The translations under genes were made by a program, and so were the position numbers. Of a stretch of 64,000 nucleotides of DNA, positions 1 to 64,000 are shown one piece after another; positions within the stretch are counted from its first letter, which is position 1, and each line of letters starts with the position of its first letter. The DNA comes from a bacterium. GTDB taxonomy: Bacteria > Myxococcota_A > Bradymonadia > UBA7976 > UBA1532. The stretch is from positions 1 through 64,000 of the forward strand of contig JAUHYW010000060.1 in NCBI GenBank assembly GCA_030426085.1. Reading direction: 5' to 3'. A model generated the notes under the pieces. The model ran no database searches, was not told the origin of the DNA, and saw only the letters and a list, made by a program, of their open reading frames with translations.

Positions 1-54
1 CGCCAGCAGAGCGCCCGCCAGCATCAACCCTCGCCAGACCCTTCGCGCGATCAC
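1..54 (-). CDS. 5' end of a signal-peptide protein running off the left window edge
   Basis: Minus-strand GTG at 54..52 is preceded by GGAGGG with a 6-nt spacer. It translates M/V-IARRVWRGLMLAGALLA, which looks like a signal peptide. The gene continues beyond position 1. Confidence 0.35.
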   Translation of the reverse strand, partial: MIARRVWRGLMLAGALLA

Positions 55-147
55 CGATCGCCCTCCATCATTGGTGACGACCCGCGGCGCGCGGGCCCGT
101 GGGCACTACGACACCCGAGCCGCGCAGCACGTCGCGCCCGATCATCA

Positions 148-199
148 TCCGCCCCAGTCGACAGGGGTCGGGCACGCGTCCGGTCGACAGGTGTCGGGC
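148..199. repeat. 2 x 26-bp direct repeat (gtcgacagg[gt]gtcgggca[ct]g[ct]gtccg)
   Basis: Seen directly in sequence, immediately 5' of the 42-bp array. Confidence 0.6.
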
Positions 200-204
200 A
201 TGTG

Positions 205-840
205 TCCGGCCCCCGACCGCTCGCGGGCCCGAGCTGCACCGGCGGACCCGCGCCCGCGAGGCGCCCGGACGCGAGGTGCACGGGCGGAATCCCGCTCGCG
301 CGCGTCGCGGGCCCGAGCTGCACCGACAGACCCGCGCCCGCGAGGCGCCCGGACGCGAGGTGCACGGGCGGAATCCCGCTCGCGCGCGTCGCGGGCCCGA
401 GCTGCACCGGCAGACCCGCGCCCGCGAGGCGCCCGGGCGCGAAGCGCACGGGCGGACGCCCACCCCCGACCGCTCGCGGGCCCGGGTTGCACGGTGAACC
501 TCACGCTCGCGAGCGTCGCGGGCCCGAGTTGCACGGTGATTCTTCCGCTCGTACGCGTCGCGGGCCCGAGCTGCACGGTGAACCTCACGCTCGCGAGCGT
601 CGCGGGCCCGAGTTGCACGGTGATTCTCCTGCTCGTACGCGTCGCGGGCCCGAGTTGCACGGTGCATCTCCCGCTCGCGAGCGCTCGCAGGCACGGGTTG
701 CACAGTGCATCTCCCGCTCGCGAGCGTCGCGGGCCCGAGTTGCACGGTGCATCTCCCGCTCGCGAGCGTCGCGGGCCCGAGGTGCGCCGTGCATCTCCCG
801 CGCGCGAGCGCTCGCAGGCCCGAGTCTCGCAGTGCACGGC
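205..840. repeat. Intergenic tandem repeat array, period 42 bp (84-bp super-units at 222-470), ~15 units
   Basis: Each unit has a conserved 24-bp core, gtcgcgggcccgag[ct]tgcac[cg]gtg. An 18-bp variable tail follows (aacctcacgctcgcgagc / attcttccgctcgtacgc / catctcccgctcgcgagc) that contains the perfect palindrome cgctcgcgagcg. Translations through it are low-complexity Arg/Ala, so it is judged non-coding. Confidence 0.85.
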
Positions 841-905
841 GCGTCCCCGAGCGCCGCGACGCCTCGATCCGCCGTGCAACAGGCGGCCGCGAGCCACCCG
901 GGCCC

Positions 906-1697
906 TCACCGCTCCCGCTCCCAGGTGACCGTCAGCGCCACCCGCTGCCCCGGCCCGTCGTCCAGCGCCGCCGGCATCCAATCGTAGCTCGCCAGCAGCC
1001 CCAGCCCGGCCCACGCCTTCACGAACAGCTTGCCCCCGACCCCGCCGGCCGTCGGGATCGGCGCCGGGGCGTCCGCCGGCTGGGGGCCATCCCGCCCGTA
1101 GGCCGGCTGCCAGCGCCCGGTCGCCGCCAGCCCCAGCCACGGCGTGACGAACCACCCGCCCTCGACCCGCACGTCCAGCGCGTTGCACACGCAGCCCAGC
1201 CGGGCCCGGTGCAGCAGCTCGACCGCCGCCCAGCCGGCCGCGAAGCCCCGCCCCCAGCCGGCGCCGACCAGCAGATCGAGCCCCCCGGGCCCCGTCGTCG
1301 GCGCGCCCGCCGCTCGCTCGGACACGCTCGGCGTCGAATACGGCGACACCCGCGCGCCGCCCCGCAGGGCCAGGGCGCTCGACCCGTTCACCAGGGCCCA
1401 CTCGGCCATGACCTCCACATCGCCCCAGCCCGTCGCCCGCCGGGTCTGCCCGGCCATCGTCAGCCGGTGATCGACGAAGCGCCCCGACGCGATCAGCTCC
1501 ACGTCGGCCCCGACCCCCACCTCGCCGTACAGCTCCAGCGCCCGCCCCTCGAAGCCGCCGCCCGAGACCTGCTCGGTCCCCTCGAACAGCGACGGCCCGG
1601 CCTGCAACCACACCCCGCCCGCCGGCCGGACCCAGGGCCCGGCGACCGCCGCGAGCGGGCTCAGCAGCGCGATGAGGACGAGACCGGCGCGGGACAT
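906..1697 (-). CDS. Secreted/outer-membrane protein (signal peptide, beta-rich)
   Basis: ORF with N-terminal MSRAGLVLIALLSPLAAVAGP signal peptide and Gly/aromatic-rich beta-strand-like composition. ATG at 1697. Confidence 0.5.
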   Translation of the reverse strand: MSRAGLVLIALLSPLAAVAGPWVRPAGGVWLQAGPSLFEGTEQVSGGGFEGRALELYGEVGVGADVELIASGRFVDHRLTMAGQTRRATGWGDVEVMAEWALVNGSSALALRGGARVSPYSTPSVSERAAGAPTTGPGGLDLLVGAGWGRGFAAGWAAVELLHRARLGCVCNALDVRVEGGWFVTPWLGLAATGRWQPAYGRDGPQPADAPAPIPTAGGVGGKLFVKAWAGLGLLASYDWMPAALDDGPGQRVALTVTWERER

Positions 1698-1736
1698 GGG
1701 GTCGACTCTACCGCAATCCGAGGGGTACCGTGCCCC

Positions 1737-2741
1737 ATGCCCCGGCCCGCTCTACCGCCGCTCGACCGCCGCCGGGCCATCCAGCTCGCCGCGGTGAGCG
1801 TCGGCGCCCTCGCCACCGGCTGCGGCGGCGGATCGTACACCCGGCAGTCGTTCTACCGCCCGACCCCCGACGCGCCGCTGACCCCCACCGAGCAGTTCTA
1901 CGTCTTCCACGGCTTCGGCGAGCCCGACGTGCCCGCCGACTGGACGCTCGGCGTGCGGGGCCTCGTCGACCGGGCGCTGGCGCTGAGCCCGGCCGACCTC
2001 GCCGCGCTGCCCCAGATCACCCGCGAGGTCACGCTCGAGTGCGTCGGCAACTCGCCCCAGGGCGACCTCATCTCGGCCGCCGCCTTCGAAGGCCCCGCCA
2101 TCCGGGACGTGCTCGCCGCCGCCGGGCTCTCCGACCGCGCGCGCGCGGTGCACTGCGTGGGGCTCGACGGCTATGGCACCTGGCTGCCCCGGGCCATCGT
2201 CGACGACGACGTCGCGCTGATCGCGCTGCGCATGAACGGCGAGCCGCTGCCCTATCTGCACGGGGCGCCGGCCCGGGCGCTCTTCCCCGATCGCTATGGC
2301 ATGTTCTCGGTCAAGTGGCTCGACGCGCTCGTCGCCATCCGCCACTACGCCCCCTTCGGCGCGCTGCGCGGGCTCGGCCGCTCGGTCGATGGCGTCAAGG
2401 AGCCCCGCAGCCGCATCGACGCGCCCCGGGGCGCCGTCACCGTCGGCGAGCCGGCCGAGATCCGGGGCCTCGCGGTGACCCCCGGGCTCGGCGTCGAGCG
2501 GGTCGAGGTGCAGGTCGACGGCGCGTGGCATCGGGCAGAGCTGACCTTCAACACCCTCGACGACGATCGGGGCCCCTTCCTGTGGTCGCTGTGGCGTCAC
2601 CGGTGGACCCCGACCCGGGTCGGGGAGCACATCTTGCGGGTGCGGGCGTTCGCCGCCGACGGCACCCCCCAGGCCGATCGGAGCGGGTTCCCCTATGATG
2701 GCGGCGCCGTTCATTCTCTGCGCGTCACTGTCCGCGGCTGA
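1737..2741 (+). CDS. Molybdopterin-dependent oxidoreductase, sulfite oxidase/YedY(MsrP) family, Tat/lipoprotein signal
   Basis: RRRAIQLAAVSVGALATGCGG is a twin-Arg plus lipobox signal. Conserved Mo-ligand cysteine context VTLECVGNSPQG. Sulfite-oxidase-family catalytic-domain fold motifs (GEPLP, HGAPARALFP, KWL) are present. In frame with the longer track ORF 705..2741, but the upstream part is repeat DNA. Confidence 0.8.
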   Translation: MPRPALPPLDRRRAIQLAAVSVGALATGCGGGSYTRQSFYRPTPDAPLTPTEQFYVFHGFGEPDVPADWTLGVRGLVDRALALSPADLAALPQITREVTLECVGNSPQGDLISAAAFEGPAIRDVLAAAGLSDRARAVHCVGLDGYGTWLPRAIVDDDVALIALRMNGEPLPYLHGAPARALFPDRYGMFSVKWLDALVAIRHYAPFGALRGLGRSVDGVKEPRSRIDAPRGAVTVGEPAEIRGLAVTPGLGVERVEVQVDGAWHRAELTFNTLDDDRGPFLWSLWRHRWTPTRVGEHILRVRAFAADGTPQADRSGFPYDGGAVHSLRVTVRG

Positions 2742-3270
2742 GGTCGCGGTCGGCGGCGGCGTCTTCGGGCTGCTGCCGGCGGTGACCCTGCGGGCCGAGG
2801 CCCCGGTGGGCGACGCGGCGATCGCTGTGCGCTACGACACCGCCGCCGGGCTGGTGCACGACGTCGGCCTCGCTGGGCGCGTGACCTGGGGCGACGCCAT
2901 CGACGTCGAGCTCGAGCTGGCCCATGGCTTCCTCGGCCTGGAAGAGATCGCCGGCATCCAGCTCGACGACATCCCGCTGGGCCAGGGGCTGACCACCGCG
3001 CTCAGCGGCCTGTGGCGCACGACCACCGACGGCGGCCACCGGGTGCGCCTCGGCGCCGGCCTGACCGCCCGCTGGACCACCATCCGCACCGACCTCGGGG
3101 TCCAGGAGCGGGCCTTCGATCCGTCGCTGCACCACGCGCACGGCGAGGTCCGGGTCGACTGGCAGGGCGGGATCTTCCTGCGGTTCCGGGCGGTGGTGCC
3201 CATCGAGGCCGAGCTGAAGGTCATCGGCTTCTGGCCCCAGGCGCTCGTGGGGTATTCGTGGGCCCTCTGA
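2695..3270 (+). CDS. Hypothetical protein (beta-rich)
   Basis: ORF overlapping the previous stop, with Gly/aromatic-rich alternating pattern. No recognisable motif. Confidence 0.35.
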   Translation: MMAAPFILCASLSAAEVAVGGGVFGLLPAVTLRAEAPVGDAAIAVRYDTAAGLVHDVGLAGRVTWGDAIDVELELAHGFLGLEEIAGIQLDDIPLGQGLTTALSGLWRTTTDGGHRVRLGAGLTARWTTIRTDLGVQERAFDPSLHHAHGEVRVDWQGGIFLRFRAVVPIEAELKVIGFWPQALVGYSWAL

Positions 3271-3929
3271 TCCTGCTGGCGCTGGCGGCGGCCGACCCGG
3301 CGCCGACCGACGCTCTCGAGGCCACCGGCGGCTTCGCCCTCGTCGGCCTCGCGGTGCCCGGTCTGGCCGCCCTGCCGGTCGTCTCCGGCGATCTGGCGTG
3401 GCATCACCGCATGGCCTCATCCGTCGCATCGTCCGTCGAGCTGGGCCTGCGCTATCGGACCCACCTCGGCGCCGTGCACCGCCTCGGCCCCGAGCTGCGG
3501 GGGGCCCTCGCCGTGGCCGATGGCTGGTCGATCGGCGGAGCGCTCTACCCATCGGCCAGCCTCACCGGCGCGTGGCAGGACGGGGTCGACGCCGGGGGCG
3601 ACGTCGCCACCGGCGCCCTGGCGTCCATCGCATGGCATCATGGCATCCCGAGCCTGTACGGGGCGCCGTCCGAGGCGTGGGATGTCATCGCCCTCTCCGG
3701 CGGCCTGACCGTCGAGTGGCTTTTGTGGGAACACATCGCCGACCGGGCCGCGGTGGACCTCGCGCCGTATCCGGCCTACGTCGACCTCGCCGCCGAGTGG
3801 CGCCACGGCCTGCATCACACCGCGTGGCTCACGACCCGGGCCGAGGTCTCCATCCCGCTCGACGAGGACCCCTACGCCCCGTGGGGGGTCTACCCCCGCC
3901 TGACCTTCGGCGGCGGCTTCGGCTGGTAG
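3258..3929 (+). CDS. Hypothetical outer-membrane beta-barrel-like protein
   Basis: GTG start. Hydrophobic N-terminus VGPLILLALAAA. C-terminus ...RLTFGGGFGW with a terminal aromatic typical of OMPs. Confidence 0.4.
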   Translation: MGPLILLALAAADPAPTDALEATGGFALVGLAVPGLAALPVVSGDLAWHHRMASSVASSVELGLRYRTHLGAVHRLGPELRGALAVADGWSIGGALYPSASLTGAWQDGVDAGGDVATGALASIAWHHGIPSLYGAPSEAWDVIALSGGLTVEWLLWEHIADRAAVDLAPYPAYVDLAAEWRHGLHHTAWLTTRAEVSIPLDEDPYAPWGVYPRLTFGGGFGW

Positions 3930-3935
3930 CCGGCC

Positions 3936-5009
3936 CTACCCTTCGAACCGCGCCAGCAGGTCGATCAGCGCCTCGACCGAGGCCGGCTCGACCGCGTTGT
4001 AGATCGAGGCCCGCAGCCCGCCCACGCTGCGGTGCCCCCGCAGCCCCATCATGCCCGCGTCGGCCGCGGCGGCGAGGAAGGCCGCCTCCTGCGCCTCGCT
4101 CTGCATGCGCCAGGTCACGTTCATGCGCGAGCGGCTGTGCCCGACGGCGTGGCCGGTGCACAGCGGGTGGGCGTCGAGGGCCGCGTACAGCGCGCCCGCC
4201 TTGGCCTCGGCCCGCTTCGCCATGCCCTCGAGCCCGCCGTGGTCCTGCACCCACTTCGCGACCTGGCCCACCGCGAAGATCCCGAACGTGTTCGGGGTGT
4301 TGTACATCGAGCCCTTCTCGGCCTGGGTCTTGTAGCGCAGGATCTTCGGCACCGTCGGCGACCCGCGAAACGTGCGGCTGTAGCGCTTGTCGATGATCAG
4401 CACCGTCACCCCGGCCGGGCCGGCGTTCTTCTGGGCCCCGGCGTAGAGCAGGGCGAACTGCGAGACATCCACCGGGCGCGACATGAAGTCGCTCGACATG
4501 TCGCAGACGAGGGGGGCGTCCGCCTCGGGCACGTAGTGATACTCGGTGCCGTAGATGGTGTTGTTGGCGGTGTAGTGCAGGTAGGTCGCGCCCTCGGGCG
4601 CCTTCGGCTGGGCGTGCTCCTCGGGCACCGCCCGGTAGCCGCCCTCGGCGCTGCTCCAGATGCCCTCGGCGGTGGCGATGATCCGGGCCTCGGCCAGCGC
4701 CTTGCTCGACCACGTCCCGGTGTCGATGTAGGCCCCGCCGGGCCCGAAGTTGTAGGGCACCATCGCGAACTGCAGGCTGGCCCCGCCCTGGAGGAAGAGC
4801 ACCTCATGGCTGTCGGGGATGGCGTACAGGTCGCCGATGCGGGCCCGGCAGTCGTCGGCCACCGCCTCGAAGTCGGCGCTGCGGTGGCTCAGCTCGAGGA
4901 TGCCCGCCCCGGCCCCGCCGTGCTCGAACAGGCTGGCCTGCGCCGCCTCGAGCACCGGCAGCGGCAGGGCCGCCGGACCGGCGTTGAAGTTGTGCCTGCG
5001 CTTCGCCAT
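3936..5009 (-). CDS. serC: Phosphoserine aminotransferase
   Basis: 357 aa, MAKRRHNFNAGPAALP...FLQGGASLQFAMVPYN...KNAGPAGVTVLII. Full-length SerC-like. ATG at 5009. The long track ORF 3936..6155 is this gene plus an antisense read-through. Confidence 0.9.
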   Translation of the reverse strand: MAKRRHNFNAGPAALPLPVLEAAQASLFEHGGAGAGILELSHRSADFEAVADDCRARIGDLYAIPDSHEVLFLQGGASLQFAMVPYNFGPGGAYIDTGTWSSKALAEARIIATAEGIWSSAEGGYRAVPEEHAQPKAPEGATYLHYTANNTIYGTEYHYVPEADAPLVCDMSSDFMSRPVDVSQFALLYAGAQKNAGPAGVTVLIIDKRYSRTFRGSPTVPKILRYKTQAEKGSMYNTPNTFGIFAVGQVAKWVQDHGGLEGMAKRAEAKAGALYAALDAHPLCTGHAVGHSRSRMNVTWRMQSEAQEAAFLAAAADAGMMGLRGHRSVGGLRASIYNAVEPASVEALIDLLARFEG

Positions 5010-5066
5010 GATGCCTCTCCCGTCCGTGGGGCGGGCGCAGAGTACACGACCCCGCAGAGGACTTCG

Positions 5067-6119
5067 ATGGCCGACGAACCGCTCTTCATCCGGGCCTGCC
5101 GCAGCGAGCCGACCGAGCGCACCCCCATCTGGCTGATGCGTCAGGCGGGGCGCTACATGGCCGACTATCGCGCCATCCGGAAGAAGCACGACTTCTGGAC
5201 GGTCTGCCAGACGCCCGAGCTGGCCTGCGAGGTCACCCTCCAGCCGATCGAGGCGTTCGGCTTCGACGCCTCGATCGTGTTCAGCGACCTGCTCATCCCG
5301 CTGCCGCCGATGGGGGCCCCGGTGCGCTTCGCCAAGGGCATGGGGCCGGTCATCGAGAAGCCGGTCGAGACCCCGGCCGACGTCGACGCGCTGCGCCGCA
5401 TCGCCCCCGAAGAGGTGGGCTACGTCGCCGAGGCCATCAAGCTGATCGTGGCCGCGCTGCCGGCCGACGTGCCGCTCATCGGCTTCTCGGGGGCCCCGTT
5501 CACGCTGTCGAGCTACCTCATCGAGGGCGGCGGCTCGAAGCATTACATGAAGACCAAGGCGTTCTTGCACCAGGAGCCGGCGGCGGCTCACAAGCTCTTC
5601 GGGCTGCTCGCCGAGGTCTCGGCCGACATCCTGTGCATGCAGATCGAGGCCGGCTGCCGGGCGGTCCAGATCTTCGACTCGTGGGCCGGCTGCCTCGACC
5701 CGGTCGACTTCGACATCTGGAGCGGGGCCTACATCAAGCAGATGGTCGAGAGCATCCGCGCCCGGCACCCCGAGGTGCCGATCATCGCCTTCCCCAAAGG
5801 CACGGGCACCTACATCGAGAAGGTCGCCGACACCGGGGCCGACGTGGTCGGCGTCGACTGGACGCTGCCGCTCGAAGAGGCCCGCCGCCGGGTGGGGCGG
5901 GGGGTGGCGGTGCAGGGCAACCTCGACCCCGGCCGCCTGCTCGGCCCGTGGGAGACGCTGCGCCCGGCCATCGACCGGGTGCTCGACGGCGCCGGCGATG
6001 GCACCGGGCATGTCTTCAACCTGGGGCATGGCATCTACCAACACACCCCGGTCGACACGGTGAAGCGCCTCGCGGACTATGTGAAGGGCGAGAGTCATCG
6101 CTGGCGCCAGAAGGGCTGA
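5067..6119 (+). CDS. hemE: Uroporphyrinogen decarboxylase
   Basis: 350 aa, PIWLMRQAGRYM...DLLIPLPPMG...FSGAPFTLSSYLIEGG. Canonical HemE motifs. ATG at 5067, divergent from serC. Confidence 0.9.
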   Translation: MADEPLFIRACRSEPTERTPIWLMRQAGRYMADYRAIRKKHDFWTVCQTPELACEVTLQPIEAFGFDASIVFSDLLIPLPPMGAPVRFAKGMGPVIEKPVETPADVDALRRIAPEEVGYVAEAIKLIVAALPADVPLIGFSGAPFTLSSYLIEGGGSKHYMKTKAFLHQEPAAAHKLFGLLAEVSADILCMQIEAGCRAVQIFDSWAGCLDPVDFDIWSGAYIKQMVESIRARHPEVPIIAFPKGTGTYIEKVADTGADVVGVDWTLPLEEARRRVGRGVAVQGNLDPGRLLGPWETLRPAIDRVLDGAGDGTGHVFNLGHGIYQHTPVDTVKRLADYVKGESHRWRQKG

Positions 6120-6126
6120 GGGTCCC

Positions 6127-7518
6127 ATGCGTATCGGAGTCATCGGGGGCGGCATCAGCGGCCTCGCCGCGGCCTATCGCCTGCGCCGGGCGGGGCACGA
6201 CGCGGTCGTGCTCGAGGCCGACGCCCGGGTGGGCGGCAAGATCCGCAGCGAGCGCAGCGACGGCTGGCTCGTCGAGCACGGCCCCAACGGCTTCCTCGAC
6301 AGCCGGCTGGCGATGGTGCGGCTGGCCCGGGACGTGGGGCTGTCGACCCGGCTGCACCCGGCGGACGCCTCGGCCGAGAGGCGCTACCTCTTCGTCGACG
6401 GCGCGCTGAAGGCCATCCCCCAGAGCCCGCCGGCCTTCCTGCGCAGCGACGTGCTGAGCCTCGGCGGCCGGCTGCGCATGCTGCGCGAGCCCCTCATCCC
6501 GCCCCGCAAGGCGTTCGGCGACGAGTCGGTGCACCGCTTCGCCAGCCGGCGGGTGGGGCCCGAGGCGGCCGAGAAGCTCATCGACCCGCTGGTGACCGGC
6601 ATCTACGCCGGCGACGTCGAGCGGCTGAGCCTGCCGGCGGCCTTCCCCCGGCTGCGCGCGCTCGAAGAGCAGCACGGCGGCCTGGTGCGGGGCATGCTGG
6701 CGAAGATGTTCGGCAAGCTGCGGGGCGAGGCCCCGGGCAGCGGCGGCCCCGGGGGGCCGGGGGGGCACCTGACGAGCTTCCCCGACGGCATGGGCGAGGT
6801 CATCGGGGCGCTGGTGGCCTGCATGGACGAGGCGGCGGTGCAGCCGGGGCGGCCGGTGCAGCGCATCGAGCGGGTCGGCGAGGGCCCGGGGCGCTGGCGG
6901 CTGCACGCCCCGGGCGGCGAGCCGCTGGACGTCGACGGGGTCGTGCTGTCGACCCCGGCCCCGGCCGCGGCGAAGCTGCTGGCCGGGCTGGCCCCGGCCG
7001 CGGTCCGCCCGTTGAGTGACATCCCCTATGCCCCGGCGGCGGTGGTGGCCCTCGGCTATCGGGTGATCGACCTGCCCCGCCCGCTGGACGGCTTCGGCTT
7101 CCTCATCCCCAGCCGGGAGGGGCGGGACGTGCTCGGCGTCTTGTGGTCGAGCACGATCTTCCGCGGCCGGGCCCCCGGGGGGCACGCGCTCTTGCGGTGC
7201 GTCGTCGGCGGCCGCCGGCGGCCCGACCTGCTCGCCCTCGACGACGACGCGCTGCTCGGCGCCGTGCGGGCCGATCTGGCGAAGATGCTGGGGGGCAACC
7301 TGCCCCGGCCGGCGTTTCAGCGGCTGGTGCGCTGGCCGCAGGCGATCCCCCAGTACGAGCTGGGTCACCTCGACCGCAAGGCCGCCGTCGAGGCCGCCGT
7401 GGCCCCGCTGCGGGGGGTGGTGCTGGCGAGCAACGCGCTCTACGGGGTGAGCCTCGCCGACTGCGCGGCGCGGGCCGAGGCGATCCCCGACGCGATGGCC
7501 GCGGCCCTGCGGCGGTGA
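6127..7518 (+). CDS. hemY: Protoporphyrinogen oxidase (FAD-dependent, HemY type)
   Basis: N-terminal MRIGVIGGGISGLAAAY FAD dinucleotide-binding fold. 463 aa. Directly downstream of hemE. Confidence 0.85.
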   Translation: MRIGVIGGGISGLAAAYRLRRAGHDAVVLEADARVGGKIRSERSDGWLVEHGPNGFLDSRLAMVRLARDVGLSTRLHPADASAERRYLFVDGALKAIPQSPPAFLRSDVLSLGGRLRMLREPLIPPRKAFGDESVHRFASRRVGPEAAEKLIDPLVTGIYAGDVERLSLPAAFPRLRALEEQHGGLVRGMLAKMFGKLRGEAPGSGGPGGPGGHLTSFPDGMGEVIGALVACMDEAAVQPGRPVQRIERVGEGPGRWRLHAPGGEPLDVDGVVLSTPAPAAAKLLAGLAPAAVRPLSDIPYAPAAVVALGYRVIDLPRPLDGFGFLIPSREGRDVLGVLWSSTIFRGRAPGGHALLRCVVGGRRRPDLLALDDDALLGAVRADLAKMLGGNLPRPAFQRLVRWPQAIPQYELGHLDRKAAVEAAVAPLRGVVLASNALYGVSLADCAARAEAIPDAMAAALRR

Positions 7519-7681
7519 CTCGGGGCCCCGTCCCCCCGCCCGGTCGGCGGCCGGCTCATGACAGCCCGGTGACAACGGGTATCCGGCTGCGCTATTGCCA
7601 GTGGGCGGTGGCCGTGCTACCGAAACGCAAACCTGTCGCCGATCCCGCGGGGTCCGCGGCACGCACGCAAGCCGAGAGGCC

Positions 7682-8281
7682 ATGGCAGTCCACGTCAAGA
7701 TCCTGATCGTCGACGATGACCGGGACATCTGCGAATACATGACCACGATGCTGGAGACCACCGGCTACGAGGTCTCCACGCTGTCCGACCCCACCAAGGC
7801 GGTCGACGCGATCCGCAACGACGAGTTCCACCTGCTCATCGTCGACCTGATGATGCCCCGGATGGACGGCATCGAGCTGATCCAGCACATCCGCAAGGTC
7901 GACAGCGACGTCGCCATCGTGGTCTTCACCGGCTACCCCTCGGTCGAGACGGCGGTCGACGCGCTGAAGCTCAACGTCTCGGACTATGTCAAAAAGCCCT
8001 TCGACATCAACGAGTTCCGCGAGAAGATCGCCCTGATCCTCAAGAAGAAGGGCCTGCTGACCAACCCCGAGGAGGAGCTGCACAAGGCGGTGGGCAAGAC
8101 CATCCGCCGCATCCGCAAGGAGCACGGGCTGACCCTCAAGCAGCTCTCCCGCCGCACCAGCCTCTCGGTCAGCCTGCTCAGCCAGATCGAGCGGGCCGAG
8201 TCCAGCGCGTCGGTCAGCTCGCTGTACAAGATCGCGGTGGCGCTCGGGGTCCGGCTGACGACGCTCTTCGGCGAGTTCTGA
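7682..8281 (+). CDS. Response regulator: receiver domain fused to XRE/Cro-type HTH
   Basis: ILIVDDDRDICEYM...LLIVDLMMPRMDG...VVFTGY is a REC domain with phospho-acceptor Asp. The C-terminus KEHGLTLKQLSRRTSLSVSLLSQIERAESSASVSSLYKIAVALGV is an HTH_XRE. Confidence 0.8.
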   Translation: MAVHVKILIVDDDRDICEYMTTMLETTGYEVSTLSDPTKAVDAIRNDEFHLLIVDLMMPRMDGIELIQHIRKVDSDVAIVVFTGYPSVETAVDALKLNVSDYVKKPFDINEFREKIALILKKKGLLTNPEEELHKAVGKTIRRIRKEHGLTLKQLSRRTSLSVSLLSQIERAESSASVSSLYKIAVALGVRLTTLFGEF

Positions 8282-8290
8282 GCCCGGCGG

Positions 8291-8310
8291 CCGGCGGCGC
8301 CGCCGGCCCA
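8291..8310. promoter_or_regulatory. Perfect GC palindrome (gccggcggcgccgccggc) between the regulator and the MMPL gene
   Basis: Seen in sequence. Possible attenuator/hairpin or protein-binding site. No U-tract follows. Confidence 0.3.
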
Positions 8311-8386
8311 TCCGCCCGGGCATCTTTCCGGCGACGCCGCCGCGCGGTATACCGAGCACACCGGAGTCTGCCGAGCGGAGGCGCGC

Positions 8387-10711
8387 ATGGCCGAAAGCGG
8401 CACCCGGCTCGGCCGGCTGTGGGTCGGGCTGATCGTCCGCCAGCCGTTCGTGGCCATCCTGCTGGGGCTGCTCATCGTCGCCGCCCTCGGCCCCGGCGTG
8501 CGCCACCTGCGGGCCGAGTTCACCTACCGGGTCTGGTTCGGCGAGGGCGACCCGCTGCTCGCCGCGTTCGACGACTTCGAGCGCACCTTCGGCAACGACC
8601 AGTCGGCCATCGTGCTGGTCAACAGCCCCTCGGGCATCTTCGACGTCGAGTCGGCGACCCTGCTGCGCGAGCTGACCGAGAAGATGTGGACCGCGCCCGA
8701 TGTGATCCGGGTCGACTCGCTGGCCAACTTCAACTGGGTGCACGACGAGGACGGCGACATGGTCGTCGAGCCGCTCATCCCCGACATCGGGCCGCTCGAC
8801 GCCGAGGTGCTCGCCGAGCGGCAGAAGGTGGCTCTGGAACACGAGCTGGTGCCGGGCTACCTGGTCGGCACCAACGCCCGGACGGCCGTGATCTACGCCC
8901 GGCTTCAGCCCAAGCTGGACGGGGTGGCCGACTTCCCCGAGCTCATCGCGGGCATCGACGCCATCATCGACGGCTTCCGGGGGCGGGGCGACCACCGGTT
9001 CTACATCACCGGCTCGCCGATGGTGGCCTACAGCTTCCGCGAGGCGGCCCAGAGCGACGTGCGCTCGATATTGCCCATCGCCGGCGGGCTGGTGCTCTTC
9101 TGCCTCGCCTGGGCCCTGCGCCGGTTCAGCGGGGTGGCGCTGACGGTGCTGGTGCTCGCCGGCACCGCCGCGGCGACCCTGGGCGCGGCGGGCTTCCTCG
9201 ACCGCCCGATCAACAACCTCACCGCGTCGATCCCGCAGTTCCTCATCGCGATCGCCATCGCGACCGGGGTGCATGTGCTCAAACGCTTCGACCAGTTCTA
9301 TGCCCCCGGCGTCGAGCGGGCCGAGGCGGTGCGGCTGTCGCTGCACGCCAACCTGCTGCCGACGCTCTTGACCAGCCTGACCACCGCCATCGGCTTCTTG
9401 AGCTTCTCGGGGGCCGACGTCATCCCGGTGCGCGATCTGGGGGTGATCTCGGGCATCGGCACCCTGTCGGCGTGGGCCCTGACCTACCTCGTCGGCGGCG
9501 GGCTGCTGGTGCTGCTGCCGCTGAAGCCGCGCCGGCTCGAGAAGCGCCACTGGTCGTGGGGCGCCCGGGCGGCCCGCGTCCTCGCCCGGCGCAAGGGCTG
9601 GATCCTGGCGGGCTACGTCGGGGTCACCGCGTTCGCGATCTGGCTGGCGCTGTCGCTGAAGGTCGACTCGGACTACTTCGCCTACTTCGCCGATGAGGCC
9701 CCGATCAACGTCGCCACCCAGCGGCTCGAGACCGACGTCGGCGGCGGGCTGGCGGTGGAGATGGTCATCGACACCGGGGAGAAGGGCGGCATCAAGGATC
9801 CGGACTTCCTGCGCCGGGTCGACCGCTTCGCCGACTGGCTGCGCACCCAGGACTACGTCACCAGCGCGGTGTCGGTGGTGGACTTCCTCAAGGCGACCAA
9901 CCGCACCCTCGAGGGGGGGGCCGACGCCGCCTACCGCCTGCCCGAGACCCGGGAGGCGGTGGCCCAGCAGTACCTGCTGTACACCATGAGCCTGCCCCAG
10001 GGCATGGACCTCAACGACCGGGTGAGCATCGACGAGTCGGCCATCCGGCTGACCTCGCTGTGGCGGCTGCACAACTCGCTGGCGGTGCTGCCCGAGCTCG
10101 AGCGCATCGAAGCCGAGGCCGAGGCGGCGGGGCTGGACGTGGTGTCGACCGGCAAGAACCTGCTGCTCTTGCAGATGAACCCGTACGTGGTCGACACCTT
10201 CGTGACCTCGGTGGGCATCGCGCTGCTGACGGTGAGCCTGCTGCTGATGATGGTGCTGCGCTCGATCAAGCTGGGGGCGCTGGCCATGATCCCCAACATG
10301 ATCCCGCTGCTCTTCGGGGCGGCGCTCATCGCGGCGCTGGGGCAGAGCCTCGACATCGGCACCATCGTCGCCTTCGGGGTCTGCCTGGGCATCGCGGTGG
10401 ACGACACGGTGCACTTCCTGTCCCACTACGACGAGTATCGCCGCTCGGGTCTGTCGCCGCTGGATTCGGTGGCCCGCATCTTCGACCGCACGATGCCGGC
10501 CCTGGTGACCACCACGGTGACCCTGGTGATCGCGTTCGGCGTCTTCGCCTTCTCGTCTTTCGTGCCCAACCGCATGTTCGGCCTGCTGGTGGCCTTCATC
10601 CTCGTCGTCGCGCTGACCACCGATATGTTCCTGCTGCCGGCGCTGATGCTGCGGCGGGACGCCGGCGCGACCCCTGCGAACCCGAACCCCGGGAGCGAAC
10701 CCCACCGATGA
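8387..10711 (+). CDS. MMPL/RND-superfamily exporter (HpnN-like lipid transporter family)
   Basis: 774 aa with two hydrophobic TM blocks each preceded by a large periplasmic loop. Typical MMPL/SSD organisation. Confidence 0.8.
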   Translation: MAESGTRLGRLWVGLIVRQPFVAILLGLLIVAALGPGVRHLRAEFTYRVWFGEGDPLLAAFDDFERTFGNDQSAIVLVNSPSGIFDVESATLLRELTEKMWTAPDVIRVDSLANFNWVHDEDGDMVVEPLIPDIGPLDAEVLAERQKVALEHELVPGYLVGTNARTAVIYARLQPKLDGVADFPELIAGIDAIIDGFRGRGDHRFYITGSPMVAYSFREAAQSDVRSILPIAGGLVLFCLAWALRRFSGVALTVLVLAGTAAATLGAAGFLDRPINNLTASIPQFLIAIAIATGVHVLKRFDQFYAPGVERAEAVRLSLHANLLPTLLTSLTTAIGFLSFSGADVIPVRDLGVISGIGTLSAWALTYLVGGGLLVLLPLKPRRLEKRHWSWGARAARVLARRKGWILAGYVGVTAFAIWLALSLKVDSDYFAYFADEAPINVATQRLETDVGGGLAVEMVIDTGEKGGIKDPDFLRRVDRFADWLRTQDYVTSAVSVVDFLKATNRTLEGGADAAYRLPETREAVAQQYLLYTMSLPQGMDLNDRVSIDESAIRLTSLWRLHNSLAVLPELERIEAEAEAAGLDVVSTGKNLLLLQMNPYVVDTFVTSVGIALLTVSLLLMMVLRSIKLGALAMIPNMIPLLFGAALIAALGQSLDIGTIVAFGVCLGIAVDDTVHFLSHYDEYRRSGLSPLDSVARIFDRTMPALVTTTVTLVIAFGVFAFSSFVPNRMFGLLVAFILVVALTTDMFLLPALMLRRDAGATPANPNPGSEPHR

Positions 10712-11382
10712 TCGATCCGTTGACCCTCGACGAGCTGCGCGAAGACTACGGGGCCACCCCCCGGCGCATCGACACCCGGCTGCTGCCGCTCACCCGCATC
10801 GCGACCGGCCCCAAGCAGCCGTTCCCCACCGTGAAGCTGCTGGTGATGAGCGCGCTGGTCTACGGGGCGGGGGTCGGCATCTGCCTGGCCCTCGACGAGC
10901 GCCCCGAGCTGGGCATGATGCTGGCCGCCCCCATCTGGATGGGCATCGGCATCGGCATGATCCGGGCCGCCTCGCCCTCGGCCCGCACCGGCAAGCTGCT
11001 CGAGACGGCGACCCTGGTCGAGGGCCGGGCGATCAAGGCCCACGGGCGGCTGTACCAGCCGGGGGACGAGCCCGAGGTCGCGGCGGTGGCCTTCAGCACG
11101 TCCGAGGATCACCGCTTCGACCGGCTGTATCTGCGGGACGTCGTCAAGAAGGTGCGCGCGGCGGCCGAGGCGAAGACCCCCCCGGCCGAGCTGGCCGATG
11201 TGGCCGCCCGGGTCGACGCCGACGGGCCGCCGGTGAAGGTGCCCTCGTCGGTCGCCCCCGACGGCGAGACCTGGGTCGCCCGGGTGATCGTGGATCCCAA
11301 GCGGCTGCCCGAGGCGAAGCTGGTCGATCACGCGGTGCCGCTGCTGGTGCGGCCGGCCGAGGGGCTGGCGGCTCACGTCTGA
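10708..11382 (+). CDS. Membrane protein of unknown function (2 TM + soluble domain)
   Basis: ATGA start/stop overlap with the MMPL gene. TM helices LLVMSALVYGAGVGICLAL and LAAPIWMGIGIGMI. Confidence 0.5.
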   Translation: MIDPLTLDELREDYGATPRRIDTRLLPLTRIATGPKQPFPTVKLLVMSALVYGAGVGICLALDERPELGMMLAAPIWMGIGIGMIRAASPSARTGKLLETATLVEGRAIKAHGRLYQPGDEPEVAAVAFSTSEDHRFDRLYLRDVVKKVRAAAEAKTPPAELADVAARVDADGPPVKVPSSVAPDGETWVARVIVDPKRLPEAKLVDHAVPLLVRPAEGLAAHV

Positions 11383-12713
11383 TGGGGGTCGATCTGCCCG
11401 GTCCCCGGGGCACGCTGCGCCCGCTGCTGGCGTTCAACGCCGATCCGGTCGGCTGCCTGCGGCGGTGGCACGCCGAGTTCGGGGACGTCGTCGGGCTGCG
11501 GATCGCCTCGATCCAGTTGGTGTCGCTGCGGGGCGCCGACGACGTGGCGGCGGTGCTGCTCGACCGGCAGCAGGCGTTCGTCAAGGACGCCTTCACCCGC
11601 GGGCTGTCCCGGGTCCTGGGGCAGGGGCTCCTGACCAGCGAGGGGGCCCACTGGCGCGGGCGGCGCAAGCTCATCGCGCCGACGCTGCGCCGGTCCCACA
11701 TCCGTCATTACGCCGAGGTCTTCGTGGCCCACGCCCGCCGCTGGGTCGAGCGGGTCGAGGGCGAGGTCGACCTGCACCACGAGATGATGGGCCTGACCCT
11801 GGGCATCGTCGCCGAGGGGCTGTTTGCCGCCGAGCAGGCGGCCGACGTCGATCGGGTGGGCGCGCTGGTCGAGCAGATCATGGCGGCCCACATCCAGACC
11901 GAGCGGAGCTGGCAGATGGTGCTGCCGGCGTGGCTGCCGCTCTCCCCGAAGTGGCGCATCGATCGGGCGGCGGCGGGGGTGACCGCGCTGATCGATCGGC
12001 TGATCGCCGAGCGGCGGTCCCGGCCCCCGGGCGACGATCTGCTGTGGCGGCTGCTCGAGGCCCGGGGCGAGGGCGGGCACGCGCTCGACGCCGAGGGGCT
12101 GCGCGACGAGTCGGCGACGCTGTTTCTGGCGGGGCACGAGACGACCGCCCTGGCGCTGACGTTCGCGGTGGAGCTGCTCGGGCGCCACCCGGACGCGATG
12201 GGCCGGCTGCGGGCCGAGGTGGCCGCGCTGGGCGACCGCCTGCCGACGGCCGACGACATGCCGGCCCTGGCCTGGACCGCGGCGGTAATCAAGGAGGCGA
12301 TGCGGCTCTACCCGCCGGCGTGGGTCATCGGCCGGGAGTCGGTGAAGCCGGTGGCGATCGGCGAGCACACGCTGCCCGCGGGGGCGACGGTGCTGGTCCC
12401 GATCGACGCGATGCACCGGGACCCGGCCCGCTTCCCCGACCCGGGGGTCTTCCGCCCCGAGCGCTGGCTCGACGGCGCGCCGCGCGGCCGCTGGGACTAC
12501 CTGCCGTTCGGCGGCGGGGCCCGGGTGTGCGTGGGCAACCACTTCGCGCTGATGGAGGCGGTGCTGGTGCTGGCCACGATGGTCCGGGGGGCCCGCTTCG
12601 AGCTGCTGCGCCCGACGCCGCCCCGCCTGATGGCCTCGATCACCCTTCGTCCGGTGGACGGTCTGCCGGTCCGGGTGACTCGAACACCCGCCGGGGCCGC
12701 AGGCTGCGAATGA
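11382..12713 (+). CDS. Cytochrome P450
   Basis: Heme-binding loop FGGGARVCVGNHFA (FxxGxRxCxG). ETxR-like EAMRLYPP. 443 aa. ATG overlaps the upstream stop (TGATG). Confidence 0.85.
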   Translation: MGVDLPGPRGTLRPLLAFNADPVGCLRRWHAEFGDVVGLRIASIQLVSLRGADDVAAVLLDRQQAFVKDAFTRGLSRVLGQGLLTSEGAHWRGRRKLIAPTLRRSHIRHYAEVFVAHARRWVERVEGEVDLHHEMMGLTLGIVAEGLFAAEQAADVDRVGALVEQIMAAHIQTERSWQMVLPAWLPLSPKWRIDRAAAGVTALIDRLIAERRSRPPGDDLLWRLLEARGEGGHALDAEGLRDESATLFLAGHETTALALTFAVELLGRHPDAMGRLRAEVAALGDRLPTADDMPALAWTAAVIKEAMRLYPPAWVIGRESVKPVAIGEHTLPAGATVLVPIDAMHRDPARFPDPGVFRPERWLDGAPRGRWDYLPFGGGARVCVGNHFALMEAVLVLATMVRGARFELLRPTPPRLMASITLRPVDGLPVRVTRTPAGAAGCE

Positions 12714-12903
12714 CGACCTCGGCGTGCGCGTCGGGGGTGTCGCACCACGCCGCGTGGTGCAGCGGGCTGTAGCCCTCGGTGCCGGTGACGCAGCCGTCGA
12801 GCCCCTCCCGCCGGATGAACTCGTCGACGTGGCGCCGGAAGTGCTCGGCGGTGCCCGCCGCCTGCCCCCCGGTGAAGTCCCAGTAGAAGCGTCGCATGAT
12901 CAT
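12640..12903 (-). CDS. Small hypothetical ORF (87 aa), convergently overlapping the P450 3' end
   Basis: MIMRRFYWDFTGG...HFRRHVDEFIRREGLDGCV. No recognisable family. Could be spurious in high-GC DNA. Confidence 0.25.
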   Translation of the reverse strand: MIMRRFYWDFTGGQAAGTAEHFRRHVDEFIRREGLDGCVTGTEGYSPLHHAAWCDTPDAHAEVVIRSLRPRRVFESPGPADRPPDEG

Positions 12904-13003
12904 CTGATGCCCCGGTGCGCCGCTTCGGCGCAACTGCGCTCTTTCGGTGCACCACGATCGGGCATCGGGGCGCCGGCTGCGCCGCTCTGGCGGGCGCTGC
13001 GGG

Positions 13004-13018
13004 TGGCACGGCGGTTGC
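13004..13018 (+). promoter_or_regulatory. Sigma-54 (RpoN) -24/-12 promoter element TGGCAC-N5-TTGC
   Basis: tggcacggcggttgc matches consensus GG-N10-GC exactly. It lies ~35 nt upstream of the MVP-like ATG, with GGAGG RBS at 13042..13046. Confidence 0.45.
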
Positions 13019-13052
13019 GAATCGGGGTTGGCACCACCGAGGAGGCATTCCG

Positions 13053-15413
13053 ATGGACAACCGCCGTGAACGGGAGCTGGTGCTGGCCCCCAACGAATAC
13101 GCCTACGTGCTCGACACCACCAAGGGCCACATCAACTGCTATGTGGGCCCCAACAAGACCAGCCTGGCCCAGACCGACCAGCCGGTGGTGTTCAACAGCG
13201 GCTCGAAGCGCTTCGAGCCGGCGGTGCTCGAGGACGCGGTGCGCCTCTTCGCCACCGCCCCGGCCAACTGGTACATCGCGCTGAAGAACCCCGCCCGCGA
13301 CCGGGTGCACCCCAACCCGGGGGTGGCCAGCGTGGCCCCCGAGCTGCTCGTCGGGCTCAAGCACAACGTGCCGGGGCCGGCGGCGTTCGCCCTGTGGCCG
13401 GGGCAGATGGCGCGGGTGATCGAGGGCCACCGGCTGCGGGCCGACGAGTACCTCTACGTGCGCATCTACGACGCCGGGGCCGCCGCCGAGGCCGGCTGGC
13501 GGGCGCTGGGGCTGGCCGACGACCACGCCGAGCAGCCGCCCCGGTTCGCGGTGGGCCAGGGCTACGTGATCAAGGGCACCGACACCCGGTTCTACATCCC
13601 GCCGACCGGGGTCGAGGTCGTGCCCGAGGACGGGGGGAACTTCGTGCGGGCGGCGGTGCGGCTCGAGCGGCTGGAGTACTGCGTGCTGGTGGGCCACGAC
13701 GGCCAGCGGCGCACCATCCGGGGCGAGGCGATCGTCTTCCCCGGGCCCGACGAGCGGTTCGTGGTGCGCGAGGGGCGGCGCAAGTTCGAGGCGATCGAGC
13801 TCAGCGAGACCACCGGGCTGCACGTCAAGGTCACCGCGCCCTACACCGAGGCCGACGGCACCGCGCGCCGGGAGGGCGAGGAGCTGTTCATCACCGGCAG
13901 CGGGGTCATCTACTTCCCCCGCGACGCGCACGCGATCATCCGCCAGGGGGGCCGGGCGCTGCACCAGGCGGTGGCCATCCCCCGGGGCGAGGGGCGCTAC
14001 GTGCTGAGCCGGCACACCGGCGAGGTGGCGCTCAAGCGGGGGCCGGCGATGTTCCTGCCCGACCCCCGCCACGAGGTGATCATCCGCCGGGTGCTCGACG
14101 ACCGGGAGTGCGCGCTGCTCTTCCCGGGCAACCCCGACGCGCGGGCCTTCGGCCGGGCGGACGGGCGGCGGCCGGCGGCCGAGCCGAAGCCGGGGCGCAA
14201 GAGCCGGGGCGAGGGCGGGTCGGGCGCGCCGCTGGCGGTGGTCCGGCCGGCGTTCGAAGGGCCCCGCACGATCACCCTCGACACCCGCTACGCGGGCGCG
14301 GTGCGGGTCGACGTGCGGGCCGGCTTCGCGGTGCAGGTGGTCGACCAGAGCGGCGCCCGGCGGGTCGAGCAGGGGCCGACGGCGCTGTTGCTGGGCTACG
14401 ACGAGATGCTCCAGCCGCTGACGCTGTCCACCGGCACCCCCAAGTCCGACGCCCGCCGGCTGGAGACCGCCTACTTGCAGACCACCGGCAACAAGGTCGG
14501 CGACCGGCTGCTGCTGGTGACCCGGGATCAGGTCCGGGCCGAGCTGACCCTGGCCTATCGGGTCGACTTCGACGGCCCGCCCGAGCGGTGGTTCGCCGTC
14601 GAGGACTACGTCAAGCTGCTGTGCGACCACGCCGGCTCGATGATCAAGGCCCGGGCCCGCAAGCTGGACGTCGTGGCGTTGCAGGGCGACCTGACCCCGG
14701 TGGTGCGGGATCTCATCCTGGGGCCCCGGGGCGAGGGCGGCGAGCGGCCGGGGCTGGGGTTCTCCGAGAACGGCATGCGGGTCTACGACGTGGAGGTGCT
14801 CGCGCTCGAGATCGTCGACGAGGCGGTGCGGGCGCTGCTCGACGAGGCTCAGCTCGACGCGATGCAGCAGGCGCTGGCGGTGGGCGCCCGGGAGGCCGAG
14901 GTGGCCCGCCGACAGCGGCTGGAGGACGCCGAGCGGGCGCTGGATCGGGCGCTGGACGAGACCGCCGCGCTGCGGGCGGGCATCGCCGCCGAGCAGGCCC
15001 GCCGGGGCCATACCGAGGCCACCGCCGAGCGGGAGCGGCGGCTGGCCCTGGCCCGGATGGAGGCCGAGCAGGACCGGCTCGAGCTGGAGGCCGAGCTGGC
15101 GCTGCGGGCCCGGCGGCTGGCGGCAGAGGAGGCCGAGGACGCCGCCCGGCTCGAGAGCCGGCGGGCGAAGCAGGCGCTCGACCTGGAGGCGCTCGCCGCC
15201 CGGGTCGAGGGCGCGGTGCGGGCGGCGCAGGCGTTCGACCCCCACGTCGTGCACGCGGTCAACCGCCTCGGCGACCAGCAACTCGCCGCCGCCCTGGCCG
15301 AGAACTTCGGCGAGCTGGCGGCGGTGGAGGGCCGGGGGCTCTTGGAGACCGCCCGCAAGTTCCTCGACTTCGTGCCCGCCAGCCTCATGCCCCAGCTCCG
15401 CGAGCCGGGCTGA
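13053..15413 (+). CDS. Major vault protein (MVP) homolog: MVP repeat domains + SPFH-like shoulder + coiled-coil cap-helix
   Basis: N-terminus LAPNEYAYVLDTTKGHINCYVGPNKTSL... parallels MVP repeat 1 ([26 protein letters not shown]). Shoulder region LAYRVDFD...FAVEDYVKLLCDHAGSMIKARARKLDVVAL parallels MVP LAYNWHFE...[27 protein letters not shown]. The C-terminal ~150 aa is an Ala/Arg/Glu-rich coiled coil like the vault cap-helix. Confidence 0.75.
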   Translation: MDNRRERELVLAPNEYAYVLDTTKGHINCYVGPNKTSLAQTDQPVVFNSGSKRFEPAVLEDAVRLFATAPANWYIALKNPARDRVHPNPGVASVAPELLVGLKHNVPGPAAFALWPGQMARVIEGHRLRADEYLYVRIYDAGAAAEAGWRALGLADDHAEQPPRFAVGQGYVIKGTDTRFYIPPTGVEVVPEDGGNFVRAAVRLERLEYCVLVGHDGQRRTIRGEAIVFPGPDERFVVREGRRKFEAIELSETTGLHVKVTAPYTEADGTARREGEELFITGSGVIYFPRDAHAIIRQGGRALHQAVAIPRGEGRYVLSRHTGEVALKRGPAMFLPDPRHEVIIRRVLDDRECALLFPGNPDARAFGRADGRRPAAEPKPGRKSRGEGGSGAPLAVVRPAFEGPRTITLDTRYAGAVRVDVRAGFAVQVVDQSGARRVEQGPTALLLGYDEMLQPLTLSTGTPKSDARRLETAYLQTTGNKVGDRLLLVTRDQVRAELTLAYRVDFDGPPERWFAVEDYVKLLCDHAGSMIKARARKLDVVALQGDLTPVVRDLILGPRGEGGERPGLGFSENGMRVYDVEVLALEIVDEAVRALLDEAQLDAMQQALAVGAREAEVARRQRLEDAERALDRALDETAALRAGIAAEQARRGHTEATAERERRLALARMEAEQDRLELEAELALRARRLAAEEAEDAARLESRRAKQALDLEALAARVEGAVRAAQAFDPHVVHAVNRLGDQQLAAALAENFGELAAVEGRGLLETARKFLDFVPASLMPQLREPG

Positions 15414-15596
15414 TCGGCCCGGCGGGGCCCGACACCCGCAAATGCTCTTCGGTTGACGGGACAAGTGGTGTCCGCCGCCGGTCATCCGTTACATTCCTCA
15501 TATGCTGGCTCGGGCGCGGCGGCTGCCCGTCCGGCCGGAGGATGGAGCGCAAGGGGAGTGATGCAGGGCGGAGAGCATGCCCGCGGCGGCAGGAAG

Positions 15597-18500
15597 ATGG
15601 CGGCGCTGGCGCTGGCGATGGTCGGCCTGGCGCTGGGCTGCGGGGATCCCGAGGCCCTGGACCCGCCGCTCGAGCCCGACGCGGCGCTGTGCGGTTCGGG
15701 CTTCGACACGGTCGGCGATGAGTGCGTCGACATCGACGAGTGCGCGGCCGACCCCGGCCCGTGCGACGCGCGCACCACCTGCATCAACCTGCGCGGCGGC
15801 TTCTCGTGCGGCGCGTGCCCCGAGGGCTACGTGGGCGACGGGCTCGTCGACGGCGAGGGGTGCACCCTCGACTGCCCGCCGGGGCAGGCCGACGGCGGCG
15901 GCGGGCGGTGCGCGCCCCGGGGCACCTGCAATCCGGGCTACGAGCCGGGCCCCGACGGCGGCTGCGCGCCGCTGCAATGCCCGCCCGATCAGCACTTCGA
16001 CGGGGCCGAGGGCTGCGTGCCGCTCGGCGAGTGCGCCCCGGGGTTCGCGCCGGACGACGCGGGGGACTGCGTGGCCGGGCCGTGCCCCGCCGGTGAGCAC
16101 GACGACGGGACCGGGGCCTGCGCGCCGGAGGGCGAGTGCGCCGAGGGCTACCGGCTCGACGCGGCCGGCGACTGCGCGCCGCTGCCCGAGTGCCCCGAGG
16201 GCGAGCACCCGATCGGCGACGGGTCGTGCGGCCCCGCGGGCACCTGCGTCGATGGCTACGCGCTCGACGCCCAGGGCGACTGCCGCCCGCTGAGCTGCCC
16301 CGAGGACGACCCCCGCGAGCCGGACGACACCCCCGCCGAGGCCGACCCGCTGACCCCCGACGAGGCGGTGATCGGCGTCGCCTGCCCCGATGATCCGGAT
16401 CACTTCGCGCTGGACCCCGGCGCCCGCTGCCGGGTGGTGGCGGCCCTCACGGCGGTGGGATCCGAGCCGCTCGAGGCCGCGCTGACCCTGGTCGACGAGG
16501 GCGGGCGGCTGCTGACCGACGCCCCGGGGGGCGAGGCCCGCCTCGAGGTGGCCGGGCCGCTCTTCGCGGCGGTCGCGGGGGCCGGGCTGTACCGATTGCA
16601 GGTGCGATTCGAGGGCCACGATGGGGGCGACGGGGCCTGCGTCGAGCTCGGCGTGTGCTCTCCGGGCTACGCCGAGGACGACGCCGGGGCCTGCACGCGG
16701 TGCGCGGCCGGCTTCCGTGATGGGGGCGGCGGGGCCTGCGTGCCGCTGGGGGCCTGCGCGCCGGGCTTCGCGCTCGACCTGGACGGGTCGTGCCGGCAGA
16801 CGGCCGCGTGCCCGCCCGGCGCCCGGGACGACGGGGCCGGCGACTGCGCGCCCGACGGCGACCCCTGCGCCCCGGGCTTCGGCGACGACGGGGCCGGCGG
16901 CTGCGCCCCGCCGGGGGTCTGCGCGGCGGGCTTCGTGCTCGACGTGCTCGACCGCTGCCGGATGGCGACCGCGTGCCCCGTCGGCGAGCGCGACACCGGG
17001 GACGGCGCGTGCGGCGGGCCGTGCGCGTCGGGCTATCACGGCGGGGGCGGCGAGCCCGGGATCTGCCTGCCGGCGGGCGACTGCGCGCCGGGCTGGGTCG
17101 AGCGGGGGGACGGGACCTGCGACCGGGCCTGCCTCGGCGGCCTGGAGCGGGCCGGCGCGGTCTGTGTCGAGGACTTCACCTGCCCGGCGGACGACGGGAC
17201 CGAGGTGGACGAGCCGCGGGAGCTGAGCCCGGGGGCCAGCAAGTACGGGGTCGTGTGCCCGGGGGACGCCGACCGCTTCCGCCTCGCGCCGCCCACCGGC
17301 TGCGGGGTGCGCTTCATCTTGCGCTTCGACCCCGCCGAGGGGCCGCTGGTGCTCGAGGTCGGGGCCGAGGCGGCGCCGGCGACCGGCCGGGACGCGCCCG
17401 AGGGGCAGCGGCTGGTCGTCGAGGGGGTCGTCGGGCCGCTGGCGGTGCGGGTCCGGGGGGCCGACGACGAGGCCGGGGCCCGCTACGCGCTGCGGGTCGA
17501 CCTCGACGGCCACGACGGGGGCGACGGGACCTGCCAGCCGCTGGGGGCCTGCGCGGTGGGCTACGCGCTCGCGGCGGACGACAGCGGGGCCTGTGATCGC
17601 TGCGCGCCGGGCTTCGAGGACGGGGACGGCGGCGCGCCGGGCGTCGTCTGCGTGCCCGAAGGGGACTGCGCCGAGGGCTTCCACGACGGCGGCGACGGCG
17701 TCTGCGTGCCGGACGATCGCTGCGCGCCGGGCTTCGCGGACGGGGACGGCGACCGCCCGGGCATCGTCTGCGTGCCCGAGGGCACCTGCGCGGCGGGCTT
17801 CCACGACGGGGGCGACGGGGGCTGCGTGCCGGTCGACGCCTGCGCCGAGGGCTTCCACGACGGCGACGGCGCGGGCCCGGGCACCGTCTGCGTGCCCGAG
17901 GGGGCGTGCAGCGCGGGCTTCCACGACGGCGGCGACGGGGGCTGCGTGGCCCGGGGCGACTGCGCCGAGGGCTTCCACGACGGCGACGGCGCGGGGCCCG
18001 GCGACCGCTGCCTGCCGACGGGCGCGTGCCTGCGCGGGTGGCACGACGGGGGCGACGGGGTGTGCGTCGAGCGGGGGCTGTGCCGCGAGGGCTACCTCGA
18101 CCGGGGCGACGGGGTGTGCGTCGAGAACCTCTTGTTCGGCACCGTCTGCGCGCCGGGCCGGGGCTTCGCCTTCGAAGACGGCGGGGTCTGCGTCTGCAAC
18201 GAGGGCACCCGCGACGGGGGCGACGGGCGCTGCGTGCCGGAGGGCGCCTGCTCGCCCGGCTTCCGCCCCGACGCGCCGGAGACCGACGATCAGGGCGAGG
18301 CGCCGGCCTGCGCCCCGGTCGGGATCTGCGCCGCGGGGCACCACTCGACGCCGTGGGGGGCGTGCCGACCGACGGCGGCCTGCCCCGCGGGCGAGCGGGA
18401 CGACGGCATCGGGGCCTGCGTGCCCGAGGTGGCCGGCTGCGCCGACGGGTTCGCCGTCCGGGGCGAGGTGTGCGCCGCGCCGCCGGCCTGCGGGCCGGGG

Positions 18501-19736
18501 CACCACGACGCCGGCGACGGGACCTGCGCCCCGATCGGCGGCTGCGCCGACGGATTCCGACCGTCGGCGGCGGGCTGCGTGCCCCAGGGCCCGTGCAGCC
18601 CGCCCTCCGACTTCGCCGCCGGGCCCCCGATCGAGGTGGGGCCGCCGGTGGCCGGGGTGGCCTGCGGGCCGGACGTCTGGCGCTTCGACACCCCCCGGGG
18701 CTGCGGGGTCGAGGCCCGGCTGGTGGCCGATCCGGCGGCCGGCGCGGTCGACCTCGAGCTGTTCGACGCCGACGAGGCCCTGGTCGCGCGGGTCGAGGCG
18801 CTCGACGGCACCGCCCGCCTGTGGCTGCCGCCGGGCGAGCCCCGCCAGCTCCACCTGCGGGTGACGCCCTACCCCCCCGGCGCGGTCGATCCGGTGCCCT
18901 ATCGGCTGGCGCTCGTGGCCGATCCGCTGCGCTGCATGGCGGTCTGCCCGTTCGACCAGCGCCCCGACGGCGGCGGGCGCTGCGTGGACTTCGAGGCCGA
19001 CTGCGCCCCCGGCTGGCACGAGGGCGGGGACGGGGCCTGCGTGCCGCTCGATCGCTGCACCCCGGGCTTCCACGACGGGGGCGACGGGGTCTGCGTGCCG
19101 TTCGACGTCTGCCGCCCGGGGTATCGACTCACCGCCGAGCTGACCTGCGCCGCGGTCACCGCCGACTGTCCGCCGGGCGAGCGGGACAACGGCGGCGGTG
19201 TCTGCGCCCTCACCTGCGCCGTCGGGCAGGGCTACCACGAGGGCGGCGACGGCACCTGCGTGGCGACGCCCTACTGCGTGGCGGGCTACGCCGACGACGG
19301 CGGCGGGCTGTGCGTCGCCCGGACGCCGGAGGCCGAGTGCGCCCCGGACGTCTTCGAGGCCCGGCCCGACGGCGACGGCCTGTGCCTGCTGGTGCGCTGC
19401 ACCGACCTGGACGACGACACCGACGCGCTCGCCGAGGCGCTGCCGCTCGACGTGCGCCCCGGCGAGCCGACCGTGGTCTACGGGTCGCTGTGCCTGGCCG
19501 ACCCCGGCGACTGGTATCGGGTGGGCGGGGGCCACCTGCGGGCCCGCTTGCGCTTCGACCACGCCGACGGCGACCTGCGGCTGCGCTTCCTCGACGCCAA
19601 CGGGCTCGAGCTCGCCGCGGCCGACAGCGCCGATGACGACGAGGTGCTCGGGCTGCCCGGGGCCCCGGCCGAGGTCATCGTCGAGGTCACCGGGGAGAGC
19701 AGCGTCGGCTATCGGCTCGATCTGGTCCGGGATTGA
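15597..19736 (+). CDS. Giant Cys-rich repeat lipoprotein: lipobox, cbEGF-like domain, >40 Myxococcus-type Cys-rich repeats, four PPC-like beta-sandwich domains
   Basis: MAALALAMVGLALGC is a lipobox. CVDIDECAADPGPCDARTTCINLRGGFSCGACPEGY is a Ca-binding EGF. Repeated CxPGFxDGGDGxCVPxGxC units follow. There are four ~100-aa Cys-poor modules (e.g. GSLCLADPGDWYRVGGGHLRARLRFDHADGDLRLRFLDANG) with the D-x-D-x-Y/W-R PPC-like signature. Confidence 0.8.
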   Translation: MAALALAMVGLALGCGDPEALDPPLEPDAALCGSGFDTVGDECVDIDECAADPGPCDARTTCINLRGGFSCGACPEGYVGDGLVDGEGCTLDCPPGQADGGGGRCAPRGTCNPGYEPGPDGGCAPLQCPPDQHFDGAEGCVPLGECAPGFAPDDAGDCVAGPCPAGEHDDGTGACAPEGECAEGYRLDAAGDCAPLPECPEGEHPIGDGSCGPAGTCVDGYALDAQGDCRPLSCPEDDPREPDDTPAEADPLTPDEAVIGVACPDDPDHFALDPGARCRVVAALTAVGSEPLEAALTLVDEGGRLLTDAPGGEARLEVAGPLFAAVAGAGLYRLQVRFEGHDGGDGACVELGVCSPGYAEDDAGACTRCAAGFRDGGGGACVPLGACAPGFALDLDGSCRQTAACPPGARDDGAGDCAPDGDPCAPGFGDDGAGGCAPPGVCAAGFVLDVLDRCRMATACPVGERDTGDGACGGPCASGYHGGGGEPGICLPAGDCAPGWVERGDGTCDRACLGGLERAGAVCVEDFTCPADDGTEVDEPRELSPGASKYGVVCPGDADRFRLAPPTGCGVRFILRFDPAEGPLVLEVGAEAAPATGRDAPEGQRLVVEGVVGPLAVRVRGADDEAGARYALRVDLDGHDGGDGTCQPLGACAVGYALAADDSGACDRCAPGFEDGDGGAPGVVCVPEGDCAEGFHDGGDGVCVPDDRCAPGFADGDGDRPGIVCVPEGTCAAGFHDGGDGGCVPVDACAEGFHDGDGAGPGTVCVPEGACSAGFHDGGDGGCVARGDCAEGFHDGDGAGPGDRCLPTGACLRGWHDGGDGVCVERGLCREGYLDRGDGVCVENLLFGTVCAPGRGFAFEDGGVCVCNEGTRDGGDGRCVPEGACSPGFRPDAPETDDQGEAPACAPVGICAAGHHSTPWGACRPTAACPAGERDDGIGACVPEVAGCADGFAVRGEVCAAPPACGPGHHDAGDGTCAPIGGCADGFRPSAAGCVPQGPCSPPSDFAAGPPIEVGPPVAGVACGPDVWRFDTPRGCGVEARLVADPAAGAVDLELFDADEALVARVEALDGTARLWLPPGEPRQLHLRVTPYPPGAVDPVPYRLALVADPLRCMAVCPFDQRPDGGGRCVDFEADCAPGWHEGGDGACVPLDRCTPGFHDGGDGVCVPFDVCRPGYRLTAELTCAAVTADCPPGERDNGGGVCALTCAVGQGYHEGGDGTCVATPYCVAGYADDGGGLCVARTPEAECAPDVFEARPDGDGLCLLVRCTDLDDDTDALAEALPLDVRPGEPTVVYGSLCLADPGDWYRVGGGHLRARLRFDHADGDLRLRFLDANGLELAAADSADDDEVLGLPGAPAEVIVEVTGESSVGYRLDLVRD

Positions 19737-20636
19737 TCAGCGGGCGGTGACCGGGCGGGACGCCTCGGGATCGCGGGCGGCGAGGTGCTCCGGGCGGGGG
19801 CCGGGCGCGGCGAAGGGGGCCCCCAGCCGGTTGTCGGTGCGGTTGTAGACGAAGAACGCCGTGCTGCGGCCGAACGGGCTGATGTTGCCGTGCGACCCGT
19901 GGATCAAGAGCCCGTCGAAGAGCACCACCGTGCCCACCTCGCCCTCGCAGTACTCGACGCCGCCCTCCTCGATCGCCGCCCGCAGCGACGCCGTCGGGAT
20001 CGCGCCGAAGCCGATGCGGGGGTCGCTGAGGCTGCGGGTCCAGTTCTCGGGCGGGGTCGGCCCCGGGGTCTGCAACAGGCTGCGGTGGCTGCCGGGCACC
20101 ACCATCAGCGCGCCGTTCCACGCCCGGCTGGGCTCGAGCATGATCAGGGCCGAGCATACCGTGGGCCGGGGCATGCCGTCCTCGGCGTGCCACGCCTCGA
20201 AGTCCTGGTGCCAGTAGAAGCCCTGCCCGACGCCCGGCGGCTGGAAGTTGATCCGGCTCTGGTGGATGTAGACCGCCCCGCCCAGGAGCTGCTCGGCGGC
20301 GCCCAGCAGCCCCGGGTCGCGGTGCAGCTCGCCCAGCTCGGGGTGGCGGTGCGGGCTCCACAGGGTGCGCAGGGCGTCCTGGTCGTGCTCGAAGGTGGTG
20401 CGGATGTGGCCCGGCGCCTCGCCGGCCTCGGCCGCGGCCCGCATCCGCTGCAGCTCGGCGGCCACCGCCGCGCAGCGGGCCTGATCGATCAGATCGGGCA
20501 GGATCAAGAAGCCCCGCTCGACATAGCGCCGGCGCTGCGCCGCCGAGAGCGGGCCGTCGGCGGCCGGCGCGATGGGCGTCTGGCGGGGCACGGCCCCCAG
20601 GGCGCCGGTCAGGCGGGTGGGATAAGTCGCGCGCAT
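19737..20636 (-). CDS. ectD: Ectoine hydroxylase (EctD-like, Fe/2-oxoglutarate dioxygenase of the PhyH family)
   Basis: 299 aa. GFYWHQDFEAWHAEDGMP matches the EctD signature FxWHSDFETWHxEDG(M/L)P almost perfectly. C-terminal GSHGNISPF carries the second iron-ligand His. Confidence 0.8.
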   Translation of the reverse strand: MRATYPTRLTGALGAVPRQTPIAPAADGPLSAAQRRRYVERGFLILPDLIDQARCAAVAAELQRMRAAAEAGEAPGHIRTTFEHDQDALRTLWSPHRHPELGELHRDPGLLGAAEQLLGGAVYIHQSRINFQPPGVGQGFYWHQDFEAWHAEDGMPRPTVCSALIMLEPSRAWNGALMVVPGSHRSLLQTPGPTPPENWTRSLSDPRIGFGAIPTASLRAAIEEGGVEYCEGEVGTVVLFDGLLIHGSHGNISPFGRSTAFFVYNRTDNRLGAPFAAPGPRPEHLAARDPEASRPVTAR

Positions 20637-20638
20637 GA

Positions 20639-21682
20639 TCACTCCGATCGGGCGGCTCGCTCCACCGCGGCGTCGAGCACCGTCAGCGCCTGCTCGGCCC
20701 GGGGGCCGGCCATCTCGACGAACAGGTCGCGCACCGGGGCCGCCATCGCCCGGAACGCCGCCCGCTCGTCGGCGTCGAGGGTGAGCACCTCGAGCTCCGG
20801 CTTGCGCTCCAGCATGCGCTCGAGCCGCTCCTGGTTGAACCGCCGCTGGATGGCGAACGCCTCGTCGTGCAGCTCGGCGATCACCCCGTCGAGCATGCGC
20901 CGGTCGCCCTCCGACAGTCGATCGTAGAACGCCTGGTTGGTCATCACGCTGGTGACGAAGTGGGCGTGCCCCGGCAGCACGAGGTGGTCGGTGACCTCGT
21001 AGAAGCTCATCTCCTCGATGGCGAAGACCGGGTTGACCTGGGCGTCGATCATGTTGAGCTGCAGCGCGCTGTAGACCTCGGCGTAGGGCAGCGGCGTGGG
21101 GTCGGCCCCGTAGGCGTCGTAGGCGGCGAGCAGCAGCGGCGAGGTCATCACCCGCATCTTGAGCCCGGCGAAGTCCGCCGGCCGGCGCACCGGGCCCCGG
21201 GTGGTCCACACCATCAGCCCCTCGGAGACGAAGTCGAGCAGCCGGAAGTCCTTCTCGGCGTAGAGCGCGTCGAAGAACGCCCGCAGCTCGGGGTCGGCGA
21301 GGGCCCGGCTGTTGGTCGCCTCGTCGTCGTGCAGGGTGTAGTGCAGCAGGAAGACCTGCAGCTCGGGGATGATCTTGCCCAGGTGCCCCGGCGAGGCGGT
21401 GGCGAACTCCAGGGTGCCGTTGTGCAGCAGCTCGGTGATCTGGTCGCTGGTGCCCAGGGTGCCGTAGGGGTAGACCTTGACGTCGATCCGCCCCCCGCTG
21501 CGGGCCTCGATGGCCTCGGCGAAGGCCTGGGCGTAGGCGTCCTGCACGCTGCCCCGGGTCTCCTCGATGGCGAAGCGCCACACGATGGGGCCGTCGTCGC
21601 GGGCGCAGCCGGCGAGCCACGCCGCGCAGGCCATCAGGCAGGCCAGCGGCAGGGCCAGGCGGGGGGCCGTACGAGATGCCAT
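20639..21682 (-). CDS. dctP: TRAP transporter substrate-binding protein (DctP family), lipoprotein
   Basis: MASRTAPRLALPLACLMACAAWLAGC lipobox, then a DctP-type fold (WRFAIEET..., MRVMTSPLL). Confidence 0.85.
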   Translation of the reverse strand: MASRTAPRLALPLACLMACAAWLAGCARDDGPIVWRFAIEETRGSVQDAYAQAFAEAIEARSGGRIDVKVYPYGTLGTSDQITELLHNGTLEFATASPGHLGKIIPELQVFLLHYTLHDDEATNSRALADPELRAFFDALYAEKDFRLLDFVSEGLMVWTTRGPVRRPADFAGLKMRVMTSPLLLAAYDAYGADPTPLPYAEVYSALQLNMIDAQVNPVFAIEEMSFYEVTDHLVLPGHAHFVTSVMTNQAFYDRLSEGDRRMLDGVIAELHDEAFAIQRRFNQERLERMLERKPELEVLTLDADERAAFRAMAAPVRDLFVEMAGPRAEQALTVLDAAVERAARSE

Positions 21683-21687
21683 GGCGT

Positions 21688-22974
21688 TCACTCCGCGAAG
21701 GCCAGATCGCGCAGCAGCAGCGCGATGTCGGGGAAGGCGATGATCAGCACCGAGGACAGCGCGAGCAAGGCGATGAACGGCGGCGTGCCCCGGATGACCT
21801 CGAGGTAGGGCTTTCGGAACACCGCGATGGCGGTGAAGATGTCGCAGCCGAAGGGCGGGGTCGCCGAGCCGATGGCCACCTGGAGGGTCACCACCGTGCC
21901 GACGAGCACCGGGTCGATGCCCGCCTGGACCGCCACCGGGTGGAAGATCGGGGCCAGGATCAGGATCACCACGATCGGGTCGACGAACATGCAGCCGACG
22001 AAGAACGCCAGCGCGATGGTCGCCATCAGGACCGGGTAGCTGCTGTCGGCGCCGATGCCCAGCCCGCTGATGAGCGCGGTGGGCAGATCGGCGAACGAGA
22101 TGACCCACGAGAACGCCGCCCCGGCGCCGACGAGCACGAAGACCACCCCGGTGACGAGGCCGGTGTCCCGGGCGATGGCCGGCAGGTCGCTCAGCTTCAA
22201 CTGGCGGTAGATCCCGACCTCGAGGATGGCCGCGTACAGCACCGAGACCGCCGCCGCCTCGGTGGGGCTGAAGAAGCCGGCGTAGATGCCCCCGATGATG
22301 ATCACCGGGAAGCCCATCGGCAGCGAGGCCCGGCCGAGGGCCTTCATCCGGCCCCGCCAGTCGACCCGCGCCTCGGACTCGATGCCCAGCCGCACCGCGG
22401 CGGCGTAGCAGTAGCCGCAGAACAGCACGAGGATGAGCAGCCCCGGGCCGATGCCGGCGATGAACAGCTCGCCGATCGAGGTGCCCGTGACCACCCCGTA
22501 GACGATCATGCCGATGCTCGGCGGGATGAGCAGCGCGATGTCGCTGGCGTTGATGATCAGGGCGGTGGCGAAGCTGTCGGGGTAGCCCCGGGCGACCATG
22601 CGCGGGCGCAGCGGCCCGCCGATGGCCACCACCGTCGCCTGGGTCGAGCCGGAGAGCGCGCCGAACAGGGTGCAGGCCACCGCGCTGGTGATCGGCAGCC
22701 CGCCCCGCAGGTGGCCCATGAAGGCCCCGATGAGGTCCAGCAGGCGGTCGGCGGCCTGGCCCCGGGTCATGATCTCGGCGGCCAGGATGAACATCGGCAC
22801 CGCGATGAGGGCCGCCGGCTGCACCCCCCCGATCATCTGCTGCACCAGCACCGCCGGGTCGACCCCGGGGAACCAGCCGAGCAGCGCGACGAGCGCGGCG
22901 AGCAGCAGGGGCACCAGCATCGGCACCCCCAGCAGCAGGAAGACCAGCATGACGCCCAGCAGCATCCAGCTCAT
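21688..22974 (-). CDS. dctM: TRAP transporter large permease (DctM)
   Basis: 428 aa polytopic, canonical DctM sequence features. Confidence 0.9.
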   Translation of the reverse strand: MSWMLLGVMLVFLLLGVPMLVPLLLAALVALLGWFPGVDPAVLVQQMIGGVQPAALIAVPMFILAAEIMTRGQAADRLLDLIGAFMGHLRGGLPITSAVACTLFGALSGSTQATVVAIGGPLRPRMVARGYPDSFATALIINASDIALLIPPSIGMIVYGVVTGTSIGELFIAGIGPGLLILVLFCGYCYAAAVRLGIESEARVDWRGRMKALGRASLPMGFPVIIIGGIYAGFFSPTEAAAVSVLYAAILEVGIYRQLKLSDLPAIARDTGLVTGVVFVLVGAGAAFSWVISFADLPTALISGLGIGADSSYPVLMATIALAFFVGCMFVDPIVVILILAPIFHPVAVQAGIDPVLVGTVVTLQVAIGSATPPFGCDIFTAIAVFRKPYLEVIRGTPPFIALLALSSVLIIAFPDIALLLRDLAFAE

Positions 22975-22984
22975 CGGCGCCTCC

Positions 22985-23536
22985 TCAGATGCCCGGCTGC
23001 TCGGCGACCGCCGCCTGCCCGGCGGGGGTGTCGGCCGAGAGCCAGATGCCGGGGGTGGTGGCGTTGCGGGCGATGGTCAGCACGCATTGCAGGCCGGCGA
23101 GGGCCAGCCCCACCGGGGCCGCCAGGTAGCCGACCCACAGCGGCACCGAGAGCACCGGCGAGCGGGTGCCGAGGGTGTAGACCGTGTCCAGGTAGCCCAC
23201 TCCGAAGGCGGCGAGCGCGAAGCACAGCCCGCCGGTCACCGCCGCGCCGAAGATGGTCAGCCCCTTGCGGGTGCGGGCGCCGCACAGGTCGTAGAGCGCG
23301 GTCATGCGGATGTGCCGCCCCCGGCTGGCCCCGTGGCTCAGGCCGGCGAACGTCACGAAGAGGATGGCGAAGCGGCTGAGCTCTTCGGTGGCGGCGATGC
23401 TCACCCCGAAGACGATCCGGGCCAGCACGTTGCCGATGGTGGCCAGGGCGATGAGCAGGATGCCCCCCGCCAGCAGCGCGACCTCGACGTGGCGCAGGCC
23501 GGCGGCGAGCCGATCGAGCGCGGTCTTCACGGGCAT
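22985..23536 (-). CDS. dctQ: TRAP transporter small permease (DctQ)
   Basis: 183 aa, 4 TM, immediately upstream of dctM on the same strand. Confidence 0.8.
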   Translation of the reverse strand: MPVKTALDRLAAGLRHVEVALLAGGILLIALATIGNVLARIVFGVSIAATEELSRFAILFVTFAGLSHGASRGRHIRMTALYDLCGARTRKGLTIFGAAVTGGLCFALAAFGVGYLDTVYTLGTRSPVLSVPLWVGYLAAPVGLALAGLQCVLTIARNATTPGIWLSADTPAGQAAVAEQPGI

Positions 23537-23561
23537 CTCCCCGCGGGCCCGGCGGCCCGCG

Positions 23562-23963
23562 TCAGTCGTCGTCGGCCCTCGCGGGCGGTGCGGGGTAGGC
23601 CCCGTCGGGGCCGTGCACCTCGCGCCCGGTCACCGGCGGGTTGAAGACACACACCATGCGCATCCGCTCGTCGGCGAACAGCGTGTGGTGGTCGTGGGCG
23701 TCGAGCGCGTAGAGCGTGCCCGGCGCGATGGCGTGCCGCTCGCCGGTGGCGTGGTCTTCGATCCAGCCCCGGCCCTCGACGCAGTAGACCGCCTCGAGGT
23801 GGTGCTTGTAGTGCATCTCGAGCGGCGCGCCGGGGTGGATGAGCGTGTCGTGCACCGAGAAGCCCATCCCGGCGTCGGCCAGCAGCAGCCGGCGGCTGGT
23901 CCACTGCTTCGCCGAGACCTCGCGGTCGGTGCCGACGATGTCGTCGAGGCGGACGAGCTTCAC
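23562..23963 (-). CDS. ectC: L-ectoine synthase
   Basis: 133 aa cupin. [19 protein letters not shown] and [13 protein letters not shown] align to EctC metal/substrate motifs. Confidence 0.9.
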
Positions 23964-23964
23964 C

Positions 23965-25299
23965 TCAGGCCCCCACCCGGGCGGCGATGCGGGCCGTCAC
24001 CTCGGGCATCTCCCGGGGCGCCTCGGCCGGCGGGCGATCGAAGACCGCGTCCACCGCCGCCTCGAGCCGGTCGAGGCCCTCGGCGAGCACCCCGTCGTCG
24101 ATGGTCAGCGGGGGCAGCAGCTTGACGACCTCGCCCTCGGGGCCGGCGGTCTCGATGATCAGGCCCCGCTCGAAGGCAGCCCGGCTGATGGCCGACGCCC
24201 GCGCCGGGCCGGTCACCAGCCCCCGGATGAGGCCCCGCCCCCGCACCGGGCAGCCGTGGCGGGCGCCCATCGCTTCGAAGCGCCCGGCGGCCAGCGCGGC
24301 CCGGCGCTGCACGTCGGCGGTCAGCGCCCCGTCGCTCCAGAAGCGGTCGAGCGCCGCCGCGGCGGTGACGCAGGCCGGGTTGAAGCCGCGGAAGGTGCCG
24401 TTGTGCTCGCCGGGCGACCACTGGTCCAGCTCGGAGCGCATCAGCACCGCCGAGAAGGGCAGGCCGTAGCCCGACAGCGACTTCGACAGGCAGACGATGT
24501 CCGGGCGCAGGCCGGCCGGCTCGAAGCTGAAGAACGGCCCGGTGCGCCCGCAGCCGACCTGGATGTCGTCGACGATCAGGAGCGCGCCGATGCGCCGGGC
24601 GAAGGCGGCGAGGCGCTTCAGCCAGGGGTCGGAGGCCACGTTGACCCCGCCCTCGGCCTGCACCGTCTCGAGGATGAACGCCGCCGGCACGTCGACCCCG
24701 CTGCTGGGGTCGCCGAGCAACCGCTCGAGGTGGTCGATGGTGTCGCCCTCGCCGAGGTAGCCGGCGAAGGGCATCCGGGCGACGTGGTGCAGCGGCACCC
24801 CGGCCCCGGCCCGCTTGCTGGCGTTGCCGGTCAGGGCCAGCGAGCCGAGGGTCATGCCGTGGAAGGCGTTGGTGAACGCCAGCACCGTCGGGCGCCCGGT
24901 GACCTTGCGGGCCAGCTTGACCGCCGCCTCGACCGCGTTGGTGCCGGTGGGGCCGGGCAGCATGACCTTGTACGGCAGGTCCCGGGGCAGCAGCACCCGC
25001 CGCTCGAAGGTCTCGAGGAACCGGATGCGGGCCGCGGTGGCCATGTCGAGGCTGTGGGTCACCCCGTCGGCGGTCAGGTACTCGAGCAGGGCCGCCTTGA
25101 GGTGGGGCTCGTTGTGCCCGTAGTTCAGCGCGCCGGCCCCGGCGAAGAAGTCGATGTAGCGCCGCCCGCGGGCGTCGAAGAGGTGGGGGCCGACGGCCTT
25201 GGTGAACACGGTCGGGAAGCTGCGCACGTAGCTGCGCACCTCGGACTCGAGGCGGCGCACGGGGGCCAGATCGGTCGGGGCGTGGTCGAGCAGGGTCAT
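23965..25299 (-). CDS. ectB: Diaminobutyrate--2-oxoglutarate transaminase
   Basis: 444 aa class-III aminotransferase. Full-length EctB-like (…[14 protein letters not shown]…[10 protein letters not shown]…). Confidence 0.9.
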
Positions 25300-25811
25300 G
25301 GCTGACTCCGGAGGGGTCCGATGCGGAAGCGATCCTCGCGCTCGTGCCCGTCGGCGAACAGCTCGGCGGGCAGGTCGGGCTCGATCGCCAGCCGGGCGTC
25401 GTGCCGGCGGGCGAAGCCTTCGAACAGGCGGCGGGAGGCGGTGTTGGAGGGGGTGACGGTGGCCTCGAGGACCGAGGCCCCCTCGGCCCCGGTCACGAAC
25501 GCGTCGAGCAGCCGGCCGGCGAGCCCCTGCCCCCGGGCGGCGGGGGAGACGGCCACCTGCCACACGAACGCCGCCTCGGGGCGGGTCGGCGGGCGGTAGC
25601 CCATCACGAAGCCCAGCAGCGGGCCGGCGGCGCCCCGGGGGCCCTCGGCCACCCAGCACGTCTCGGCGAAGTCGCGGCACATGATCAGGTAGAGATAGGC
25701 CGAGTTGCGGTCGAGCCCGCCACCCTCGCGCACGAGGGCCTCGATGCGGGGCCCGTCGGCGAGGGTCGCCCGACGCAGGCCGATGGGCGTGGGGTCGGGA
25801 TCAGGCGGCAT
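25296..25811 (-). CDS. ectA: L-2,4-diaminobutyrate acetyltransferase
   Basis: 171 aa GNAT (QVAVSPAARGQGLAGRLL). ATGA overlap with ectB. Confidence 0.85.
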   Translation of the reverse strand: MPPDPDPTPIGLRRATLADGPRIEALVREGGGLDRNSAYLYLIMCRDFAETCWVAEGPRGAAGPLLGFVMGYRPPTRPEAAFVWQVAVSPAARGQGLAGRLLDAFVTGAEGASVLEATVTPSNTASRRLFEGFARRHDARLAIEPDLPAELFADGHEREDRFRIGPLRSQP

Positions 25812-27252
25812 CGGCCGGCTCCCGGTCGTCGCCCTCCGCCGCCGTGAGCGCCCGCCAGGTGGGGCCGAGGTGGGGCGCGTCGTCGCTGCCCCGCAGCAGG
25901 TGGGCGTGCAGGAAGCGCTCGATGCCGTCGGCGTGCTCGGCGTCCACCACCAGCGACAGGCTGATGTCGTCGGGGGTGTGGGTCGCCAGCAGCACGTCGG
26001 GCCCCTCGGTGAGCAGCGACCCGGCCCGGCGCACCATGTCGGCGAAGACCGCCCGGCCGACCAGGCTCACCGAGGCGACGTCCCAGTTCACCGTCGGGGT
26101 GCAGAAGCGCTCCAGGTCGCGCAGCAGCACCGGCACCTCGTCCCGGGCGCCGGGGAAGGCGCTGGGGTCGACGGTGGCCCGGATCTCACCCGGCGAGCTC
26201 GAGATCAGATCCATCGACAGCCCGTGGCGCCGGAAGCAGGCCGACACCTGGGCCATGAAGCCCACCGGCTGCCACCGCGGGTCGCGCTGCATCGAGATCA
26301 GGTGCAGGTTGCGCCGGGCGGTGACCGACTTGATGCCCTCGCCGACGACCTCGCCGTCGATGATCGTGCCCGGCACCTCGGGGCGGTCGGTCCAGCCCAG
26401 GTGCAGCGGGATGCCGCACGCCCGCAGCGGGCGCAGGCAGCGGGGGTGCAGCGCCCGGGCCCCGAGCGCGGCCAGCGAGGCGGCCTCGGGGTAGCTCAGC
26501 CGATGCACCAGGCGGGCGAGGGGGTAGCGCCCGGGGTGGGCGGTGAAGAGGCCTGGCACGTCGGACCAGATCTCCAGCCGGCGGGCCGAGAGGCGGGTCG
26601 CGAGGTAGGCCGCCGAGGTGTCCGAGCCGCCCCGGCCGAGCAGCACCGTGTGGCCCTCGTCGTCCCGGGCGGTGAAGCCCTGGGTGATCACGACCGGCCG
26701 GCCCCGCTCGACCAGCCGGTGGCCGACGAGCGGGTCGGGCCCCGCCGCGCAGGTGCCCGCCAGGAAGCGGCTGGCCGCCGAGCTGCCCTCGGGCGGCGGC
26801 TCGGCCTTGAGCAGCGACCGGGCGTCGACCCAGGCGGTCGGCAGCTCGTTGTCGCCGAGGTAGGCCGAGCCCAGCCGGGTCGACATGCGCTCACCGAGCG
26901 CGAGCAGCGCCGCCCGCTCGGCCGGCTCGACGACGGCCGGATCGGCCGCCAGCCGCTCGAGCTGCTCGAAGTCGGTGCCCAGCAGGCGATCGGCGTCCAC
27001 CCCCAGATCGCGGCCCAGGGCCCGATGCTGGGCCCGCAGCGCCTCGACGAGCCGGCCCCGCTCGTCGGCCGGGGGGGCCTCGGCGAGCCGCTCGAGGCGG
27101 TTGGTGACCCCCTCGAGGGCCGAGCAGACCACCAGCGGGCGCTCCCCGGCGGCGAGGCGATCGGAGACGACCCGGGCGATGCATCGCCACCGGCGCGCGG
27201 TCGAGACGCTGCTGCCACCGAACTTGAGAACGACCCACGGTGTGGTTGGCAT
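25801..27252 (-). CDS. ask: Aspartate kinase, ectoine-pathway-specialised (Ask_Ect type)
   Basis: MPTTPWVVLKFGGSSV kinase N-terminus, C-terminal ACT domains. Overlaps ectA by 11 nt. The longer track ORF (to 27387) would read through the promoter, so the ATG at 27252 is preferred. Confidence 0.85.
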   Translation of the reverse strand: MPTTPWVVLKFGGSSVSTARRWRCIARVVSDRLAAGERPLVVCSALEGVTNRLERLAEAPPADERGRLVEALRAQHRALGRDLGVDADRLLGTDFEQLERLAADPAVVEPAERAALLALGERMSTRLGSAYLGDNELPTAWVDARSLLKAEPPPEGSSAASRFLAGTCAAGPDPLVGHRLVERGRPVVITQGFTARDDEGHTVLLGRGGSDTSAAYLATRLSARRLEIWSDVPGLFTAHPGRYPLARLVHRLSYPEAASLAALGARALHPRCLRPLRACGIPLHLGWTDRPEVPGTIIDGEVVGEGIKSVTARRNLHLISMQRDPRWQPVGFMAQVSACFRRHGLSMDLISSSPGEIRATVDPSAFPGARDEVPVLLRDLERFCTPTVNWDVASVSLVGRAVFADMVRRAGSLLTEGPDVLLATHTPDDISLSLVVDAEHADGIERFLHAHLLRGSDDAPHLGPTWRALTAAEGDDREPADAA

Positions 27253-27358
27253 CCTGTCTGTGCTCCCTGTGCATGTCATCACCCGACCCGGCGAAGGCAT
27301 CGCCCGAGCGGCTGTCACCGTTATTACGGAGACGGGCTCCGAGCTGATTCGGGCGCGA

Positions 27359-27387
27359 ATATTAAGGGAACTAAGTTTTTCTGGCAA
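27359..27387 (-). promoter_or_regulatory. Sigma-70-type promoter (TTGCCA -N17- TAATAT) for the ask-ect-TRAP-ectD operon
   Basis: Minus strand reads ttgcca gaaaaacttagttccct taatat. It lies within the only AT-rich stretch upstream of ask. Confidence 0.45.
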
Positions 27388-27435
27388 CCCCCTGTCCCCG
27401 ATCGATTTTCGGGGCCGGATTTCGGGGCCGCCCGA

Positions 27436-28788
27436 TCAGGGGTTCGGCGGCAGCGCCCCGACGCCGGCCCCGCTGTCGACCACCCGGCACTCGGCGGCCA
27501 GGGTGAACGGGGTGTGCACGAAGGCCATCTGGCACATCTCGTCGTCGGCGGTGAAGCCCCAGTTGACCGTGCGATCGGTCGGGTTGCGGTAGTGGCAGCG
27601 GAACTCGAAGCCGGTGCCGGTGGCGATGGGCAGCGGCGGGTCGAGCTGCATCAGCTCGGGGGCGTGCCAGTCGTCGTTGGCGTAGAGCAGCTCGCCGGTG
27701 CGCTCGCCGTCGAAGCGGTAGATCTCGATGCGCTCGGCCAGCTCGTGGGTGTGGCTCGACAAGAGGATCATCTCGATGTCCCGGGTGAGCACGCAGCGGG
27801 TCCACTCGACCCAGCCCTCGACGCCCGGCGCGAGGTCGATGTCGACGTCGCGCACCGCGCTGCCCCAGATCGAGTCTTCGACGTCGGCGGGATCCATCGT
27901 GTAGGCGTTGATCCGGGACCACACCGGCACCTCGACCGGGGTCGGGTTGACGTAGTGGATCTCGACCATGACCCGCAGCGCGCCGGGCAGGTTGGCCGCC
28001 ACGCCTTCGGGCAGCTCGAGCACCTCCTCCTCGTTCTGGGTGGCGAAGATGAAGATGCCCTCCTCCATCATCGAGGGGTAGGTCTCGTAGAGTTCGTCGC
28101 AGTCGTACATGCCCGGCTCGAGATCGACCCCCGCCAGCAGCCCCAGGGCCATCACGTCCATGTGGTGCACCCCCGGGCTCTGCAAGGCGTGCACCCGGTT
28201 GACCGGGGTGAACGGGCCCGGCGGGGTCGGCAGATCGGCCACCGCGCACTTCCAGATCTCGCCGCCCGCCGGGGCCACCGTGTCGATGCCCATCTGGAAG
28301 CCCTCCGCCAGCGGCGGCGGGGGCAGCTCGTCCGGAGAGCGGGTGCCGGTCACCGTCGCCCCGCCGTCGGGGGCGAGGCCCGGGTCGAAGTCGCCGCCCC
28401 GCAGCGCGCCGGCCGCGATCCAATCCCGCACCCGCCCGATCTGGGCCGACGAGAGCGCGAAGCCCGGCGGCATCTGGCGCACGTCGCCCACCGCCGCCGA
28501 GAGCACCTGCACCAGCAGGCTGCCGTCGGGGTCGCCGGGCATCACCCGGATCCCGTCGGCCAGGGTCGCCGGCTGCTCGACGAGGTGGGCGTAGGCCGCG
28601 TCGGCGGTGGACAGGTCGAGCCCCGCCTTGGGGTTGGGGCCGGCGTGGCACGCCTCGAAGGCGCACGAGACGGCGAACACCTCGGCGTGCACCTGCCCCA
28701 GCCCGAGGCCGGCGGGGGCCGGGTCTTCGTCGGCGTCGCAGCCGAGCGCGAGCAGACAGAGCGATCCGCAGATGACGAGACGGCGCAT
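27436..28788 (-). CDS. Lipoprotein: N-terminal cytochrome-like (PSCyt-like) domain + PHM/DBH-type copper monooxygenase-like domains
   Basis: MRRLVICGSLCLLALGC is a lipobox. VFAVSCAFEACHAGPNPKAGLDLS is Cys/His-containing. SPGVHHMDVM (HH) and SSHTHELAER (HxH) followed by EMCQMAF (Met) resemble the CuH/CuM sites of peptidylglycine monooxygenase-type enzymes. Confidence 0.55.
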   Translation of the reverse strand: MRRLVICGSLCLLALGCDADEDPAPAGLGLGQVHAEVFAVSCAFEACHAGPNPKAGLDLSTADAAYAHLVEQPATLADGIRVMPGDPDGSLLVQVLSAAVGDVRQMPPGFALSSAQIGRVRDWIAAGALRGGDFDPGLAPDGGATVTGTRSPDELPPPPLAEGFQMGIDTVAPAGGEIWKCAVADLPTPPGPFTPVNRVHALQSPGVHHMDVMALGLLAGVDLEPGMYDCDELYETYPSMMEEGIFIFATQNEEEVLELPEGVAANLPGALRVMVEIHYVNPTPVEVPVWSRINAYTMDPADVEDSIWGSAVRDVDIDLAPGVEGWVEWTRCVLTRDIEMILLSSHTHELAERIEIYRFDGERTGELLYANDDWHAPELMQLDPPLPIATGTGFEFRCHYRNPTDRTVNWGFTADDEMCQMAFVHTPFTLAAECRVVDSGAGVGALPPNP

Positions 28789-28892
28789 GGCGACCTCCGG
28801 GCGGTGAAGCGCGCGTCGGCAATCTACCGGAACCCGGCCCGACGACACAGGCGCGTGACCCGCGGGGGCCCGGTGGGCCATACTCCCGGGCC

Positions 28893-31010
<2,118 letters not shown>

Positions 31011-31105
31011 GGGGCGACGGGCGGCCGCAGCCGCAGGGCGGCGTTGCGTCGGCCGGAGATCTCCGGTAACTCAACCCGTTCGCCCCGACGACCACGAGGC
31101 CGCCC

Positions 31106-34100
31106 ATGTCCGAGTCCGCGTTCGAGCCCGTCAGCCCCCAGGTGCACTTCCCCGACGTCGAGCAGCAGATCCTCGACCTGTGGGCCCGCATCGACGCCTT
31201 CGCCCGCAGCGTCGCCGACCGGCCCGACGACGCGCGCTACGTCTTCTACGACGGCCCGCCGTTCGCCACCGGGCTGCCCCACTACGGGCACCTCGTCGCC
31301 TCGACCCTCAAGGACATCGTGCCCCGCTACTGGACCATGCGCGGGCACCGGGTCGAGCGCCGCTTCGGCTGGGACACCCACGGCCTGCCCATCGAGATGG
31401 AGATGGAGAAGACGCTCGGCCTCTCGGGGCCGACCGCCATCCGCGAGTACGGGGTCGGAGACTTCAACGAGGCCTGCCGCGACAACGTGCTGCGCTACAC
31501 CGAGGAGTGGGAGAAGGTCGTCGGCCGCCTCGGCCGGTGGGTCGACTTCCGCGACGACTACAAGACCATGGACCTGTCGTTCATGGAGTCGGTGTGGTGG
31601 GTCTTCGAGCAGCTCTGGCAGAAGGGGCTGGTCTACGAGGACTTCCGGGTCATGCCGTTCTCGTGGCGGCTGTCGACCTCGCTGTCGAACTTCGAGGCCA
31701 ACCTCGACTACCGCGTGGTGCAGGATCCGGCGATCACGGTGACCGCGCCGCTGCTCGACGAGCCGGGCACCGCGCTGCTCCTGTGGACGACGACCCCCTG
31801 GACGCTGCCCTCGAATCTGGCCGCGGCGGTGGGCGACGAGGTGGAGTACGTCAAGGCGCAGCGGCCGGGCGACGAGACGGTCTACATCATCGCGAAGGCC
31901 CGGGTGAAGGCGATCCTGGGCAAGAAGGCCACCGTGCTCGAGCCGGTCGCTGTCGACGACCTCGTCGGCCGGCGGTACGCGCCGCTCTTCCCCTACTTCG
32001 AGGGGCACCCCAACGCGTTCCAGGTCATCCGGGCGGACCACGTCACCACCGAGGACGGCACCGGGCTGGTGCACATGGCGCCGGACTATGGTGAAGACGA
32101 CTTCGCCGCGTGCAAGGCGGTGGGCATCGAGGTGGTGCTCAGCGTCGACGACGAGGGGCGGTTCGAGCCGTCGATCACCGACTTCGCCGGGCGCAACATC
32201 AAAGAGGCCGACCCGGACATCATCAAGCACCTCAAGGACGCCGGGCGCCTGCTGCGGCACGACACCATCGACCACAGCTACCCCTTCTGCTGGCGCAGCG
32301 GCACCCCGCTCATCTACAAGGCGGTGCCGGCCCGCTTCGTGCGGGTCGAGGCCCTGCGCGAGCGCATGCAGGCCAACAACGAGCAGATCCACTGGGTGCC
32401 CGAGGCGGTCGGCAGCAAGCGCTTCGGCAACTGGCTGGCCGACGCCCGCGACTGGAACATCAGCCGCAACCGCTTCTGGGGCACCCCGATCCCGATCTGG
32501 CGCTGCGAGGCCTGCGGCGACGAGGTGTGCTATGGCAGCATCGCCGCGCTCTCCGACGCCACCGGCGCCGAGATCGACGACCTGCACCCCCATCGCATCG
32601 ACCACCTGACGGTGCCGTGTGATGCCTGTGACGGTGGCACCCGCCGTCGCATCCCGGATGTCTTCGACTGCTGGTTCGAGTCCGGCTCGATGCCATACGC
32701 GCAGGACCATTATCCCTTCGAAGGCAAGGACGCGTTCGAAGACAACTTCCCGGCGCAGTTCATCGCCGAGGGCCTCGATCAGACCCGGGGCTGGTTCTAC
32801 ACCCTGCTGGTGCTGTCGACCGCGCTCTTCGACCGCCCGCCGTTCCGCAATGTCATCGTCAATGGCATGGTGCTGGCGGAAGACGGCTCGAAGATGAGCA
32901 AGAGCAAGAAGAACTACCCCCCGCCGGATGCCATCTTCGAGCAGTACGGGGCCGACGCGCTGCGGGCGTACCTCATCGACTCGCCCATCGTGCGGGCCGA
33001 GCCGCTGAAGTTCAGCGAGGCCGGGGTGCGCGAGGTGGTGCGCACGGTGCTCATCCCGCTGCGCAACGCGTGGTCGTTCTTGGTGCAGTACGCCAACATC
33101 GACGGGTGGCACCCCCGGCATGGCATCGACGACATGCCGCCCCCGCCGGTCACCGAGCGCCCCGAGCTGGATCGCTGGTTGCTGAGCGTTCAGCAGTCGC
33201 TGGTCGCCGAGGTCAACACCCAGATGGAGGGCTACTACCTCTATCGGGTCATCCCGCCGGTACTCGGCTTCATCGACGACCTCACCAACTGGTACATCCG
33301 CCGCAGCCGGCGCCGCTTCTGGCGGGCGGCGGGCGACGCCGAGGGGCGGGCCGACAAGAACGCGGCCTACGCCACGCTCTACGAGGCGCTGGTGACCTTC
33401 GCCAAGGTGCTCGCGCCCATCCTGCCGTTCATCACCGAGTCGCTGTACCAGAACCTCGTCGTCGACACCGGCTGCGCCGCCGAGGGCCGGGACAGCGTGC
33501 ACCTGTGCGACTACCCCGAGGTCGACGCGGCGCTCATCGACGCCGACCTCGAGCGGCAGATCGCCGAGGTGCGCCGGATCACGGCCCTGGGCCGGGCCCT
33601 GCGCGAGCGGCATCAGCTCAAGGTGCGCCAGCCCCTGCGCCGGCTGACGGTGGTGCACCACGACCCGGCGGTGCTCGCGGCGGCCGAGGCCCACGCCGAT
33701 CTGCTCGGCGAGGAGCTCAACTTCAAGCAGCTCGTGCTGCGGCGCCACGACGATGAGCTGGCGACGCTGTCGTTCAAGGCCAACTACCGCAACCTCGGCC
33801 GGCGGCTGGGCAAGCAGATGAAGGTGGCCGCGGCGACCATCGGCGGGTGGGGTCAGGCCGAGTGGGCCACCCTGCGCGACGGGGGCACGATCGAGGTCTG
33901 CGGGGCCGCGGTCGGCATGGACGACGTGATCCTGCACCGCGAGCCGCGGGAGGGGGTGGTCATCGAGGTCGACGGCGGGCTGACGGTCGCGCTCGACACC
34001 GAGCTGGACGACGCCCTGCTCGAGGAGGGGCTGGCCCGGGAGATCGTCAGCCGCTTGCAGCGGCTGCGCAAGGAGAGCGGGCTCGAGGTCACCGATCGGG

Positions 34101-34285
34101 TCGACCTGCACCTGTACAGCGCGTCGGATGCGCTGCTGCGGGCCTGGCTCAACAACGCCCACTGGACCGGGGTCGAGGTGCTGGCCCACAAGGTCGCGGT
34201 CTCTCCGGGGCGGAGCGGCGGGCAGCACGTCTTCGACATCGACGGCCACACGCTGGAGGTGACGCTGCGCAAGGCCGAGGGCTGA
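31106..34285 (+). CDS. ileS: Isoleucine--tRNA ligase
   Basis: 1059 aa. HYGH and KMSKS motifs. Full-length class-I aaRS. Confidence 0.95.
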   Translation: MSESAFEPVSPQVHFPDVEQQILDLWARIDAFARSVADRPDDARYVFYDGPPFATGLPHYGHLVASTLKDIVPRYWTMRGHRVERRFGWDTHGLPIEMEMEKTLGLSGPTAIREYGVGDFNEACRDNVLRYTEEWEKVVGRLGRWVDFRDDYKTMDLSFMESVWWVFEQLWQKGLVYEDFRVMPFSWRLSTSLSNFEANLDYRVVQDPAITVTAPLLDEPGTALLLWTTTPWTLPSNLAAAVGDEVEYVKAQRPGDETVYIIAKARVKAILGKKATVLEPVAVDDLVGRRYAPLFPYFEGHPNAFQVIRADHVTTEDGTGLVHMAPDYGEDDFAACKAVGIEVVLSVDDEGRFEPSITDFAGRNIKEADPDIIKHLKDAGRLLRHDTIDHSYPFCWRSGTPLIYKAVPARFVRVEALRERMQANNEQIHWVPEAVGSKRFGNWLADARDWNISRNRFWGTPIPIWRCEACGDEVCYGSIAALSDATGAEIDDLHPHRIDHLTVPCDACDGGTRRRIPDVFDCWFESGSMPYAQDHYPFEGKDAFEDNFPAQFIAEGLDQTRGWFYTLLVLSTALFDRPPFRNVIVNGMVLAEDGSKMSKSKKNYPPPDAIFEQYGADALRAYLIDSPIVRAEPLKFSEAGVREVVRTVLIPLRNAWSFLVQYANIDGWHPRHGIDDMPPPPVTERPELDRWLLSVQQSLVAEVNTQMEGYYLYRVIPPVLGFIDDLTNWYIRRSRRRFWRAAGDAEGRADKNAAYATLYEALVTFAKVLAPILPFITESLYQNLVVDTGCAAEGRDSVHLCDYPEVDAALIDADLERQIAEVRRITALGRALRERHQLKVRQPLRRLTVVHHDPAVLAAAEAHADLLGEELNFKQLVLRRHDDELATLSFKANYRNLGRRLGKQMKVAAATIGGWGQAEWATLRDGGTIEVCGAAVGMDDVILHREPREGVVIEVDGGLTVALDTELDDALLEEGLAREIVSRLQRLRKESGLEVTDRVDLHLYSASDALLRAWLNNAHWTGVEVLAHKVAVSPGRSGGQHVFDIDGHTLEVTLRKAEG

Positions 34286-34311
34286 GGCGGCGCGAGACGA
34301 AAGGGGGGAGC

Positions 34312-35316
34312 ATGACGCGAGCAGTGACGCTGCTGGCCGCGGTCGCCGCGCTGGCGCTCGGGGGCTGTGACGACGAGCCGGCGGACGGCGCCGCCGATGT
34401 CGGCGGGGTGATGGACGCCGGGGGCGAGGGCGAGGGGGAAGGTGAGGGCGAGGGCGAAGGGGAAGGTGAGGGCGAAGGGGAAGGTGAGGGCGAGGGCGAG
34501 GGCGAAGGCGAGGGTGAGGGCGAAGGGGAAGGTGAGGGCGAAGGGGAAGGCGAGGGTGAGGGTGAGGGTGAGGGGGAAGGCGAGGGCGAGGGGGAAGGTG
34601 AGGGTGAGGGCGAGGGCGAGTCGGTGGGCCGGGATGGCCTCTTCGGCTCCGACGTCGAGACCTTCACCGTCGAGGTGGACTACGCCGTCGGCGCCGCCCC
34701 CGAGACCCGCCGCGAGGGCCTGCTGAACAACCGCAGCCCGTGGACCCTGTTCGAGACCAACGCCCTGGCGCTCTTCGGCGACGACCCGCCGATGCTCATC
34801 GTGCCCCGCGAGCTGGACGAGATGGAGGCGCTGCCGGCCGACGCCGCGCCGCTCGACGACTACCGCGGCCGCGAGATCCTGGACCTCGCCGAGGTCTACC
34901 GCGACACCCCGTCCCGCCCCGCCGAGCGCAGCGTCTACGTGATCTGGCTCAACGGCTACTACGAGGACGACAGCGGCCGGCGGGACACGGTGCTGGGCGT
35001 CTCGCTGGGCGATTCGGGGGTCATCGCCATGTTCAAGCCGGTGCTCGAGCGGGTGAGCAACACCCCCATCGCCGAGCAGACGACGCTGGTGCACGAGTTC
35101 GGCCACGCCGCGGGGCTGGTGAACAACGGGCTGGAGCAGGTCGAGGACCACCACGACAGCGAGCACGGGGCCCACTGCAGCAACGAGGACTGCGTGATGT
35201 TCTGGCTCGTCGAGAGCGCCGCCGGGCTGGGGGACTTCCTCGGGCTGCTCGGCGGCGGCGACGACCCGGTGCTCTTCGGGCCCGAGTGCCTCGACGACGC
35301 CCGGGCGGCCGAGTGA
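34312..35316 (+). CDS. Lipoprotein zinc metalloprotease-like (HExxH) with (GE)n acidic linker
   Basis: LALGGC lipobox, ~33 x Gly-Glu, then a domain with VHEFGHAAGL...EDHHDSEHGAHCSNEDC. RBS aaagggggga upstream. Confidence 0.6.
   Translation: MTRAVTLLAAVAALALGGCDDEPADGAADVGGVMDAGGEGEGEGEGEGEGEGEGEGEGEGEGEGEGEGEGEGEGEGEGEGEGEGEGEGEGEGEGEGEGEGEGESVGRDGLFGSDVETFTVEVDYAVGAAPETRREGLLNNRSPWTLFETNALALFGDDPPMLIVPRELDEMEALPADAAPLDDYRGREILDLAEVYRDTPSRPAERSVYVIWLNGYYEDDSGRRDTVLGVSLGDSGVIAMFKPVLERVSNTPIAEQTTLVHEFGHAAGLVNNGLEQVEDHHDSEHGAHCSNEDCVMFWLVESAAGLGDFLGLLGGGDDPVLFGPECLDDARAAE
34422..34620 (+). repeat. In-frame hexanucleotide (ggcgag/ggtgag/ggggaa)n repeat encoding (Gly-Glu)~33
   Basis: Seen in sequence, inside CDS 34312..35316. 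Confidence 0.8.
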
Positions 35317-36137
35317 TGGGGGCCGCGACGCGCCGCGGGCGCCGGACGACGCCGGCTCTGCTCACGCTGGCCCTGCTCGCGCTGGCTCCCCCGGCCTGCG
35401 ACGACGAGGGCCCGGGCGGCGGCGGCGACGCGGGCCCCGTCGGGCGGGCGGGGCTCTTCACCGCTGCGGTCGAGTCGCTGACGATCGAGGTGGACTACGC
35501 GCCCGGCGCCGCCCCCGAGGTGCGCTACGGCGGGCTGCTGGCCGGCGACCGCAGCCCGTGGGACATCTTCGAGGCCAACGTCGACGCGCTCTACGACGGC
35601 GCCCCGCCGACGCTGATCCTGCCCCGGGCGCTGGACGCCATGCAGGCCCTGCCCGACGACCTCGGCGGCCCGGACTACACCGGCGACGCCATCACAGCCC
35701 TGGCCGATCGCTTCCGGGACACCCCGTCGACCTCCGCCGACCGCAGCGTGTACGTCATCTGGCTCGACGGCTACTACGCCGACGACTCGGGGCGCCGGGA
35801 CACGGTGCTGGGGGTGTCGCTGGGCGATACCGGGGTCATCGCGATGTTCAAGCCGGTCATCGCGAGCGCGGGGCAGGTGGCTCGGGTCGAGCAGACGACG
35901 CTGGTGCACGAGTTCGGCCACGCCGCCGGGCTGGTGAACAACGGGCTGGCCCAGGTCGAGGACCACCACGACGCCGAGCACGGGGCCCACTGCAGCAACG
36001 AGGACTGCGTGATGTACTGGGCCATCGAGACCGTCGGCGGGGTGCGCGACTTCGTCGGCGCGCTGCTCGGGGGCGACGACCCCCGGGTGCTGTTCGGGCC
36101 GGAGTGCCTGGCCGACGCCCACGCCGCCGGAGGTTGA
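35316..36137 (+). CDS. Paralogous lipoprotein zinc metalloprotease-like (HExxH), no GE linker
   Basis: TGATG overlap with the upstream paralog. ~75% identical catalytic region (VHEFGHAAGLVNNGLAQVEDHHDAEHGAHCSNEDC). Confidence 0.6.
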   Translation: MGAATRRGRRTTPALLTLALLALAPPACDDEGPGGGGDAGPVGRAGLFTAAVESLTIEVDYAPGAAPEVRYGGLLAGDRSPWDIFEANVDALYDGAPPTLILPRALDAMQALPDDLGGPDYTGDAITALADRFRDTPSTSADRSVYVIWLDGYYADDSGRRDTVLGVSLGDTGVIAMFKPVIASAGQVARVEQTTLVHEFGHAAGLVNNGLAQVEDHHDAEHGAHCSNEDCVMYWAIETVGGVRDFVGALLGGDDPRVLFGPECLADAHAAGG

Positions 36138-36158
36138 CGGCGGCGCCGCGGCGCGGCC

Positions 36159-37253
36159 TCACGCCGCCTGTGGCTCGGGCCCCACGTAATGCGCCCGGGG
36201 GCGGATCAGCCGCGCCTCGCGGCGCTGCTCGAGGACGTGCCCCAGCCAGCCCACCACCCGACCGCAGGCGAAAAGCGGGGTGAAGTCGCGGCGGTCGATG
36301 CCGATCGCGTCGAGGATGACCGCGGTCATGAACTCCACGTTGGCCGCCAGCGCCCGATCTGGATGGCGGGCCTTCAACAGCGCGGTCGCCTCGGCCTCGA
36401 CGGCCGCCGCCAGCGCCAGCCGATCGCGCGCCCGCCCGGCCTCGGCCAGCTTCGCGACCCCCGCCTCGAGCACCGCCGCCCGGGGGTCGCGCACCCGGTA
36501 GACCCGGTGGCCCATACCCATGATGCGCCGGCCGGCGGCCAGCTCGGCCTCCAGCCACGCCCGGGCCCGCGCCCGATCGGGCGACCCGATCGCGTCGAGC
36601 ATGTCGAGCACCGGCCCCGGCGCGCCCCCGTGCAGCGGGCCCTTGAGCGCGCCGAGCGCCGCGACCACCGCCGAGACCGCGTCCGATCCGGTCGAGGTCA
36701 CCACCCGGGCGGTGAAGGTCGAGGCGTTCATGCCGTGGTCGACCACCGTCACCAGATAACGCCGCAGCGCGTCGGCCGACGTCTCGTCGGCTCGACCGGT
36801 GAACAGCCGCAGCAGATCGGCGGCGTGCGGCGCGGCCGGGTCAGGGACCAGCGGCTCGAGGCCGCGGCGCAGCCGGGACTGCGCCGCGGCGAAGACCGCG
36901 ACCGCCCCGGCGATCGTGGGCAGCTCGGCCTCGGCCGCGTCCGGCGCCCCGCCGTCCAGGTGCCCGACGGCGGCCCGCAGCGCGTCCATGCCGTCCGCCG
37001 CCCGCAGCGCGTCGCCCAGCGCGGGCAGCATCTCGTGGGCCGCAGCCCGGGCCGCGCCCAGCCGGTGCTCGATGGCCGGCCCCGCGCCGCGGTCGCCGCG
37101 CCACATCAACCCGCACACCTCACCGAGAGACGCCGCCTCGGCGAGCGCCTCCACCCGGTGCCCGCGCAGCACCAGCGCGCCCGCGTCGCCGTCCACCCGG
37201 CTCAGCGTCGTCTCGGTGACGACGATCCCCTGCAATCCGCTCGCGATCTTCAT
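36159..37253 (-). CDS. Citrate synthase (short, CitA/archaeal-type) family protein
   Basis: GPLHGGA, GMGHRVYRVRDPR and DPNVEF-type motifs. ATG at 37253 with GGAGG RBS. The track ORF extends to a GTG at 37280. Confidence 0.8.
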   Translation of the reverse strand: MKIASGLQGIVVTETTLSRVDGDAGALVLRGHRVEALAEAASLGEVCGLMWRGDRGAGPAIEHRLGAARAAAHEMLPALGDALRAADGMDALRAAVGHLDGGAPDAAEAELPTIAGAVAVFAAAQSRLRRGLEPLVPDPAAPHAADLLRLFTGRADETSADALRRYLVTVVDHGMNASTFTARVVTSTGSDAVSAVVAALGALKGPLHGGAPGPVLDMLDAIGSPDRARARAWLEAELAAGRRIMGMGHRVYRVRDPRAAVLEAGVAKLAEAGRARDRLALAAAVEAEATALLKARHPDRALAANVEFMTAVILDAIGIDRRDFTPLFACGRVVGWLGHVLEQRREARLIRPRAHYVGPEPQAA

Positions 37254-37300
37254 GACGGCCTCCAACGTGACGCTGGACACCGTAGCGGGGGCTCTATAGA

Positions 37301-37326
37301 TTGATCAACGTTGATTCAACAATCAA
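37301..37326. promoter_or_regulatory. AT-rich palindromic operator candidate (ttgatcaacgttgattcaacaatcaa) in a divergent intergenic region
   Basis: Contains the perfect palindrome TTGATCAA plus overlapping TTGATTCAA/TTGAATCAA half-sites. It is the only AT-rich patch for kilobases, between two divergent citrate-synthase-family genes. Confidence 0.4.
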
Positions 37327-37344
37327 CCCGAAGAGGGGGATCCG

Positions 37345-38517
37345 ATGGCCGAGACGATCGACGCCCGACAGGCTGCCCGGCTGCTGGGGGTGCAGGTGCG
37401 CACGCTCTACGCCTACGTGAGCCGGGGGCGGCTGGAGAGCCTGCCCGGTCCGGGGCGGGCGAAGCGCTATCGGCGGGCCGACATCGAGCGTCTGCGGCGC
37501 AACCGGGAGGGGGTCGACGCCGCGTTGAGCTGGGGGCAGCCGGTGCTCGAGTCGGCGATCACCGAGATCACCGCCGAGGGCCCGGTCTACCGGGGGCACC
37601 CGGCGATCGGGCTGGCCGAGCGGGGGGCGGCTTTCGAGGCGGTGGCCGAGCTGCTGTGGACCGGCGCGCAGCCGGCGGGGCGGCCGTCCTGGGTCGCGGG
37701 CGCCGAGCCGTCGACGCCGCCGCTCCCGCCCGACGCCGATCCCCTCGCCCGGCTGGCGCTGCTGGTGCCGTGGATGGCGGTGCACGACCCGGGGCGCTTC
37801 AACCGGCGGCCGGCGGCGGTGATCGATCGGGCGCGGCGCGTCATCCGGCGCATGGCCCACGCCCTGGGCCCGCCGGAGCGCCCGACGCCCGGGGCGGGGA
37901 CGGTCGCCGAGCGCCTGGCGGTCGGGTGGGCCGGCCGCCCCGAGGCCGCGGCGGCGCTGGACGCGGCGTTGATCCTGTGGGCCGACCACGAGCTGAACGT
38001 GTCGTCGTTCGCCGCGCGGGTGACGGCCTCGGCTCAGGCCGATGTCTACGCCTGCGTCTCGGCCGGTCTGGCGGCGCTCAGCGGGCCGCGCCACGGCACC
38101 CACTGCGAGCGGGTGGGCGCGCTGGTGGCCGAGATCGGCCGCCCCGAGCGGGCCGAGGCGGTGGTGCACGCCCGCATCCGCCGGGGCGAGGCGCTGCCCG
38201 GCTTCGGCCACCCGCTGTACCCCGCCGGTGATCCCCGCGCGGCCGCCCTGCTGGGGGTGGCGCGGACGCTGGGCACGCCGCCCCGGGTCGAGGCGGCCCT
38301 GGCGCTCATCGAGGTCGCCGCCCGCGAGCTGGAGGCGGCGCCGAACATCGACCTGGGCCTGATCGCGCTGACCGAGGCCCTGGGGCTGCCCCCCCGGGAG
38401 GCGCCGGGCCTGATCGCGGTCGGGCGGACGGCGGGCTGGGTGGCCCACGCGCTGGAGCAGTACGCATCGGGCGCTCTCATCCGGCCCCGGGCGCGGTTCG
38501 TCGGGGGGAGCGGCTGA
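37345..38517 (+). CDS. Excisionase/MerR-type HTH DNA-binding domain fused to a citrate-synthase-like domain (putative metabolite-sensing transcription factor)
   Basis: N-terminus ARLLGVQVRTLYAYVSRGRLESL is an HTH_17/excisionase-type. Remainder ...LWADHELNVSSFAARV...GPRHGTHCE...GFGHPLYPAGDPRA... is the citrate synthase small/large-domain core. Confidence 0.75.
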   Translation: MAETIDARQAARLLGVQVRTLYAYVSRGRLESLPGPGRAKRYRRADIERLRRNREGVDAALSWGQPVLESAITEITAEGPVYRGHPAIGLAERGAAFEAVAELLWTGAQPAGRPSWVAGAEPSTPPLPPDADPLARLALLVPWMAVHDPGRFNRRPAAVIDRARRVIRRMAHALGPPERPTPGAGTVAERLAVGWAGRPEAAAALDAALILWADHELNVSSFAARVTASAQADVYACVSAGLAALSGPRHGTHCERVGALVAEIGRPERAEAVVHARIRRGEALPGFGHPLYPAGDPRAAALLGVARTLGTPPRVEAALALIEVAARELEAAPNIDLGLIALTEALGLPPREAPGLIAVGRTAGWVAHALEQYASGALIRPRARFVGGSG

Positions 38518-38628
38518 GCGGGGCCGGGCTCGATGGGGCTCGGCGTGGCGTCACATCTGCGAATCAGCGCCCCGCCCCGCCCCGCCTCTTCCGACCGGGT
38601 ATCCGACCGCCGACCGATGGAGCCCGCC

Positions 38629-39786
38629 ATGTCCCCGCCCGCCCGCCGGCTCGCGCCGGCGCTGCTCTCGCTGATCGCCCTGTTCCCGCTGCTGACCGCC
38701 TGTGACGATGACGACGACGGGCCCGAGCCCCCGTGCGTGCTCGACGGCGACTGCCCGGATGGGCGGGCCTGCGCCGTCGTGGCGGGCGCCGACGCGTCGC
38801 AGTGCGTCGCCCCGGTGTACATCACCGGGCAGGTGATCGCCGCCGAGGACGGCGGGGGCGTGGCCGACGCCCGGGTGCTGGCGCTGGGGGTCAACGGCGA
38901 GGCCCCCACCGGGGTGGTCTTCACCGACGCCGAGGGGCGCTATCTGCTGCCGGTGCCCGCCGACCGCGACGCCGAGGGGCGCCCGCTCTCCGAGCGCCTG
39001 ACGCTGCGGGTCGACGCCGCCGCCCGCCAGCCGTTCCCGGTGCCGCCCCGGGTCGCGCTGCCCCTCGATCTGGGCGAGGCGATCGGCGACGCCGAGGCCG
39101 GCTGGGCCGTCGAGAACGCCGCCACGACCGTGCGCCTCTTCGCCCTGCCGCCCGCCGCCCGGGGGGTGACCGTCTCCGGTCTCGTCGACCACCCCGACGC
39201 CGGGGGCGCCCTGCTGCTCGCCGAGCGGGGTGATCGGGCGGTCTCGACGAGCATCGTCGACCTCGACGGCGGCTTCGTGCTCTACGACGTGCCGCCCGGC
39301 GCGGTGTCGCTGGTGGGGCTCCTCGCCGGTCTGTACCTGCCGCCGACCGCGGTCGACGTGCCCGAGGCCGGCCTCGCGGGGGTGGTCCTGGGCGCCGAGC
39401 CGGCCGACGGCGTGGTGCAGGGGTCGGTCAGCATCGTCAACGCGCCCGGCGGCGCCGAGACCTCGTTGATCCTGGTGCCCGACAGCGCCTTCGACGCCGA
39501 GGTCGTGCGGGGGCCGGCGGTGGCCGGGCTGCGGGCGGCGCCGGTCAGCGGCGGGTTCACCGGCTACGAGCTGCGGGTCTACGACGCCTTCGGGGCCCTG
39601 GTGCACAGCGACCTGGAGGTGGGCCGGGTCACCGGCGACGACACCGTCTCGGCGAGCTGGGGCGGGCCGCTCGAGCCGGGCATGCTGTACCAGTTCCGGG
39701 CGGCGAGCTTCCGCGAGGACGGCGAGGGGCGGCGCTACATCAGCACCACCGAGGATCTGCGGGGGGTCTTCCGCGCGCCGCAGTGA
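38629..39786 (+). CDS. Lipoprotein with carboxypeptidase-regulatory-like beta-sandwich domains
   Basis: LLTAC lipobox. ITGQVIAAEDGGGVADARVLALG...TDAEGRYLL is a CarboxypepD_reg-like repeat. Confidence 0.5.
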   Translation: MSPPARRLAPALLSLIALFPLLTACDDDDDGPEPPCVLDGDCPDGRACAVVAGADASQCVAPVYITGQVIAAEDGGGVADARVLALGVNGEAPTGVVFTDAEGRYLLPVPADRDAEGRPLSERLTLRVDAAARQPFPVPPRVALPLDLGEAIGDAEAGWAVENAATTVRLFALPPAARGVTVSGLVDHPDAGGALLLAERGDRAVSTSIVDLDGGFVLYDVPPGAVSLVGLLAGLYLPPTAVDVPEAGLAGVVLGAEPADGVVQGSVSIVNAPGGAETSLILVPDSAFDAEVVRGPAVAGLRAAPVSGGFTGYELRVYDAFGALVHSDLEVGRVTGDDTVSASWGGPLEPGMLYQFRAASFREDGEGRRYISTTEDLRGVFRAPQ

Positions 39787-39815
39787 GGCCCTGCCCACTC
39801 GGCGGTGGGGGTGGC

Positions 39816-41246
39816 TCAGCCCCCCGCGGCGCGGGCGCGCAGGGCGGCGACGAGCGCGCTGACCGAGTCGTTCGCGTCCCCGAAGAGCATGCGGGTCTTC
39901 TCGTGGTAGAAGAGCGGGTTGTCGACCCCGGCGTAGCCGGTGCGCCGGCTGCGCTTGAAGATGACCGTGCGGTCCGACTCCCAGACCTCCAGGACCGGCA
40001 TACCCGAGATGGGGCTGCCCTCTTCCTGGGCGATGGGGTTGACGATGTCGTTGGCCCCGATGACCAGCGAGACGTCGGTGCGGGGCAGGTCGTCGTTGAT
40101 CTCCTCCATCTCGAGCACGATGTCGTAGGGCACGTTGGCCTCGGCGAGCAGCACGTTCATGTGCCCCGGCAGCCGGCCGGCCACCGGGTGGATCGCGAAC
40201 CGCACCCGGATGCCCCGGTCGCGCAGGAGCTGGGTCAGGTCGTTGACCGCGTGCTGGGCCCGAGCCACCGCCATGCCGTAGCCCGGCACGATGACGACGT
40301 CCCGGGCGCCGAGCAGCTCGGCGAGCAGGCCGTCGATGTCGGTCTCCTGCACCTCGCCCGGCGCGCCCTCCCGGGGCTTGGGCGGGGCGGCGCTCGCGGT
40401 GCCGAAGCCGCCGAAGATCACGTTCCAGATCGAGCGGTTCATCGCCCGGCACATGATGTAGCTGAGGATGGCCCCGCTCGAGCCGACCAGCGCCCCGGTG
40501 ACGATGAGCAGGTCGTTGCTGAGCATGAAGCCGGCGGCGGCGGCGGTCCAGCCGGAGTAGCTGTTGAGCATCGACACGACCACCGGCATGTCGGCCCCGC
40601 CGATGGCCATGACGAGGTGCACCCCGAGCACGCCGGCCAGCGCGGTCATGATGCCCAGCCACATCAGGCCCTCGGTGGCCAGCTCGCCCCCGACGAAGGG
40701 GTTGCCGGTCTGCACATAGAGCACGCCGAGCGCGATCGAGCCGACCAGCAGCCCCAGGTTGAGCATGTGCCGGCCGGGCAGCAGCAGCGGGGTGCCCGAG
40801 ACCTTGCCCTTGAGCTTGAGGAAGGCGACGACCGATCCGGTGAAGGTGATCGCGCCGATGAACACGTCGATGAAGACCTCGGTGAGGAAGACCCCCGATC
40901 CGTGGCCCTTGTACATCGCCGGATCGAGGTACGAGGCGAAGCCCACCAGCACCGCCGCGGCCCCGACGAAGCTGTGCAGCAGCGCGACGAGCTCGGGCAT
41001 GGCGGTCATCGCGACCCGGGCCGCCATGAGCCAGCCGATGACCGCGCCGATGGCCAGCGCGGGCACCAGCACGGCGTAGAGGTCGACCCCGGGCACGGTG
41101 AGGGTGGCCCCCACCGCGATGGCCATGCCGATGATGCCGTAGACGTTGCCCTTGCGGGCGGTCTCCTGGCTGGACAGCCCGCGCAGGCTCAGGATGAAGA
41201 GCACGCTCGAGACGAGGTAGGCGACGATGAGCAGCGTGTAGATCAT
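39816..41246 (-). CDS. pntB: NAD(P) transhydrogenase subunit beta
   Basis: 476 aa, N-terminal TM block plus C-terminal NADP(H) domain (…[15 protein letters not shown]…). Confidence 0.9.
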
Positions 41247-41256
41247 GTCCGCCCCC

Positions 41257-42837
41257 CTACTTCCGGAACATCTTGAGCATGCGCTGGGTGACCAGGAAGC
41301 CGCCGGCGATGTTGATGGTGGCCAGCAGCACCGCCGCGCCGCCGAGCAGCGCGCTCGGGGTGTCCCATGAGCCTCTGGCCTGCAAGAGCCCGCCGACGAT
41401 GATGATGCCGCTGATGGCGTTGGTGACCGCCATCAGCGGGGTGTGCAGCGCGGCGGTGACGCTCCAGATGACCTGCCAGCCCACGAAGCAGGCGAGCACG
41501 AAGACGGTCAGGTGCTGGAGGAACTCCATCGGCGGGGTCATCTCGCCGGTGTAGCCGAAGCGCAGCCCCAGCCAGACCAGCGCCAGCGCGAGGCCGACGA
41601 ACGCGCCTTTGCCGAACATCGGCTTCGCCGGGGTGGCCGGCGGGGTGGGCTCGGCGACCTTCGGCGGGGTCGGCGCGGCGGCCTGCTCGGGCTCGGCCTT
41701 CTTCTCCGGCTCCGGCGGCGGCTCTTTCTTCGGCGGCGGCCAGAGCTTCTCGCCTTCGTGCAGCACGATGGCGCCCCGGACCACCTCGTCCTCGAGGTCG
41801 ATGTGATAGCCCTCGGCCCGGCCCATGTCGTCGAGCAGGTGGGTCAGGTTGGTGCCGTAGAGCTGGCTGGTGACGGTGGCCATGCGGCTGGGCAGGTCGG
41901 TCAGCCCCAGGATGGTCACCCCGTCGTGCACGGTGATCTCGCCCGGGGCGCACAGCTCGCAGTTGCCCCCGTTCTCGGCGGCCAGATCGACGACCACCGA
42001 GCCCGGCTTCATGCGCTCGACGGCCCGCTTCTCCCACAGGATCGGGGCCTTGCGGCCGGGGATGAGCGCGGTGGTGATGACGATGTCGACCTCGGCGGCC
42101 TGCTCGTAGAACATCTCCATCTCGGCCTCGATGTAGGCCGGGCTCATCACCTTGGCGTAGCCCCCGCCGCCCTCGCCGTCCTCTTCGATCTCGATCTCGA
42201 GGAACTCCGCGCCCAGGCTCTTGACCTGGTCCCGCACCGCCTCGCGGGTGTCGAACGCCCGCACGATGGCCCCCAGGCCGCGGGCGGCGCCGATGGCGGC
42301 CAGCCCGGCGACCCCGGCCCCGATGACGAGCACCTTGGTCGGCGGCACCCGCCCGGCGGCGGTGATCTGGCCGGTGAAGAAGCTGCCGTAGTGCTGGGCG
42401 GCCTCGATGACCGCCCGGTAGCCGGCGGCGTTGGCCATCGAGCTGAGCGCGTCCATCTTCTGGGCCCGGGTGATCCGGGGCACGCAGTCCATGGCGATGA
42501 GGGTGATCTTCTTGGCGGCCAGCTTGCGGACCAGCTCTTCGTTCTGAGCCGGCTGCACGAAGCTGATGAGGTGGGCCCCCTCCCGGATCGCGGCGATCTC
42601 GAGGTCCTTGGGCGCCCGGACCTTCAGGATCAGGTCGCCGGCGGTCCAGATGTCGGCCCCGTCGACCAGCGTCGCCCCGGCCTCTTCGTAGGCCGGATCG
42701 GGGTAGTTGGCCAGCGCGCCGGCCCCGCGCTCGACGAGCACTTCGAATCCGAAGTCGATGAGCTTGCGCACCGTGTCGGGGGTGCCGGCCACCCGGCGCT
42801 CCCCCGGGTGGCTTTCCTTGGGGATGCCGACTTTCAC
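41257..42837 (-). CDS. pntA: NAD(P) transhydrogenase subunit alpha (fused alpha1+alpha2)
   Basis: Starts at GTG, (M)[17 protein letters not shown]... with GAGG RBS. Alanine-dehydrogenase-like NAD domain ([17 protein letters not shown]), then a Pro-rich linker and 4 TM helices. The track ORF 41257..43809 over-extends antisense into the GNAT gene. Confidence 0.85.
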
Positions 42838-42915
42838 GTGGACCTCGCAGGCGTCTCGGGTTCCGGGATGAAACGTTCGTCTCTCTACCACGCCCGCGCA
42901 CGCGGCGGGAGTGGG

Positions 42916-43965
42916 ATGCGCTGTCCCGTGACACGGCCCCCCGCTTCGGGCATCGTCTCGACGATGCAGACGCTGGACTTCCCCGGGCTCGCCGCCGCCG
43001 CAGACGACTGGGACGCGCTCGTCGCCCGCACCCCCGAGATCGATCGCTTCTGCACGTCGAGCGCCTGGATCGTGCCCGCCCGGGCCGCCTTCTGCCCCGG
43101 CGCCCGGCCGTGCATCGCCCTCGACGGGCAGCGGGGGGTGGCGCTGATGGCCCTGCCGGTCGGCGTCGACACCCGGGGCGGGCTGCCGCTGGAAGCCGGC
43201 TGGGGGCTGGCCGCGCCGCTGGTGGGGCCCGACCCCGACGCGACGGTGGCCCTGCTCGACGGGCTGTGGCGCGACGCGCCGACCCCGATGGATGTGCTCT
43301 TCCTCTCGGGCCTGCCCCGCCGCGGGCGCTGGATGGACGCCCTGCTCCGCCGCTTCCGGGGGCGGTTCAGGGTCGGCGTCGGCACCCGCTGCACCCGCCG
43401 CCGGGCTCATATCGGCGACGGCCTGGACGGCTTCTTCGCCCGCCGCTCGCCCAAGTTCAGGGCCAACCTGCGCCGGGCGGTGCGCCGGGCGGCCGAGACG
43501 GGCGTGGTCTACGAGCGGGTCGCCGAGGGGCCGCTGGGGTCGCTCTACGACCGCATCCTGGCGGTCGAGGCCCGGAGCTGGAAGGGCTTGCAGGGGGACG
43601 GCATCGACAGCGGCGCGCCGCGCCTCTTCTACCGCCTGATCGTCGAGCGGCTCATCGCCCGGGGCGCGCTGCGGGTGGTCTTCGCCACCCGCGACGGCGA
43701 GGATCTGGCCTACGTGCTCGGCGGGCTGTTCGGCGACACCTACCGCGGCTTGCAGGTGAGCTACGTCGAGGGCTTCGAGTCCGACGGGCCGGGCAACCTC
43801 GTGCAGCACGAGATGATCCGCTGGCTGATCGAGGAGGGGCTCGTGGTCTACGACCTGGGCACGGACATGCCGTACAAGCGCCGCTGGGCCGAGGAGGCGA
43901 TGGAGACGGTGACCGTGGCCGTCGTGCCGGCCGGCTCCCGCTTCGCCCGGATGTTCGTCGGCTGA
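42916..43965 (+). CDS. FemAB/CelD-like GNAT-fold acyltransferase family protein
   Basis: ...[20 protein letters not shown]...[31 protein letters not shown]... is characteristic of the Acetyltransf_6/BioF2-like family. The start is ambiguous (42916 or 42964). Confidence 0.55.
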
Positions 43966-43988
43966 GCCAGGGGCGGGTCAGGGGCGGG

Positions 43989-44420
43989 TCAGGGGCAGAT
44001 CGAGAAGCCGAGCAGGCGGTCGATGTCGCCCACGGCGTCGGCGCAGTCCCCACCGTCGGCGTGAGCGCACAGGCCGGCGGCGACGGGTCGGTCCACCGCG
44101 CACTGGGCCTCGCAGCTCTCGGCGATCTCGTCGGCCAGCCCCGGGTTCCCGGCGGTCACCGCAGGGCAGATCGCCGCGATGCAGCCGAGCAGCCACCGGC
44201 AGTCGGCCGCGCAGCGGTCGCCGCACGGGTCGGCGTCCGCGCTGGCGTCGGCCGGGTCCCGATCGGGGGCGCAGGCCCCGCGCACGCACCACGGCGCGTC
44301 CCGGGGGCAGTCCCGCCCGGTCTCGCAGCCCGCGGGCGCCGGCTCGGCGACGCACGCGGCGAGCAGCAGCGCCAGGGCCGGCAGGCCGGGCAGGACCGAG
44401 GGTCGGCGGGGTCGGGGCAT
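43989..44420 (-). CDS. Small Cys-rich secreted/lipoprotein
   Basis: LPALALLLAAC lipobox. 18 Cys in 143 aa. Confidence 0.5.
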   Translation of the reverse strand: MPRPRRPSVLPGLPALALLLAACVAEPAPAGCETGRDCPRDAPWCVRGACAPDRDPADASADADPCGDRCAADCRWLLGCIAAICPAVTAGNPGLADEIAESCEAQCAVDRPVAAGLCAHADGGDCADAVGDIDRLLGFSICP

Positions 44421-44548
44421 GGCGCCAGTCTACCGCAAACCGGCCGCCGCGCCGCCGCTCGCCGTTGGAGCAATGGGGGGATCCCGGGGCTCATCCGCTG
44501 CCCCCGCTTGCGGTATGATGCCGCCGCTGCGACCTGCCGAGGGCCACC

Positions 44549-46531
44549 ATGACCCCTCCCATCGAGCCCGCCCGCTGGCTGGGGCGATTCGAACGGCCCG
44601 TGCCCATCCGGCGCATGGGGCGCTTCTTCGTGTATCGGGCCCTGCGCGCCGGCGCGCCGCGGGTGGTCGCGGTCTCCCGCCCCGAGCTGGACCCGGCCGA
44701 CGCCGCCCGCCTCGTCGAGCAGGCTGTCGAGATGCACGCCGGGGTCGAGCACCCGGCGGTGCCCCGCATCAGCGACAGCGGGGTCGAGGGCGACGTGGCC
44801 TGGCTCGCCTTCGACTGCGACGGCCTGTGCGACCTCGACGGGCTGCTCTCCCACCTCGGCGACCCGCTGCCCGAGGCGCTGCCGGTCGCCGCCACCGCCG
44901 AGATCCTGGCCACCGTGGCCGACGCGCTCGCCGCCTTGCACGCCACCGGGCGCCTCGCCGGCCGGCTGAGCCCGGCCCAGATCCTGCTCTCGCCGACCGG
45001 CCGGCTGTGGCTCATCGGCCTCGGCTGCGACTTCATCGCCCACCAGGGGCCGGCGCTCGCCCGGCAGTTCGAGGGCCCGGAGTACGCCGCCATGCGCGAC
45101 CGCCGCCGCCGCCGCGATCCGGTGGTCGACGTGTGGCTCGTCGGCGCGCTGGCCCGGGCGCTGGTCGCCGTCGAGGCCGCCCGGCGGGACATGACCCGGC
45201 TGCGGCTGGCAGAGGCCGACGCCGACCCCGACGCGCTGGCCGACTGGCGGGCCCTGACCGCCCGCGACCCGGCGCTGAGGGCCCCCGACGCCGCGGCGGC
45301 CGGGCGCATCGTGCGCCGCCTGTGGCCGGTGCCCGCGCCCGCCGACTCGGCCCTGCCGGCCCTGGTCGGTCCCCTCGCCCCGCTGTACGCCGCCGACGCG
45401 GTGGGCGCCGTCATCGCCGGCCGCTACCGCCTCGACCGCCGCCTGGGCTTCGGCCGCCGGGGGGCGTGGTTCTTCGGCTGGGACACCCAGCTCGAGCAGC
45501 CGGTGGCCATCAAGTGGCTCGACGACGGGGGCACCGAAGCCGAGCAGGCCCGGCTGCTGCGCGAGGTGCACCTGCTGCGCAGCCTGCGCCACCCCAACGT
45601 CATGGCCGGCTTCGACGTGCTGCTGAGCGACGGGCGCATCGGCGCGGTGGTGGAGTACGTGCCCGGCGATCCGCTGGCCGAGGTGCTGCGCTCGGAGGTC
45701 GCCCGGCCCCACCTCGCCGCCTCGCTGGCCGGCGTCGCCGACGCGCTGACCTACCTCGGGCGGCGGGGGGTCGTGCACCGGGACGTCAAGCCGGGCAACA
45801 TCATCTGCCACGAGGAGCGGGAGGCGGTGCTCGTCGACCTCGGCCTGGCCCGCGCCGAGGACGACGCCCGCCCGGTGACCCACCCCGACGAGCGGCTGGG
45901 CACCTGGCGCTACATGGCCCCCGAGCAGCTCACCGGCCCCGGGGTGGGCCCCTCGGCCGACGTCTACGGCTTCTGCATGGTGCTCATCGACGTGCTCGTC
46001 GAGGCCCCGATGCCCAACCACCCCGAGCCGGTCGACGCCCTGGCCCGCCTGCGCGCAGCCGGGGTGCCCGAGGTGCTCGCCCGCCTGATCGCGCAGGGCG
46101 TCTCGGCCGACCCCGCCCTGCGCCCCGACCCCCAGCGCCTCGCCGTCGCTCTGCGGGCCCTCGAGCCCCCCCCCGGCGTCGGCACCCTCGTGATGGCGGT
46201 GGACGGCCGCTGGTTCTCCATCGACGGCCGCTCGGTCGACCTGCGCCGACGCAGCGCCTTGCGCCGCATCCTCGCCGCCCTCGGATCGGCCCACGTCGAT
46301 CAGATCCCGCTCGACGTCGCCGATCTGCAACGCGCCGGCTGGCCCGACGAGCGCATGCAGCCCACGTCGGGCGCCGCCCGGGTCTACACCGCGGTCTCGA
46401 CCCTGCGCCGGGAGGGCCTCAAGGGCGTGCTGGAGCGCATCGACGACGGCTACCGCCTCGCGCCCTCGCTGGTCATCCGCCGGGTCGACGCCAATACGAA
46501 CCCCCCCGGCGGCATGGGCCCGGTGCGCTGA
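44549..46531 (+). CDS. Tandem pseudokinase + Ser/Thr protein kinase with C-terminal OmpR/PhoB-type winged-helix domain
   Basis: Residues ~290-560 form a Hanks kinase (AIKWL, HRDVKPGNII, DLGLAR, GTWRYMAPE). Residues ~20-250 are kinase-like but lack the catalytic HRD and VAIK Lys. The C-terminus RRSALRRILAALGSAHVDQIPLDVADLQRAGWPDE...VSTLRREGLKGVLERIDDGYRL fits the trans_reg_C pattern. Confidence 0.75.
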   Translation: MTPPIEPARWLGRFERPVPIRRMGRFFVYRALRAGAPRVVAVSRPELDPADAARLVEQAVEMHAGVEHPAVPRISDSGVEGDVAWLAFDCDGLCDLDGLLSHLGDPLPEALPVAATAEILATVADALAALHATGRLAGRLSPAQILLSPTGRLWLIGLGCDFIAHQGPALARQFEGPEYAAMRDRRRRRDPVVDVWLVGALARALVAVEAARRDMTRLRLAEADADPDALADWRALTARDPALRAPDAAAAGRIVRRLWPVPAPADSALPALVGPLAPLYAADAVGAVIAGRYRLDRRLGFGRRGAWFFGWDTQLEQPVAIKWLDDGGTEAEQARLLREVHLLRSLRHPNVMAGFDVLLSDGRIGAVVEYVPGDPLAEVLRSEVARPHLAASLAGVADALTYLGRRGVVHRDVKPGNIICHEEREAVLVDLGLARAEDDARPVTHPDERLGTWRYMAPEQLTGPGVGPSADVYGFCMVLIDVLVEAPMPNHPEPVDALARLRAAGVPEVLARLIAQGVSADPALRPDPQRLAVALRALEPPPGVGTLVMAVDGRWFSIDGRSVDLRRRSALRRILAALGSAHVDQIPLDVADLQRAGWPDERMQPTSGAARVYTAVSTLRREGLKGVLERIDDGYRLAPSLVIRRVDANTNPPGGMGPVR

Positions 46532-46541
46532 GGGCGGACGC

Positions 46542-47378
46542 TCAGAGGTGCTGCAGCAGCGGGTCGGGCCGGGGGGTGTCTTCGGGGTCGGCCTTCGGAT
46601 CGGGCGCGGCGTCGGCCGGCGGCGCCGAGAGCGTCGCGAGGCGGCCGCGCAGCCCTTGCAGGTAGCGCTCGACGCCCTCGGACAGCGCCGGGTGGCGGTA
46701 GTGCAGCCGCAGCATGCCCCGGCGGTCGCCGGGCGTGATGCGGCGGCGCAGGACCTGCAACCGGCCGCCGGGGATCGCGAAGTCGAGGCGGGGGCGCTCG
46801 GCGGGCGGGGCCATGCCCTCCGGGGGGTCGAGCGGCGGGCCGTATTTGGCGACGAGGCCGTCGAGGATGCGGGCGGCGGCCGGCTTCTGCTTCGCGCCGT
46901 ACAGGACCCGGATCACGCCCCCGTAGAGCCGGTCGTCGACGAAGCGCAGCTCGACCCGCCCCGGCAAGCCGCCGAGGTCGAGCCAGAAGCGGTGGGCCGT
47001 CAGGCGGGGGCGGGGCACCGGGCGCTGGCGGAAGGCCTTCCACGCCTGCCGCCCGCCGGCCTTCGCCCGGCGCTTCGCGTCGTCGTGGATGCGGGCGAGC
47101 GCCTCGGCCTCGGTGGTCACCGCCTCGGCGCCGGCGTAGGGGGCGAGCGTCGGCTCGACCTCCCGGGCGGCGGCCGCCGAGCTGCCCCAGACGAAGCGGC
47201 CGAAGCCGCCGGGGTCCTCGGCGGCGACGGCGGGGCTGCCGAGCGGGGCCTTGATCTCGAGCGGCACCGGCTCACCGGCGGCGGGCGTCGGGAGCCCGCA
47301 CAGGGTGGCGATCACGGCCGCCGCCAGGGTGAATGCCCGGGTTGCCTCGACCCCGGACGCCGAGTACCGTGCGCCCAT
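46542..47378 (-). CDS. Secreted hypothetical protein
   Basis: Signal peptide MGARYSASGVEATRAFTLAAAVIATLCG. Convergent with the kinase gene. Confidence 0.45.
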   Translation of the reverse strand: MGARYSASGVEATRAFTLAAAVIATLCGLPTPAAGEPVPLEIKAPLGSPAVAAEDPGGFGRFVWGSSAAAAREVEPTLAPYAGAEAVTTEAEALARIHDDAKRRAKAGGRQAWKAFRQRPVPRPRLTAHRFWLDLGGLPGRVELRFVDDRLYGGVIRVLYGAKQKPAAARILDGLVAKYGPPLDPPEGMAPPAERPRLDFAIPGGRLQVLRRRITPGDRRGMLRLHYRHPALSEGVERYLQGLRGRLATLSAPPADAAPDPKADPEDTPRPDPLLQHL

Positions 47379-47595
47379 GAAAGTCCTCGTCATGCTCGGT
47401 CTGGTCATCGCCGCGTTCGGCGGCGGGTTCTACCTCGGTCTGGAGTACCACAAGAACGCCCTGCGGACCGACCCGCAGGAGTTCGAGGAGCTGCTCAAGG
47501 ACGAGCAGTTCCGCGACATGATGTCCGAGGAGATGAAGAAGAAGGCCAAGGACAAGGCCGGCCGCATCTGGAACATCCTCACCGAGGACTTCTGA
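47377..47595 (+). CDS. Small (72 aa) single-TM protein with Lys/Glu-rich tail
   Basis: MKVLVMLGLVIAAFGGGFYLGL is a TM helix, followed by a charged tail. The stop overlaps the downstream ATG (TGATG). Locally AT-richer codons. Confidence 0.4.
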   Translation: MKVLVMLGLVIAAFGGGFYLGLEYHKNALRTDPQEFEELLKDEQFRDMMSEEMKKKAKDKAGRIWNILTEDF

Positions 47596-49217
47596 TGCCC
47601 GCCCGGCGCGCGCTGCCGGCCGCCCTCTTCGCCGCGCTGCTCTGCGCCGGCTGCGTCACCGACGAGGCCCCGCCCGACGCCGGCGCGCCCGACATGGGCG
47701 AGCGCCCCCGAAACCCCGAGCTCGACATCGACGGCGACGGCTACCCCCCGGTGGACGGGGACTGTGACGACGACGACCCCGCGATCGGGCCCGAGGGGGT
47801 CGAGATCTGCGGCGACGGGATCGACCAGGACTGCTCGGGGGCGGACCTCGACTGCGGCAGCGCCGACGTCGACGGGGACGGGGTGTCGCTCGACGAGGGC
47901 GACTGCGACGACATGGATCCGGCCCGCAGCCCCCTGCGGCCCGAGACCTGCGACGACGGCGTCGACCAGGACTGCTCGGGGGCCGACCTGAGCTGCCTCG
48001 ACGTGGACAACGACGGCGACCTGCTCACCGAGAACGACGGGGACTGCGACGACGACGACCCCCGGGTGCGGCCGGGCTTCGAGGACCGCTGCGAGAACGG
48101 GCTCGACGAGGACTGCGACGGCGTCGACCGGATGTGCCTCGAGAACGACCGCGACGAGGACGGGGTCGACGACGCGGTGGACGTCTGCCCCGAGGTCTCC
48201 GATCCGCTGCAGCTCGACCGCGACGCGGATGGGGTCGGCGACAACTGCGACAACTGCCTGAACACCGCCAACCCCGACCAGGGCGACGACGACGGCGACG
48301 GCCGGGGCGACGCCTGCGACAGCGACCTCGACCTCGACGGCGACGGCTTCAGCGCGAGCGATGGGGACTGCGCGCCGGACGACGGGGACGTGTATCCGGG
48401 GGCCGACGAGGCGTGCGACGGGGTCGACCAGGACTGCAACGGCTTCGCCGACGACGGCTGCCCCAGCGACCTGCGCAGCCCGCTCGTCGAGATCGCCGCC
48501 GGGCCGATGCTGATGGGCAGCACCGAGGCCGACCCGATGGCCTGCCTCCAGGCGCCGCCCGCCGAGCGGGACGAGAACTGCGACGAGGTGCCCCAGCGCA
48601 CCATCCGGCTGTCGGCCTTCGCCGTCGAAACCCACGAGGTGACCAACGCCCAGTACGCCGCCTGCGTCGAGGCCGGGCGCTGCGTGCCGCCCCGCGACCG
48701 GGAGGCGTTCGACGACCCGGCGTTCGCCGACCACCCGGTGGTGCACGTCAGCCAGAGCGAGGCGGGGGCCTACTGCGCCTGGACCGGGGGCCGGCTGCCG
48801 ACCGAGGCCGAGTGGGAGCGGGCGGCCCGGGGCGCCGAGCCCGAGGTCGACCGGCGCTACCCGTGGGGCGACGATGCGCCCGACTGCGAGACGGCCAACG
48901 TCGACCGGTGCCACCCCGGCACCCGGCCCGTCATGCAGTACCCGATCGACGCCGCCCAGGGGGTCTTCGACCTGGGGGGCAACGTGCACGAGATCTGCGC
49001 CGGTTGGTACGACCCACTGTACTATCGCCGGATGCCCGCCGAGGACCCGCCGCCGGTCGAGCAGCCGGCCGCCGAGCCCGCGATCCCGGTCCGGGGGGGC
49101 AGCTACCGGGAGAGCGCGCAGTTCAGCACCCTCACATACCGCGGCTTCCGGGTGCAGCTCGTCAGCCCCCGCGATCGCCGGGCCTATGTCGGCTTCCGCT
49201 GCGTGCGCGACCGCTGA
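47595..49217 (+). CDS. Lipoprotein with MopE-like Cys/Asp repeats, thrombospondin-type-3-like Ca-binding repeats and a C-terminal formylglycine-generating-enzyme (FGE/SUMF1) domain
   Basis: LLCAGC lipobox. Repeated DxDGDG...DCDDxDP motifs and DRDADGVGDNCDNC...NPDQ.DDDGDG. C-terminus ...RLPTEAEWERAARG...RGGSYRES...GFRCVRD is FGE-sulfatase-like. Confidence 0.75.
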   Translation: MPARRALPAALFAALLCAGCVTDEAPPDAGAPDMGERPRNPELDIDGDGYPPVDGDCDDDDPAIGPEGVEICGDGIDQDCSGADLDCGSADVDGDGVSLDEGDCDDMDPARSPLRPETCDDGVDQDCSGADLSCLDVDNDGDLLTENDGDCDDDDPRVRPGFEDRCENGLDEDCDGVDRMCLENDRDEDGVDDAVDVCPEVSDPLQLDRDADGVGDNCDNCLNTANPDQGDDDGDGRGDACDSDLDLDGDGFSASDGDCAPDDGDVYPGADEACDGVDQDCNGFADDGCPSDLRSPLVEIAAGPMLMGSTEADPMACLQAPPAERDENCDEVPQRTIRLSAFAVETHEVTNAQYAACVEAGRCVPPRDREAFDDPAFADHPVVHVSQSEAGAYCAWTGGRLPTEAEWERAARGAEPEVDRRYPWGDDAPDCETANVDRCHPGTRPVMQYPIDAAQGVFDLGGNVHEICAGWYDPLYYRRMPAEDPPPVEQPAAEPAIPVRGGSYRESAQFSTLTYRGFRVQLVSPRDRRAYVGFRCVRDR

Positions 49218-49356
49218 AAAGCGGAATACCTTCGGGCGTTTACCTTAAAGAGTAGAAAAGCGGGCGGGGCGACCAGGGGTACGGTCACACTCCGGACGAC
49301 CTGGATTGGCCACCGCGGAGGTCTCCCGCCCGCTTCTGTCAGTATGCTACCCCCGC

Positions 49357-49375
49357 CCGTATTGATACAATACGG
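49357..49375. promoter_or_regulatory. Perfect 8-bp inverted repeat ccgtattg-ata-caatacgg upstream of the XRE gene
   Basis: Seen in sequence, within the AT-rich islet 49218..49440. Confidence 0.4.
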
Positions 49376-49432
49376 CGCACTACTGAAAATAGTTCTGGTA
49401 GAACAGGTCTGCCGGGTGTTACCGCTTGCCCG

Positions 49433-49681
49433 ATGAAACTCGATGATCTACATGCTGCCGAGCTGAAGCGCTTCTCGTACTGGGTGCTCCGCTACGCCCG
49501 TGAAGAGGGGCTGGGCATCAACGAGATGCACCGCCGTTGTCGACTGGGCCAGGGCACCTATTTCAGTGCGATCCATGGCAGGGGCAACCCGACCTCCCGC
49601 ACCATGACCGCCATCGCCGCGGTGCTGGAGCGGCCACTGGGTGAGCTGCTCGCCCCCATCCCCGAAGACGACGGCGCCTGA
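49433..49681 (+). CDS. Small XRE-family HTH transcriptional regulator (82 aa)
   Basis: ...LRYAREEGLGINEMHRRCRLGQGTYFSAIHGRGNPTSRTMTAIAAVLERPLGELL fits the HTH_XRE helix pattern. Atypical low-GC codons (AAA, GAT, CTA, CAT). Confidence 0.55.
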   Translation: MKLDDLHAAELKRFSYWVLRYAREEGLGINEMHRRCRLGQGTYFSAIHGRGNPTSRTMTAIAAVLERPLGELLAPIPEDDGA

Positions 49682-49746
49682 GCCCGCGGGCTCCGCCCGC
49701 CACCGCGCTCCGCCCGCCTCCGCTCACCGCCCGCCGCCGTCGCGGC

Positions 49747-51906
49747 TCACTCCGGACAGTACAGGTTCTCGCTCAGCGTCGGCGCCTCGGCGTTGAGCAC
49801 CGCGCCCCCCGCGGCCTCGGCCGTGCAGTGGTGGTCGAAGCGGTTGCGGCGCACCGTCACGTCGCCGGTGTCGGGGTTGGCGAGCAGCACCGGGGGGAAG
49901 CCGAGGGTCGTGGTCAGGAAGCGGTTGTGCTCGACGAGCACGTCCCCCGCCCCGAAGGCGATCGTGACCAGGGTCCCCGAGGCGTCGACCGTGTTACCCC
50001 GCACAAACACCCCCCGGGTGTAGTCGGAGACGGTGACGCCGGCCACCGCGATGTCGGCGATGACGTTGCCCTCGACGTGGTGTCGCGGCCCGTCGTTGCA
50101 GTGGGTCTGCCGACCGCCGCCGCCCACGATGACCCCCAGATTCGAGCCGGCCATGTCGTTGCCCCGCACCAGCGTGTCGTAGCTGGCCTCGCCGTGCACG
50201 TCGATGTGGGCCTGGTTCATCGTGCGGAAGACCCCGTCGAGCACCTGGGCGTCGCTCGAGCCGAAGTCGACGACGACCCCGTGGCGGGCGACCTCGACCC
50301 GCTCCCGGCGGACCACGGTGCGCCCGGTGCGGATCAGATGCACCCCGTAGCCCTGCCCCCCGCCGCCGTAGGCCGCTGGGTGGTCCATCGAGCAGTCCTC
50401 GACCCGCACGTCGAGCGCCCGCTGCACGACGATGTGGAACTTGCCGAACGCCCCGGCCGAGACGAAGCCGGCCCGGGTCCCCTCGGCCCACTCGATGAAG
50501 AGGCCGTTGTCGTCGATGACCGTCGGGTTGCTGCACCGGGCCTCGGAGAAGTCGTCCACCGCGTCGGCCTCGGGGCAGTTGGCGATCAGGTGCACCCCGA
50601 AGAGGCCGCCGCCGACGATGAGCTCGGCCGGCACCAGTCGGGGGTTGGCCTCGGGGGGCACGTCGAGGTTGAGCGGGCGGTCCACCTCGACGATCACCGC
50701 CTCTTCGTCGTCGGGGTCGGGGGCGATCGCGAGCACCCGCAGGTGGCGGCCGATGTGGCGGGCGAAGCGCTCCACGTCGCGACCGTCGATACACACCGGG
50801 GGCACCTCGCCGAAGTCGTCGGCGGTCAGCCAGACCCGCTCGGGGCGCCACTCGGGGCCGGCGTCGACCCGCAGGAAGCGGCTCGACCCGTCGAACGGCG
50901 CCAGGATGGGGGCCACCTCGCCGTTGCGCAGGCCGCCGCCCGCGAAGCGCACCGCCGCCATCTGGCCCCCGGGCGGCGGATCCCAGAAGAGCGTGGTCGA
51001 GGCCTCGAAGCCGTCGGGGCCGGCCCCCTCGATGCGCACGTGGTCCCGGGCGACCCGCAGGGTGCTGCGCAGGGTGTAGGTCTCGGGGCGCAGGCGCACG
51101 GTGACCGGGCCCGGGGGAGCCTCGGCGATGGCGGCGGCGATGAGGGCCCCGTCGTCGCAGTCGGGCTCGGCGCAGGGGGTCGGCTCGAGCACGGTGACCG
51201 CCTCGGGGAAGAGCGCGAACGGGGCGTCGACCGGCGGGGGCAGCGGGGAGAGCGGGTCGACCAGCCACACGTCGCGCACCACCGCGCCGCCGCCGACCGC
51301 CTCGAGCTCGAGGGTCCACGGGCCGGGGCCGACCGGCAGCGGGACCGGGGGCGGCGCGGCCTCGGGGCCGTAGCCCGGCCCGGTCCAGTCGGCGTAGGGC
51401 TGCCGGGCCCGGCGGGGCGGGGCGTCGGCGTCGCCCCGGAGCTCCACCGGCGCGTCGACCGCGTCGTCGGCGGTGGTCCAGCGGACCCGGAAGGCGCCGT
51501 CCTCCACCCGCCAGAGGGTCGCCGCCACCACCAGCTCCAGCGCCGGGGCGTCGGCCTGATCGTCGGGGTCGAGGGCCCAGCGCAGGGTCGCGCCCGGGTC
51601 GAGCAGCACCCCCTCGCCGGCCAGGCCCTCGATGATCGCGTGGCTGCCGGCGATCTCGGCTGCGTCGAGCGCCAGCCGGCGGCGGGGCACCGGGTCGCGG
51701 GGGGCGGCGTCCACCGCGAGGTCGGGCCGGGCGTCGGCCGGGCCGGCGTCGACCGGGTCGGCGTCCCGATCGGCGTCGGGGGCCGCGTCGGGCGCCATGT
51801 CGACCGGGGCGGCGTCGGGCGGGCCGGGTTCGAGGGTGGACGGGTCGTCGTCACAGCCGCCGACGACGGCGGCTGTCAGGAGCAATGTCAGGAGGTTTCG
51901 GTGCAT
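49747..51906 (-). CDS. Lipoprotein with right-handed parallel beta-helix (pectate-lyase-like) domain
   Basis: VVGGC lipobox. C-terminal half has repeated ...GNxIxDxxxxGV...G... turns (HDGPRHHVEGNVIADIAVAGVTVSD..GVFVRGNTVDASG). Asp/Pro-rich linker. Confidence 0.6.
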   Translation of the reverse strand: MHRNLLTLLLTAAVVGGCDDDPSTLEPGPPDAAPVDMAPDAAPDADRDADPVDAGPADARPDLAVDAAPRDPVPRRRLALDAAEIAGSHAIIEGLAGEGVLLDPGATLRWALDPDDQADAPALELVVAATLWRVEDGAFRVRWTTADDAVDAPVELRGDADAPPRRARQPYADWTGPGYGPEAAPPPVPLPVGPGPWTLELEAVGGGAVVRDVWLVDPLSPLPPPVDAPFALFPEAVTVLEPTPCAEPDCDDGALIAAAIAEAPPGPVTVRLRPETYTLRSTLRVARDHVRIEGAGPDGFEASTTLFWDPPPGGQMAAVRFAGGGLRNGEVAPILAPFDGSSRFLRVDAGPEWRPERVWLTADDFGEVPPVCIDGRDVERFARHIGRHLRVLAIAPDPDDEEAVIVEVDRPLNLDVPPEANPRLVPAELIVGGGLFGVHLIANCPEADAVDDFSEARCSNPTVIDDNGLFIEWAEGTRAGFVSAGAFGKFHIVVQRALDVRVEDCSMDHPAAYGGGGQGYGVHLIRTGRTVVRRERVEVARHGVVVDFGSSDAQVLDGVFRTMNQAHIDVHGEASYDTLVRGNDMAGSNLGVIVGGGGRQTHCNDGPRHHVEGNVIADIAVAGVTVSDYTRGVFVRGNTVDASGTLVTIAFGAGDVLVEHNRFLTTTLGFPPVLLANPDTGDVTVRRNRFDHHCTAEAAGGAVLNAEAPTLSENLYCPE

Positions 51907-52137
51907 GTTGCCCACTGTATCAGTGACCGGGAAGCGTAGACCGCAACGAAGTCGGCGAGACCCGCGACCGCCCTCCGGCATCCGCCCCACGACCGCCCGC
52001 GGCCGGGGCCGGATCCGCCGAGCGCGCCCTCCGCTGGAACACGGTCGGCGGGGCCCCGGTTGCTGGATCGACCCCGCCCGTCGTGCTAAACGGTTCCGCT
52101 GCGGGCGCGCGTCCCGCTTCGTCGACTGGAGAACGCG

Positions 52138-52623
52138 GTGCTGACCGAGTTCCTGCTTGGAGTGACCCTCATCGGGGCCGAATGGGTCCTGTACCTGCTG
52201 GTGATCATGTCGTTCGTCTCGCTGGCCCTCATCGGCGAGCGCATGGTCTTCTATCGGCGCGCCGAGCAGAACCGGAAGGCCCTGCGCGCCGCCCTCGCCG
52301 ACGACGGCGAGGAGGGGCTGCGGGTGCACCTCGAGCGCAACCTCACGATCCTGGCCTCCATCGGCTCCAACGCGCCGTTCATCGGCCTCTTCGGCACCGT
52401 GCTGGGCATCATCCGCGCCTTCCACGAGCTGTCGGGCGACCTGACCGGCGGGGCCGACGTGGTCATGGGCGCGATCTCGGAGGCGCTGGTGGCCACCGCG
52501 GTGGGCATCTTCGTCGCCATCCCCGCGCTCGCCGCCTACAACGGCTTCATGCGCAAGGTCGAGCAGCTCTATGCCCTCGCGGTGGGGCCGGGGGCGGCGG
52601 CCGGGGCCGAGAGCGGGGACTGA
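52138..52623 (+). CDS. exbB: MotA/TolQ/ExbB-family proton channel protein
   Basis: 3 TM, LGTVLGIIRAF motif. GTG start. Confidence 0.7.
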   Translation: MLTEFLLGVTLIGAEWVLYLLVIMSFVSLALIGERMVFYRRAEQNRKALRAALADDGEEGLRVHLERNLTILASIGSNAPFIGLFGTVLGIIRAFHELSGDLTGGADVVMGAISEALVATAVGIFVAIPALAAYNGFMRKVEQLYALAVGPGAAAGAESGD

Positions 52624-52624
52624 C

Positions 52625-53071
52625 GTGGGCGCGTCGACCGGGGGCCGGGGCAAAGTCGTCGCGGCGATCAACGTCACGCCGCTCGTCGACGTGGTGCTCG
52701 TGCTCCTGATCATCTTCATGGTCACCGCCACCTACATCGCCCGTCAGGCCTTCGAGGCCGAGCTGCCCACCGCGGCCAAGGCCGACCCGCTCGAGGCCAA
52801 CCCCCCGCTCGTCATCGAGGTGCGCGCCGATCGCTCGATCTGGGTCGGCGGCGAGTCGTTCTCCATCGAGGCCCTGCCCGAGCGGGTGCGCCGCAAGGAC
52901 GGGCCCGACGGCAAGATCGCCGAGCAGGCGGTCATCGCCGCCGACAAGGCGGTGGACTACGGCCGGGTGACCGAGGTCATCGACCTGATCCGGCGCAACG
53001 GCATCGAGAAGTTCGCCCTCGAGATCCGGCTGGCGCCCAAAGCGGCCGCGCCCGAGGAGGCGACGCCGTGA
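52625..53071 (+). CDS. exbD: ExbD/TolR biopolymer transport protein
   Basis: AINVTPLVDVVLVLLIIFMV is the canonical ExbD N-terminus. GTG start 2 nt after the exbB stop. Confidence 0.75.
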   Translation: MGASTGGRGKVVAAINVTPLVDVVLVLLIIFMVTATYIARQAFEAELPTAAKADPLEANPPLVIEVRADRSIWVGGESFSIEALPERVRRKDGPDGKIAEQAVIAADKAVDYGRVTEVIDLIRRNGIEKFALEIRLAPKAAAPEEATP

Positions 53072-53898
53072 GCCGCGACCTCGAATCGCTGCGCCCCCGG
53101 GCCTCGATGTGGGTCGCGGTGGGCATCGGCTCGCTGCTGCTGCACGGGGGGGTCGCCGCGGGGCTGTCGAGCTACGAGCCGCCGCCGCCGCCGCCGGTGG
53201 TCGTGCCGGTCGAGGTCCGGGTCATCGAGGCCCCGCCCCCGCCGCCGCCGAAGCCGCCCGAGCCGGAGAAGCCGCCCGAGCCGCCGCCGCCCGAGCCGGA
53301 GAAGCCCCGGGAGGCGGTGAAGCAGAAAGATCCGCCGCCGCCGCCGAAGAAGAAGCCCCGGCGCCGGAAGCCGAAGAAGCCGAAGCCGCCGAAGCCCGAT
53401 CCGGCGCCACCGCCGGCCCAGCCGAAGGCCGACGCGCCGACCGAGCCTCCGCTGATGATGGGGCTGGAGTTCGAGGGGCTCGCCACGAGCAAGACCGGGG
53501 TCGCGGTGCCGCAGGGCGCAGCCGACGGGGCCCGGGACGGGGCGGTGGACGGCACCGGCCGCAAGGGCCCCCGGGCGCCGACCGAGCCGGGGGCCGGCGA
53601 CGCCGAGGAGACGGTGCCGGTGGCCGGGGTCACGACGCTGCCCCGCCTCATCCGGGAGGTGAAGCCCGACTTCCCCGACGCGCTGAAGCGGCGCGGCGTC
53701 GAGGGCAAGGTGGTGCTGACCCTCGAGATCGGCTCCGATGGGCGGGTGCGCAAGGCCCGGGTGGTCGCCCGGCTGCACCCCGAGCTGGACAAGCTCGCCC
53801 GTCGGGCGGCGCTGAAGCTGCGTTTCGAGCCGGCAAAAGTCAGGGGGACGCCGGTCGCGGTGAACCTGCCATATACGTTCTACTTCGTCATCGATTGA
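53068..53898 (+). CDS. tonB: TonB energy transducer
   Basis: TM anchor, long (EP/KP) proline-rich spacer, C-terminal TonB_C (KVVLTLEIGSDGRV...). Confidence 0.8.
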   Translation: MSRDLESLRPRASMWVAVGIGSLLLHGGVAAGLSSYEPPPPPPVVVPVEVRVIEAPPPPPPKPPEPEKPPEPPPPEPEKPREAVKQKDPPPPPKKKPRRRKPKKPKPPKPDPAPPPAQPKADAPTEPPLMMGLEFEGLATSKTGVAVPQGAADGARDGAVDGTGRKGPRAPTEPGAGDAEETVPVAGVTTLPRLIREVKPDFPDALKRRGVEGKVVLTLEIGSDGRVRKARVVARLHPELDKLARRAALKLRFEPAKVRGTPVAVNLPYTFYFVID

Positions 53899-53914
53899 CG
53901 CCCCGAGGCTTCGT

Positions 53915-56548
53915 TTGACCCGCCGTCCGCCGCTCGCGCGCGCTTTGATCTGGGCCGCGCTGCTCGCCTTCCCGCTGTCGGCCACGGCCCAGGACCGCCC
54001 GGGCCCGCCCCCCGAGCCCGCCGCCGAAGCGCCCCCGAAGAAGCCCGAGCTCACCAAGGCCCCCCAGCTCGTGACCTACGTCGACCCGGTCTACCCCGAG
54101 GCGGCCGAGGCCGAGAAGCTCGAGGCCGAGGTGAAGGTGATCCTGACGCTGTCGGCCGAGGGCCTGGTGACCGAGGTCCAGCCGCCCGACCCCCCGGTGG
54201 GCCACGGCTTCGACGAGGCGGCGGTGGCCGCCGCGAAGCAGCTCGTCTTCACCCCGGGCGAGATCGACGGGGTGCCGGCCCCCATCCGGGTGCCGTTCAA
54301 GTACACCTTCCAGTTCGTGCCCGATCCGGTGCAGGTCGAGGCGCCCGAGCCGGAATACGGCCGGGTCGTGGGCCGGGTGCGGGAGCAGGGGACCCGGCTG
54401 CCCCTGCCGGCGGTGCCGGTGAGCGTCGGCGAGCGGGAGGTCATCTCGGACGAGAGCGGCCGCTTCGCCATCGACGAGGTGCCCCCCGGGGACTACGAGC
54501 TGGTGGCCACCTCGGTCGACCACCGCCGGCAGCGGGTGCCGGTGACCCTCGCCGCCGGCGAGGAGGTCGAGGTCGACCTGCGGCTCGAGCGGCTGCGCAG
54601 CTCGCCCTACGAGACCATCGTGCGCGGCGACCGGGCCAAGACCAGCCTCACCCGGCGCACGCTGGAGAAGGACGCCCTGCGCACGGTGCCCGGCACCTTC
54701 GGCGACCCGCTGCGGGCGGTGATGAACCTGCCCGGTATGGCCCGCTCGCCGTACATCCTGGGGGTGCTGCTGGTGCGCGGCTCGACCCCCGGCGACTCGG
54801 CGGTGATGATCGACGGGCACGAGGTGCCGCTGCTGTTCCACTTCCTCGGCGGGCCCTCGGTGCTGCCCCCCGAGATGCTCGAGCGCATCGACTACTACCC
54901 GGGCAACTTCTCGGTGCGCTTCGGCCGGGCCATCGGGGGCGTCGTCGACGTGGGCACCCGCAAGACGACCTCCAAGCAGTGGCGGGGCAGCCTCGAGATC
55001 GACCTGTTCGACACCGGGCTGTACCTCGAGGGCCCGATCACCGACGACATCAGCTTCTCGGCGTCGATGCGCCGGAGCTACATCGATCTGGTCATCTCGG
55101 CGGTGTACGACGTCTTCGGGGTGCAGAGCGTGGGGCAGGTGCTGCCCCGGTACTACGACTATCAGGCCCGCCTCGACTGGCGGGTGAACAGCCACCACAG
55201 CCTGACCCTGCTCGCGTTCGGCTCGGACGACGACCTCGAGGTCATCGGCACCGCCGGCACCCAGACCGCCTACGACGTGACCGCCGGCATCGCCTTCCAC
55301 CGGGTCAAGCTCGACTGGCGGGCCCGGCTGAGCAAAGAGGTCGAGTTCACCCTCTCGCCGGTCATCGGCTTCAATACGCTGGGCTTCGAGGTGGGCGAGG
55401 TGCAGGTCGAGGCGCAGTTCACCGAGATGGCCCTGCGCTACGATCTGCGCATCCAGCCGGTGGACGATCTGGTGCTGCGCACCGGCTTCGACTCCCGGGT
55501 CCGGGTGGCCGACGGGATCGGCGCGATCCCGGTGCCGACCGGCGGCGGCCTGCGCCCGTTGCCGGGGGCCAACGTCGGCGAGTTGTCCCCGGTCGACCTC
55601 GAGCGCGATCTGGCCATCCTCGAGGGCGGGGTGTTCCTGGAGGCCGAGTGGCGCCCGTTCGGGGGCCCGGTCACCCTCATCCCCGGGGTGCGGACCGACC
55701 AGTACCAGTGGGTCGGCCGCTATCGGTGGTTCTTCGACCCCCGGGTCACCGCGCGCTGGACGCTCGACGAGGCCGGGGCGTGGACCCTCAAGGGCGGGGT
55801 GGGGCTGTTCAATCAGCCGCCGACCGAGCTGCGGCTCGACCCGGAGTTCGGCAACCCCGACCTCGAGCCGGAGTGGGCGATCCACTACGGGCTGGGGGTC
55901 GAGTACCAGATCACCGACGCGCTGAGCCTCGACGTGCAGGGCTTCTACATCGACCGCCGCGACCTGAGCGATCAGGTCGAGGGCTTCGAGGTCGAGGGGT
56001 TGAGCCTGACCGAGCCCAACTTCCGCAACATCGCCCGGGGCCGGGCCTACGGGCTGGAGCTGATGCTCAAGCACGAGGTGACCCGCGACGTCTACGGCTG
56101 GATCTCGTACACCCTCTCCCGCTCGGAGGAGGACGACGGGCCGGGCACCCCGATGACGGCGACGCCCTTCGACCAGACCCACAACCTGGTGGTGGTCGCG
56201 AGCTGGAAGTTCGCCCCCAACTGGGAGGCCGGGCTGCGCTTCCGGCTGGTGTCGGGCAACCTCGAGACCCCGGTCGTCGGCTCGACGTTCGACGCCGACG
56301 AGGGCTCGTACACCCCGATCGAAGGCGCCGAGGACAGCCAGCGGGTGGCCCCGTTCAACCAGCTCGACATCCGGCTGGAGCGCATCTGGGACTACGAGGT
56401 GTGGAATCTGGCGGCGTTCGTCGACCTGCAGAACATCTACAATGCGCTCAACCCCGAGGCGACTCGCTATGATTACCGCTACCGGGAGGCAGGCCCGCTG
56501 CCCGGCCTGACCGTCCTGCCGAGCCTCGGCCTGCGAGGGAGCTTCTGA
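53915..56548 (+). CDS. TonB-dependent receptor with N-terminal TonB_C-like domain and carboxypeptidase-regulatory-like domain (Oar-like architecture)
   Basis: Signal peptide, then YPEAAEAEKLEAEVKVILTLSAEGLV...PIRVPFKYTFQF (TonB_C-like). Then GRVVGRVREQGTRLPLPAVPVSV...GRFAIDEVPPGDYEL (CarbopepD_reg). Plug and 22-strand barrel follow, ending ...LRGSF. Confidence 0.85.
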   Translation: MTRRPPLARALIWAALLAFPLSATAQDRPGPPPEPAAEAPPKKPELTKAPQLVTYVDPVYPEAAEAEKLEAEVKVILTLSAEGLVTEVQPPDPPVGHGFDEAAVAAAKQLVFTPGEIDGVPAPIRVPFKYTFQFVPDPVQVEAPEPEYGRVVGRVREQGTRLPLPAVPVSVGEREVISDESGRFAIDEVPPGDYELVATSVDHRRQRVPVTLAAGEEVEVDLRLERLRSSPYETIVRGDRAKTSLTRRTLEKDALRTVPGTFGDPLRAVMNLPGMARSPYILGVLLVRGSTPGDSAVMIDGHEVPLLFHFLGGPSVLPPEMLERIDYYPGNFSVRFGRAIGGVVDVGTRKTTSKQWRGSLEIDLFDTGLYLEGPITDDISFSASMRRSYIDLVISAVYDVFGVQSVGQVLPRYYDYQARLDWRVNSHHSLTLLAFGSDDDLEVIGTAGTQTAYDVTAGIAFHRVKLDWRARLSKEVEFTLSPVIGFNTLGFEVGEVQVEAQFTEMALRYDLRIQPVDDLVLRTGFDSRVRVADGIGAIPVPTGGGLRPLPGANVGELSPVDLERDLAILEGGVFLEAEWRPFGGPVTLIPGVRTDQYQWVGRYRWFFDPRVTARWTLDEAGAWTLKGGVGLFNQPPTELRLDPEFGNPDLEPEWAIHYGLGVEYQITDALSLDVQGFYIDRRDLSDQVEGFEVEGLSLTEPNFRNIARGRAYGLELMLKHEVTRDVYGWISYTLSRSEEDDGPGTPMTATPFDQTHNLVVVASWKFAPNWEAGLRFRLVSGNLETPVVGSTFDADEGSYTPIEGAEDSQRVAPFNQLDIRLERIWDYEVWNLAAFVDLQNIYNALNPEATRYDYRYREAGPLPGLTVLPSLGLRGSF

Positions 56549-57759
56549 TGTCGATCGGCACCGCCCTGCGTACCGCGCTCCTCACCGTCGTGGCCCTCGC
56601 CGCGGGCGGGTGCACCGACTTCGACCTCCAGTACCTCGTCGACGACTTCCGGGTGCTGGCGGTGCGGGCGGTGGACGGCCCCGAGGAGTTCGTCGACGCG
56701 CTGGTGATCTTCGACCCCGAGCTGATGGCTCAGCTCGATGGCCTCGACGACATCGAAGACCTCGACGAGCTCGACATCTCGATCGAGGATCTCGAGGATC
56801 AGGTGACCTTCCTGGTCTTCGACCAGACCGTCGACTTCCTCATCGAGCCGCTGGTCGTCGACCCGGCCCACCCCACCGGGCCGTTCCGGCTGCGGGCCCG
56901 TGCCTGTCCGTGGAACGAGACCTATCGCTGCGATGACTACGAGGGCACCGATCTGGTCGTCGACGTGGTCGAGGGCATCGAGGCGTCCCGCAGCGAGGAT
57001 CTGACCTTCTTCTTCCGCCCGGGTATCGGCTTCCTCAACGCGGCCATCGCCGACGATCCGTTCCGCGGCTTCGGCGGGCTCTACATGTTGATCGACATCG
57101 ACATCGAGGGGCCCAGCGGCATCATCCGGGCGGCCAAGACGGTCTCGGTGCAGCCGGCGGGGCTCGACGAGCTGTTCGGGCTCGAGACGCCGATGCAGCC
57201 CAACCGCAACCCCCGGCTGTGCGGGGTCCGGGCGACCTACGGCCCCGCGCAGGCGTACGACTTCACCGACGACGACGTGAAGCGCTACGTCTGGCGCCAG
57301 AAGAACAACGTCAGCCTGTGCGACAACTTCGAGTCGACCGACGGCTACGTCCGGTGGGAGGATCCGCTGTACGTCGTCAGGGGCTCCGACATCGACCTCC
57401 GGCCGCTGCCGCCGCTCGATCGGGGGGGGCAGCTCCGGGCCGAGGAGGAGCGGTACTACACGCTCGCCCTGCCCGTCGACGGGGACGCGCCCACCCTCGC
57501 CCGGCAGTCGGAGCGGCTCGAGATCGACCTGTACGTGACCGCCGGTCGGCTGGACGACGACCGGGCCTTCACCCGCTCGGTCTTCGGCTCGCAGGTCACC
57601 CCCGAGTTCACCTGGTCGGTGCCCGAGCGGACCGGCTTCGTCACCATGTGGCTCGTCCTGCGCGACAACCGGGGCGGGGTGAGTTGGATGGAGCGCCGCA
57701 TGGAGGTCGTGCGGCCCAGCCCGCGTCTGTCAGACGAGGACCTCGAAGAGTCCGAGTGA
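56548..57759 (+). CDS. Lipoprotein of unknown function, translationally coupled to the TonB-dependent receptor
   Basis: TGATG overlap. ALAAGGC lipobox. Acidic. Confidence 0.55.
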   Translation: MSIGTALRTALLTVVALAAGGCTDFDLQYLVDDFRVLAVRAVDGPEEFVDALVIFDPELMAQLDGLDDIEDLDELDISIEDLEDQVTFLVFDQTVDFLIEPLVVDPAHPTGPFRLRARACPWNETYRCDDYEGTDLVVDVVEGIEASRSEDLTFFFRPGIGFLNAAIADDPFRGFGGLYMLIDIDIEGPSGIIRAAKTVSVQPAGLDELFGLETPMQPNRNPRLCGVRATYGPAQAYDFTDDDVKRYVWRQKNNVSLCDNFESTDGYVRWEDPLYVVRGSDIDLRPLPPLDRGGQLRAEEERYYTLALPVDGDAPTLARQSERLEIDLYVTAGRLDDDRAFTRSVFGSQVTPEFTWSVPERTGFVTMWLVLRDNRGGVSWMERRMEVVRPSPRLSDEDLEESE

Positions 57760-58500
57760 CTTCGCCCCGGCCAGCAGCAGCGCGCAGAACAGCATCTTGC
57801 GGATGAAGCCCGCCCCCCGCTTCACCGCCGCCCCCGCCCCGAGCACGCTGCCGAGCAGCCCCCCGGCGGCCAGCACCAGCCCCGGCCGCCACGCGATCTG
57901 CCCCGCGGCGCCGAATACGAGCAGGATGAGCCCGGTGTAGACCAGCACCAGCGCCGCCTTGGCCGCCGCGCCGCGGACCAGGTCGAGCTTCATCGCCCGC
58001 ACCATCACCACCAGCAGCGGGATGCCGACCCCCGCTTGCAGCAGCCCCCCGTAGAGCCCGACCGCGAACAGCGCCAGCCCCCCGCCGACCGAGGGCCAGC
58101 CGGGGGTGGCCCCGGGGTCGGGGTCGGGCACCAGCCACCGGGGGCGGGCGACGAGCAGCACCGCCAGCGTGAGGAACAGCAGCCCGAAGAGGGTCTCGAG
58201 CGCCTCGGCCGGCACCCGGACCGCGACCAGGGCCCCGATCACGGCCCCGGGCAGAGCCCAGGCGGTCGCCCGGAGCACGCTGCGCCAGGGGCGCACCCCC
58301 CGCCGGTGGAAGGTGGCGCTCGCCGCGCCGGCCTGCACCGCGACCGCGAGCCGGTTGGTCCCGTTGGCCACCGAGGCGTCGAGGCCGGTGAGCATCAGCA
58401 GGGGCACCGTCAGCGCCGACCCGCCGCCGGCGACCGTGTTGACGAAGCCGGCCGCGGCGCCGCCGAGCAGGAGCAGCAAGTCGAGGACGAGCGGGTGCAT
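57730..58500 (-). CDS. TauE/SafE (DUF81) family anion exporter
   Basis: 256 aa, 7-8 TM, two-repeat topology with GGGS..VPLL motif. Confidence 0.75.
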   Translation of the reverse strand: MHPLVLDLLLLLGGAAAGFVNTVAGGGSALTVPLLMLTGLDASVANGTNRLAVAVQAGAASATFHRRGVRPWRSVLRATAWALPGAVIGALVAVRVPAEALETLFGLLFLTLAVLLVARPRWLVPDPDPGATPGWPSVGGGLALFAVGLYGGLLQAGVGIPLLVVMVRAMKLDLVRGAAAKAALVLVYTGLILLVFGAAGQIAWRPGLVLAAGGLLGSVLGAGAAVKRGAGFIRKMLFCALLLAGAKSLGLFEVLV

Positions 58501-58602
58501 GGCCTTCCGGGGCAGCGCGGGGCGGTCCGCGGGCCACCCATATCACGTCGGCCGGGCCACGGGGGGCTGGAGTCGGGGCGGGCGCCGAGGCACACTCGGC
58601 CC

Positions 58603-59313
58603 ATGCGCATCGCCATTCTCCAGTGCGGACACCCCTCGAAAGATCTGCTCACCCGCCGCGGGCCCTACGCCCGCTGGATCGCCGAACGCCTCGGCCGGGG
58701 GCTGGCCGACGTCGAGGTGCTCGACGCGGTCGGCGGGGCGCCCCTGCCCGACCCGGCCGGCATCGAGGGCCTCTTCGTCACCGGCAGCCCGCTCTCGGTG
58801 CGGGATCACGCGCCGTGGTCGGTGGCGGCGACGGCCTGGCTCGCGGGCGTGGTCGACGCCGGGGTGCCCACCCTCGCGATCTGCTACGGCCACCAGATGC
58901 TCGGCGAAGCCCGCGGCGGCGAGGTGGCCCTCAACCCCGACGGCCGGGAGATCGGCGTCGTCGAGGTCGAGCTGCTCGCCGACGACCCGCTGTTCGAGGG
59001 GCTGCCGCGGCGGTGCCCGGTGATCACGACCCACAGCGACGCGGTCACGGTCGCCCCGCCGGGGGTGCCGGTGATCGCCCGCAGCGCGCGCTGCGCCAAC
59101 CAGGCGATGGCGCTCGGGCCCCGGGCCCGCTCGATCCAGTGGCACCCCGAGATGGACGCCGACATCATCCGGGCGATCATCGCGTCCCGGGCGGCCGCCA
59201 TCGACGCCGAGAGCGGCCTCGGATCGGCGAAGCGCTTCGCCGAGGGGGCCTACGACGTCGAATCGGGGCCCCGCATCTTCGACAACTTCGCGCGGCACTT
59301 CCTGGCGCGATGA
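58603..59313 (+). CDS. Class I glutamine amidotransferase-like protein
   Basis: LAICYGHQML (catalytic Cys) and QWHPE (His) motifs. Confidence 0.7.
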   Translation: MRIAILQCGHPSKDLLTRRGPYARWIAERLGRGLADVEVLDAVGGAPLPDPAGIEGLFVTGSPLSVRDHAPWSVAATAWLAGVVDAGVPTLAICYGHQMLGEARGGEVALNPDGREIGVVEVELLADDPLFEGLPRRCPVITTHSDAVTVAPPGVPVIARSARCANQAMALGPRARSIQWHPEMDADIIRAIIASRAAAIDAESGLGSAKRFAEGAYDVESGPRIFDNFARHFLAR

Positions 59314-59897
59314 GCCCCCCGTCCGAGCGGGCGGCGCTGGGCGCGCTCGTGGCCGGCGGCCGGGCCCGGCGGCTCGGCGGCCGGGCCAAGGGGCTGCTGC
59401 GGGTCGGGGGGGTGCCCATCGTCGATCGGCTGGCAGCGCTGCTCGGCGACTTCTGCGACCGGGTGGTCGTCATCGGTGACCCCGCCGGGCCCTACGCCGG
59501 CCGGGGGCTGCCGGTGCTGCCCGACGCGATCGACGCCGGCGCGCCGGGCGGGGTCTACACCGCGCTGCGGGCGGCGCCCCGGGCGGGCTGGATCTGCGCG
59601 ATGGCCTGCGACCTGCCCCATCTCGACCGGGCGACGGTGGCCTGCCTGTGGGCCCGGCGCGGGGGGCAGGCCACGCTGTACGTGGCCGGGGGCCGCCGGC
59701 AGCCGCTGGCCGGCGGGCTGTGGCACACCGACGCCCGCCCGGCCTTCGAGGCGGCGTTCGCCGAGGGCCGGCCGGGCTTCGGCGGCATCCTGTCCCGGCT
59801 GCGGGCGGTGGAGGTCGAGGCGGGGTCGGGCGCGGCGTTCGCCAACCTCAATACGCCGGCCGACGCCGCGCGGCTGGGGGTCGCGCTGGAGGGGTGA
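59310..59897 (+). CDS. mobA: Molybdenum cofactor guanylyltransferase
   Basis: LVAGGRARRLGG.AKGLL..GG.P is the MobA N-terminal motif. ATGA overlap with the upstream gene. Confidence 0.75.
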   Translation: MSPPSERAALGALVAGGRARRLGGRAKGLLRVGGVPIVDRLAALLGDFCDRVVVIGDPAGPYAGRGLPVLPDAIDAGAPGGVYTALRAAPRAGWICAMACDLPHLDRATVACLWARRGGQATLYVAGGRRQPLAGGLWHTDARPAFEAAFAEGRPGFGGILSRLRAVEVEAGSGAAFANLNTPADAARLGVALEG

Positions 59898-59948
59898 TCG
59901 TGGGCCGCGGCCCACGGGGGTGGGGGATCGACCCCCCACCCCGGGCGC

Positions 59949-60998
59949 TCAGCAGTCGCCGCCGTCGTTGCGAAAGCAGACGCGGGCCGACGCCTCGAGG
60001 TCGAGCGCGGCGTCGGTCACGGTGACCTCGACCTCCACCGCGATGCCCAGCAGGCCGCCGACCAGCGACACCACCTGAAGCCCGCCGACGAACACCCGGC
60101 TGCCCCGGTCGACCTCGGGGTCGAACCGGTAGACGCCGGGCACGGTGATCTGGAGGTCCTCGAGCCCCAGCAGGCCGCCGAGGCCGGCGGTGATCTCGGC
60201 CTCGAACAGCACCTCGCCGGCGTAGTCGGCCACCACCCGCCCCTCGCCGTCGAGCGCGCGCAGCGAGACGTCGACCGCGGCGCCGAGCAGCGCCACCCGA
60301 CCGCCGAGATCCAGGTCGAGCACCTCGGTGACGATCGGCGGCAGCGGCGGATCCTCCGGCGGCCCGAAGGCGGGGCGCAGGTCGATGACCCCCCCGGTGA
60401 TGACCTCCACCTCGAGCGGGTCGAGCGTGATCAGATCGCCGAGGCCCGCCGGCAGGTCGATGCGCACGCCGTAGGTCCCGACCGGCAGATCGGCCGCGAA
60501 GTGGTCGCCGGTCAGCTCGAGGCCGTAGCTCGGCGGGTCGCCGGGCAGCGGATCGCGGGGCACGACCCGCACCCCGACCCCGTCGAGCAGGTCGAGGCCG
60601 AGCGGCCGGACCTCGAGCCGGCCGAACGGATCGACCAGGATCCGCACCACGATCTCCTCGCCGACCTCGACTTCGAACGCCGCGCTCTGGCCGAAGTAGA
60701 GCGGGCGGCCGTCGATCGAGCCCCGCAGCTCCAGGCGGTCGTAGCGGCCGGCCTCCAGCTCGAACAGCGCCTCGCCCGGGTCGCGGGCGTCGGGGTCGGC
60801 GGGGTCGGGGAAGCGCCAGACCTCGATCTCGGTCTCGCCCTGCCACGCGACCAGGGTCAGCACCTCGGCCGCGGTGACCATCTCGGCGGTCAGCGGCAGC
60901 CGGGCGGTGCCGATCGGGGCGTCGAGCCCCGAGTCGCAGGCGGTCGATAGCAGGAGCGCCAGGGCGGGCAGGACGGCGCGGGTGAGGGCGCGGTTCAT
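59949..60998 (-). CDS. Lipoprotein, hypothetical
   Basis: LLLSTAC lipobox. Repetitive Gly/Leu/Asp-rich beta-like sequence. Confidence 0.45.
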   Translation of the reverse strand: MNRALTRAVLPALALLLSTACDSGLDAPIGTARLPLTAEMVTAAEVLTLVAWQGETEIEVWRFPDPADPDARDPGEALFELEAGRYDRLELRGSIDGRPLYFGQSAAFEVEVGEEIVVRILVDPFGRLEVRPLGLDLLDGVGVRVVPRDPLPGDPPSYGLELTGDHFAADLPVGTYGVRIDLPAGLGDLITLDPLEVEVITGGVIDLRPAFGPPEDPPLPPIVTEVLDLDLGGRVALLGAAVDVSLRALDGEGRVVADYAGEVLFEAEITAGLGGLLGLEDLQITVPGVYRFDPEVDRGSRVFVGGLQVVSLVGGLLGIAVEVEVTVTDAALDLEASARVCFRNDGGDC

Positions 60999-60999
60999 G

Positions 61000-62067
61000 T
61001 CATTGCCTCCGGATGTCCACTTCGACCCGGATCCGGCCCGCGGTGGGGGCCGGCGGCAGGTCGTCGAGGCCGGTCACGATGCCGTCGGGCAGGATGTCGC
61101 GCAGCAGGCCGTCGGGGCCGTCGGGCAGCGTCGGCAACCCGCCGATGGGCGGCAGGCCCTGCATGTCGGGGGGCATCTGCTCGCCGCCGGGCATCTCGCC
61201 GCCGGGCAGGCCCACCGGCACCACCACCAGCACCCCGCCCCCGGGCAGCCGCACATCGACCGTCGCCCCGCCGGGCACCGGGTCGACCACCTGATCGATG
61301 ACCTCGGTGGGGTCGAGCCGGCCGTCGACCGGGTCGAAGGGGCGGGGGCGGTCGGGCGCCGTGTCGGGGGCGTCCGGCGCGGGGGGCGCGCCGCTCGCGC
61401 CGCCCGCCGGCAGCGGTCGGCCCCGTTCGAAGTCGGTGGAGGTCGGCGAGCGGGGCAGCCCCACCTCGACCCCGCCCCCGGGTTCGGCGGTGACCCGCGC
61501 CGCGCCGCCGGGCTCGATGGCCTTCGGCTCGCCGTCGCCGGTGTCGATCCACAGCCGGCCGGTGCCGGCCCGGACCTCGGCCGACCCGGCGGCGAGCGCG
61601 AGCCGCACCTCCTGCGGCGCCTGGCTGGGGTCGAAGAGCATCGGCGAGATGCGCAGGCGGGTCTTCTCGTCGAGCATGACCACCGTGCCGTCGACGAAGC
61701 GCAGCTCGGCGGTGCTCGAGTCCCAGGTGCGCATCGCGTCGAACAGGGCCACCGCGTCGTCGAGGCCCACCCGGCTCCACAGTTCGACCGTACGCGGCTG
61801 GCGCTCGACCCGCCCGGCGAGGTCGGTGACCATCGCCACCTCGACGGCGGCGTTGCGCTCGGCGTGGGCGAAGAGCGGCAGCAGCGACATCAGCAGGCCG
61901 ATGAGCAGGGCCGAGCGGCGGCCGGTCGTGACCCGCCGCGGCGGGGCGGCGGCGGGCGCGCTGCGCTCGCGCCCGACGGCCCGAGCGCGCAGCAGGCGCA
62001 GGATCGCGGTGCTCGCCAGCGCGGGGCGGGTGGCGGCGCCGGGCAGGTCGTTCTGGGGGTTTCTCAT
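61000..62067 (-). CDS. FecR-domain protein (anti-sigma/sensor-like)
   Basis: TM anchor, then LAGRVERQ...VELWSRVGLDDAVALFD...RFVDGTVVML is a FecR-like beta domain. Pro/Gly-rich C-terminus. Confidence 0.6.
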   Translation of the reverse strand: MRNPQNDLPGAATRPALASTAILRLLRARAVGRERSAPAAAPPRRVTTGRRSALLIGLLMSLLPLFAHAERNAAVEVAMVTDLAGRVERQPRTVELWSRVGLDDAVALFDAMRTWDSSTAELRFVDGTVVMLDEKTRLRISPMLFDPSQAPQEVRLALAAGSAEVRAGTGRLWIDTGDGEPKAIEPGGAARVTAEPGGGVEVGLPRSPTSTDFERGRPLPAGGASGAPPAPDAPDTAPDRPRPFDPVDGRLDPTEVIDQVVDPVPGGATVDVRLPGGGVLVVVPVGLPGGEMPGGEQMPPDMQGLPPIGGLPTLPDGPDGLLRDILPDGIVTGLDDLPPAPTAGRIRVEVDIRRQ

Positions 62068-62180
62068 GGCGCGGGCTCCGGGCGCGGTTCTCACCCGAAT
62101 ACGAATGCACGATCCGCGCCGATGCCCGACGCACGGCCGACCGGGGCCCGGGGGGTCCGCCGCGATGGGAATGTGTGGGT

Positions 62181-63416
62181 TCAAAACCGCACCTCCAGGG
62201 TGGTGCCGACCACGATCCGATCGATGCGCGGGGCGTCGATGTCGGTGCGCCGGGCCTGCTGCCAGATGCCGTCGACCCCCACGGTCGCCTGTCGGCCGAG
62301 GTTCAGCGCGCCGCCGGCGCCCACCCGGGGGGCCATCGCGTCGCCCGCCTCGGCCCGGCGCCAGCCGATGCCGCCGAGCAGGTAGACCCCGCCGTGGCGC
62401 CCGGTGAGGCCCGGCCGCAGGTCGGCGGCGACCCCGGCGTAGCCCCGGGGGCCGGGCCCGACCCACTGCGCGCCCAGGCGCCCGTCGACGGTGAACAGCC
62501 CCCGCTGCCACTGCCCGCCGACCGCGGCCTCGGTCCACAGCTCGGCGGCCTCGTCCCGCTCGGCGGCCTCGCCGAACGCGAAGCCGAAGAGCCGGACGCG
62601 GGCCCAGGGGCCGCCGCTCGCCCCCGCCCGCCGCCACCAGCCGACGAGGCCCAGCCCCAGGTGGTGGGGGTCGCCCACCCGCCCCGAGAGCGTGCCCCGC
62701 AGCTCGACCCCGTAGCCCAGGCGGTGCCCGTCGAGGCGGTGCTCGCGGTGACCGTCGAGCCACAGGGAGGTGTGGTCCAGGCGCCCCGGATCGGCCGCCT
62801 CGGCGACGTGCACCGTGCGGTCGAGGCCCAGGCGCAGGCGCAGGCTGTCGTCGGTGCCCTGCCGGCTCCAGGCGCCCTCGCCGGTCAGCGCCAGCCGCCA
62901 GGCGGCCGGATCCTCGACCTCGGGCAGCGGGGCGTCCTCGATGGGGGCGTCGCGGGCGGGGTCGAGCGCGGCGGCCCGGGAGTCGTGGAAGCCGCCGAGG
63001 GCCACCCGCCCGCCCCAGCGCCCGGGGGGCGGCGGCGGCGGCCGGGCGTCGAGCGCGGCCAGCAGCGCCCGGGCCTCGTCGGCGACCACCCGCGCGCCCC
63101 GGGCCTCGACCTGCTCGAGCAGCATCCGGGCCCGGTCGCGGCGGCCGTCGGCCAGCGCCACCCGGGCCAGCAGCACCCGGGCCCGCATCGCGCCGGGCCA
63201 CGCCCGCAGGACGTCGGCCGCGCAGCCCTCGGCCGCCCCTGGTGATCCGCTGCGCAGCAAGCGCTCGGCGTAGGCCAGCCGCAGCCCGGGGCGGGCCGGA
63301 TCGGCGGCCAGCGCCCGGCGGGCCAGCTCGGCGCCGGGGTCGGCCTGCCGCGCCGCGATCGGGCAGGTCGACGACAGCCCCGCGACCAGCGCCAGCAAGG
63401 GCGCGAGCCCCCCCAT
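62181..63416 (-). CDS. TPR-like + beta-barrel outer-membrane protein, hypothetical
   Basis: Signal peptide, N-terminal TPR-like helical region, C-terminus ...TTLEVRF. Confidence 0.5.
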   Translation of the reverse strand: MGGLAPLLALVAGLSSTCPIAARQADPGAELARRALAADPARPGLRLAYAERLLRSGSPGAAEGCAADVLRAWPGAMRARVLLARVALADGRRDRARMLLEQVEARGARVVADEARALLAALDARPPPPPPGRWGGRVALGGFHDSRAAALDPARDAPIEDAPLPEVEDPAAWRLALTGEGAWSRQGTDDSLRLRLGLDRTVHVAEAADPGRLDHTSLWLDGHREHRLDGHRLGYGVELRGTLSGRVGDPHHLGLGLVGWWRRAGASGGPWARVRLFGFAFGEAAERDEAAELWTEAAVGGQWQRGLFTVDGRLGAQWVGPGPRGYAGVAADLRPGLTGRHGGVYLLGGIGWRRAEAGDAMAPRVGAGGALNLGRQATVGVDGIWQQARRTDIDAPRIDRIVVGTTLEVRF

Positions 63417-64000
63417 CAAGCGGCCTCGGCGGTGACCCGTCCGGCCGACGTCGGGCCGGCGGGCAGGTCGATGGTGAAGCGGGCCCCGTCGACGGCCACC
63501 GTGCCCCCGTGGGCCTCGACCGCCAGCCGCACGAAGGCCAGCCCCAGGCCGGTGCCCCGCCCCCGGTCGAGGGTGCCGAACATCTCGAACACCCGGGCCA
63601 CCCGCTCCGGCGGGATGCCGTCCCCCGCGTCCTGCACCGTCAGCCGCAGCCGGTCGGCCTCGACCCGGGCCACCAGCCGGATGGGGCTCTCGCCGTAATG
63701 CAGCGCGTTGGTCAGCAGGTTGAGCAGCACCCGCTCGAGCAGCCGCCGGTCGCCGATGGCGGTGGCGTCGTCGTCCTCGGGGCTCTCGATCTCGACCCGG
63801 AACCCGGACTGGGCGGCGAGCACCTCGATCGCCCGCAGCGCGTCGTCGATCAGATCGTCGACCACGAAGCGGGTCGGCTCCAGCTCGACCTTGCCGCTCT
63901 CGAGCCGGGCGACCATGAGCAGATCGGCGATCATCTCCATCAGCCCCTCGCAGCGGGCCTTGCCCTCGACGAGCAGCTCGTGGTCCTCCTCGTCGAGCTC
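63416..64000 (-). CDS. Sensor histidine kinase (C-terminal HATPase_c portion; 5' end beyond the window)
   Basis: LLTNALHYG (N box), QDAGDGIPPE (G1), GTGLGLAFV (G2). Confidence 0.75.
   Translation of the reverse strand, partial: ELDEEDHELLVEGKARCEGLMEMIADLLMVARLESGKVELEPTRFVVDDLIDDALRAIEVLAAQSGFRVEIESPEDDDATAIGDRRLLERVLLNLLTNALHYGESPIRLVARVEADRLRLTVQDAGDGIPPERVARVFEMFGTLDRGRGTGLGLAFVRLAVEAHGGTVAVDGARFTIDLPAGPTSAGRVTAEAA

What the first reader, a model, noticed from the sequence alone, without database searches (positions are those of the whole stretch)
148..840. Composite tandem repeat array (2 x 26 bp, then ~15 x 42 bp with internal palindromes) in an intergenic region
The 42-bp units share a 24-bp constant part and an 18-bp variable part falling into three subtypes. 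Each contains the perfect palindrome cgctcgcgagcg. The left third is organised as 84-bp super-units. It is not CRISPR: the period is too short, the variable parts are near-identical families, and there is no cas. It may be a REP/BIME-like element, a protein-binding array or a recombination hotspot. It sits upstream of a minus-strand gene that starts at the window edge.
Basis: seen in the sequence. Interest (0 to 1): 0.55.

Follow-up and report, generated by a model that had tools for sequence, protein, structure and literature searches.

The report
Lineage-specific GC-rich intergenic minisatellite
An 850-base gap between two genes of an uncultured myxobacterium-like genome is filled with about 15 head-to-tail copies of a 42-base GC-rich unit; this is real non-coding repeat DNA seen nowhere else searched, most likely an ordinary, unstable bacterial minisatellite and not a new genetic system.

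Summary
The array is real. There are 2 x 26 bp at 157-209 and 15 units of 42/43 bp at 221-852, far beyond chance. Some details were wrong. The perfect 12-bp palindrome occurs in 5 of 15 units. There are five unit types plus two degenerate units, and the truly variable stretch is about 9 nt.

It is a composite of two sub-arrays: 3 x 84 bp, then a-b-a-b-c-c'-c-c''. Each opens with the same exact 22-mer. It fills the 852-bp spacer between the stop of a 263-aa gene (906-1697, minus) and the start of a minus-strand gene that runs off the window.

It is non-coding. The non-repeat spacer has no GC3 signal, +1 indels break the unit frame, and no protein resembles four of its translated frames. It matches no Rfam family.

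No second copy was found in the 64-kb window, 185,579 species-representative genomes, JGI metagenomes, viral contigs, plasmids or phages. Seven relatives (67-83% identical flanking protein) have no array and carry different downstream genes. Short-read contigs of 97-100% relatives all stop at window base 856.

Best reading: a young, lineage-specific higher-order minisatellite grown by slippage or unequal recombination at a variable junction. A protein-binding role (sopC-like phasing) is not excluded. Interest is low.

The parts
1..54 (-). 5' end of a minus-strand gene that runs off the window. GTG start at 54-52, preceded by GGAGG at 66-62. The first 18 codons read MIARRVWRGLMLAGALLA, which looks like a signal peptide.
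   Evidence: Sequence read. Only 18 codons are visible, so the gene's identity is unknown. 15 of the 18 third positions are G or C.
157..209 (.). Two direct 26-bp repeats (157-182 and 183-208), each holding a short dyad (CGACA..TGTCG / CGAC..GTCG). They lie 100-155 bp upstream of the left gene's start. They are possibly an operator or promoter element; this is an inference only.
   Evidence: TRF period 26, 2.0 copies, 88% match. The pattern has 2 matches in the window against 0.07 expected.
210..231 (.). Exact 22-mer CCCCCGACCGCTCGCGGGCCCG (11-nt leader plus unit start) that opens sub-array A. The same 22-mer opens sub-array B at 463-484.
   Evidence: Read from the sequence. The spacing is 253 bp, which is 3 x 84 + 1.
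221..473 (.). Sub-array A: three 84-bp super-units, each made of two alternating 42-bp unit types. The last half-unit (431-473) is degenerate and 43 bp long. Each super-unit holds 26-nt inverted arms, 77-81% complementary, 17 nt apart. These form a hairpin of about 40 nt.
   Evidence: The blocks are 97.6% and 86.9% identical.
463..484 (.). Second copy of the 22-mer leader and unit start, opening sub-array B.
474..810 (.). Sub-array B: eight 42/43-bp direct units in the order a, b, a, b, c, c', c, c''. The consensus is TCGCGGGCCCGAGTTGCACGGTGAATCTCCCGCTCGCGAGCG. The a-b dimers are 95% identical to each other, and the two c units (642 and 727) are identical.
811..852 (.). Degenerate terminal unit.
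   Evidence: nhmmer E = 3e-05 at 812-853.
856..905 (-). Unique 50-bp 3' flank of gene 906-1697. It is identical in four short-read contigs, all of which end at base 856. It contains a small hairpin at 869-886 (CCGCC N8 GGCGG). A weak inverted copy of the unit core lies at 866-892 (21 of 27 bases).
906..1697 (-). Upstream flanking gene of 263 aa with no Pfam family. In most relatives it sits next to a molybdopterin oxidoreductase gene.
   Evidence: GC3 of 0.95-0.97. Homologues at 67-97% identity. No Pfam family.

Best explanation
This is a non-coding, lineage-specific composite minisatellite (a higher-order tandem repeat) in the 852-bp spacer between two co-directional genes of an uncultured Myxococcota-like chromosome.

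Inferred history: a hairpin-prone, GC-rich 42-bp unit preceded by an 11-nt leader was duplicated once as a segment, which is why the same 22-mer sits at 210 and 463. The two copies then expanded separately. Expansion went mostly in 84/85-bp dimers, through replication slippage or unequal recombination between direct repeats. The internal palindromes probably helped by forming hairpins on single-stranded DNA.

The array is expected to vary in copy number between strains. Any effect on the cell is probably incidental. It may space or insulate the two genes, and its very stable GC hairpins may impede read-through from the upstream gene.

Shown: the anatomy, the non-coding nature, the uniqueness in every collection searched, the absence from relatives, and the assembly break at its edge. 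Inferred: the growth mechanism, the instability and any transcriptional effect.
For: Array and higher-order structure. Identical or near-identical units recur at 84/85-bp distance: 263 = 347, 642 = 727, and 474 vs 558 and 516 vs 600 at 40 of 42. Different unit types are only 62-90% alike. This is the signature of recent block duplication.

The same exact 22-mer precedes both sub-arrays.

Non-coding:
- The non-repeat spacer 54-220 has position-3 GC of 0.66, against 0.97 in the neighbouring gene.
- +1 indels at 473 and 684 shift the unit frame.
- No protein among 5.8 billion clusters matches four open frames of the array.

No Rfam family at the gathering threshold, and only sub-threshold miRNA-hairpin noise at E of 1 or less.

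Not dispersed where it could be tested. No plasmid or phage similarity.

Seven relatives whose flanking protein is 67-83% identical have no tandem array. Each has a different gene after the conserved one, so the array is young and sits at a variable junction.

Four contigs from four sequencing runs, covering 100% and 97% relatives, all end at window base 856. Yet the 31-mers from 786 to 880 are unique in the window. This implies that the sequence beyond 856 differs within those populations.

Inverted arms and folding more stable than shuffles, z = -2.9 and -3.4, fit hairpin-assisted slippage.
Against: Only one genome copy of the array is available, so copy-number variation is inferred and was not observed.

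The rest of the source genome could not be searched. The source appears to be a 67.8-kb NCBI contig that could not be retrieved. Other loci of the same family therefore cannot be excluded.

The unit length of 42 bp is exactly four helical turns. The block CGAG-N-TGCAC is kept in 13 of the 15 units, including the otherwise divergent left-hand types. Either feature could reflect selection for a bound protein rather than neutrality.

The contig breaks at 856 could mark presence or absence of a larger inserted segment rather than array-length variation.
Confidence: 0.6

Rival explanations
1. The array is a phased protein-binding array. Each 42-bp unit, four helical turns long, presents a dyad (CGCTCGCGAGCG, CGGGCCCG or TGCACnGTGCA) to a dimeric DNA-binding protein. 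The complex could be centromere-like, as at F-plasmid sopC, or it could regulate the gene at the window edge.
For: Unit length and copy number resemble sopC, which has 12 direct repeats of 43 bp, each with a 16-bp inverted repeat bound by SopB (PMC3177203, found).

Dyads are present in every unit in some form. The block CGAG-N-TGCAC is conserved across divergent unit types.

The array lies upstream of a gene start, next to a separate 2 x 26-bp dyad-containing repeat.
Against: No ParA, ParB or other partner gene was found in the 36 window proteins scanned. The right-hand neighbours are an unannotated 263-aa protein and a molybdopterin oxidoreductase.

No parS, DnaA-box, sigma-54 or ECF-like motif is present in 1-1000.

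The context is chromosomal housekeeping (IleRS, citrate synthase, PntB), and there is no similarity to any plasmid or phage.

The perfect palindrome is in only 5 of 15 units, and two +1 indels disturb the phasing. The array is absent from all relatives, so it serves no conserved function. Twelve-bp perfect palindromes are common in this GC-rich window, with 51 outside the spacer.
Confidence: 0.13
2. The array is one cluster of a dispersed intergenic repeat family, like REP/BIME in enterobacteria or MIRU in mycobacteria. Further copies would lie outside the 64-kb window.
For: It lies between co-directional genes, directly after a stop codon. The 42-bp unit falls in the REP/MIRU size range. In the left third, half-units alternate and pair as 26-nt inverted arms, as in BIMEs. 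A weak inverted solitary copy of the core lies in the adjacent flank at 866-892. MIRUs are minisatellites with copy-number variation (PMC3635867, found).
Against: The unit profile finds no other copy in the remaining ~63 kb of the window. It finds none in about 90 kb of relatives' loci.

The 19-nt core gives only single hits that do not extend over a unit: 26 in 596 Gb of species-representative genomes and 61 in JGI metagenomes.

Most units are direct repeats and do not alternate in orientation. No transposase-like (RAYT) domain was seen in the scanned proteins.
Confidence: 0.12
3. The array is transcribed on the minus strand and acts as structured RNA. It would be either a long structured intercistronic or 5'-UTR element that terminates or stabilises transcripts, or an array of small RNAs.
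For: Both flanking genes are on the minus strand, so the array is probably transcribed at least by read-through. The minus-strand RNA folds more stably than shuffles: -194.5 kcal/mol with z = -2.9, and -224.8 kcal/mol with z = -3.4.
Against: There is no Rfam family. There are no terminator-like hairpins with a U-tract and no promoter-like sites. The z-scores are modest and are expected for any DNA with inverted repeats. No relatives are available for a covariation test. The 42-bp units are too short to be independent sRNA genes.
Confidence: 0.06
4. The order or number of units is an assembly artefact of a metagenome-assembled contig. A real but shorter or different repeat would have been mis-resolved.
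For: The source appears to be a MAG contig; a 100% IleRS match lies on a 67,790-bp NCBI contig. Independent short-read assemblies never cross the array. The array lies within 150 bp of the window start.
Against: The longest exact internal repeat is 81 bp, and all 99-mers are unique. Ordinary 150-bp reads or a large k can therefore resolve it. The ordered subtype structure and the two independent +1 indels are not what collapsed or looped assemblies usually give. The systematic break of four assemblies at its edge shows that something repetitive or variable really starts there.
Confidence: 0.05
5. The array encodes a repetitive protein with 14-residue repeats.
For: The period is a multiple of 3. 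Long ORFs cross it in four frames. Within the repeats one unit-relative phase is GC-rich, 0.91-0.94. ORF 51-449 (minus strand) ends in a GTGA overlap with the next gene's start.
Against: The +1 indels at 473 and 684 change the repeat frame. The non-repeat part of every candidate ORF lacks GC3 bias, 0.64-0.70. The GC-phase signal comes from one 84-bp sequence copied three times. No homologue exists in 5.8 billion protein clusters. Long ORFs in all frames are expected at 77% GC.
Confidence: 0.02

Closest known systems
Bacterial intergenic minisatellites / VNTR loci, e.g. mycobacterial interspersed repetitive units (MIRU)
   Same: Both are tandem head-to-tail units of 40-100 bp. Both occur in GC-rich genomes, in a spacer between co-directional genes, are non-coding, and evolve by gain and loss of units. 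MIRU copy-number variation is documented in PMC3635867.
   Different: MIRUs are one family present at dozens of loci in a genome. Here no second locus was found in anything searchable. Copy-number variation is only inferred. The array is a composite of five unit types with 84-bp higher-order periodicity.
REP / BIME clusters of enterobacteria and pseudomonads
   Same: Both are intergenic, lie directly 3' of a gene, and have GC-rich imperfect palindromes of about 35-40 nt. The left third has alternating half-units that pair as inverted arms.
   Different: REPs are dispersed in hundreds of copies and are linked to RAYT transposases. Here the sequence is unique in 64 kb and in all collections. Most units are direct repeats and do not alternate in orientation.
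F-plasmid centromere sopC
   Same: sopC has 12 direct repeats of 43 bp, each carrying an inverted repeat (PMC3177203). This array has about 15 direct repeats of 42/43 bp carrying dyads. Both have a period of about four helical turns.
   Different: sopC lies next to sopA and sopB on a plasmid and its units are nearly identical. Here the context is chromosomal housekeeping genes with no partition genes in view. The units are heterogeneous, and the sequence has no similarity to plasmids.
CRISPR arrays
   Same: Both have a regular alternation of a conserved part and a more variable part.
   Different: The period is 42 bp. The variable part is about 9 nt and recurs in families. No cas genes were seen, and the sub-arrays show higher-order duplication. 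This is not a CRISPR array.

Membership tests
CRISPR array | Identical repeats of about 23-50 bp separated by unique spacers of similar length | tested here: not met
   The period is 42/43 bp in total. The variable block is about 9 nt and recurs as types a, b and c.
CRISPR array | cas genes nearby | tested here: not met
   There were no Cas domains in the 36 proteins scanned across the window. The left flank beyond the window was not visible.
REP/BIME | Dispersed family with many copies in intergenic regions of the same genome | tested here: inconclusive
   There is no other copy in the 64-kb window. Only chance single hits turned up in the public collections. The rest of the source genome was not available.
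REP/BIME | Imperfect palindromic units in alternating orientation | tested here: inconclusive
   The left sub-array has 26-nt inverted arms within each 84-bp super-unit. The eight right-hand units are all direct repeats.
REP/BIME | Associated RAYT (Y1 transposase) in the genome | not testable with these tools
   The whole genome is not available. None was seen among the scanned window proteins.
MIRU-type minisatellite / VNTR | Tandem 40-100-bp units in a non-coding spacer between genes | tested here: met
MIRU-type minisatellite / VNTR | Copy number differs between strains | not testable with these tools
   The evidence is indirect only. Four contigs of 97-100% relatives all stop at base 856 although the 31-mers there are unique. 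No second assembled copy of the array exists.
MIRU-type minisatellite / VNTR | Same unit family at several loci of the genome (the 'interspersed' part) | tested here: inconclusive
   None was found in 64 kb. The whole genome is not available.
sopC-type partition centromere | About 10-12 direct repeats of about 43 bp, each with an inverted-repeat binding site | tested here: inconclusive
   Period and copy number fit. The perfect 12-bp palindrome is in only 5 of 15 units, and the units are heterogeneous.
sopC-type partition centromere | Adjacent parA/parB (sopA/sopB) genes, on a plasmid or other separately segregating replicon | tested here: not met
   There were no ParA or ParB domains in the scanned proteins, and the context is chromosomal housekeeping. 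There is no plasmid similarity. Caveat: only 54 nt to the left of the spacer is visible.
Iteron-type replication origin | Iterons next to an AT-rich unwinding region and DnaA boxes | tested here: not met
   GC is 77% throughout 1-2000. There is no DnaA box with up to 1 mismatch in the whole window.
Any Rfam RNA family | Score at or above the family's gathering threshold | tested here: not met
   There were 0 matches at the gathering threshold in the window. Only miRNA-hairpin matches far below threshold appeared at E of 1 or less.
Protein-coding tandem repeat | One conserved reading frame with this genome's codon-position GC pattern, and homologous proteins | tested here: not met
   There are frame-shifting indels. 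The non-repeat parts have no GC3 bias. There were no homologues.

The most novel reading that the evidence does not exclude
The array is a chromosomal, sopC-like loading platform. It would offer fifteen dyad sites phased at four helical turns, nucleating a large nucleoprotein complex (partition-, silencing- or insulator-like) in an uncultured Myxococcota lineage. The binding protein might be encoded to the left of the window.
Probability: 0.06. Interest if true: 0.6.

Novelty: new member of a known kind. Interest (0 to 1): 0.2.

Why it matters
Little follows if the main reading holds. Intergenic minisatellites are well known in bacteria, and this one would mainly serve as a strain-typing (VNTR) marker for an uncultured Myxococcota lineage. 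It would also explain why short-read assemblies break at this spot.

It is a tidy example of higher-order (dimer-based) repeat growth in a 74%-GC genome, at a junction where gene content differs in every relative examined.

It would matter more only if the regularly phased dyads turn out to recruit a protein.

Tried and rejected
- Dispersed family. I ran exact scans of the 19-nt core in genome contigs (26 single hits), metagenome contigs (61 single hits) and viral contigs (0). BLAST and nhmmer of the whole spacer and unit profile against all fetched loci showed that the hits stop after 19-30 nt. The best, L020 (a Polyangia MAG), lies inside a signal-peptide coding region. L012, L026, L077 and L089 are unrelated sequences.
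- Finding related arrays through spurious ORF calls. Four open translated frames, concatenated, found no protein in 5.8 billion clusters. The two frames with stop codons were left out.
- Recovering the gene to the left of the window. Exact-protein look-ups returned only short Logan contigs that end at the array. The 100%-identical IleRS sits on a 67.8-kb NCBI contig that is not on record for retrieval. A 10-20-kb contig reported in the block counts was never shown.
- Synteny. Seven relatives were fetched and none has an array, so no covariation or conservation test of the units was possible.
- Other rejected identities: Rfam, tRNA/tmRNA, sigma-70 promoters and intrinsic terminators, plasmid and phage similarity.
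- Motif scans for DnaA box, parS, sigma-54 and ECF-like promoters found nothing in 1-1000.
- MITE with terminal inverted repeats. There is only a weak 21/27 inverted copy of the unit core at 866-892, and no convincing terminal repeats around 54-905.
- Literature. I found no description of such arrays in myxobacteria.

Full report
**Observation**

Tandem Repeats Finder reports a 26-bp unit x2.0 at 157-209 (88% match). It also reports a 42-bp unit x14.3 at 221-825 (score 458), with overlapping 84- and 127-bp periodicities. Written in register, the units start at 221, 263, 305, 347, 389, 431, 474, 516, 558, 600, 642, 685, 727, 769 and 811. A 23-nt core with up to 3 mismatches occurs 7 times and a 27-nt core 6 times. 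Neither occurs in 100 dinucleotide-preserving shuffles of the window.

Several details need correction:
- The perfect palindrome CGCTCGCGAGCG is present in 5 of the 15 units, not in each.
- The three subtypes describe only the eight right-hand units. The left part has two further alternating types, and units 431 and 811 are degenerate.
- Within the right-hand units, positions 1-23 and 33-42 are conserved. Only about 9 nt (positions 24-32) really vary.
- Two units are 43 bp long.

**Anatomy**

The array is a composite of two sub-arrays.
- Sub-array A (221-473) is three 84-bp super-units. Copies 1 and 2 are 97.6% identical. Each super-unit has two alternating half-units whose 26-nt arms are 77-81% complementary, with 17 nt between them.
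- Sub-array B (474-810) is eight direct units in the order a-b-a-b-c-c'-c-c''. The a-b dimers are 95% identical, and the c units at 642 and 727 are identical.
- A degenerate unit follows at 811-852.
- Both sub-arrays are opened by the same exact 22-mer, CCCCCGACCGCTCGCGGGCCCG, at 210-231 and 463-484.

Near-identity recurs at a distance of 84/85 bp, whereas different unit types are only 62-90% alike (26-38 of 42 positions). This is the pattern left by a segmental duplication followed by independent, recent block amplifications.

**Context**

The window is 70-80% GC. It carries chromosomal housekeeping genes: isoleucyl-tRNA synthetase, two citrate synthase homologues, PntB, TRAP transporter subunits, a TonB-dependent receptor and a Ser/Thr kinase. 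The best named relatives of its IleRS are Myxococcota MAGs at about 71% identity.

The array fills the spacer 55-905. To the right lies the stop codon of a 263-aa gene on the minus strand (906-1697; GC3 0.95-0.97; no Pfam family). To the left, a minus-strand gene starts at GTG 54-52, behind GGAGG at 66-62, and leaves the window after 18 codons. The array is therefore both 3' of one gene and 5' of the next. The 2 x 26-bp repeat lies 100-155 bp upstream of the second gene's start.

**Coding is rejected**

- Long ORFs cross the array in four frames, but that is expected at 77% GC.
- Real genes here have third-position GC of 0.93-0.98. The non-repeat part of the spacer has 0.64-0.70 in the best candidate frame.
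- The GC-rich phase inside the repeats (0.91-0.94) comes from one short sequence copied several times. It shifts by one base between the sub-arrays because of the +1 indel at 473.
- A concatenation of the four open translated frames found no similar protein among 5.8 billion clusters.

**No RNA family**

- No Rfam family reaches its gathering score in the window. At E of 1 or less there are only far-sub-threshold microRNA hairpin matches.
- There are no tRNAs or tmRNAs.
- There are no sigma-70-like promoters and no U-tract terminators in 1-2000.
- Minus-strand RNA folds somewhat better than shuffles, with z = -2.9 and -3.4. Any sequence with inverted repeats would do so.

**Is it a dispersed family?**

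- A profile of the 15 units run at maximum sensitivity finds all 15 units and nothing else in 64 kb. The best outside hit has E = 0.09.
- Exact scans with a 19-nt degenerate core gave 26 single hits in 596 Gb of species-representative genomes. They gave 61 single hits in the JGI metagenome contigs and none in viral contigs.
- BLAST and nhmmer against these loci show matches that stop after about 19-30 nt. None is tandem.
- The three I inspected were a signal-peptide coding region, a shared unrelated sequence, and a low-GC intergenic stretch.
- Plasmid and phage collections give no match.
- The remainder of the source genome could not be reached. The 100% IleRS match is on a 67,790-bp NCBI contig that is not on record for retrieval. 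Dispersal within that genome therefore remains formally open.

**Relatives**

The 263-aa flanking protein has homologues at 97, 83, 81, 78, 75, 72, 68 and 67% identity. In the seven relatives at 67-83% identity there is no array, and the next gene is different in nearly every case. It is a convergent gene, a 679-aa gene, a small cupin-like gene, or an SMC_N/AAA ATPase pair. The array is therefore young, and it sits at a junction where gene content turns over.

For the 100% and 97% relatives, four short-read contigs from four runs all end at exactly window base 856. Their other ends fall at different places. The 31-mers from 786 to 880 are unique in the window, so a k = 31 assembly of this exact sequence should have continued for about 70 more bases. 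The common stop implies that the sequence to the left of 856 differs among the genotypes in those samples. That could be array-length or unit-order variation, or presence or absence of a larger segment.

The longest exact internal repeat is 81 bp and all 99-mers are unique. The structure in the window is therefore resolvable by ordinary reads and is probably not an assembly artefact.

**Mechanism**

The best-supported reading is a lineage-specific higher-order minisatellite. It would grow and shrink by replication slippage or unequal recombination between direct repeats, with the palindromes favouring hairpins that promote slippage. This is inferred from the duplication pattern and was not observed directly. 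Effects on the flanking genes (spacing, insulation, obstruction of read-through by stable GC hairpins) are plausible but untested.

**Main rival**

The chief rival is a phased protein-binding array. Forty-two bp is four helical turns. CGAG-N-TGCAC is kept in 13 of 15 units, including the divergent types. The numbers also recall F-plasmid sopC, which has 12 direct repeats of 43 bp, each with a 16-bp inverted repeat bound by SopB (PMC3177203).

Against this reading:
- No partition or other partner genes are in view.
- No parS, DnaA-box, sigma-54 or ECF-like motifs are present.
- The dyads are heterogeneous, and 12-bp palindromes are common in this window.
- The array is absent from all relatives.

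**Comparison and verdict**

The closest known kind is the bacterial intergenic minisatellite or VNTR, such as the mycobacterial MIRUs (PMC3635867). This array matches them in unit size, location and non-coding nature. The interspersed aspect of MIRUs was not found here. It is not CRISPR, not a demonstrable REP/BIME member, not an iteron origin, not an Rfam RNA and not a gene. I rate it a new member of a known kind, of low general interest (0.2). There is a small chance, about 6%, that the phased dyads mark a protein-loading platform, which would be more interesting.

Noticed in passing
window 34300-36140: Two tandem paralogous lipoprotein-like genes, roughly 34.3-35.3 kb and 35.3-36.1 kb, lie 815 bp apart with 70-88% DNA identity between blocks. 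Each has an HEFGHAAG zinc-metalloprotease-like motif. The first carries a run of about 33 Gly-Glu dipeptides (GGGCGA x33 at 34422-34620) right after its lipoprotein signal.
   Followed up: partly
window 15453-19736: A 1427-aa ORF is built of many Cys-rich repeats, with 54-, 105- and 120-bp coding periodicities and a recurring C..GF.D.GDG.C motif. This is typical of the large secreted repeat proteins of myxobacteria. A related repeat (DGDG..DCDD) occurs at 29.6 kb and 47.7-48.4 kb.
   Followed up: no
window 12915-15413: An 832-aa protein matches the Major Vault Protein shoulder and repeat domains (PF11978 at 5e-15, PF17795). This is a eukaryote-type vault protein homologue in a bacterial chromosome.
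   Followed up: no
window 856 / loci L001, L002, L098, L099: Four short-read contigs from four different sequencing runs all end at exactly the same base, 50 bp after the stop of gene 906-1697. Their other ends differ, and the local 31-mers are unique in the window. This marks a population-level variable junction.
   Followed up: partly
loci L092, L095, L097, L100, L103, L105, L106 (downstream of the homologue of gene 906-1697): The position after this conserved gene holds a different gene in almost every relative. One case is an SMC_N/AAA_15/AAA_21 ATPase pair that looks defence-like (L100). Gene order around the Mo-oxidoreductase cluster is also rearranged. This is a local hotspot of gene turnover.
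   Followed up: partly
window 221-810, plus strand, one unit-relative frame: The unit's GC-rich phase translates as ..L(P/T)LASVAGPSCTV.., which resembles the end of a lipoprotein signal peptide. The best outside DNA hit (L020, a Polyangia MAG) is a real signal peptide reading ALAALAGPSCTG. The unit may descend from a coding fragment, or this may be coincidence.
   Followed up: partly
window 37345-38517: A citrate synthase homologue is fused to an N-terminal MerR/HTH_17 DNA-binding domain. It lies divergent from a second, plain citrate synthase gene at 36159-37280.
   Followed up: no

Follow-up and report, generated by a model that had tools for sequence, protein, structure and literature searches.

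An apparent three-gene operon joining an HAE3-like RND pump, a small membrane protein and a cytochrome P450 in the Bradymonadia (Myxococcota_A)

The window analyzed here, positions 1 to 64,000 of contig JAUHYW010000060.1 (GCA_030426085.1) from an uncultured, myxobacterium-like organism, contains at 8325–12713 what a modest balance of the evidence suggests is a self-contained three-gene operon with its own conserved promoter-like element, an evolutionary composite of an HAE3-like pump, a 224-aa protein and a cytochrome P450. An operon in the order MMPL, 224-aa gene, P450 is credible, with its co-transcription and promoter predicted from sequence conservation, and its function is probably the oxidation and envelope transport of a hydrophobic compound. 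The response regulator gene upstream and the GC hairpin behind it are not demonstrably parts of this system. The features are listed below; the plus-strand genes coincide with high-GC3 ORFs at 7595/7682–8281, 8387–10711, 10708–11382 and 11382–12713.

7595..7623, + strand: promoter-like element of the regulator gene (TTGCCA, 17 nt, TACCGA)
7682..8281, + strand: response regulator gene, 199 aa, REC with an XRE/Cro-type HTH_3 output; apparently a separate, relocated transcription unit
8290..8307, strand not given: perfect 18-nt GC palindrome, 9 nt past the regulator stop codon
8325..8354, + strand: promoter-like element of the MMPL operon, TTTCCG (8325–8330), 17-nt variable spacer, TATACC (8348–8353)
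8387..10711, + strand: MMPL/RND inner-membrane transporter gene, 774 aa, nearest family HAE3; putative operon gene 1
10708..11382, + strand: gene of the 224-aa 2-TM protein; start codon and MMPL stop codon overlap as ATGA
11382..12713, + strand: cytochrome P450 gene, 443 aa, intact; putative operon gene 3, the last; its start overlaps the 224-aa stop (TGATG)
12640..12897, − strand: gene of an ankyrin-repeat-like 85-aa protein, convergent; the 3' ends of this gene and of the P450 gene share 74 nt

An earlier sequence-only reading had proposed four gene types on one strand, REC-HTH_XRE regulator, MMPL transporter, 2-TM protein and P450, and Pfam and the hydrophobic helices agree with it. The stop/start overlaps that it placed at 10708 and 11382 were both read directly: the ATG of the 224-aa gene (10708–10710) overlaps the MMPL TGA (10709–10711) by 4 nt as ATGA, and the P450 ATG (11382–11384) overlaps the TGA of the 224-aa gene (11380–11382) by 1 nt as TGATG. 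Among the relatives compared, ATGA is kept in 7 loci of 6 lineages and TGATG in 6 loci of 4 lineages, i.e., in every P450-bearing lineage, and this conservation indicates that both are genuine gene junctions. Start/stop overlaps are common in bacterial operons. With a common strand, overlapping stop and start codons and conservation, the three genes have the attributes expected of translational coupling, and the two overlaps should yield coupled, roughly stoichiometric translation. A sequence scan within the unit revealed neither a promoter nor a terminator consensus, and the convergent ankyrin-like gene ends it 3' of the P450. A translationally coupled operon, as first described, thus appears to hold for the MMPL, 224-aa and P450 genes, through the conserved overlaps, the promoter-like element and the convergent closing gene; the regulator is not demonstrably a member of it.

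The MMPL gene has a ribosome binding site, GGAGG, 6 nt ahead of its ATG. Further upstream, the palindromic GGTATACCG (8346–8354) is invariant in six lineages amid a poorly conserved intergenic region, whatever the upstream gene, and a T-rich hexamer (TTGACT in L098) is found 16–17 nt upstream of it in all six. The sequence GGTATACC is found a single time in the 64-kb window, where 0.14 occurrences would be expected. We infer that TTTCCG-17-TATACC is a candidate promoter or operator of the MMPL operon.

The transporter matches Pfam MMPL (PF03176) in two stretches (63.3 bits, cut-off 20.5), and its hydropathy is compatible with helices at about residues 20–38, 225–377, 406–424 and 606–751, with loops at about 39–224 and 425–605. 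The best NCBIfam match is HAE3 (TIGR00921), with 158.5 bits against a cut-off of 351.9, a score that makes HAE3 the nearest family by sequence but does not establish membership. HpnN moves lipids from the inner towards the outer membrane, and the transporter had been taken to be of this type. The HpnN models score far below their cut-offs, 112.8 against 751.85 (TIGR03480) and 43.5 against 1100 (NF052374), and Pfam searches with the main ORFs across the 64-kb window detected no hopanoid genes (shc, hpn); an HpnN identity was rejected on both counts. The likeness to HpnN (Burkholderia multivorans 5khn; Rhodopseudomonas palustris) consists of a shared RND/MMPL superfamily, the HAE3 neighborhood and the nearest solved structure, 5khn being the closest PDB entry at only E = 4e-5. 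An MmpL3-type mycolate exporter was also rejected (NF052608, 20.1 against a cut-off of 1400). The TM10 motif, GIAVDDTVH, is invariant. In the usual RND relay TM4 has an acidic residue; the TM4 motif here is IATGVH, not IADxVH, with Asp replaced by Thr in this clade. Joint origin of this replacement with the 224-aa partner was considered and rejected, as P0104, a relative with 63% identity, has the Thr yet precedes a ClpS-like gene, with no 224-aa gene behind it.

The locus would appear to display the stepwise assembly of an operon from unrelated pieces, followed by loss of the original neighbors. The pump appears to have had two ancestral partners, one periplasmic and LolA-like, the other a secreted protein of 439 aa that is probably located in the outer membrane. 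Genes for both, the first a match to LolA_like (PF17131, 182.8 bits) that also gives a weak DUF1329 match, flank MMPL in L001, L002, L009 and L011; for L098 this is true of the 439-aa gene at least. A scan of genome contigs gave relatives of 29–48% identity, and in about 55 of these 80 distant loci, among the matches listed and from many phyla, the same two genes flank MMPL. P0199, among the homologs, is a fusion of the LolA-like and MMPL proteins. The sampled genomes with an HAE3-type pump and a LolA-like partner range over Vibrio, Campylobacterota, Bdellovibrionota and Myxococcota; such pumps, for all their spread (about 55 of 80 sampled genomes among the matches listed), are almost uncharacterized. 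Neither partner gene is encoded anywhere in the window, and the pump may therefore function differently here.

By build and family, the pump can be compared with AmeABCD of Castellaniella defragrans, in which an HAE3 pump, a DUF1329/LolA-like protein and a DUF1302 outer-membrane protein provide monoterpene tolerance (PMC6394551); the DUF1302/DUF1329/BNR/RND gene sets of Pseudomonas are related to AmeABCD and count as the closest kind. Both loci have an HAE3-affiliated inner-membrane RND pump of about 780 aa, and the window's relatives encode beside it a LolA-superfamily protein (PF17131) and a secreted, maybe outer-membrane, protein. The full set of pump, LolA-superfamily protein and outer-membrane protein is thus seen in L001, L002, L009, L011 and the same 55 or so distant loci, and not in the window, which differs from AmeABCD in having no periplasmic or outer-membrane partner genes and no AmeC/BNR component. 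In addition, the 439-aa partner of the relatives has no detectable DUF1302 similarity, and Ame contains no counterpart of the 224-aa protein or of the P450. The starting point of the locus would be an old, widespread envelope module of LolA-like protein, 439-aa protein and MMPL pump, built like the HAE3 cassettes of AmeABCD type that serve hydrophobe efflux.

In the 224-aa protein, residues 44–62 and 67–85 form two hydrophobic helices, in a layout of cytoplasmic N-terminus, 2-TM hairpin and cytoplasmic C-terminal domain of a beta-barrel plus helices. A Pfam search with it returned nothing, and it is a member of a rare family that has no Pfam model. The 85-aa product of the convergent gene matches designed ankyrin repeats in a phmmer search of the PDB (E = 2e-7) and is 75% identical to its L001 ortholog. 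In L099 and L100 a 224-aa gene lies tail-to-tail with an ankyrin-like gene, at 45–48% identity, and MMPL, P450 and MVP genes are absent there; this arrangement suggests that the partnership of the 224-aa gene with the ankyrin-like gene is the older one in evolution. In one family-level Myxococcota-like clade, the pre-existing pair would have been fused behind the pump.

The P450 (PF00067, 230.3 bits, over threshold) has a complete set of motifs: AGHETT in the I-helix, ExxR as EAMR, FRPERW, and the Cys-ligand loop FGGGARVCVG. It is predicted to be soluble and cytoplasmic; the N-terminus is not hydrophobic, and no convincing membrane anchor was found, residues 382–400 being marginal (1.65 against a threshold of 1.6). 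No redox partner is encoded nearby. The closest solved structures are 7wzl, CYP97A3, CYP170A1, CYP175A1, CYP46A1 and CYP102, and the best NCBIfam matches are terpenoid oxygenases. These five named CYPs hydroxylate isoprenoids, sterols or fatty acids. The likeness is one of best matches, as the P450 falls far under every equivalog cut-off, and identity with CYP170A1 (albaflavenone monooxygenase, 217 against 700), pentalenene oxygenase (176 against 800) and ApyO (171 against 525) was rejected accordingly. In the proposed mechanism, the P450 would act on the cytoplasmic side of the membrane and hydroxylate a hydrophobic molecule, such as a lipid, an isoprenoid or a hydrocarbon, and the pump would carry the hydroxylated compound, or its parent, out of the inner membrane in the direction of the periplasm and outer membrane. 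The idea that a lipid or terpenoid is oxidized and exported, put forward in the sequence-only reading, finds some support in these nearest hydroxylases and in the monoterpene handling of AmeABCD, the HAE3 cassette of comparable build that is best characterized (PMC6394551); it is weakened by a pairing restricted to one clade and a transporter that is not HpnN. A clade in which the pump is apparently translationally coupled to a P450 and a membrane protein offers a handle on the cargo of the pump, which a P450 substrate screen could reveal.

The P450 is present in the window, L005, L001, L009/L010 and L011 and absent from L002–L004 and L098, where gene order is otherwise identical. Its absence from two sister lineages points to a late insertion, as does a neighbor-joining tree of the MMPL proteins taken with these P450-less loci, and the insertion, in a subclade, would have been between the 224-aa and ankyrin-like genes. 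The same distribution can be read as co-transcription and nothing further, with the P450, and possibly the 224-aa gene too, a passenger in a permissive spot that acts on an unrelated substrate, and the overlaps a product of genome compaction. This is unlikely, although it carries appreciable weight. A P450 lies near MMPL in only 2 of the 80 distant loci among the matches listed, and these belong to other families (24–26% identity), so that, on this synteny check, the MMPL–P450 pairing proved to be confined to one small clade. The long-range conserved partner of the 224-aa gene is the ankyrin-like gene and not MMPL, and the P450 evolves faster, with 65–68% identity against 80% for the MMPL protein across the same lineages. 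What speaks against a passenger is that TGATG survives in each of the four P450-bearing lineages, even where protein identity is down to about 65%, and ATGA in six, and that the P450, once gained, is kept in every sampled member of its subclade.

Nowhere in the 64 kb of the window is there a gene for lipid, terpene or polyketide biosynthesis, so that the surroundings of the operon indicate no substrate. An amine-oxidase-type flavoprotein encoded upstream is protoporphyrinogen oxidase (TIGR00562, 283.6 bits; HpnE 57 against 283), and its position after uroporphyrinogen decarboxylase marks these as heme biosynthesis genes, not HpnE/CrtI. A sterol, hopanoid or carotenoid locus was rejected on this basis and for want of a cyclase or terpene synthase in the window. 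A defense island was also rejected, as none of the MMPL, 224-aa, P450, ankyrin-like and MVP-like proteins gave a PADLOC hit.

Alkane-hydroxylating P450s perform a first hydroxylation. It is conceivable, though improbable, that the locus serves uptake and catabolism, the pump and LolA-like/porin-like partners encoded elsewhere taking in hydrophobic nutrients (long-chain alkanes, waxes, terpenes) and the P450 carrying out this first step. The absence of biosynthetic genes near the operon fits such a role. In Thalassolituus oleivorans, TOL_3187, an MMPL and LolA-like fusion resembling P0199, and TOL_3188, a domain-less porin-like protein, are induced 42-fold on the C28 n-alkane, on proteomic evidence only (PMC6304351). 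The two correspond to the module flanking the window's MMPL orthologs, with the difference that MMPL and LolA-like parts are fused and not separate genes, and with no P450 or 224-aa partner reported. AmeABCD is located in a monoterpene catabolic island (PMC6394551), and DUF1302/DUF1329/RND genes of Pseudomonas affect fitness on fatty esters and on Tween 20 (bioRxiv 10.1101/2020.07.04.188060). The window P450, however, is not close to any NCBIfam alkane hydroxylase model, its best matches being the terpenoid oxygenases, and no alcohol/aldehyde dehydrogenase or beta-oxidation genes adjoin the operon. To our knowledge, the RND pumps characterized to date export. AmeABCD itself gave tolerance and dye efflux, not uptake (PMC6394551).

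Within the oxidation-and-export operon favored here, the 224-aa protein may serve as a cytoplasmic-side membrane tether or adaptor. A stronger version, which we consider quite improbable, would make it and its ankyrin-like partner of 75–85 aa a new family of membrane-anchored cytoplasmic adaptors that dock the soluble P450 on an RND lipid pump as an inner-membrane oxidize-and-export metabolon. If true, this would be a type of accessory subunit undescribed for any RND/MMPL transporter. Because more distant relatives have the 224-aa family without MMPL and sister lineages do without the P450, the data do not require a physical or functional link among the three proteins. Current understanding is not overturned by this locus, and its value is incremental unless the three proteins form a complex.

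The regulator matches Response_reg over 110 of 111 profile positions (104.6 bits) and HTH_3 at residues 141–194 (49.4 bits). The phospho-acceptor context LLIVDLMMP and the motifs VDDD, VFTG and VKKPF (DD, T and K residues present) are those of a response regulator, and the architecture is REC + HTH_Xre. This architecture had been called unusual; its orthogroup comprises at least 120 clusters of the same architecture in the phylum (192–214 aa, nearly all 199 aa, at least 67% identity), and it is also that of DigR of Myxococcus xanthus, an orphan regulator not encoded beside its kinase or its targets (PMC3509222). DigR shares phylum and two-domain architecture with the window regulator, a likeness of architecture; the window orthogroup is characteristically dnaB-linked, and a DigR operator (TAATC-N14-GATTA) upstream of MMPL was rejected, as there is none in 8282–8386 and matches with up to three mismatches occur at chance level. 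Neither in the window nor in relatives does a histidine kinase gene adjoin that of the regulator. Its orthologs (70–92% identity) sit after rpsF-rpsR-rplI-dnaB on other contigs, and one genome carries an orthologous MMPL cluster and, on a separate contig, a regulator ortholog after dnaB. Only in the window and in a 99%-identical assembly does it adjoin MMPL (same strand, gap 105 nt). The regulator thus appears to represent a highly conserved Myxococcota orthogroup, normally found after dnaB, that adjoins MMPL in this species only and reached its present site by recent rearrangement. Its position immediately upstream of MMPL was correctly noted; a conserved role in the system is contradicted by the unlinked orthologs of other lineages. 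The block GCTATTGCCAG...GCCGTGCTACCGAA upstream of the regulator is shared by its orthologs in L094 and L097, and in part by those in L095 and L096, where a different gene lies upstream, suggesting that its TTGCCA-17-TACCGA element is the promoter of the regulator and travels with it. In this species, then, the envelope partner genes would have been displaced from their upstream position, now taken by a regulator cassette from a housekeeping locus that carries its own promoter. Mobile-element traces or flanking repeats around the cassette were considered and rejected, only short repeats at chance level being present.

The palindrome GCCGGCGGCGCCGCCGGC, where the relocated cassette meets the MMPL promoter region, is a perfect 18-mer at 8290–8307; it had been reported at 8291..8310, as a possible attenuator. 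It extends to an imperfect hairpin (8282–8321, −30.4 kcal/mol), one arm of which can pair instead with 8328–8342. Perfect hairpins are no more frequent in the window than in dinucleotide shuffles (70 loci against 72.8 ± 7.8 for stems of at least 7 bp, 24 against 25 for at least 8 bp), and the 131-nt intergenic fold has z = 0.18. After the hairpin comes only AUCUUUCC instead of a U-tract, and a terminator scan did not call it. The regulator–MMPL spacer has no Rfam match at the gathering threshold or at E ≤ 1, by which a known RNA element was rejected. The hairpin is not conserved in relatives; the sole relative with the same junction is 99% identical. These results, and the promoter-like element downstream of the hairpin, argue against an attenuator; the hairpin, if active at all, would end the regulator transcript. 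Least probable of the readings is the original model, in which the adjacent REC-HTH_XRE regulator governs an HpnN-type lipid exporter operon by way of that attenuator. It has on its side a strong GC hairpin with an alternative pairing and the regulator gene, which in two independent assemblies precedes MMPL by 105 nt on the same strand. Against it are the missed HpnN thresholds, a chance-level, unconserved hairpin outside Rfam, an intergenic region with no DigR-type operator, separate conserved promoter-like elements for regulator and MMPL, and the lack of linkage between regulator orthologs and the MMPL cluster in every other lineage, even within one genome. For annotation, the lesson is that an adjacent regulator is not to be assumed to be the regulator of the operon.

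The window has a G+C content of ~72%, and third-position GC was used to choose the true reading frames. The genes in and around the MMPL operon are as follows.

~5080 to 6119, + strand: uroporphyrinogen decarboxylase gene (hemE, URO-D), haem biosynthesis
6127-7518, + strand: protoporphyrinogen oxidase gene (hemY), haem biosynthesis, directly upstream of the regulator cassette
7682-8281, + strand: response regulator, REC+HTH_3, 199 aa
8387-10711, + strand: MMPL protein, 774 aa
10708-11382, + strand: 224-aa protein, no family match
11382-12713, + strand: cytochrome P450, 443 aa
12640-12897, - strand: ankyrin-repeat-like protein, 85 aa, convergent, with a 74-nt overlap with the P450 3' end
13053-15413, + strand: bacterial Major Vault Protein (MVP) homologue (Pfam MVP_shoulder, 56 bits; Vault_3, 28.6 bits)
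15453-19736, + strand: EGF_CA protein, 1427 aa

The observations of the sequence-only reading were confirmed: the stop/start overlaps, ATGA at 10708-10711 and TGATG at 11380-11384, read exactly as claimed, and a GC palindrome, a perfect 18-mer at 8290-8307, is present between the regulator and MMPL genes. The interpretation built on them is supported in part only. The part that holds is the grouping of the MMPL gene, the 224-aa membrane protein gene and the P450 gene as an operon, as the overlaps recur in relatives and a conserved promoter-like element lies 5' of the MMPL gene. The ATGA junction is the same in all six lineages carrying both the MMPL and 224-aa genes, and the TGATG junction is present in all four lineages with the P450. 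The DNA upstream of the MMPL start is poorly conserved between lineages, except for an invariant GGTATACCG, and a T-rich hexamer (TTTCCG in the window, TTGACT in the related locus L098) lies a constant 16–17 nt upstream of TATACC; GGTATACC occurs once in the 64-kb window against 0.14 expected. Such an arrangement, in which two short blocks are conserved at a set distance and the bases between them vary, resembles a sigma-70-type promoter, and from the conservation of the junctions and upstream blocks we infer that 8325-12713 is transcribed as a single unit from a promoter of its own. The convergent 85-aa gene closes this unit downstream, with the MVP homologue and EGF_CA genes beyond it and divergent from it.

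The regulator had been taken for a member of this operon, a role that the dnaB linkage of its orthologues in relatives, including a genome that carries the orthologous MMPL cluster, speaks against. The 199-aa REC+HTH_3 orthogroup is very tight, with at least 120 clusters of the same architecture at ≥67% identity, 192–214 aa long and nearly all exactly 199 aa, labelled, where named, as Myxococcales, Myxococcota or Bradymonadia. With these clusters, and with DigR of M. xanthus, which is REC+HTH_Xre (PMC3509222), already known in the phylum, the architecture is not the unusual one it was thought to be; no DigR operator was found upstream of the MMPL gene. In four relatives (70–92% identity) the regulator gene lies downstream of rpsF-rpsR-rplI-dnaB, in most cases separated from dnaB by a small gene for a REC domain alone, and the genes after it vary. 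One dnaB-linked regulator locus, L094, is another contig of GCA_030427205.1, the genome with the orthologous MMPL cluster L001, and a second, L097, shares its sample of origin with the MMPL locus L009. The conserved promoter-like block of the regulator, TTGCCA-17-TACCGA at 7595-7623, has moved together with the gene. Placement between hemY and the MMPL gene was found only in the window and in L005, an independent assembly (99% identical), which rules out mis-assembly and shows a species-level rearrangement. Its left breakpoint falls after the hemY stop (7518) and before ~7555-7590, from where on the sequence resembles the dnaB-linked loci. Judged from gene order, the regulator is a recent neighbour of the MMPL operon and not a conserved partner of it.

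The GC palindrome starts 9 nt past the regulator stop, right on the boundary of the relocated cassette, and can form a strong hairpin (-30.4 kcal/mol). Its proposed role as an attenuator found no support: perfect hairpins of such size are not above chance in the window (70 versus 72.8, and 24 versus 25, in dinucleotide shuffles), shuffled sequences fold as well as the 131-nt region (z = 0.18), the terminator scan did not call the hairpin, Rfam gave no match for the region, and the relatives have no homologous sequence. The palindrome arm at 8292-8306 could alternatively pair (93%) with 8328-8342, a segment overlapping the presumed -35 element of the MMPL gene and the spacer behind it; this pairing may reflect only GC-rich low complexity. 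At most, the hairpin would end transcription of the regulator gene ahead of the MMPL promoter.

The 774-aa protein is placed in MMPL by Pfam, and its best NCBIfam model is HAE3 (158.5 bits, under the cut-off of that model). The HpnN-type assignment did not survive, as the NCBIfam models for HpnN, like that for MmpL3, miss by wide margins and the nearest solved structure, HpnN 5khn, is matched at E = 4e-5 only. MMPL homologues of 30–50% identity are widespread. The MMPL alignment was scanned against one genome per species, and the loci of the 80 matches listed were annotated by phmmer. About 55 of these 80 loci, belonging to Myxococcota, Bdellovibrionota, Acidobacteriota, Campylobacterota, Vibrio and other groups, encode a LolA_like protein and a ~440-aa signal-peptide protein of no family directly beside the pump, and the homologue P0199 is a LolA-like+MMPL fusion protein. 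The LolA-like (PF17131; 182.8 bits in L001, plus a weak DUF1329 match) and 439-aa genes lie upstream of the pump in the related loci L001 (5377-7528), L002, L009 and L011; L098 has at least the 439-aa gene there, its contig ending short of the LolA-like position. Both genes are absent from the whole 64-kb window. A 91-aa ACP-like gene is divergent from the module in L001, L002 and L009. The TM10 motif GIAVDDTVH is invariant (window MMPL residues 666-676), and the TM4 motif of the family, IADxVH, reads IATGVH throughout the clade at ≥63% identity (window MMPL residues 288-296), a change older than the arrival of the 224-aa gene.

Several published cassettes share the build of the LolA-like/439-aa/MMPL module. 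In AmeABCD of Castellaniella defragrans, an HAE3 pump is accompanied by a protein of the DUF1329/LolA superfamily and by an outer-membrane protein of the DUF1302 type, and mutants that lack the cassette tolerate monoterpenes less well and show reduced dye efflux (PMC6394551). In Thalassolituus oleivorans, TOL_3187/3188 is induced 42-fold on C28 alkane (PMC6304351), and Pseudomonas DUF1302/DUF1329/RND genes have phenotypes on fatty esters (bioRxiv 10.1101/2020.07.04.188060). Because of these cassettes and the model scores, the pump is best described as a putative HAE3-like hydrophobe transporter and not HpnN. The LolA-like/~440-aa/HAE3-like MMPL module spans many phyla and appears uncharacterised outside AmeABCD-type work and one proteomic study.

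The 224-aa protein, with two hydrophobic helices (residues 44-62 and 67-85), is possibly a cytoplasmic tether. Only 12 of 5.8 billion proteins are close homologues of it, and their contigs were compared; a profile run against 1.84 billion representatives gave only 83 relatives, and none of the 33 relatives scanned had a meaningful Pfam match. Its partner, the 85-aa protein, matches designed ankyrin repeats (E = 2e-7). In two distant loci, L099 and L100, the 224-aa gene (45–48% identical) follows an acetyl-CoA-synthetase-like gene with no MMPL, P450 or MVP neighbour, and even there, down to 45% identity, it is tail-to-tail with the small convergent ankyrin-like gene. Behind the gene for the MMPL homologue P0104 (63% identity) lies a ClpS-like gene in place of the 224-aa gene, which confines the MMPL/224-aa fusion to the clade at ≥71% identity.

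The P450 contains all catalytic motifs; its N terminus has no hydrophobic stretch and a single marginal segment lies near the C terminus, so that no convincing membrane anchor is predicted. In a neighbour-joining tree of the MMPL proteins, the P450-bearing loci (the window, L011, P0098, L009 and L001) form one clade, with L002 as its sister and P0102 (L098) as the next clade out; in L002 and L098 the convergent small gene comes straight after the MMPL-224-aa genes. MMPL-P450 synteny is restricted to the one clade: elsewhere a P450 is near the pump in only two (L048 and L070) of the 80 distant matches listed, and at 24–26% identity to the window P450 these belong to other families. Judged from this distribution, the P450 is a late insertion. 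Its nearest relatives of known function are the hydroxylases CYP97A3 and CYP175A1 (acting on carotenoids), CYP170A1 (sesquiterpenes), CYP46A1 (cholesterol) and CYP102 (fatty acids), and, since it scores below every NCBIfam equivalog cut-off, inference is limited to a broad "hydrophobic substrate". The operon would most likely serve the oxidation and envelope transport of a hydrophobic compound. The main rival explanation regards the P450 as a passenger of unrelated function; its pairing with the pump is restricted to a single clade, and within that clade it is kept. No biosynthetic or catabolic genes giving a clue to the substrate were found in the 64-kb window.

The locus is a composite, probably assembled in four steps. 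An old LolA-like, 439-aa and MMPL module was joined from behind by the 224-aa/ankyrin-like pair; the P450 was then inserted between the 224-aa and ankyrin-like genes in a subclade; and in the window species the upstream partner genes were displaced and the regulator cassette relocated in their place. The operon belongs with the HAE3/MMPL hydrophobe transporter operons and is of modest overall significance; most worth attention are the LolA-like+MMPL module, which is widespread and unstudied, and the uncharacterised pair of 224-aa and ankyrin-like genes.

Within the clade, the 224-aa/ankyrin-like pair always has the MVP gene immediately downstream, and next to the MVP gene comes one for a 1240–1427-aa EGF_CA secreted protein. 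The MVP homologue of the window is 84% identical to its L001 orthologue; bacterial MVP homologues, including one from Enhygromyxa salina, have been reported without characterisation (bioRxiv 10.1101/872010). A block at ~21688-27387 (- strand), encoding TRAP transporter components DctM and DctQ, ectoine synthase and an aspartokinase-type protein, sits between the 1427-aa gene and a Cu2_monoox_C gene (27436-28881). As these two flanking genes are adjacent in L001, the block reflects an insertion or rearrangement when compared with the L001 genome. Two citrate-synthase-family genes, at 36159-37280 (- strand) and 37345-38517 (+ strand), are divergent, and in the product of one of them a MerR/HTH_17 DNA-binding domain is fused to the N-terminal side of the citrate synthase domain.

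Follow-up and report, generated by a model that had tools for sequence, protein, structure and literature searches.

[quoted passage not shown] The genes and the elements found or predicted around them are as follows, with dyads scored out of 10 positions and given without strand.

12640 to 12903, minus strand: divergent small gene, 87 aa, from a gene call; GC3 of 0.98, no match in Pfam or NCBIfam and no assigned family
12916 to 12932: candidate enhancer dyad 1, TGCGCC-GCTTC-GGCGCA, a perfect 17-bp palindrome frame with NtrC-box geometry, 10/10
12935 to 12951: candidate enhancer dyad 2, TGCGCT-CTTTC-GGTGCA, 9/10
12948 to 12964: candidate enhancer dyad 3, TGCACC-ACGAT-CGGGCA, 9/10, overlapping dyad 2 by 4 nt
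12978 to 12994: weak promoter-proximal dyad, TGCGCC-GCTCT-GGCGGG, 8/10, tentative
13004 to 13018, plus strand: predicted sigma-54 −24/−12 promoter core, TGGCAC-GGCGG-TTGC, from an exact, unique match and conservation in orthologues
13029 to 13031 (about 13028 to 13032), plus strand: predicted transcription start, about 11 to 13 nt past the −12 GC, placed by sigma-54 geometry
13040 to 13045, plus strand: Shine-Dalgarno sequence AGGAGG, 7 nt 5′ of the ATG, with GGAG-type sites at the same place in orthologues
13053 to 15413, plus strand: gene for the MVP homolog, 786 aa, assigned by Pfam, alignment of solved chains and homologs
15561 to 19736, plus strand: gene for a giant cysteine-rich lipoprotein, 1391 aa, with an N-terminal EGF_CA domain as its sole Pfam domain and the lipobox LALGC

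What vaults do is, to our knowledge, not settled in eukaryotes and has not been studied at all in bacteria. The window protein had Pfam matches to MVP_shoulder (4.6e-15) and Vault_3 (at its cut-off), solved MVP chains aligned to its residues 217-724 with an E value of 5e-14, and 4473 homologs were retrieved at E≤1e-10, the majority of them in Myxococcota MAGs and metagenomes. Judged from its sequence, the protein has the repeat, shoulder and cap-helix architecture of the major-vault-protein family. Bacterial members of this same family, known from Myxococcales, Cytophagales and cyanobacteria, have already been described in silico in two papers (PMC3762200; bioRxiv 10.1101/872010), which treat sequence, structure and phylogeny only and describe no regulation. 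In the literature that we searched, 'vault', 'sigma-54' and 'myxococc' never appeared together in one paper. The class of promoter discussed below is textbook material; neither a bacterial vault-shell homolog as its target nor the conserved module found across the clade is described in that literature.

The original prediction was that an exact sigma-54 promoter motif, TGGCAC-N5-TTGC, stands about 35 nt before the MVP start codon with a GGAGG ribosome-binding site (RBS) in between, and inspection of the sequence confirmed it. The plus strand reads TGGCACGGCGGTTGC at 13004-13018, with the GG at 13005-13006 and the GC at 13017-13018 at a spacing of exactly 10 nt. The element is intergenic, lies on the coding strand, and is separated from the ATG at 13053 by 34 nt that include the AGGAGG sequence. 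When compared with the extended sigma-54 consensus quoted from PMC9765219, TGGCACG-N4-TTGC(T/A), it fits at 11 of 12 positions (TGGCACG-GCGG-TTGCG), the exception being −11, which is G and not T/A.

How often such a motif would arise by chance was estimated in the window itself. The exact motif occurs once in the 64 kb, counting both strands, where 0.13 occurrences are expected, and when one mismatch is allowed there is still one match, against 3.0 expected. A lone exact match in sequence of 74% GC is only mildly unlikely and is weak evidence by itself; its significance comes from its position and from conservation in orthologous loci. The motif could then be a chance look-alike, with MVP read from an unrecognised sigma-70 or ECF-type promoter. 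The sigma-54 consensus is itself GC-rich, and at least one exact match turned up in 13 of 100 dinucleotide-preserving shuffles of the window. A sigma-70-like promoter scan of 12500-13300 found none, which counts for little, as myxobacterial sigma-70 promoters diverge from the E. coli consensus. The comparison of orthologous loci below bears on this reading.

In sigma-54 promoters, the start site lies about 12 nt past the GC. With the start placed accordingly near 13030, the predicted 5′ untranslated region is about 23 nt long and shows no stable structure (leader fold z = +1.6). A search of 12600-15700 against Rfam gave no match at E≤1, and an RNA element or structured leader was rejected on these two results. 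A second TGGCAC at 13029-13034, 25 nt 3′ of the first, overlaps the predicted start and is followed by no correctly spaced TTGC; it is not conserved in the closest relative, and was rejected as a part of the promoter. GGCAC pentamers 23-25 nt downstream are also present in loci L002, L011 and L018. Across the window as a whole, near-consensus sigma-54 motifs are rarer than expected, with 28 matches at up to two mismatches against 49 ± 8, and all of the 100 shuffles had at least 28. This scarcity could reflect selection against spurious sites, or an effect of codon usage that the shuffles do not model.

We then compared the MVP upstream regions of 160 loci, 80 from species-representative genomes and 80 from metagenomes. 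They were divided by the N-terminus of the protein. The close clade consists of high-GC Myxococcota whose MVP has the N-terminus ...RERELVLAPNE and, in most cases, shares more than 50% identity with the window protein; the distant clade, with ...RERDLVLAPNE, includes Nannocystis, Enhygromyxa, Polyangia, Bacteroidia and others. Each locus was given a promoter score out of 10, that of the best sigma-54-like match within 110 nt 5′ of MVP, with the GG and GC cores required. A score of at least 8 was reached on the plus strand by 17 of 20 close-clade genome loci and on the minus strand by none of the 20, and by none of 40 distant-clade loci with GC≥0.65. Random windows from the close-clade loci reached it in 2.6% of cases, and a score of 9 in 0.5%. 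An independent set, the metagenome close-clade loci L083-L092, gave 8 of 10. The lineages are related, so that these counts overstate independence, and for the tests described below the loci were grouped by eye into about 19-22 lineages.

The conserved element also has the internal pattern of a sigma-54 promoter. Where it is present in the close clade, the GG-N10-GC element lies on the same strand as MVP, mostly with 26-63 nt between the GC and the ATG. Among 26 unique promoters, the position −20, which had not been scored, is G in 23, completing TGGCACG; the spacer from −19 to −16 varies freely, whereas A/T is enriched at −11 to −9 against a background of about 70% GC. A variable spacer together with G at −20 and A/T at −11 to −9 is the pattern of sigma-54 recognition and not of blanket conservation. 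In the closest relative of the window (L001, MAG JAUHXC01), GGCACGGCGGTTGCGA is the longest perfectly conserved intergenic block, and its flanks carry indels: alignment of L001:5880-5990 with window 12960-13052 places two insertions in L001, one of 22 nt just 5′ of the block, on the side of the dyad array, and one of 16 nt just 3′ of it, ahead of the RBS. With position and strand kept in 25 of 30 close-clade loci against the 2.6% background, with a conservation pattern specific to sigma-54 and a block invariant between the window and L001, and with the promoter co-occurring with upstream dyads only at MVP, we consider a chance look-alike very improbable, and prefer to read the element as a sigma-54 promoter.

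A conserved gene neighbourhood was looked for and rejected, as none extends beyond L001. The genes next to MVP are common to the window and L001 only, and no other gene is conserved beside MVP across the clade. Since the flanking genes are shared with L001 alone, the promoter element belongs to, and travels with, the MVP gene. Several members of the close clade have a weak module or none (L010, L015, L016, L018, L089/90, and the low-GC L093, L094 and L127). The last three, with a GC content of 40-43%, have the RERELVLAPNE N-terminus, yet neither the sigma-54 element nor the dyads, and the module is thus not universal for this protein subtype.

Sigma-54 promoters of this kind depend on an enhancer-binding protein (EBP), and the original prediction had proposed a search upstream for inverted repeats to which it binds. 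Such repeats proved to be present, as an NtrC-box-like array that recurs across the clade in helical phase. In the window, dyads 1, 2 and 3 are centred about 106, 87 and 74 nt 5′ of the predicted start site. The published NtrC box is TGCACCAnnnTGGTGCA, a 17-bp palindrome TGCACC-N5-GGTGCA (PMC8743547; PMC4987338). Against this strict consensus the best window dyad scores 10/12, and it scores 10/10 when positions 4 and 14 are treated as degenerate (TGCNCC-N5-GGNGCA). The window dyads would accordingly qualify as NtrC boxes in geometry and only partly in the sequence of their half-sites, while the dyad of locus L013 fits TGCACCAnnnTGGTGCA at 12/12. In promoter-anchored sequences the dyad spacers are often rich in A/T.

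By count, the relaxed dyad is not enriched in the window, where 8 matches with at most one mismatch compare with 8.9 expected by chance; three of the eight, including the only perfect one, fall within 12916-12964. Dyad 1 is the sole 10/10 match in the window and is conserved in L001. The pattern had been spotted by eye before testing, and the strict consensus used in the test was taken from the literature. In 19 lineages the best upstream dyad was set against random windows of the same loci and proved significant in most of them, with a Fisher p over all lineages of 1.5e-7 under the strict NtrC consensus and of 1.2e-10 when positions 4 and 14 were relaxed. Unbiased k-mer enrichment 5′ of the promoter reached at best p of about 1e-4 uncorrected, and nothing survived correction for multiple testing. 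Counting the half-site GGYGCR by itself gave no consistent positions, and it took scoring of the complete 17-bp dyad for the signal to emerge.

Within 200 nt 5′ of MVP, 19 of 27 close-clade loci have a dyad scoring 9/10 or more, and none of the 65 distant-clade loci with GC≥0.6 does; such dyads arise at a background rate of 1e-4 per nt. Several dyads precede most promoters, and their offsets, measured from the T of the −24 TGGCAC, recur at −88/−89, −68/−69, −56/−58, −45 and about −26. The −88/−89 offset, that of dyad 1, recurs in at least 10 lineages; the −68/−69 offset of dyad 2 recurs in the L004 group, L088 and L017, and the −56/−58 offset of dyad 3 in L002, the L005 group, L084 and L091. 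The weak proximal dyad has counterparts at −24 to −27 in L004, L091 and L092; in L001, with its 22-nt insertion, the counterpart lies at −48. When the best-dyad offsets of 15 lineages were tested for periodicity, the peak was at 10.8 bp (R = 0.78; permutation p = 4e-4 over periods 8-14), and the p value becomes 0.023 once identical offsets are collapsed. The dyad array of L001 is shifted by 22 nt relative to that of the window, equal to two helical turns, so that phasing is preserved.

The specificity of the composite module, which is present for example in the MAGs JAUHXC01 (L001), JACKDL01 (L002) and JACKEV01 (L019), was determined by a blind scan of 1.72 Mb on both strands for a promoter score of at least 8 with a dyad of at least 9 at 30-125 nt upstream. 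This gave 21 matches, and all 21 lie directly 5′ of MVP on the coding strand, in a sequence set that does not include glnA or amtB loci. One locus outside the close clade has both parts of the module. L125 (metagenome contig Ga0066636_10016900, 220-300) is the only distant-clade MVP locus with a sigma-54-like element, TGGCATTCGGCTTGC, and also the sole one with an NtrC-box-like dyad, 60 nt 5′ of TGGCATTCGGCTTGC; with a GC content of 0.54 it falls outside the 65 loci counted above. Its module was either gained independently or transferred.

The dyads might alternatively bind a conventional dimeric repressor or activator that is not an EBP, possibly serving the divergent 87-aa gene. Many HTH regulators typically have palindromic sites of this size, no EBP gene is linked to MVP, and the start codon of the 87-aa gene is only 13 nt from dyad 1, so that its own promoter must overlap the putative enhancer. 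Among the compared loci, however, the 87-aa gene is found only in the window lineage (L081/L082) and L001, where its protein counterpart is 75% identical, whereas the dyads are clade-wide. The dyads also stand at fixed distances from, and in helical phase with, the −24 element, have the geometry of the NtrC box (PMC8743547), and occur only where a sigma-54-like element is present, even in the lone distant-clade case of L125. On this evidence we judge a non-EBP regulator improbable, and favour the dyads as sites of an EBP; EBP binding at dyad 1 could then also affect the 87-aa gene. The 87-aa gene overlaps the 3′ end of a convergent P450 gene by 74 nt, and further upstream of it lie the P450 gene, a 224-aa ORF, an MMPL transporter and a regulator with receiver and HTH_3 domains.

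We searched for the activator and for RpoN in the window and around the other MVP genes. In six-frame translation the window has no match to GAFTGA, to the EBP Walker A motif or to ESELFGH, and Pfam searches of about 30 window ORFs gave no Sigma54_activat and no RpoN domain. The response regulator at 7682-8281 was considered as a linked activator and rejected, for it consists of a receiver and HTH_3 with no AAA+ domain. Among the 160 loci, an EBP gene lies within 5-6 kb of MVP in one, the distant-clade L057, and tblastn of its EBP against the window and the 160 loci recovered only itself. EBP-motif matches in L001 and L011 were spurious, the ORF in L011 not being an EBP. EBPs are reported to be numerous in Myxococcota (PMC12316311), and the presence of rpoN in the source organism was assumed from the same phylum-level knowledge. 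In M. xanthus, sigma-54 targets are commonly unlinked to the gene of their EBP (PMC9765219).

The original prediction had also raised the possibility that the promoter serves the lipoprotein gene. In that case MVP and lipoprotein would form one sigma-54 operon, and the lipoprotein would be the co-regulated partner that matters for function. A spacer of 147 nt separates the two genes, which share a strand; no terminator was found between them by pattern, and the fold of the spacer is no better than that of shuffles. The pairing is kept in L001, where the lipoprotein has a 51% identical counterpart. Against this, the lipoprotein gene follows MVP only in the window lineage (L081/L082) and L001, no lipoprotein lies 3′ of MVP in any of the other lineages that carry the module, and in the L004 group MVP is followed by a convergent gene. 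The spacer between the two genes, in a genome of 74% GC, also contains an A/T-rich block of about 45 nt (15462-15505), conserved with L001 as ACAAGTGGTGTCCG...TCATCCGTTACATTCCTCATATG, with a −10-like TACATT at 15490-15495. This block may be a separate promoter or operator of the lipoprotein gene, and it suggests that the lipoprotein has its own promoter. The lipoprotein gene may be co-transcribed with MVP, but a single operon with the lipoprotein as its relevant partner we hold to be rather unlikely. The lipoprotein itself is made up of dozens of short Cys-rich repeats (C..G..DGG.G.C.P-like), interspersed with three or four copies of a beta-rich module that ends in 'YRL...'.

The sequence elements, their conservation, their specificity for the region upstream of MVP and the helical phasing of the dyads were all computed here, and from them we infer sigma-54 binding, EBP binding, the start site and signal dependence. 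The 149-nt region between the 87-aa gene and MVP is, with good confidence, an enhancer-dependent sigma-54 promoter. Sigma-54 RNA polymerase would bind the −24 GG and −12 GC at 13004-13018 and be held there as a closed complex. An NtrC-family EBP, encoded elsewhere in the genome, would bind the 17-bp dyads TGCNCC-N5-GGNGCA, and on activation by its signal would oligomerise, loop to the polymerase and open the promoter using ATP. Transcription would begin near 13030 and pass through the short unstructured leader and the strong RBS into the MVP ORF. The MVP homolog is thus probably turned on by a signal and not expressed constantly. The control by sigma-54 and an EBP that had been proposed for it gains support from the orthologue conservation, the GGCACGGCGGTTGCGA block and the dyad array.

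The closest known systems are promoters of the glnAp2 type in E. coli and Salmonella, which are activated by NtrC via multiple upstream boxes without IHF. In glnAp2, the strong NtrC sites are located at −140 and −108, whereas the window dyads lie nearer the promoter, with centres at about −106, −87 and −74. Both have the same −24 GG/−12 GC core (TGGCACG-N4-TTGC), and glnAp2-type promoters likewise have several upstream 17-bp dyads with the geometry TGCACC-N5-GGTGCA (PMC8743547; PMC4987338), with sites about whole helical turns apart and no obvious A/T-rich IHF site between enhancer and promoter. The window promoter differs in its host, a high-GC Myxococcota lineage, in the degenerate positions 4 and 14 of the half-sites in its clade (TGCNCC/GGNGCA), and in its target, which is an MVP/vault-shell homolog and not a nitrogen-assimilation gene. 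It is conceivable, although we think it unlikely, that the dyads are true NtrC boxes and that the vault homolog belongs to the nitrogen-limitation (NtrBC) regulon of the clade. If this were true, a physiological cue would for the first time have been linked to a bacterial MVP, and the link would fit the old idea of vaults as stores or sequesters of amino acids or nutrients (bioRxiv 10.1101/872010).

Promoters of Myxococcus xanthus under Nla28, Nla6 and other activators (PMC9765219) belong to the same phylum and share the consensus TGGCACG-N4-TTGC(T/A). For NtrC-like activators of M. xanthus, as at the window MVP, the EBP is usually unlinked to its target. The sites differ, those of Nla28 being tandem 8-bp repeats CT(C/G)CG(C/G)AG and those of the window 17-bp palindromes, and in M. 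xanthus many of the sigma-54 promoters lie inside genes and far upstream, whereas the window promoter is intergenic and 34 nt from the ATG. The M. xanthus promoters are tied to starvation, development and defence-related genes (PMC9765219); a developmental or stress programme may be the context of the MVP promoter too.

A conserved enhancer-dependent promoter would mean that a bacterial vault gene is turned on by a specific signal via one activator. The module would then offer a route to when bacteria make vault-like shells, by way of the activator that binds TGCNCC-N5-GGNGCA and then of its sensor. The compact composite signature of a −24/−12 element with phased dyads can also be searched for genome-wide, leading to the rest of the regulon.

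Otherwise the window has the gene content of an ordinary chromosome, with genes for IleRS, citrate synthases, PntB, a TRAP transporter, a Ser/Thr kinase, a TonB-dependent receptor and a histidine kinase fragment. Two genes of the citrate-synthase family are divergent, at 37315-38517 on the plus strand and 36159-37304 on the minus strand, and one of the two has the unusual architecture of an N-terminal HTH_17/MerR-type domain fused to the citrate synthase domain. The plus-strand ORF at 53864-56548, of 894 aa, combines TonB_C, CarboxypepD_reg, Plug and a TonB-dependent-receptor barrel in one protein.

Follow-up and report, generated by a model that had tools for sequence, protein, structure and literature searches.

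Eight genes from ask to ectD*

The window, which is the whole stretch of 64,000 nucleotides analysed, carries on its minus strand between positions 27252 and 19737 eight genes in the order ask, ectA, ectB, ectC, dctQ, dctM, dctP, and an ectD-like gene, which is called ectD* here and its product EctD*. All eight had been named, on this one strand, in an earlier note made from the sequence alone, and all are present. The features of the locus are the following:

27387-27359, minus strand: sigma-70-like promoter candidate TTGCCA-17-TAATAT upstream of ask, with a putative role
27252-25801, minus strand: ask, aspartokinase, 483 aa (TIGR00657 238 bits, cutoff 208.7; AA_kinase)
25811-25296, minus strand: ectA, diaminobutyrate acetyltransferase, 171 aa (TIGR02406 148.3 bits, cutoff 120.6)
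25299-23965, minus strand: ectB, diaminobutyrate-2-oxoglutarate transaminase, 444 aa (TIGR02407 590.9 bits, cutoff 552.2)
23963-23562, minus strand: ectC, ectoine synthase, 133 aa (NF009806 186.3 bits, cutoff 128; PF06339 185 bits)
23561-23542, minus strand: GC-rich hairpin of 8 bp with no U tract, in the 25-nt ectC-dctQ gap
23536-22985, minus strand: dctQ, small TRAP membrane subunit, 183 aa (PF04290 89 bits)
22974-21688, minus strand: dctM, large TRAP membrane subunit, 428 aa (TIGR00786 342 bits, cutoff 268; PF06808)
21682-20639, minus strand: dctP, solute-binding subunit, lipoprotein-type, 347 aa (PF03480)
20636-19737, minus strand: ectD*, HQD-type ectoine-hydroxylase-like Fe(II)/2-oxoglutarate dioxygenase, 299 aa (PhyH; TIGR02408 sub-threshold)

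The gene boundaries had been described as overlapping or near-adjacent, which agrees with the junctions found from ask to ectD*, namely -11, -4, +1, +25, +10, +5, and +2 nt. The three genes ectA, ectB, and ectC are adjacent on one strand (junctions -4 and +1 nt, the former an ATGA overlap) and their products each exceed the curated cutoff of the respective equivalog or subfamily model. The start of dctM is preceded by GGAGG at a distance of 6 nt, and GC3 lies between 0.94 and 0.99 in all eight genes. The aspartokinase gene is placed first and overlaps ectA by 11 nt. Its product has its best profile match in the kinase half of NF006515 and is 41-45% identical to aspartokinases adjoining ect clusters at two other loci (L039 and L062); it is probably an Ask_Ect enzyme which supplies the ectoine precursor. 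The genes ectR, asd, and mscS were not found within the window.

The EctD-like protein

EctD* has the iron triad (H143, D145, H246) and the 2-oxoglutarate ligands (F140, S248, R257; Phe141, Ser247, and Arg256 in EctD) of the ectoine hydroxylases intact, and its predicted structure (pLDDT 91.5) matches the EctD structures 4MHU, 4Q5O (S. alaskensis), and 3EMR (V. salexigens) with TM 0.84-0.90. By triad, ligands, and fold it belongs to the EctD family, and both its nearest solved match and its nearest fold match are EctDs. Six contacts to 5-hydroxyectoine have been described in S. alaskensis EctD (4Q5O), namely Gln127, His144, Thr149, Trp150, Arg280, and Leu284 (PMC6890836). Five of these are kept in EctD*, with Thr149 replaced by alanine.

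A strictly conserved signature of EctD proteins is F-x-W-H-S-D-F-E-T-W-H-x-E-D-G-M/L-P (PMC2871039, PMC5924519). The earlier note had ascribed this signature to EctD*. The peptide it pointed to, GFYWHQDFEAWHAEDGMP, is indeed present at residues 138-156, but two invariant positions fail, since the 17-residue stretch FYWHQDFEAWHAEDGMP has glutamine in place of serine and alanine in place of threonine and matches 13 of the 15 fixed positions. These two departures went unremarked in the note. The score against the NCBIfam equivalog TIGR02408 is 234.1 bits and thus about 100 bits below the cutoff of 336.5, whereas canonical EctDs reach 355-406 bits; a sister protein, P0122, scores 249. The motif WHSDFETWH occurs in 118 of the 120 best homologues, WHQDFEAWH solely in the window protein and P0122. 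Altogether EctD* is changed in 7 of 69 near-invariant columns (F93W, S145Q, and T149A, plus N171, Q207, N242, and N258). Six columns which are invariant in 46 canonical EctDs, including those of F93W, S145Q, and T149, are altered in all eight HQD-type members. The HQD-type proteins form a monophyletic group in 173 of 200 neighbour-joining bootstraps; in 147 of 200, EctD* and the fused HQD-type proteins lie together outside the canonical EctDs. The group is rare, with about 10 cluster representatives among 5.8 billion proteins. EctD* is thus a member of an HQD-type sister group and not a canonical EctD.

These deviations, which include one product contact, are what an enzyme with a changed function might display. 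EctD* could have been neofunctionalised to form a product other than (4S,5S)-5-hydroxyectoine, differing in regio- or stereochemistry, or to act on another cyclic amino-acid-like substrate, and the end product of the operon would then be a non-standard solute. The trans-3/4-proline hydroxylase H11 (7DZZ) has an H-Q-D iron motif in common with EctD*, and like the leucine hydroxylase GriE (5NCH) it shares the PhyH-type fold (TMq 0.71-0.79). Moreover, a EutA-like racemase-family protein is fused to or adjoins further members of the HQD-type group within ect clusters, which suggests modified chemistry. We regard such a change of function as possible but somewhat unlikely. Apart from the retained triad and 2-oxoglutarate ligands, four of the five side-chain product contacts (Gln127, Trp150, Arg280, and Leu284) are still in place, and EctD scores 191 bits against EctD*, compared with 135 for 7DZZ and 98 for 5NCH. 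Both of these hydroxylases are shorter than EctD* and are found outside ect clusters, and in H11 nothing aligns to the C-terminal Arg280/Leu284 region. The EutA-like partner is absent from the window lineage. Furthermore, all HQD-type members with a readable neighbourhood are located at an ect cluster or at the TRAP subfamily to which this DctP belongs, a natural setting for an ectoine-modifying enzyme. Judged from these residues and neighbourhoods, hydroxylation of ectoine is the most likely activity of EctD*.

Transcription and transport

Scanning of positions 19000-28000 for sigma-70-type promoters yielded TTGCCA-17-TAATAT as the sole site (in two overlapping registers; shuffle mean 0.1). 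It is located in a 183-nt intergenic region (27253-27435) with a GC content of 61%, as compared to about 74% for the window. The same scan found no promoter-like site inside the eight-gene operon. As promoters of myxobacteria may differ from sigma-70 consensus sites, it could have missed some. No terminator-like site was detected in 19000-28000, where shuffles gave 1.3 on average; an internal terminator had been named beforehand as an observation that would speak against a single operon. The genes might nevertheless form more than one transcription unit, with the transporter and/or ectD* having an own promoter or being attenuated at the hairpin in the widest gap, and biosynthesis and uptake would then be under separate regulation. 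This is improbable in view of the overlaps and gaps of 1-25 nt, the lack of promoter-like and terminator-like sites within the operon in the scan, and the conservation of the gene order in an independent metagenomic relative (L081). The hairpin itself (-23.7 kcal/mol, z = -1.65) is probably non-functional: besides having no U tract, it is matched in folding by 10 of 200 shuffles (5%) and is missing at the orthologous junction of L081.

The earlier note's claim of a complete TRAP transporter inside the ectoine biosynthetic operon was borne out. All three components of a DctPQM system (PF03480, PF04290, PF06808) are encoded, and DctP contains the conserved arginine of TRAP binding proteins, which has a carboxylate-binding role (PMC4646407). 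This residue, R177, aligns with Arg144 of TeaA and is invariant across 120 homologues. A lipobox, LAGC, ends at the likewise invariant Cys26. In comparison with solved proteins DctP scored 294 bits with 4PFI, 238 with UehA (3FXB), 218 with TeaA (2VPN/2VPO), and 122 with the next one, 4P47. The fold matches 4PFI with TM 0.97, and TeaA and UehA with TM 0.91-0.94 and an rmsd of about 2 Å, so that among characterised binding proteins TeaA and UehA are nearest. Identity to these two is 38-40%, compared with 61% between TeaA and UehA. DctP falls into a 4PFI-like subfamily which is sister to these ectoine binders.

We take the ectoine pocket in TeaA to consist of Glu9, Phe66, Arg144, Trp167, Asn184, Phe187, Trp188, and Phe209 (numbering of Kuhlmann et al. 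2008); the assumed residue types agree with the TeaA sequence. Comparison of DctP with this site, which had been proposed as a check, gave a divided answer. The anchoring arginine, glutamate, and asparagine and two phenylalanines are kept (R177, E41, N217, F220, and F242, five of the eight positions), but three aromatic residues are replaced, Phe66 by H100, Trp167 by Y200, and Trp188 by A221. The resulting pattern, EHRYNFAF, also occurs in 4PFI-type proteins and is shared by 73 of 80 orthologues, among them those from 19 of the 20 loci that contain an EctD-type gene, be it canonical or HQD-type. Genes for ectoine biosynthesis lie within 10 kb at 35 of the 80 orthologous TRAP loci; at the other 45 none were found within this distance.

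As DctP is closest to UehA and TeaA and 35 of the 80 loci are ect-linked, uptake of an ectoine-type solute is the best reading, and DctQMP would provide the operon with a built-in uptake or recapture of ectoines, as the earlier note had proposed. That it imports another carboxylate instead, for instance an amino acid or 2-oxo acid serving as precursor or co-substrate, could be suspected from the modest identity to TeaA and UehA, the three replaced aromatic residues, and the more than half of the loci without ect linkage, but is improbable, given the drop of 116 bits from UehA to 4P47, the identical pocket in binding proteins beside ect clusters containing an EctD-type gene, an orphan orthologue surrounded by BCCT, OpuAC, MarR, and MscS genes, i.e., an osmolyte neighbourhood, and the ectoine-binding sites of planctomycetal members, which were judged comparable (PMC13342039).

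Gene order in relatives and proposed function

Like the window system, TeaABC of Halomonas elongata and UehABC of Ruegeria pomeroyi are tripartite, consisting of P, Q, and M components. The window system differs in having the order Q-M-P instead of P-Q-M and a predicted lipoprotein as binding protein, and a TeaD/USP gene is absent. TeaABC stands alone and UehABC is found with catabolic genes, whereas the window transporter is inside the biosynthetic operon. The Q-M-P order, which the earlier note had mentioned, is the commonest in this TRAP subfamily (33 of 80 loci). The note's view that TRAP systems for ectoine stand apart from the biosynthetic genes is not supported. Transporter genes often accompany ect clusters, and Tea/Ueh-type TRAP genes adjoin 11 of 23 planctomycetal ect clusters (PMC13342039); among the 80 orthologous TRAP loci, ectC-dctQ-dctM-dctP run in one direction at 11, where ectABC-dctQMP share one strand, and ectABC-dctQMP recurs in genomes of Myxococcota and Planctomycetota. 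An ectoine operon with its own uptake system is therefore an already known kind of arrangement.

The group I clusters of Planctomycetota (PMC13342039, 2026) share the TRAP subfamily with the window. In Gimesia/Planctomycetaceae loci (L022, L032, L036, L042) DctP is 52-56% identical to that of the window, and ectABC(D)-dctQMP on one strand pairs synthesis with import in the same way. In contrast to the window, planctomycetal clusters lack ask_ect and usually have ectR (PMC13342039), several have a canonical EctD, and in the loci examined the TRAP genes follow the EctD-type gene or are divergent, rather than being located between ectC and ectD. The order ectC-dctQMP-ectD* is repeated exactly in L081, with identities of 80% for DctP, 88% for DctM, 80% for DctQ, 74% for EctC, and 63% for EctD*.

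Closer in layout are operons of Myxococcota. In two relatives (L093, L095) the order is AA_kinase-ectA-ectB-ectC-SSS-ectD, consistent with the published six-gene operon of Enhygromyxa salina, whose production of hydroxyectoine is proven (PMC6163206, PMC5924519). The kinase gene comes first in these and in the E. salina SWB005/SWB007 operons, and a transporter lies between ectC and ectD with tight packing on one strand. Two features called atypical in the earlier note, the leading ask (published for E. salina, PMC5924519) and the transporter between ectC and ectD, are thus part of a template in this phylum. Since the relatives hold an SSS gene at this site, only the transporter type is swapped here, and the architecture is best described as the Myxococcota template ask-ectABC-[transporter]-ectD with a TRAP system in the slot of the single, EctI-like SSS symporter. 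Further differences are the intact WHSDFETWH of the EctDs from the SSS-type operons, which count among the canonical proteins nearest to EctD* (43-44% identity), their shorter kinase of about 400 aa, 28% identical to the window Ask, and the ectR gene which E. salina also carries (PMC5924519).

Overall, a single osmostress operon which combines ectoine synthesis, ectoine-type TRAP import, and hydroxylation by an EctD-family enzyme is a likely explanation and the best one. One promoter upstream of ask would serve the eight translationally close-packed genes of this high-GC and probably myxobacterial chromosome, and osmotic stress would presumably induce them. Ask would form aspartyl phosphate, and EctB, EctA, and EctC would lead to ectoine. 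DctQMP, a predicted sodium- or proton-coupled TRAP importer depending on its lipid-anchored binding protein DctP, may take ectoine-type solutes from the periplasm, both those leaked by the cell itself and those released by neighbours. This would be analogous to TeaABC, which functions in osmoprotective uptake and recapture (PMC5924519). EctD*, as a dioxygenase of the EctD family, would most likely hydroxylate ectoine. With this gene content a marine or halotolerant lifestyle of the bacterium is plausible.

Layout of the operon and its surroundings

The earlier note had described an ectoine locus with the genes of a TRAP transporter placed between ectC and an ectD-like gene. This arrangement of eight genes is confirmed by the coordinates and spacing of the genes and by the assignments obtained with NCBIfam and Pfam models.

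Genes of the operon in the order of reading, with model scores and cutoffs
27252-25801, minus strand: ask, aspartokinase of 483 amino acids (TIGR00657, 238 bits, cutoff 209)
25811-25296, minus strand: ectA (TIGR02406, 148 bits, cutoff 120.6)
25299-23965, minus strand: ectB (TIGR02407, 591 bits, cutoff 552)
23963-23562, minus strand: ectC (NF009806, 186 bits, cutoff 128)
23536-22985, minus strand: dctQ (match to PF04290)
22974-21688, minus strand: dctM (TIGR00786, 342 bits, cutoff 268)
21682-20639, minus strand: dctP (match to PF03480)
20636-19737, minus strand: ectD-like gene, called ectD* here (TIGR02408, 234 bits, cutoff 336.5)

The junctions from ask through ectD* measure -11, -4, +1, +25, +10, +5 and +2 nucleotides, and the GC content at third codon positions lies between 0.94 and 0.99 in all eight genes, with about 74% GC in the window as a whole. 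The intergenic region 5' of ask comprises 183 nucleotides and has a GC content of only 61%. A sigma-70-like site within this region (TTGCCA-17-TAATAT, 27387-27359) was the sole one in 9 kb scanned, where 0.1 such sites were expected from shuffled sequences. An internal terminator had been named in the earlier note as an argument against the operon, and the scan of 9 kb around it detected no terminator-like site. The 25 nucleotides between ectC and dctQ can form a GC hairpin of 8 bp without a U tract (z = -1.65, not better than 5% of shuffles). As a terminator or attenuator this hairpin was rejected in view of the lacking U tract, the z value and its absence at the same junction of L081, a metagenomic relative of the locus, and it was not counted as functional because it is weak compared to shuffles and missing from that orthologous junction. 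A search for riboswitches and leader RNAs yielded no Rfam match at E <= 1 in 19000-28000, and the 5' untranslated region did not fold better than shuffled sequences.

The eight genes are probably transcribed together, and the locus is most likely a salt-responsive operon for synthesis, modification and import. It would raise the precursor supply via Ask, ectoine would be made by EctB, EctA and EctC and modified by the EctD-family dioxygenase encoded by ectD*, and a high-affinity, binding-protein-dependent TRAP importer would retrieve and scavenge ectoines.

The neighbours of the operon are unrelated to it. They include a same-strand Cu2_monoox_C-like protein upstream, a sulfatase, and an EGF-repeat protein converging on ectD*; genes for IleRS, citrate synthases, PntAB and a P450 are located farther away in the window. 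None of the window reading frames scanned with Pfam was an ectR, asd, mscS or usp gene, and no EutA-like gene, which would have pointed to an ectoine catabolism context, was found in the window by tblastn. The converging protein (15453-19736, plus strand, 1427 amino acids) matches EGF_CA and EGF_3, is extremely rich in cysteine, glycine and aspartate, and contains many repeats of the type CxPxGxCxxGFxDGGDGxCVP in a region with 78-80% GC. A stop-to-stop reading frame of 837 amino acids (12900-15413, plus strand) matches MVP_shoulder with 56 bits and Vault_3 with 28.5 bits, just below the gathering score of 28.8; such a vault-protein homologue with shoulder and repeat domains of the major vault protein is unusual for a bacterial genome. 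Two adjacent, divergent genes of the citrate synthase family occupy 36159-38517, one of which (37315-38517, plus strand) encodes an N-terminal HTH_17 DNA-binding domain preceding the citrate synthase domain.

The TRAP transporter and its linkage to ectoine genes

Among proteins of known structure, the window binding protein DctP matched best the Marinobacter TRAP binding protein 4PFI (294 bits), followed by UehA (3FXB, 238 bits) and TeaA (3GYY and 2VPN, 218-219 bits), the binding proteins of the ectoine transporters of Ruegeria pomeroyi and Halomonas elongata; other TRAP binding proteins reached at most 122 bits. Identities are 46% to 4PFI, 40% to UehA and 38% to TeaA, as compared to 61% between TeaA and UehA. 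The AlphaFold model of DctP (pLDDT 94) superimposes with a TM score of 0.97 on 4PFI and of 0.91-0.94 on TeaA and UehA. Its lipobox reads LAGC, with Cys26 invariant in an alignment of 31 sequences. The structure 4PFI reportedly stems from the screening paper of Vetting et al. of 2015, and a literature search for its ligand gave no relevant result.

A comparison with the binding site of TeaA had been suggested in the earlier note. The ectoine site of TeaA reportedly consists of Glu9, Phe66, Arg144, Trp167, Asn184, Phe187, Trp188 and Phe209 (Kuhlmann et al. 2008), and all eight numbers fall on the expected residue types in the TeaA sequence. Five of these residues are identical in DctP (E41, R177, N217, F220 and F242) and three differ. 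The phenylalanine at TeaA position 66 is histidine in 4PFI and in the window protein (His100), the tryptophan at position 167 is phenylalanine in 4PFI and tyrosine in the window protein (Tyr200), and the tryptophan at position 188 is alanine in both (Ala221 of DctP). Among 120 DctP homologues, histidine and tyrosine at positions 66 and 167 were found in 117, and alanine at position 188 in all 120. In TRAP binding proteins generally, the arginine of the pocket acts as the carboxylate filter (PMC4646407).

A scan with a profile of this TRAP subfamily, taking one genome per species, led to 80 orthologous loci with identities of 46-67%, which were then searched with the eight window proteins. In 35 of them ect genes were located within 10 kb. 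Eleven carried ectC-dctQ-dctM-dctP on one strand, including genomes of Polyangiales and Sandaracinaceae (L012, L029, L056), of Gimesia and other Planctomycetaceae (L031, L032, L035, L036, L040, L047) and of an acidobacterium (L039). The order ectABCD-dctQMP occurred three times, and in the remaining ect-linked loci the two gene sets were divergent or convergent. Q-M-P was the commonest order of the transporter genes (33/80), the P-Q-M order of TeaABC was seen once, and some orthologues form stand-alone TRAP operons, like TeaABC, which is encoded alone. Of the 80 loci, 73 show the pocket pattern EHRYNFAF; among the 20 which have an EctD-type gene, 19 do. Because of the linkage to ect genes, the shared pocket pattern and the neighbourhood of osmolyte genes taken together, import of ectoine-type solutes is the best-supported function predicted for the window TRAP system from its sequence; its exact ligand preference may be affected by the three pocket changes.

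The loci collected also contained some unusual arrangements. An orphan DctP orthologue with 64% identity and without adjacent dctQ or dctM (L091:7199-16251, and L092) lies in an osmolyte-handling neighbourhood, flanked by BCCT and OpuAC genes at one end and, at the other, by genes for an MFS transporter, a regulator of the MarR type and a channel of the MscS type. In a Sandaracinaceae metagenome-assembled genome (L056) about 1.2 kb separate ectC from dctQ in the array ectA-ectB-ectC ... dctQMP, and a second EctB-like aminotransferase (11038-12288, 54% identical) follows immediately 3' of dctP. A Myxococcales metagenome-assembled genome (L017:11548-12492) has dctQMP followed by a truncated EctD-like reading frame of 155 amino acids (WRADFEVWH, iron-binding histidine lost), which looks like a decaying ectD, and by a solitary ectC.

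The premise of the earlier note that ectoine TRAP systems are encoded separately from biosynthesis is outdated. Transporter genes often accompany ect clusters, and Tea/Ueh-type TRAP genes adjoin 11 of 23 planctomycetal ect clusters, with binding sites judged comparable to those of TeaA and UehA (PMC13342039, 2026); this paper cites a 2022 survey of transporters in ect clusters entitled 'Guilty by association'. The gene order had been called atypical in the earlier note. An operon starting with ask (ect_ask-ectABCD with ectR) is published for Enhygromyxa salina SWB007, a strain which accumulates hydroxyectoine (PMC5924519), and the hydroxyectoine genes of strain SWB005 form a six-gene operon (PMC6163206). 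P0124 from a Myxococcota metagenome-assembled genome and P0127 are among the closest canonical EctD relatives, and their operons likewise have six genes in the order AA_kinase-ectA-ectB-ectC-SSS symporter-ectD. Both hold the SSS gene between ectC and ectD, which makes a transporter at this place the norm in the lineage of the window, where a three-gene TRAP system fills the slot of the one SSS gene of the relatives. The window itself probably belongs to the Myxococcota, judging by its GC content, its gene content and the best matches among metagenome-assembled genomes. The exact window order was found in none of the 80 genome loci. It is repeated in the independent metagenomic contig L081 (ectB'-ectC-dctQ-dctM-dctP-ectD*-globin-Rrf2), with identities of 88% for DctM, 80% for DctP and DctQ, 74% for EctC and 63% for EctD*. 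The bacterial globin and Rrf2-family regulator genes of this sister lineage (L081:4598-5441) lie 3' of ectD* on the same strand, where the window has the converging EGF-repeat gene. The window kinase (483 amino acids) shares only about 28-30% identity with the kinases of other Myxococcota clusters, which are shorter, and 41-45% with the aspartokinases encoded next to ect genes in L039 and L062.

The window thus contains an ectoine operon with a co-encoded importer, a kind already known; the new part is the TRAP system in the myxobacterial ectC-ectD slot. Ectoine synthesis and a dedicated importer in one operon fit the view of producers which continuously lose and recapture compatible solutes. 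This principle is already in the literature, both for TeaABC and for ect clusters of other phyla, and what the locus adds is mainly a TRAP system in an operon of the myxobacterial type.

A group of EctD-like proteins with an altered signature

Publications on the EctD signature regard it as strictly conserved and as diagnostic (PMC2871039, PMC3979721, PMC5924519). The earlier note had attributed it to the window protein EctD*, which breaks it at two invariant positions (WHQDFEAWH). Among its 120 best homologues 118 have WHSDFETWH, and WHQDFEAWH is found only in EctD* and its 63% identical sister P0122, which the gene on L081 matches in length, motif and downstream spacing. With TIGR02408 canonical EctDs score 355-406 bits, the nearest neighbours with intact signature 316-332, P0122 249, and EctD* 234, below the cutoff of 336.5. 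Seven of 69 columns conserved to at least 95% in canonical EctDs are changed in EctD* and P0122, namely F93W, S145Q, T149A, N171S/A, Q207P, N242L and N258T/S. One of these positions, Thr149, is a contact residue for 5-hydroxyectoine in the structure of the S. alaskensis enzyme (PMC6890836). Retained in EctD* are the iron triad, the 2-oxoglutarate ligands Phe141, Ser247 and Arg256, and Gln127, Trp150, Arg280 and Leu284. A model of EctD* (pLDDT 91.5) yielded TM scores of 0.84-0.90 to EctD structures, followed by proline hydroxylase H11 and GriE.

When signature variants were sought in all fetched loci, WHQDFEQWH was detected in the EctD-like domain of six ect clusters which adjoin this TRAP subfamily. 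In all six the domain forms the C-terminal half of a single reading frame next after ectC, with both domains in frame and no intervening stop.

Reading frames encoding EutA-like and EctD-like domains
L041:5456-7330, plus strand
L043:5367-7253, plus strand
L068:5230-7284, plus strand
L024:2378-4663
L045:5374-8079
L060:5074-7377

The N-terminal 250 or so residues of three of these proteins, which were scanned with NCBIfam, match models of the EutA/arylmalonate decarboxylase family (TIGR02990, 110-130 bits, cutoff 318), and both halves score under the equivalog cutoffs; by tblastn the EutA-like domain was detected in all six loci. EutA is a proposed racemase inverting the 5-hydroxyl of hydroxyectoine in catabolism (PMC5924519). 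An unfused version of the pair is found on a metagenomic contig of 147 kb (L098:6134-10990), where a EutA-like protein of 275 amino acids (Amdase/Asp_Glu_race) and an HQD-type EctD-like protein (P0247) are encoded by two neighbouring genes within the series MarR-ectA-ectB-ectC-(EutA-like)-(HQD EctD-like); an asd gene lies upstream in divergent orientation. In another locus (L099) an HQD-type gene adjoins a divergent TRAP operon.

F93W, S145Q and changes at T149, N171, Q207 and N258 are common to the window pair and the six fused domains; these six columns are invariant in 46 canonical EctDs and changed in all eight HQD-type members. Neighbour-joining trees placed these members in one group in 173 of 200 bootstraps and outside the canonical EctDs in 147 of 200. 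Long-branch attraction may affect such distance trees, which are not based on likelihood, so that the shared substitutions are the main support for the clade. A profile built from the eight sequences retrieved about ten HQD-type cluster representatives from 5.8 billion proteins (295-579 bits), the best match with canonical signature scoring 294. HQD-type members with readable context always occurred at ect or ectoine-type TRAP loci. No description of the group or of the fusion was found in the literature searched.

This non-canonical hydroxylase and its rare relatives are the overlooked point of interest at the locus. The strict signature serves the field as a criterion for which organisms make 5-hydroxyectoine, and a rare branch which breaks it at two invariant positions with catalytic residues kept is the more useful lead. 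It is conceivable, if rather unlikely, that the HQD-type proteins, including EctD*, P0122 and the versions fused or adjacent to EutA-like proteins, are a separate enzyme class making another derivative of ectoine, such as a hydroxyectoine which is epimeric or hydroxylated at another position, and that the window operon synthesises and re-imports a non-standard compatible solute; the His/Tyr/Ala pocket of DctP might then accommodate such a derivative. A different product would mean that both an extremolyte and a biocatalyst are new. If ordinary 5-hydroxyectoine is made, the rule based on the signature and the cutoff of the NCBIfam model are set too strictly.

A DNA-pattern scan of metagenomes for WHQDFEAWH led to two contigs, which were rejected as sources of relatives, their proteins of 265 amino acids being closest to proline hydroxylase H11 and only 31-33% identical to EctD*. 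One of them (L096:292-3235, 67% GC) carries two tandem PhyH-family genes, one with the WHQDFEAWH motif, beside a cytochrome P450 and a probable methyltransferase, and a near-identical protein of L097 has proline hydroxylase H11 as its best match; the arrangement looks like a secondary-metabolite cluster unrelated to ectoine.
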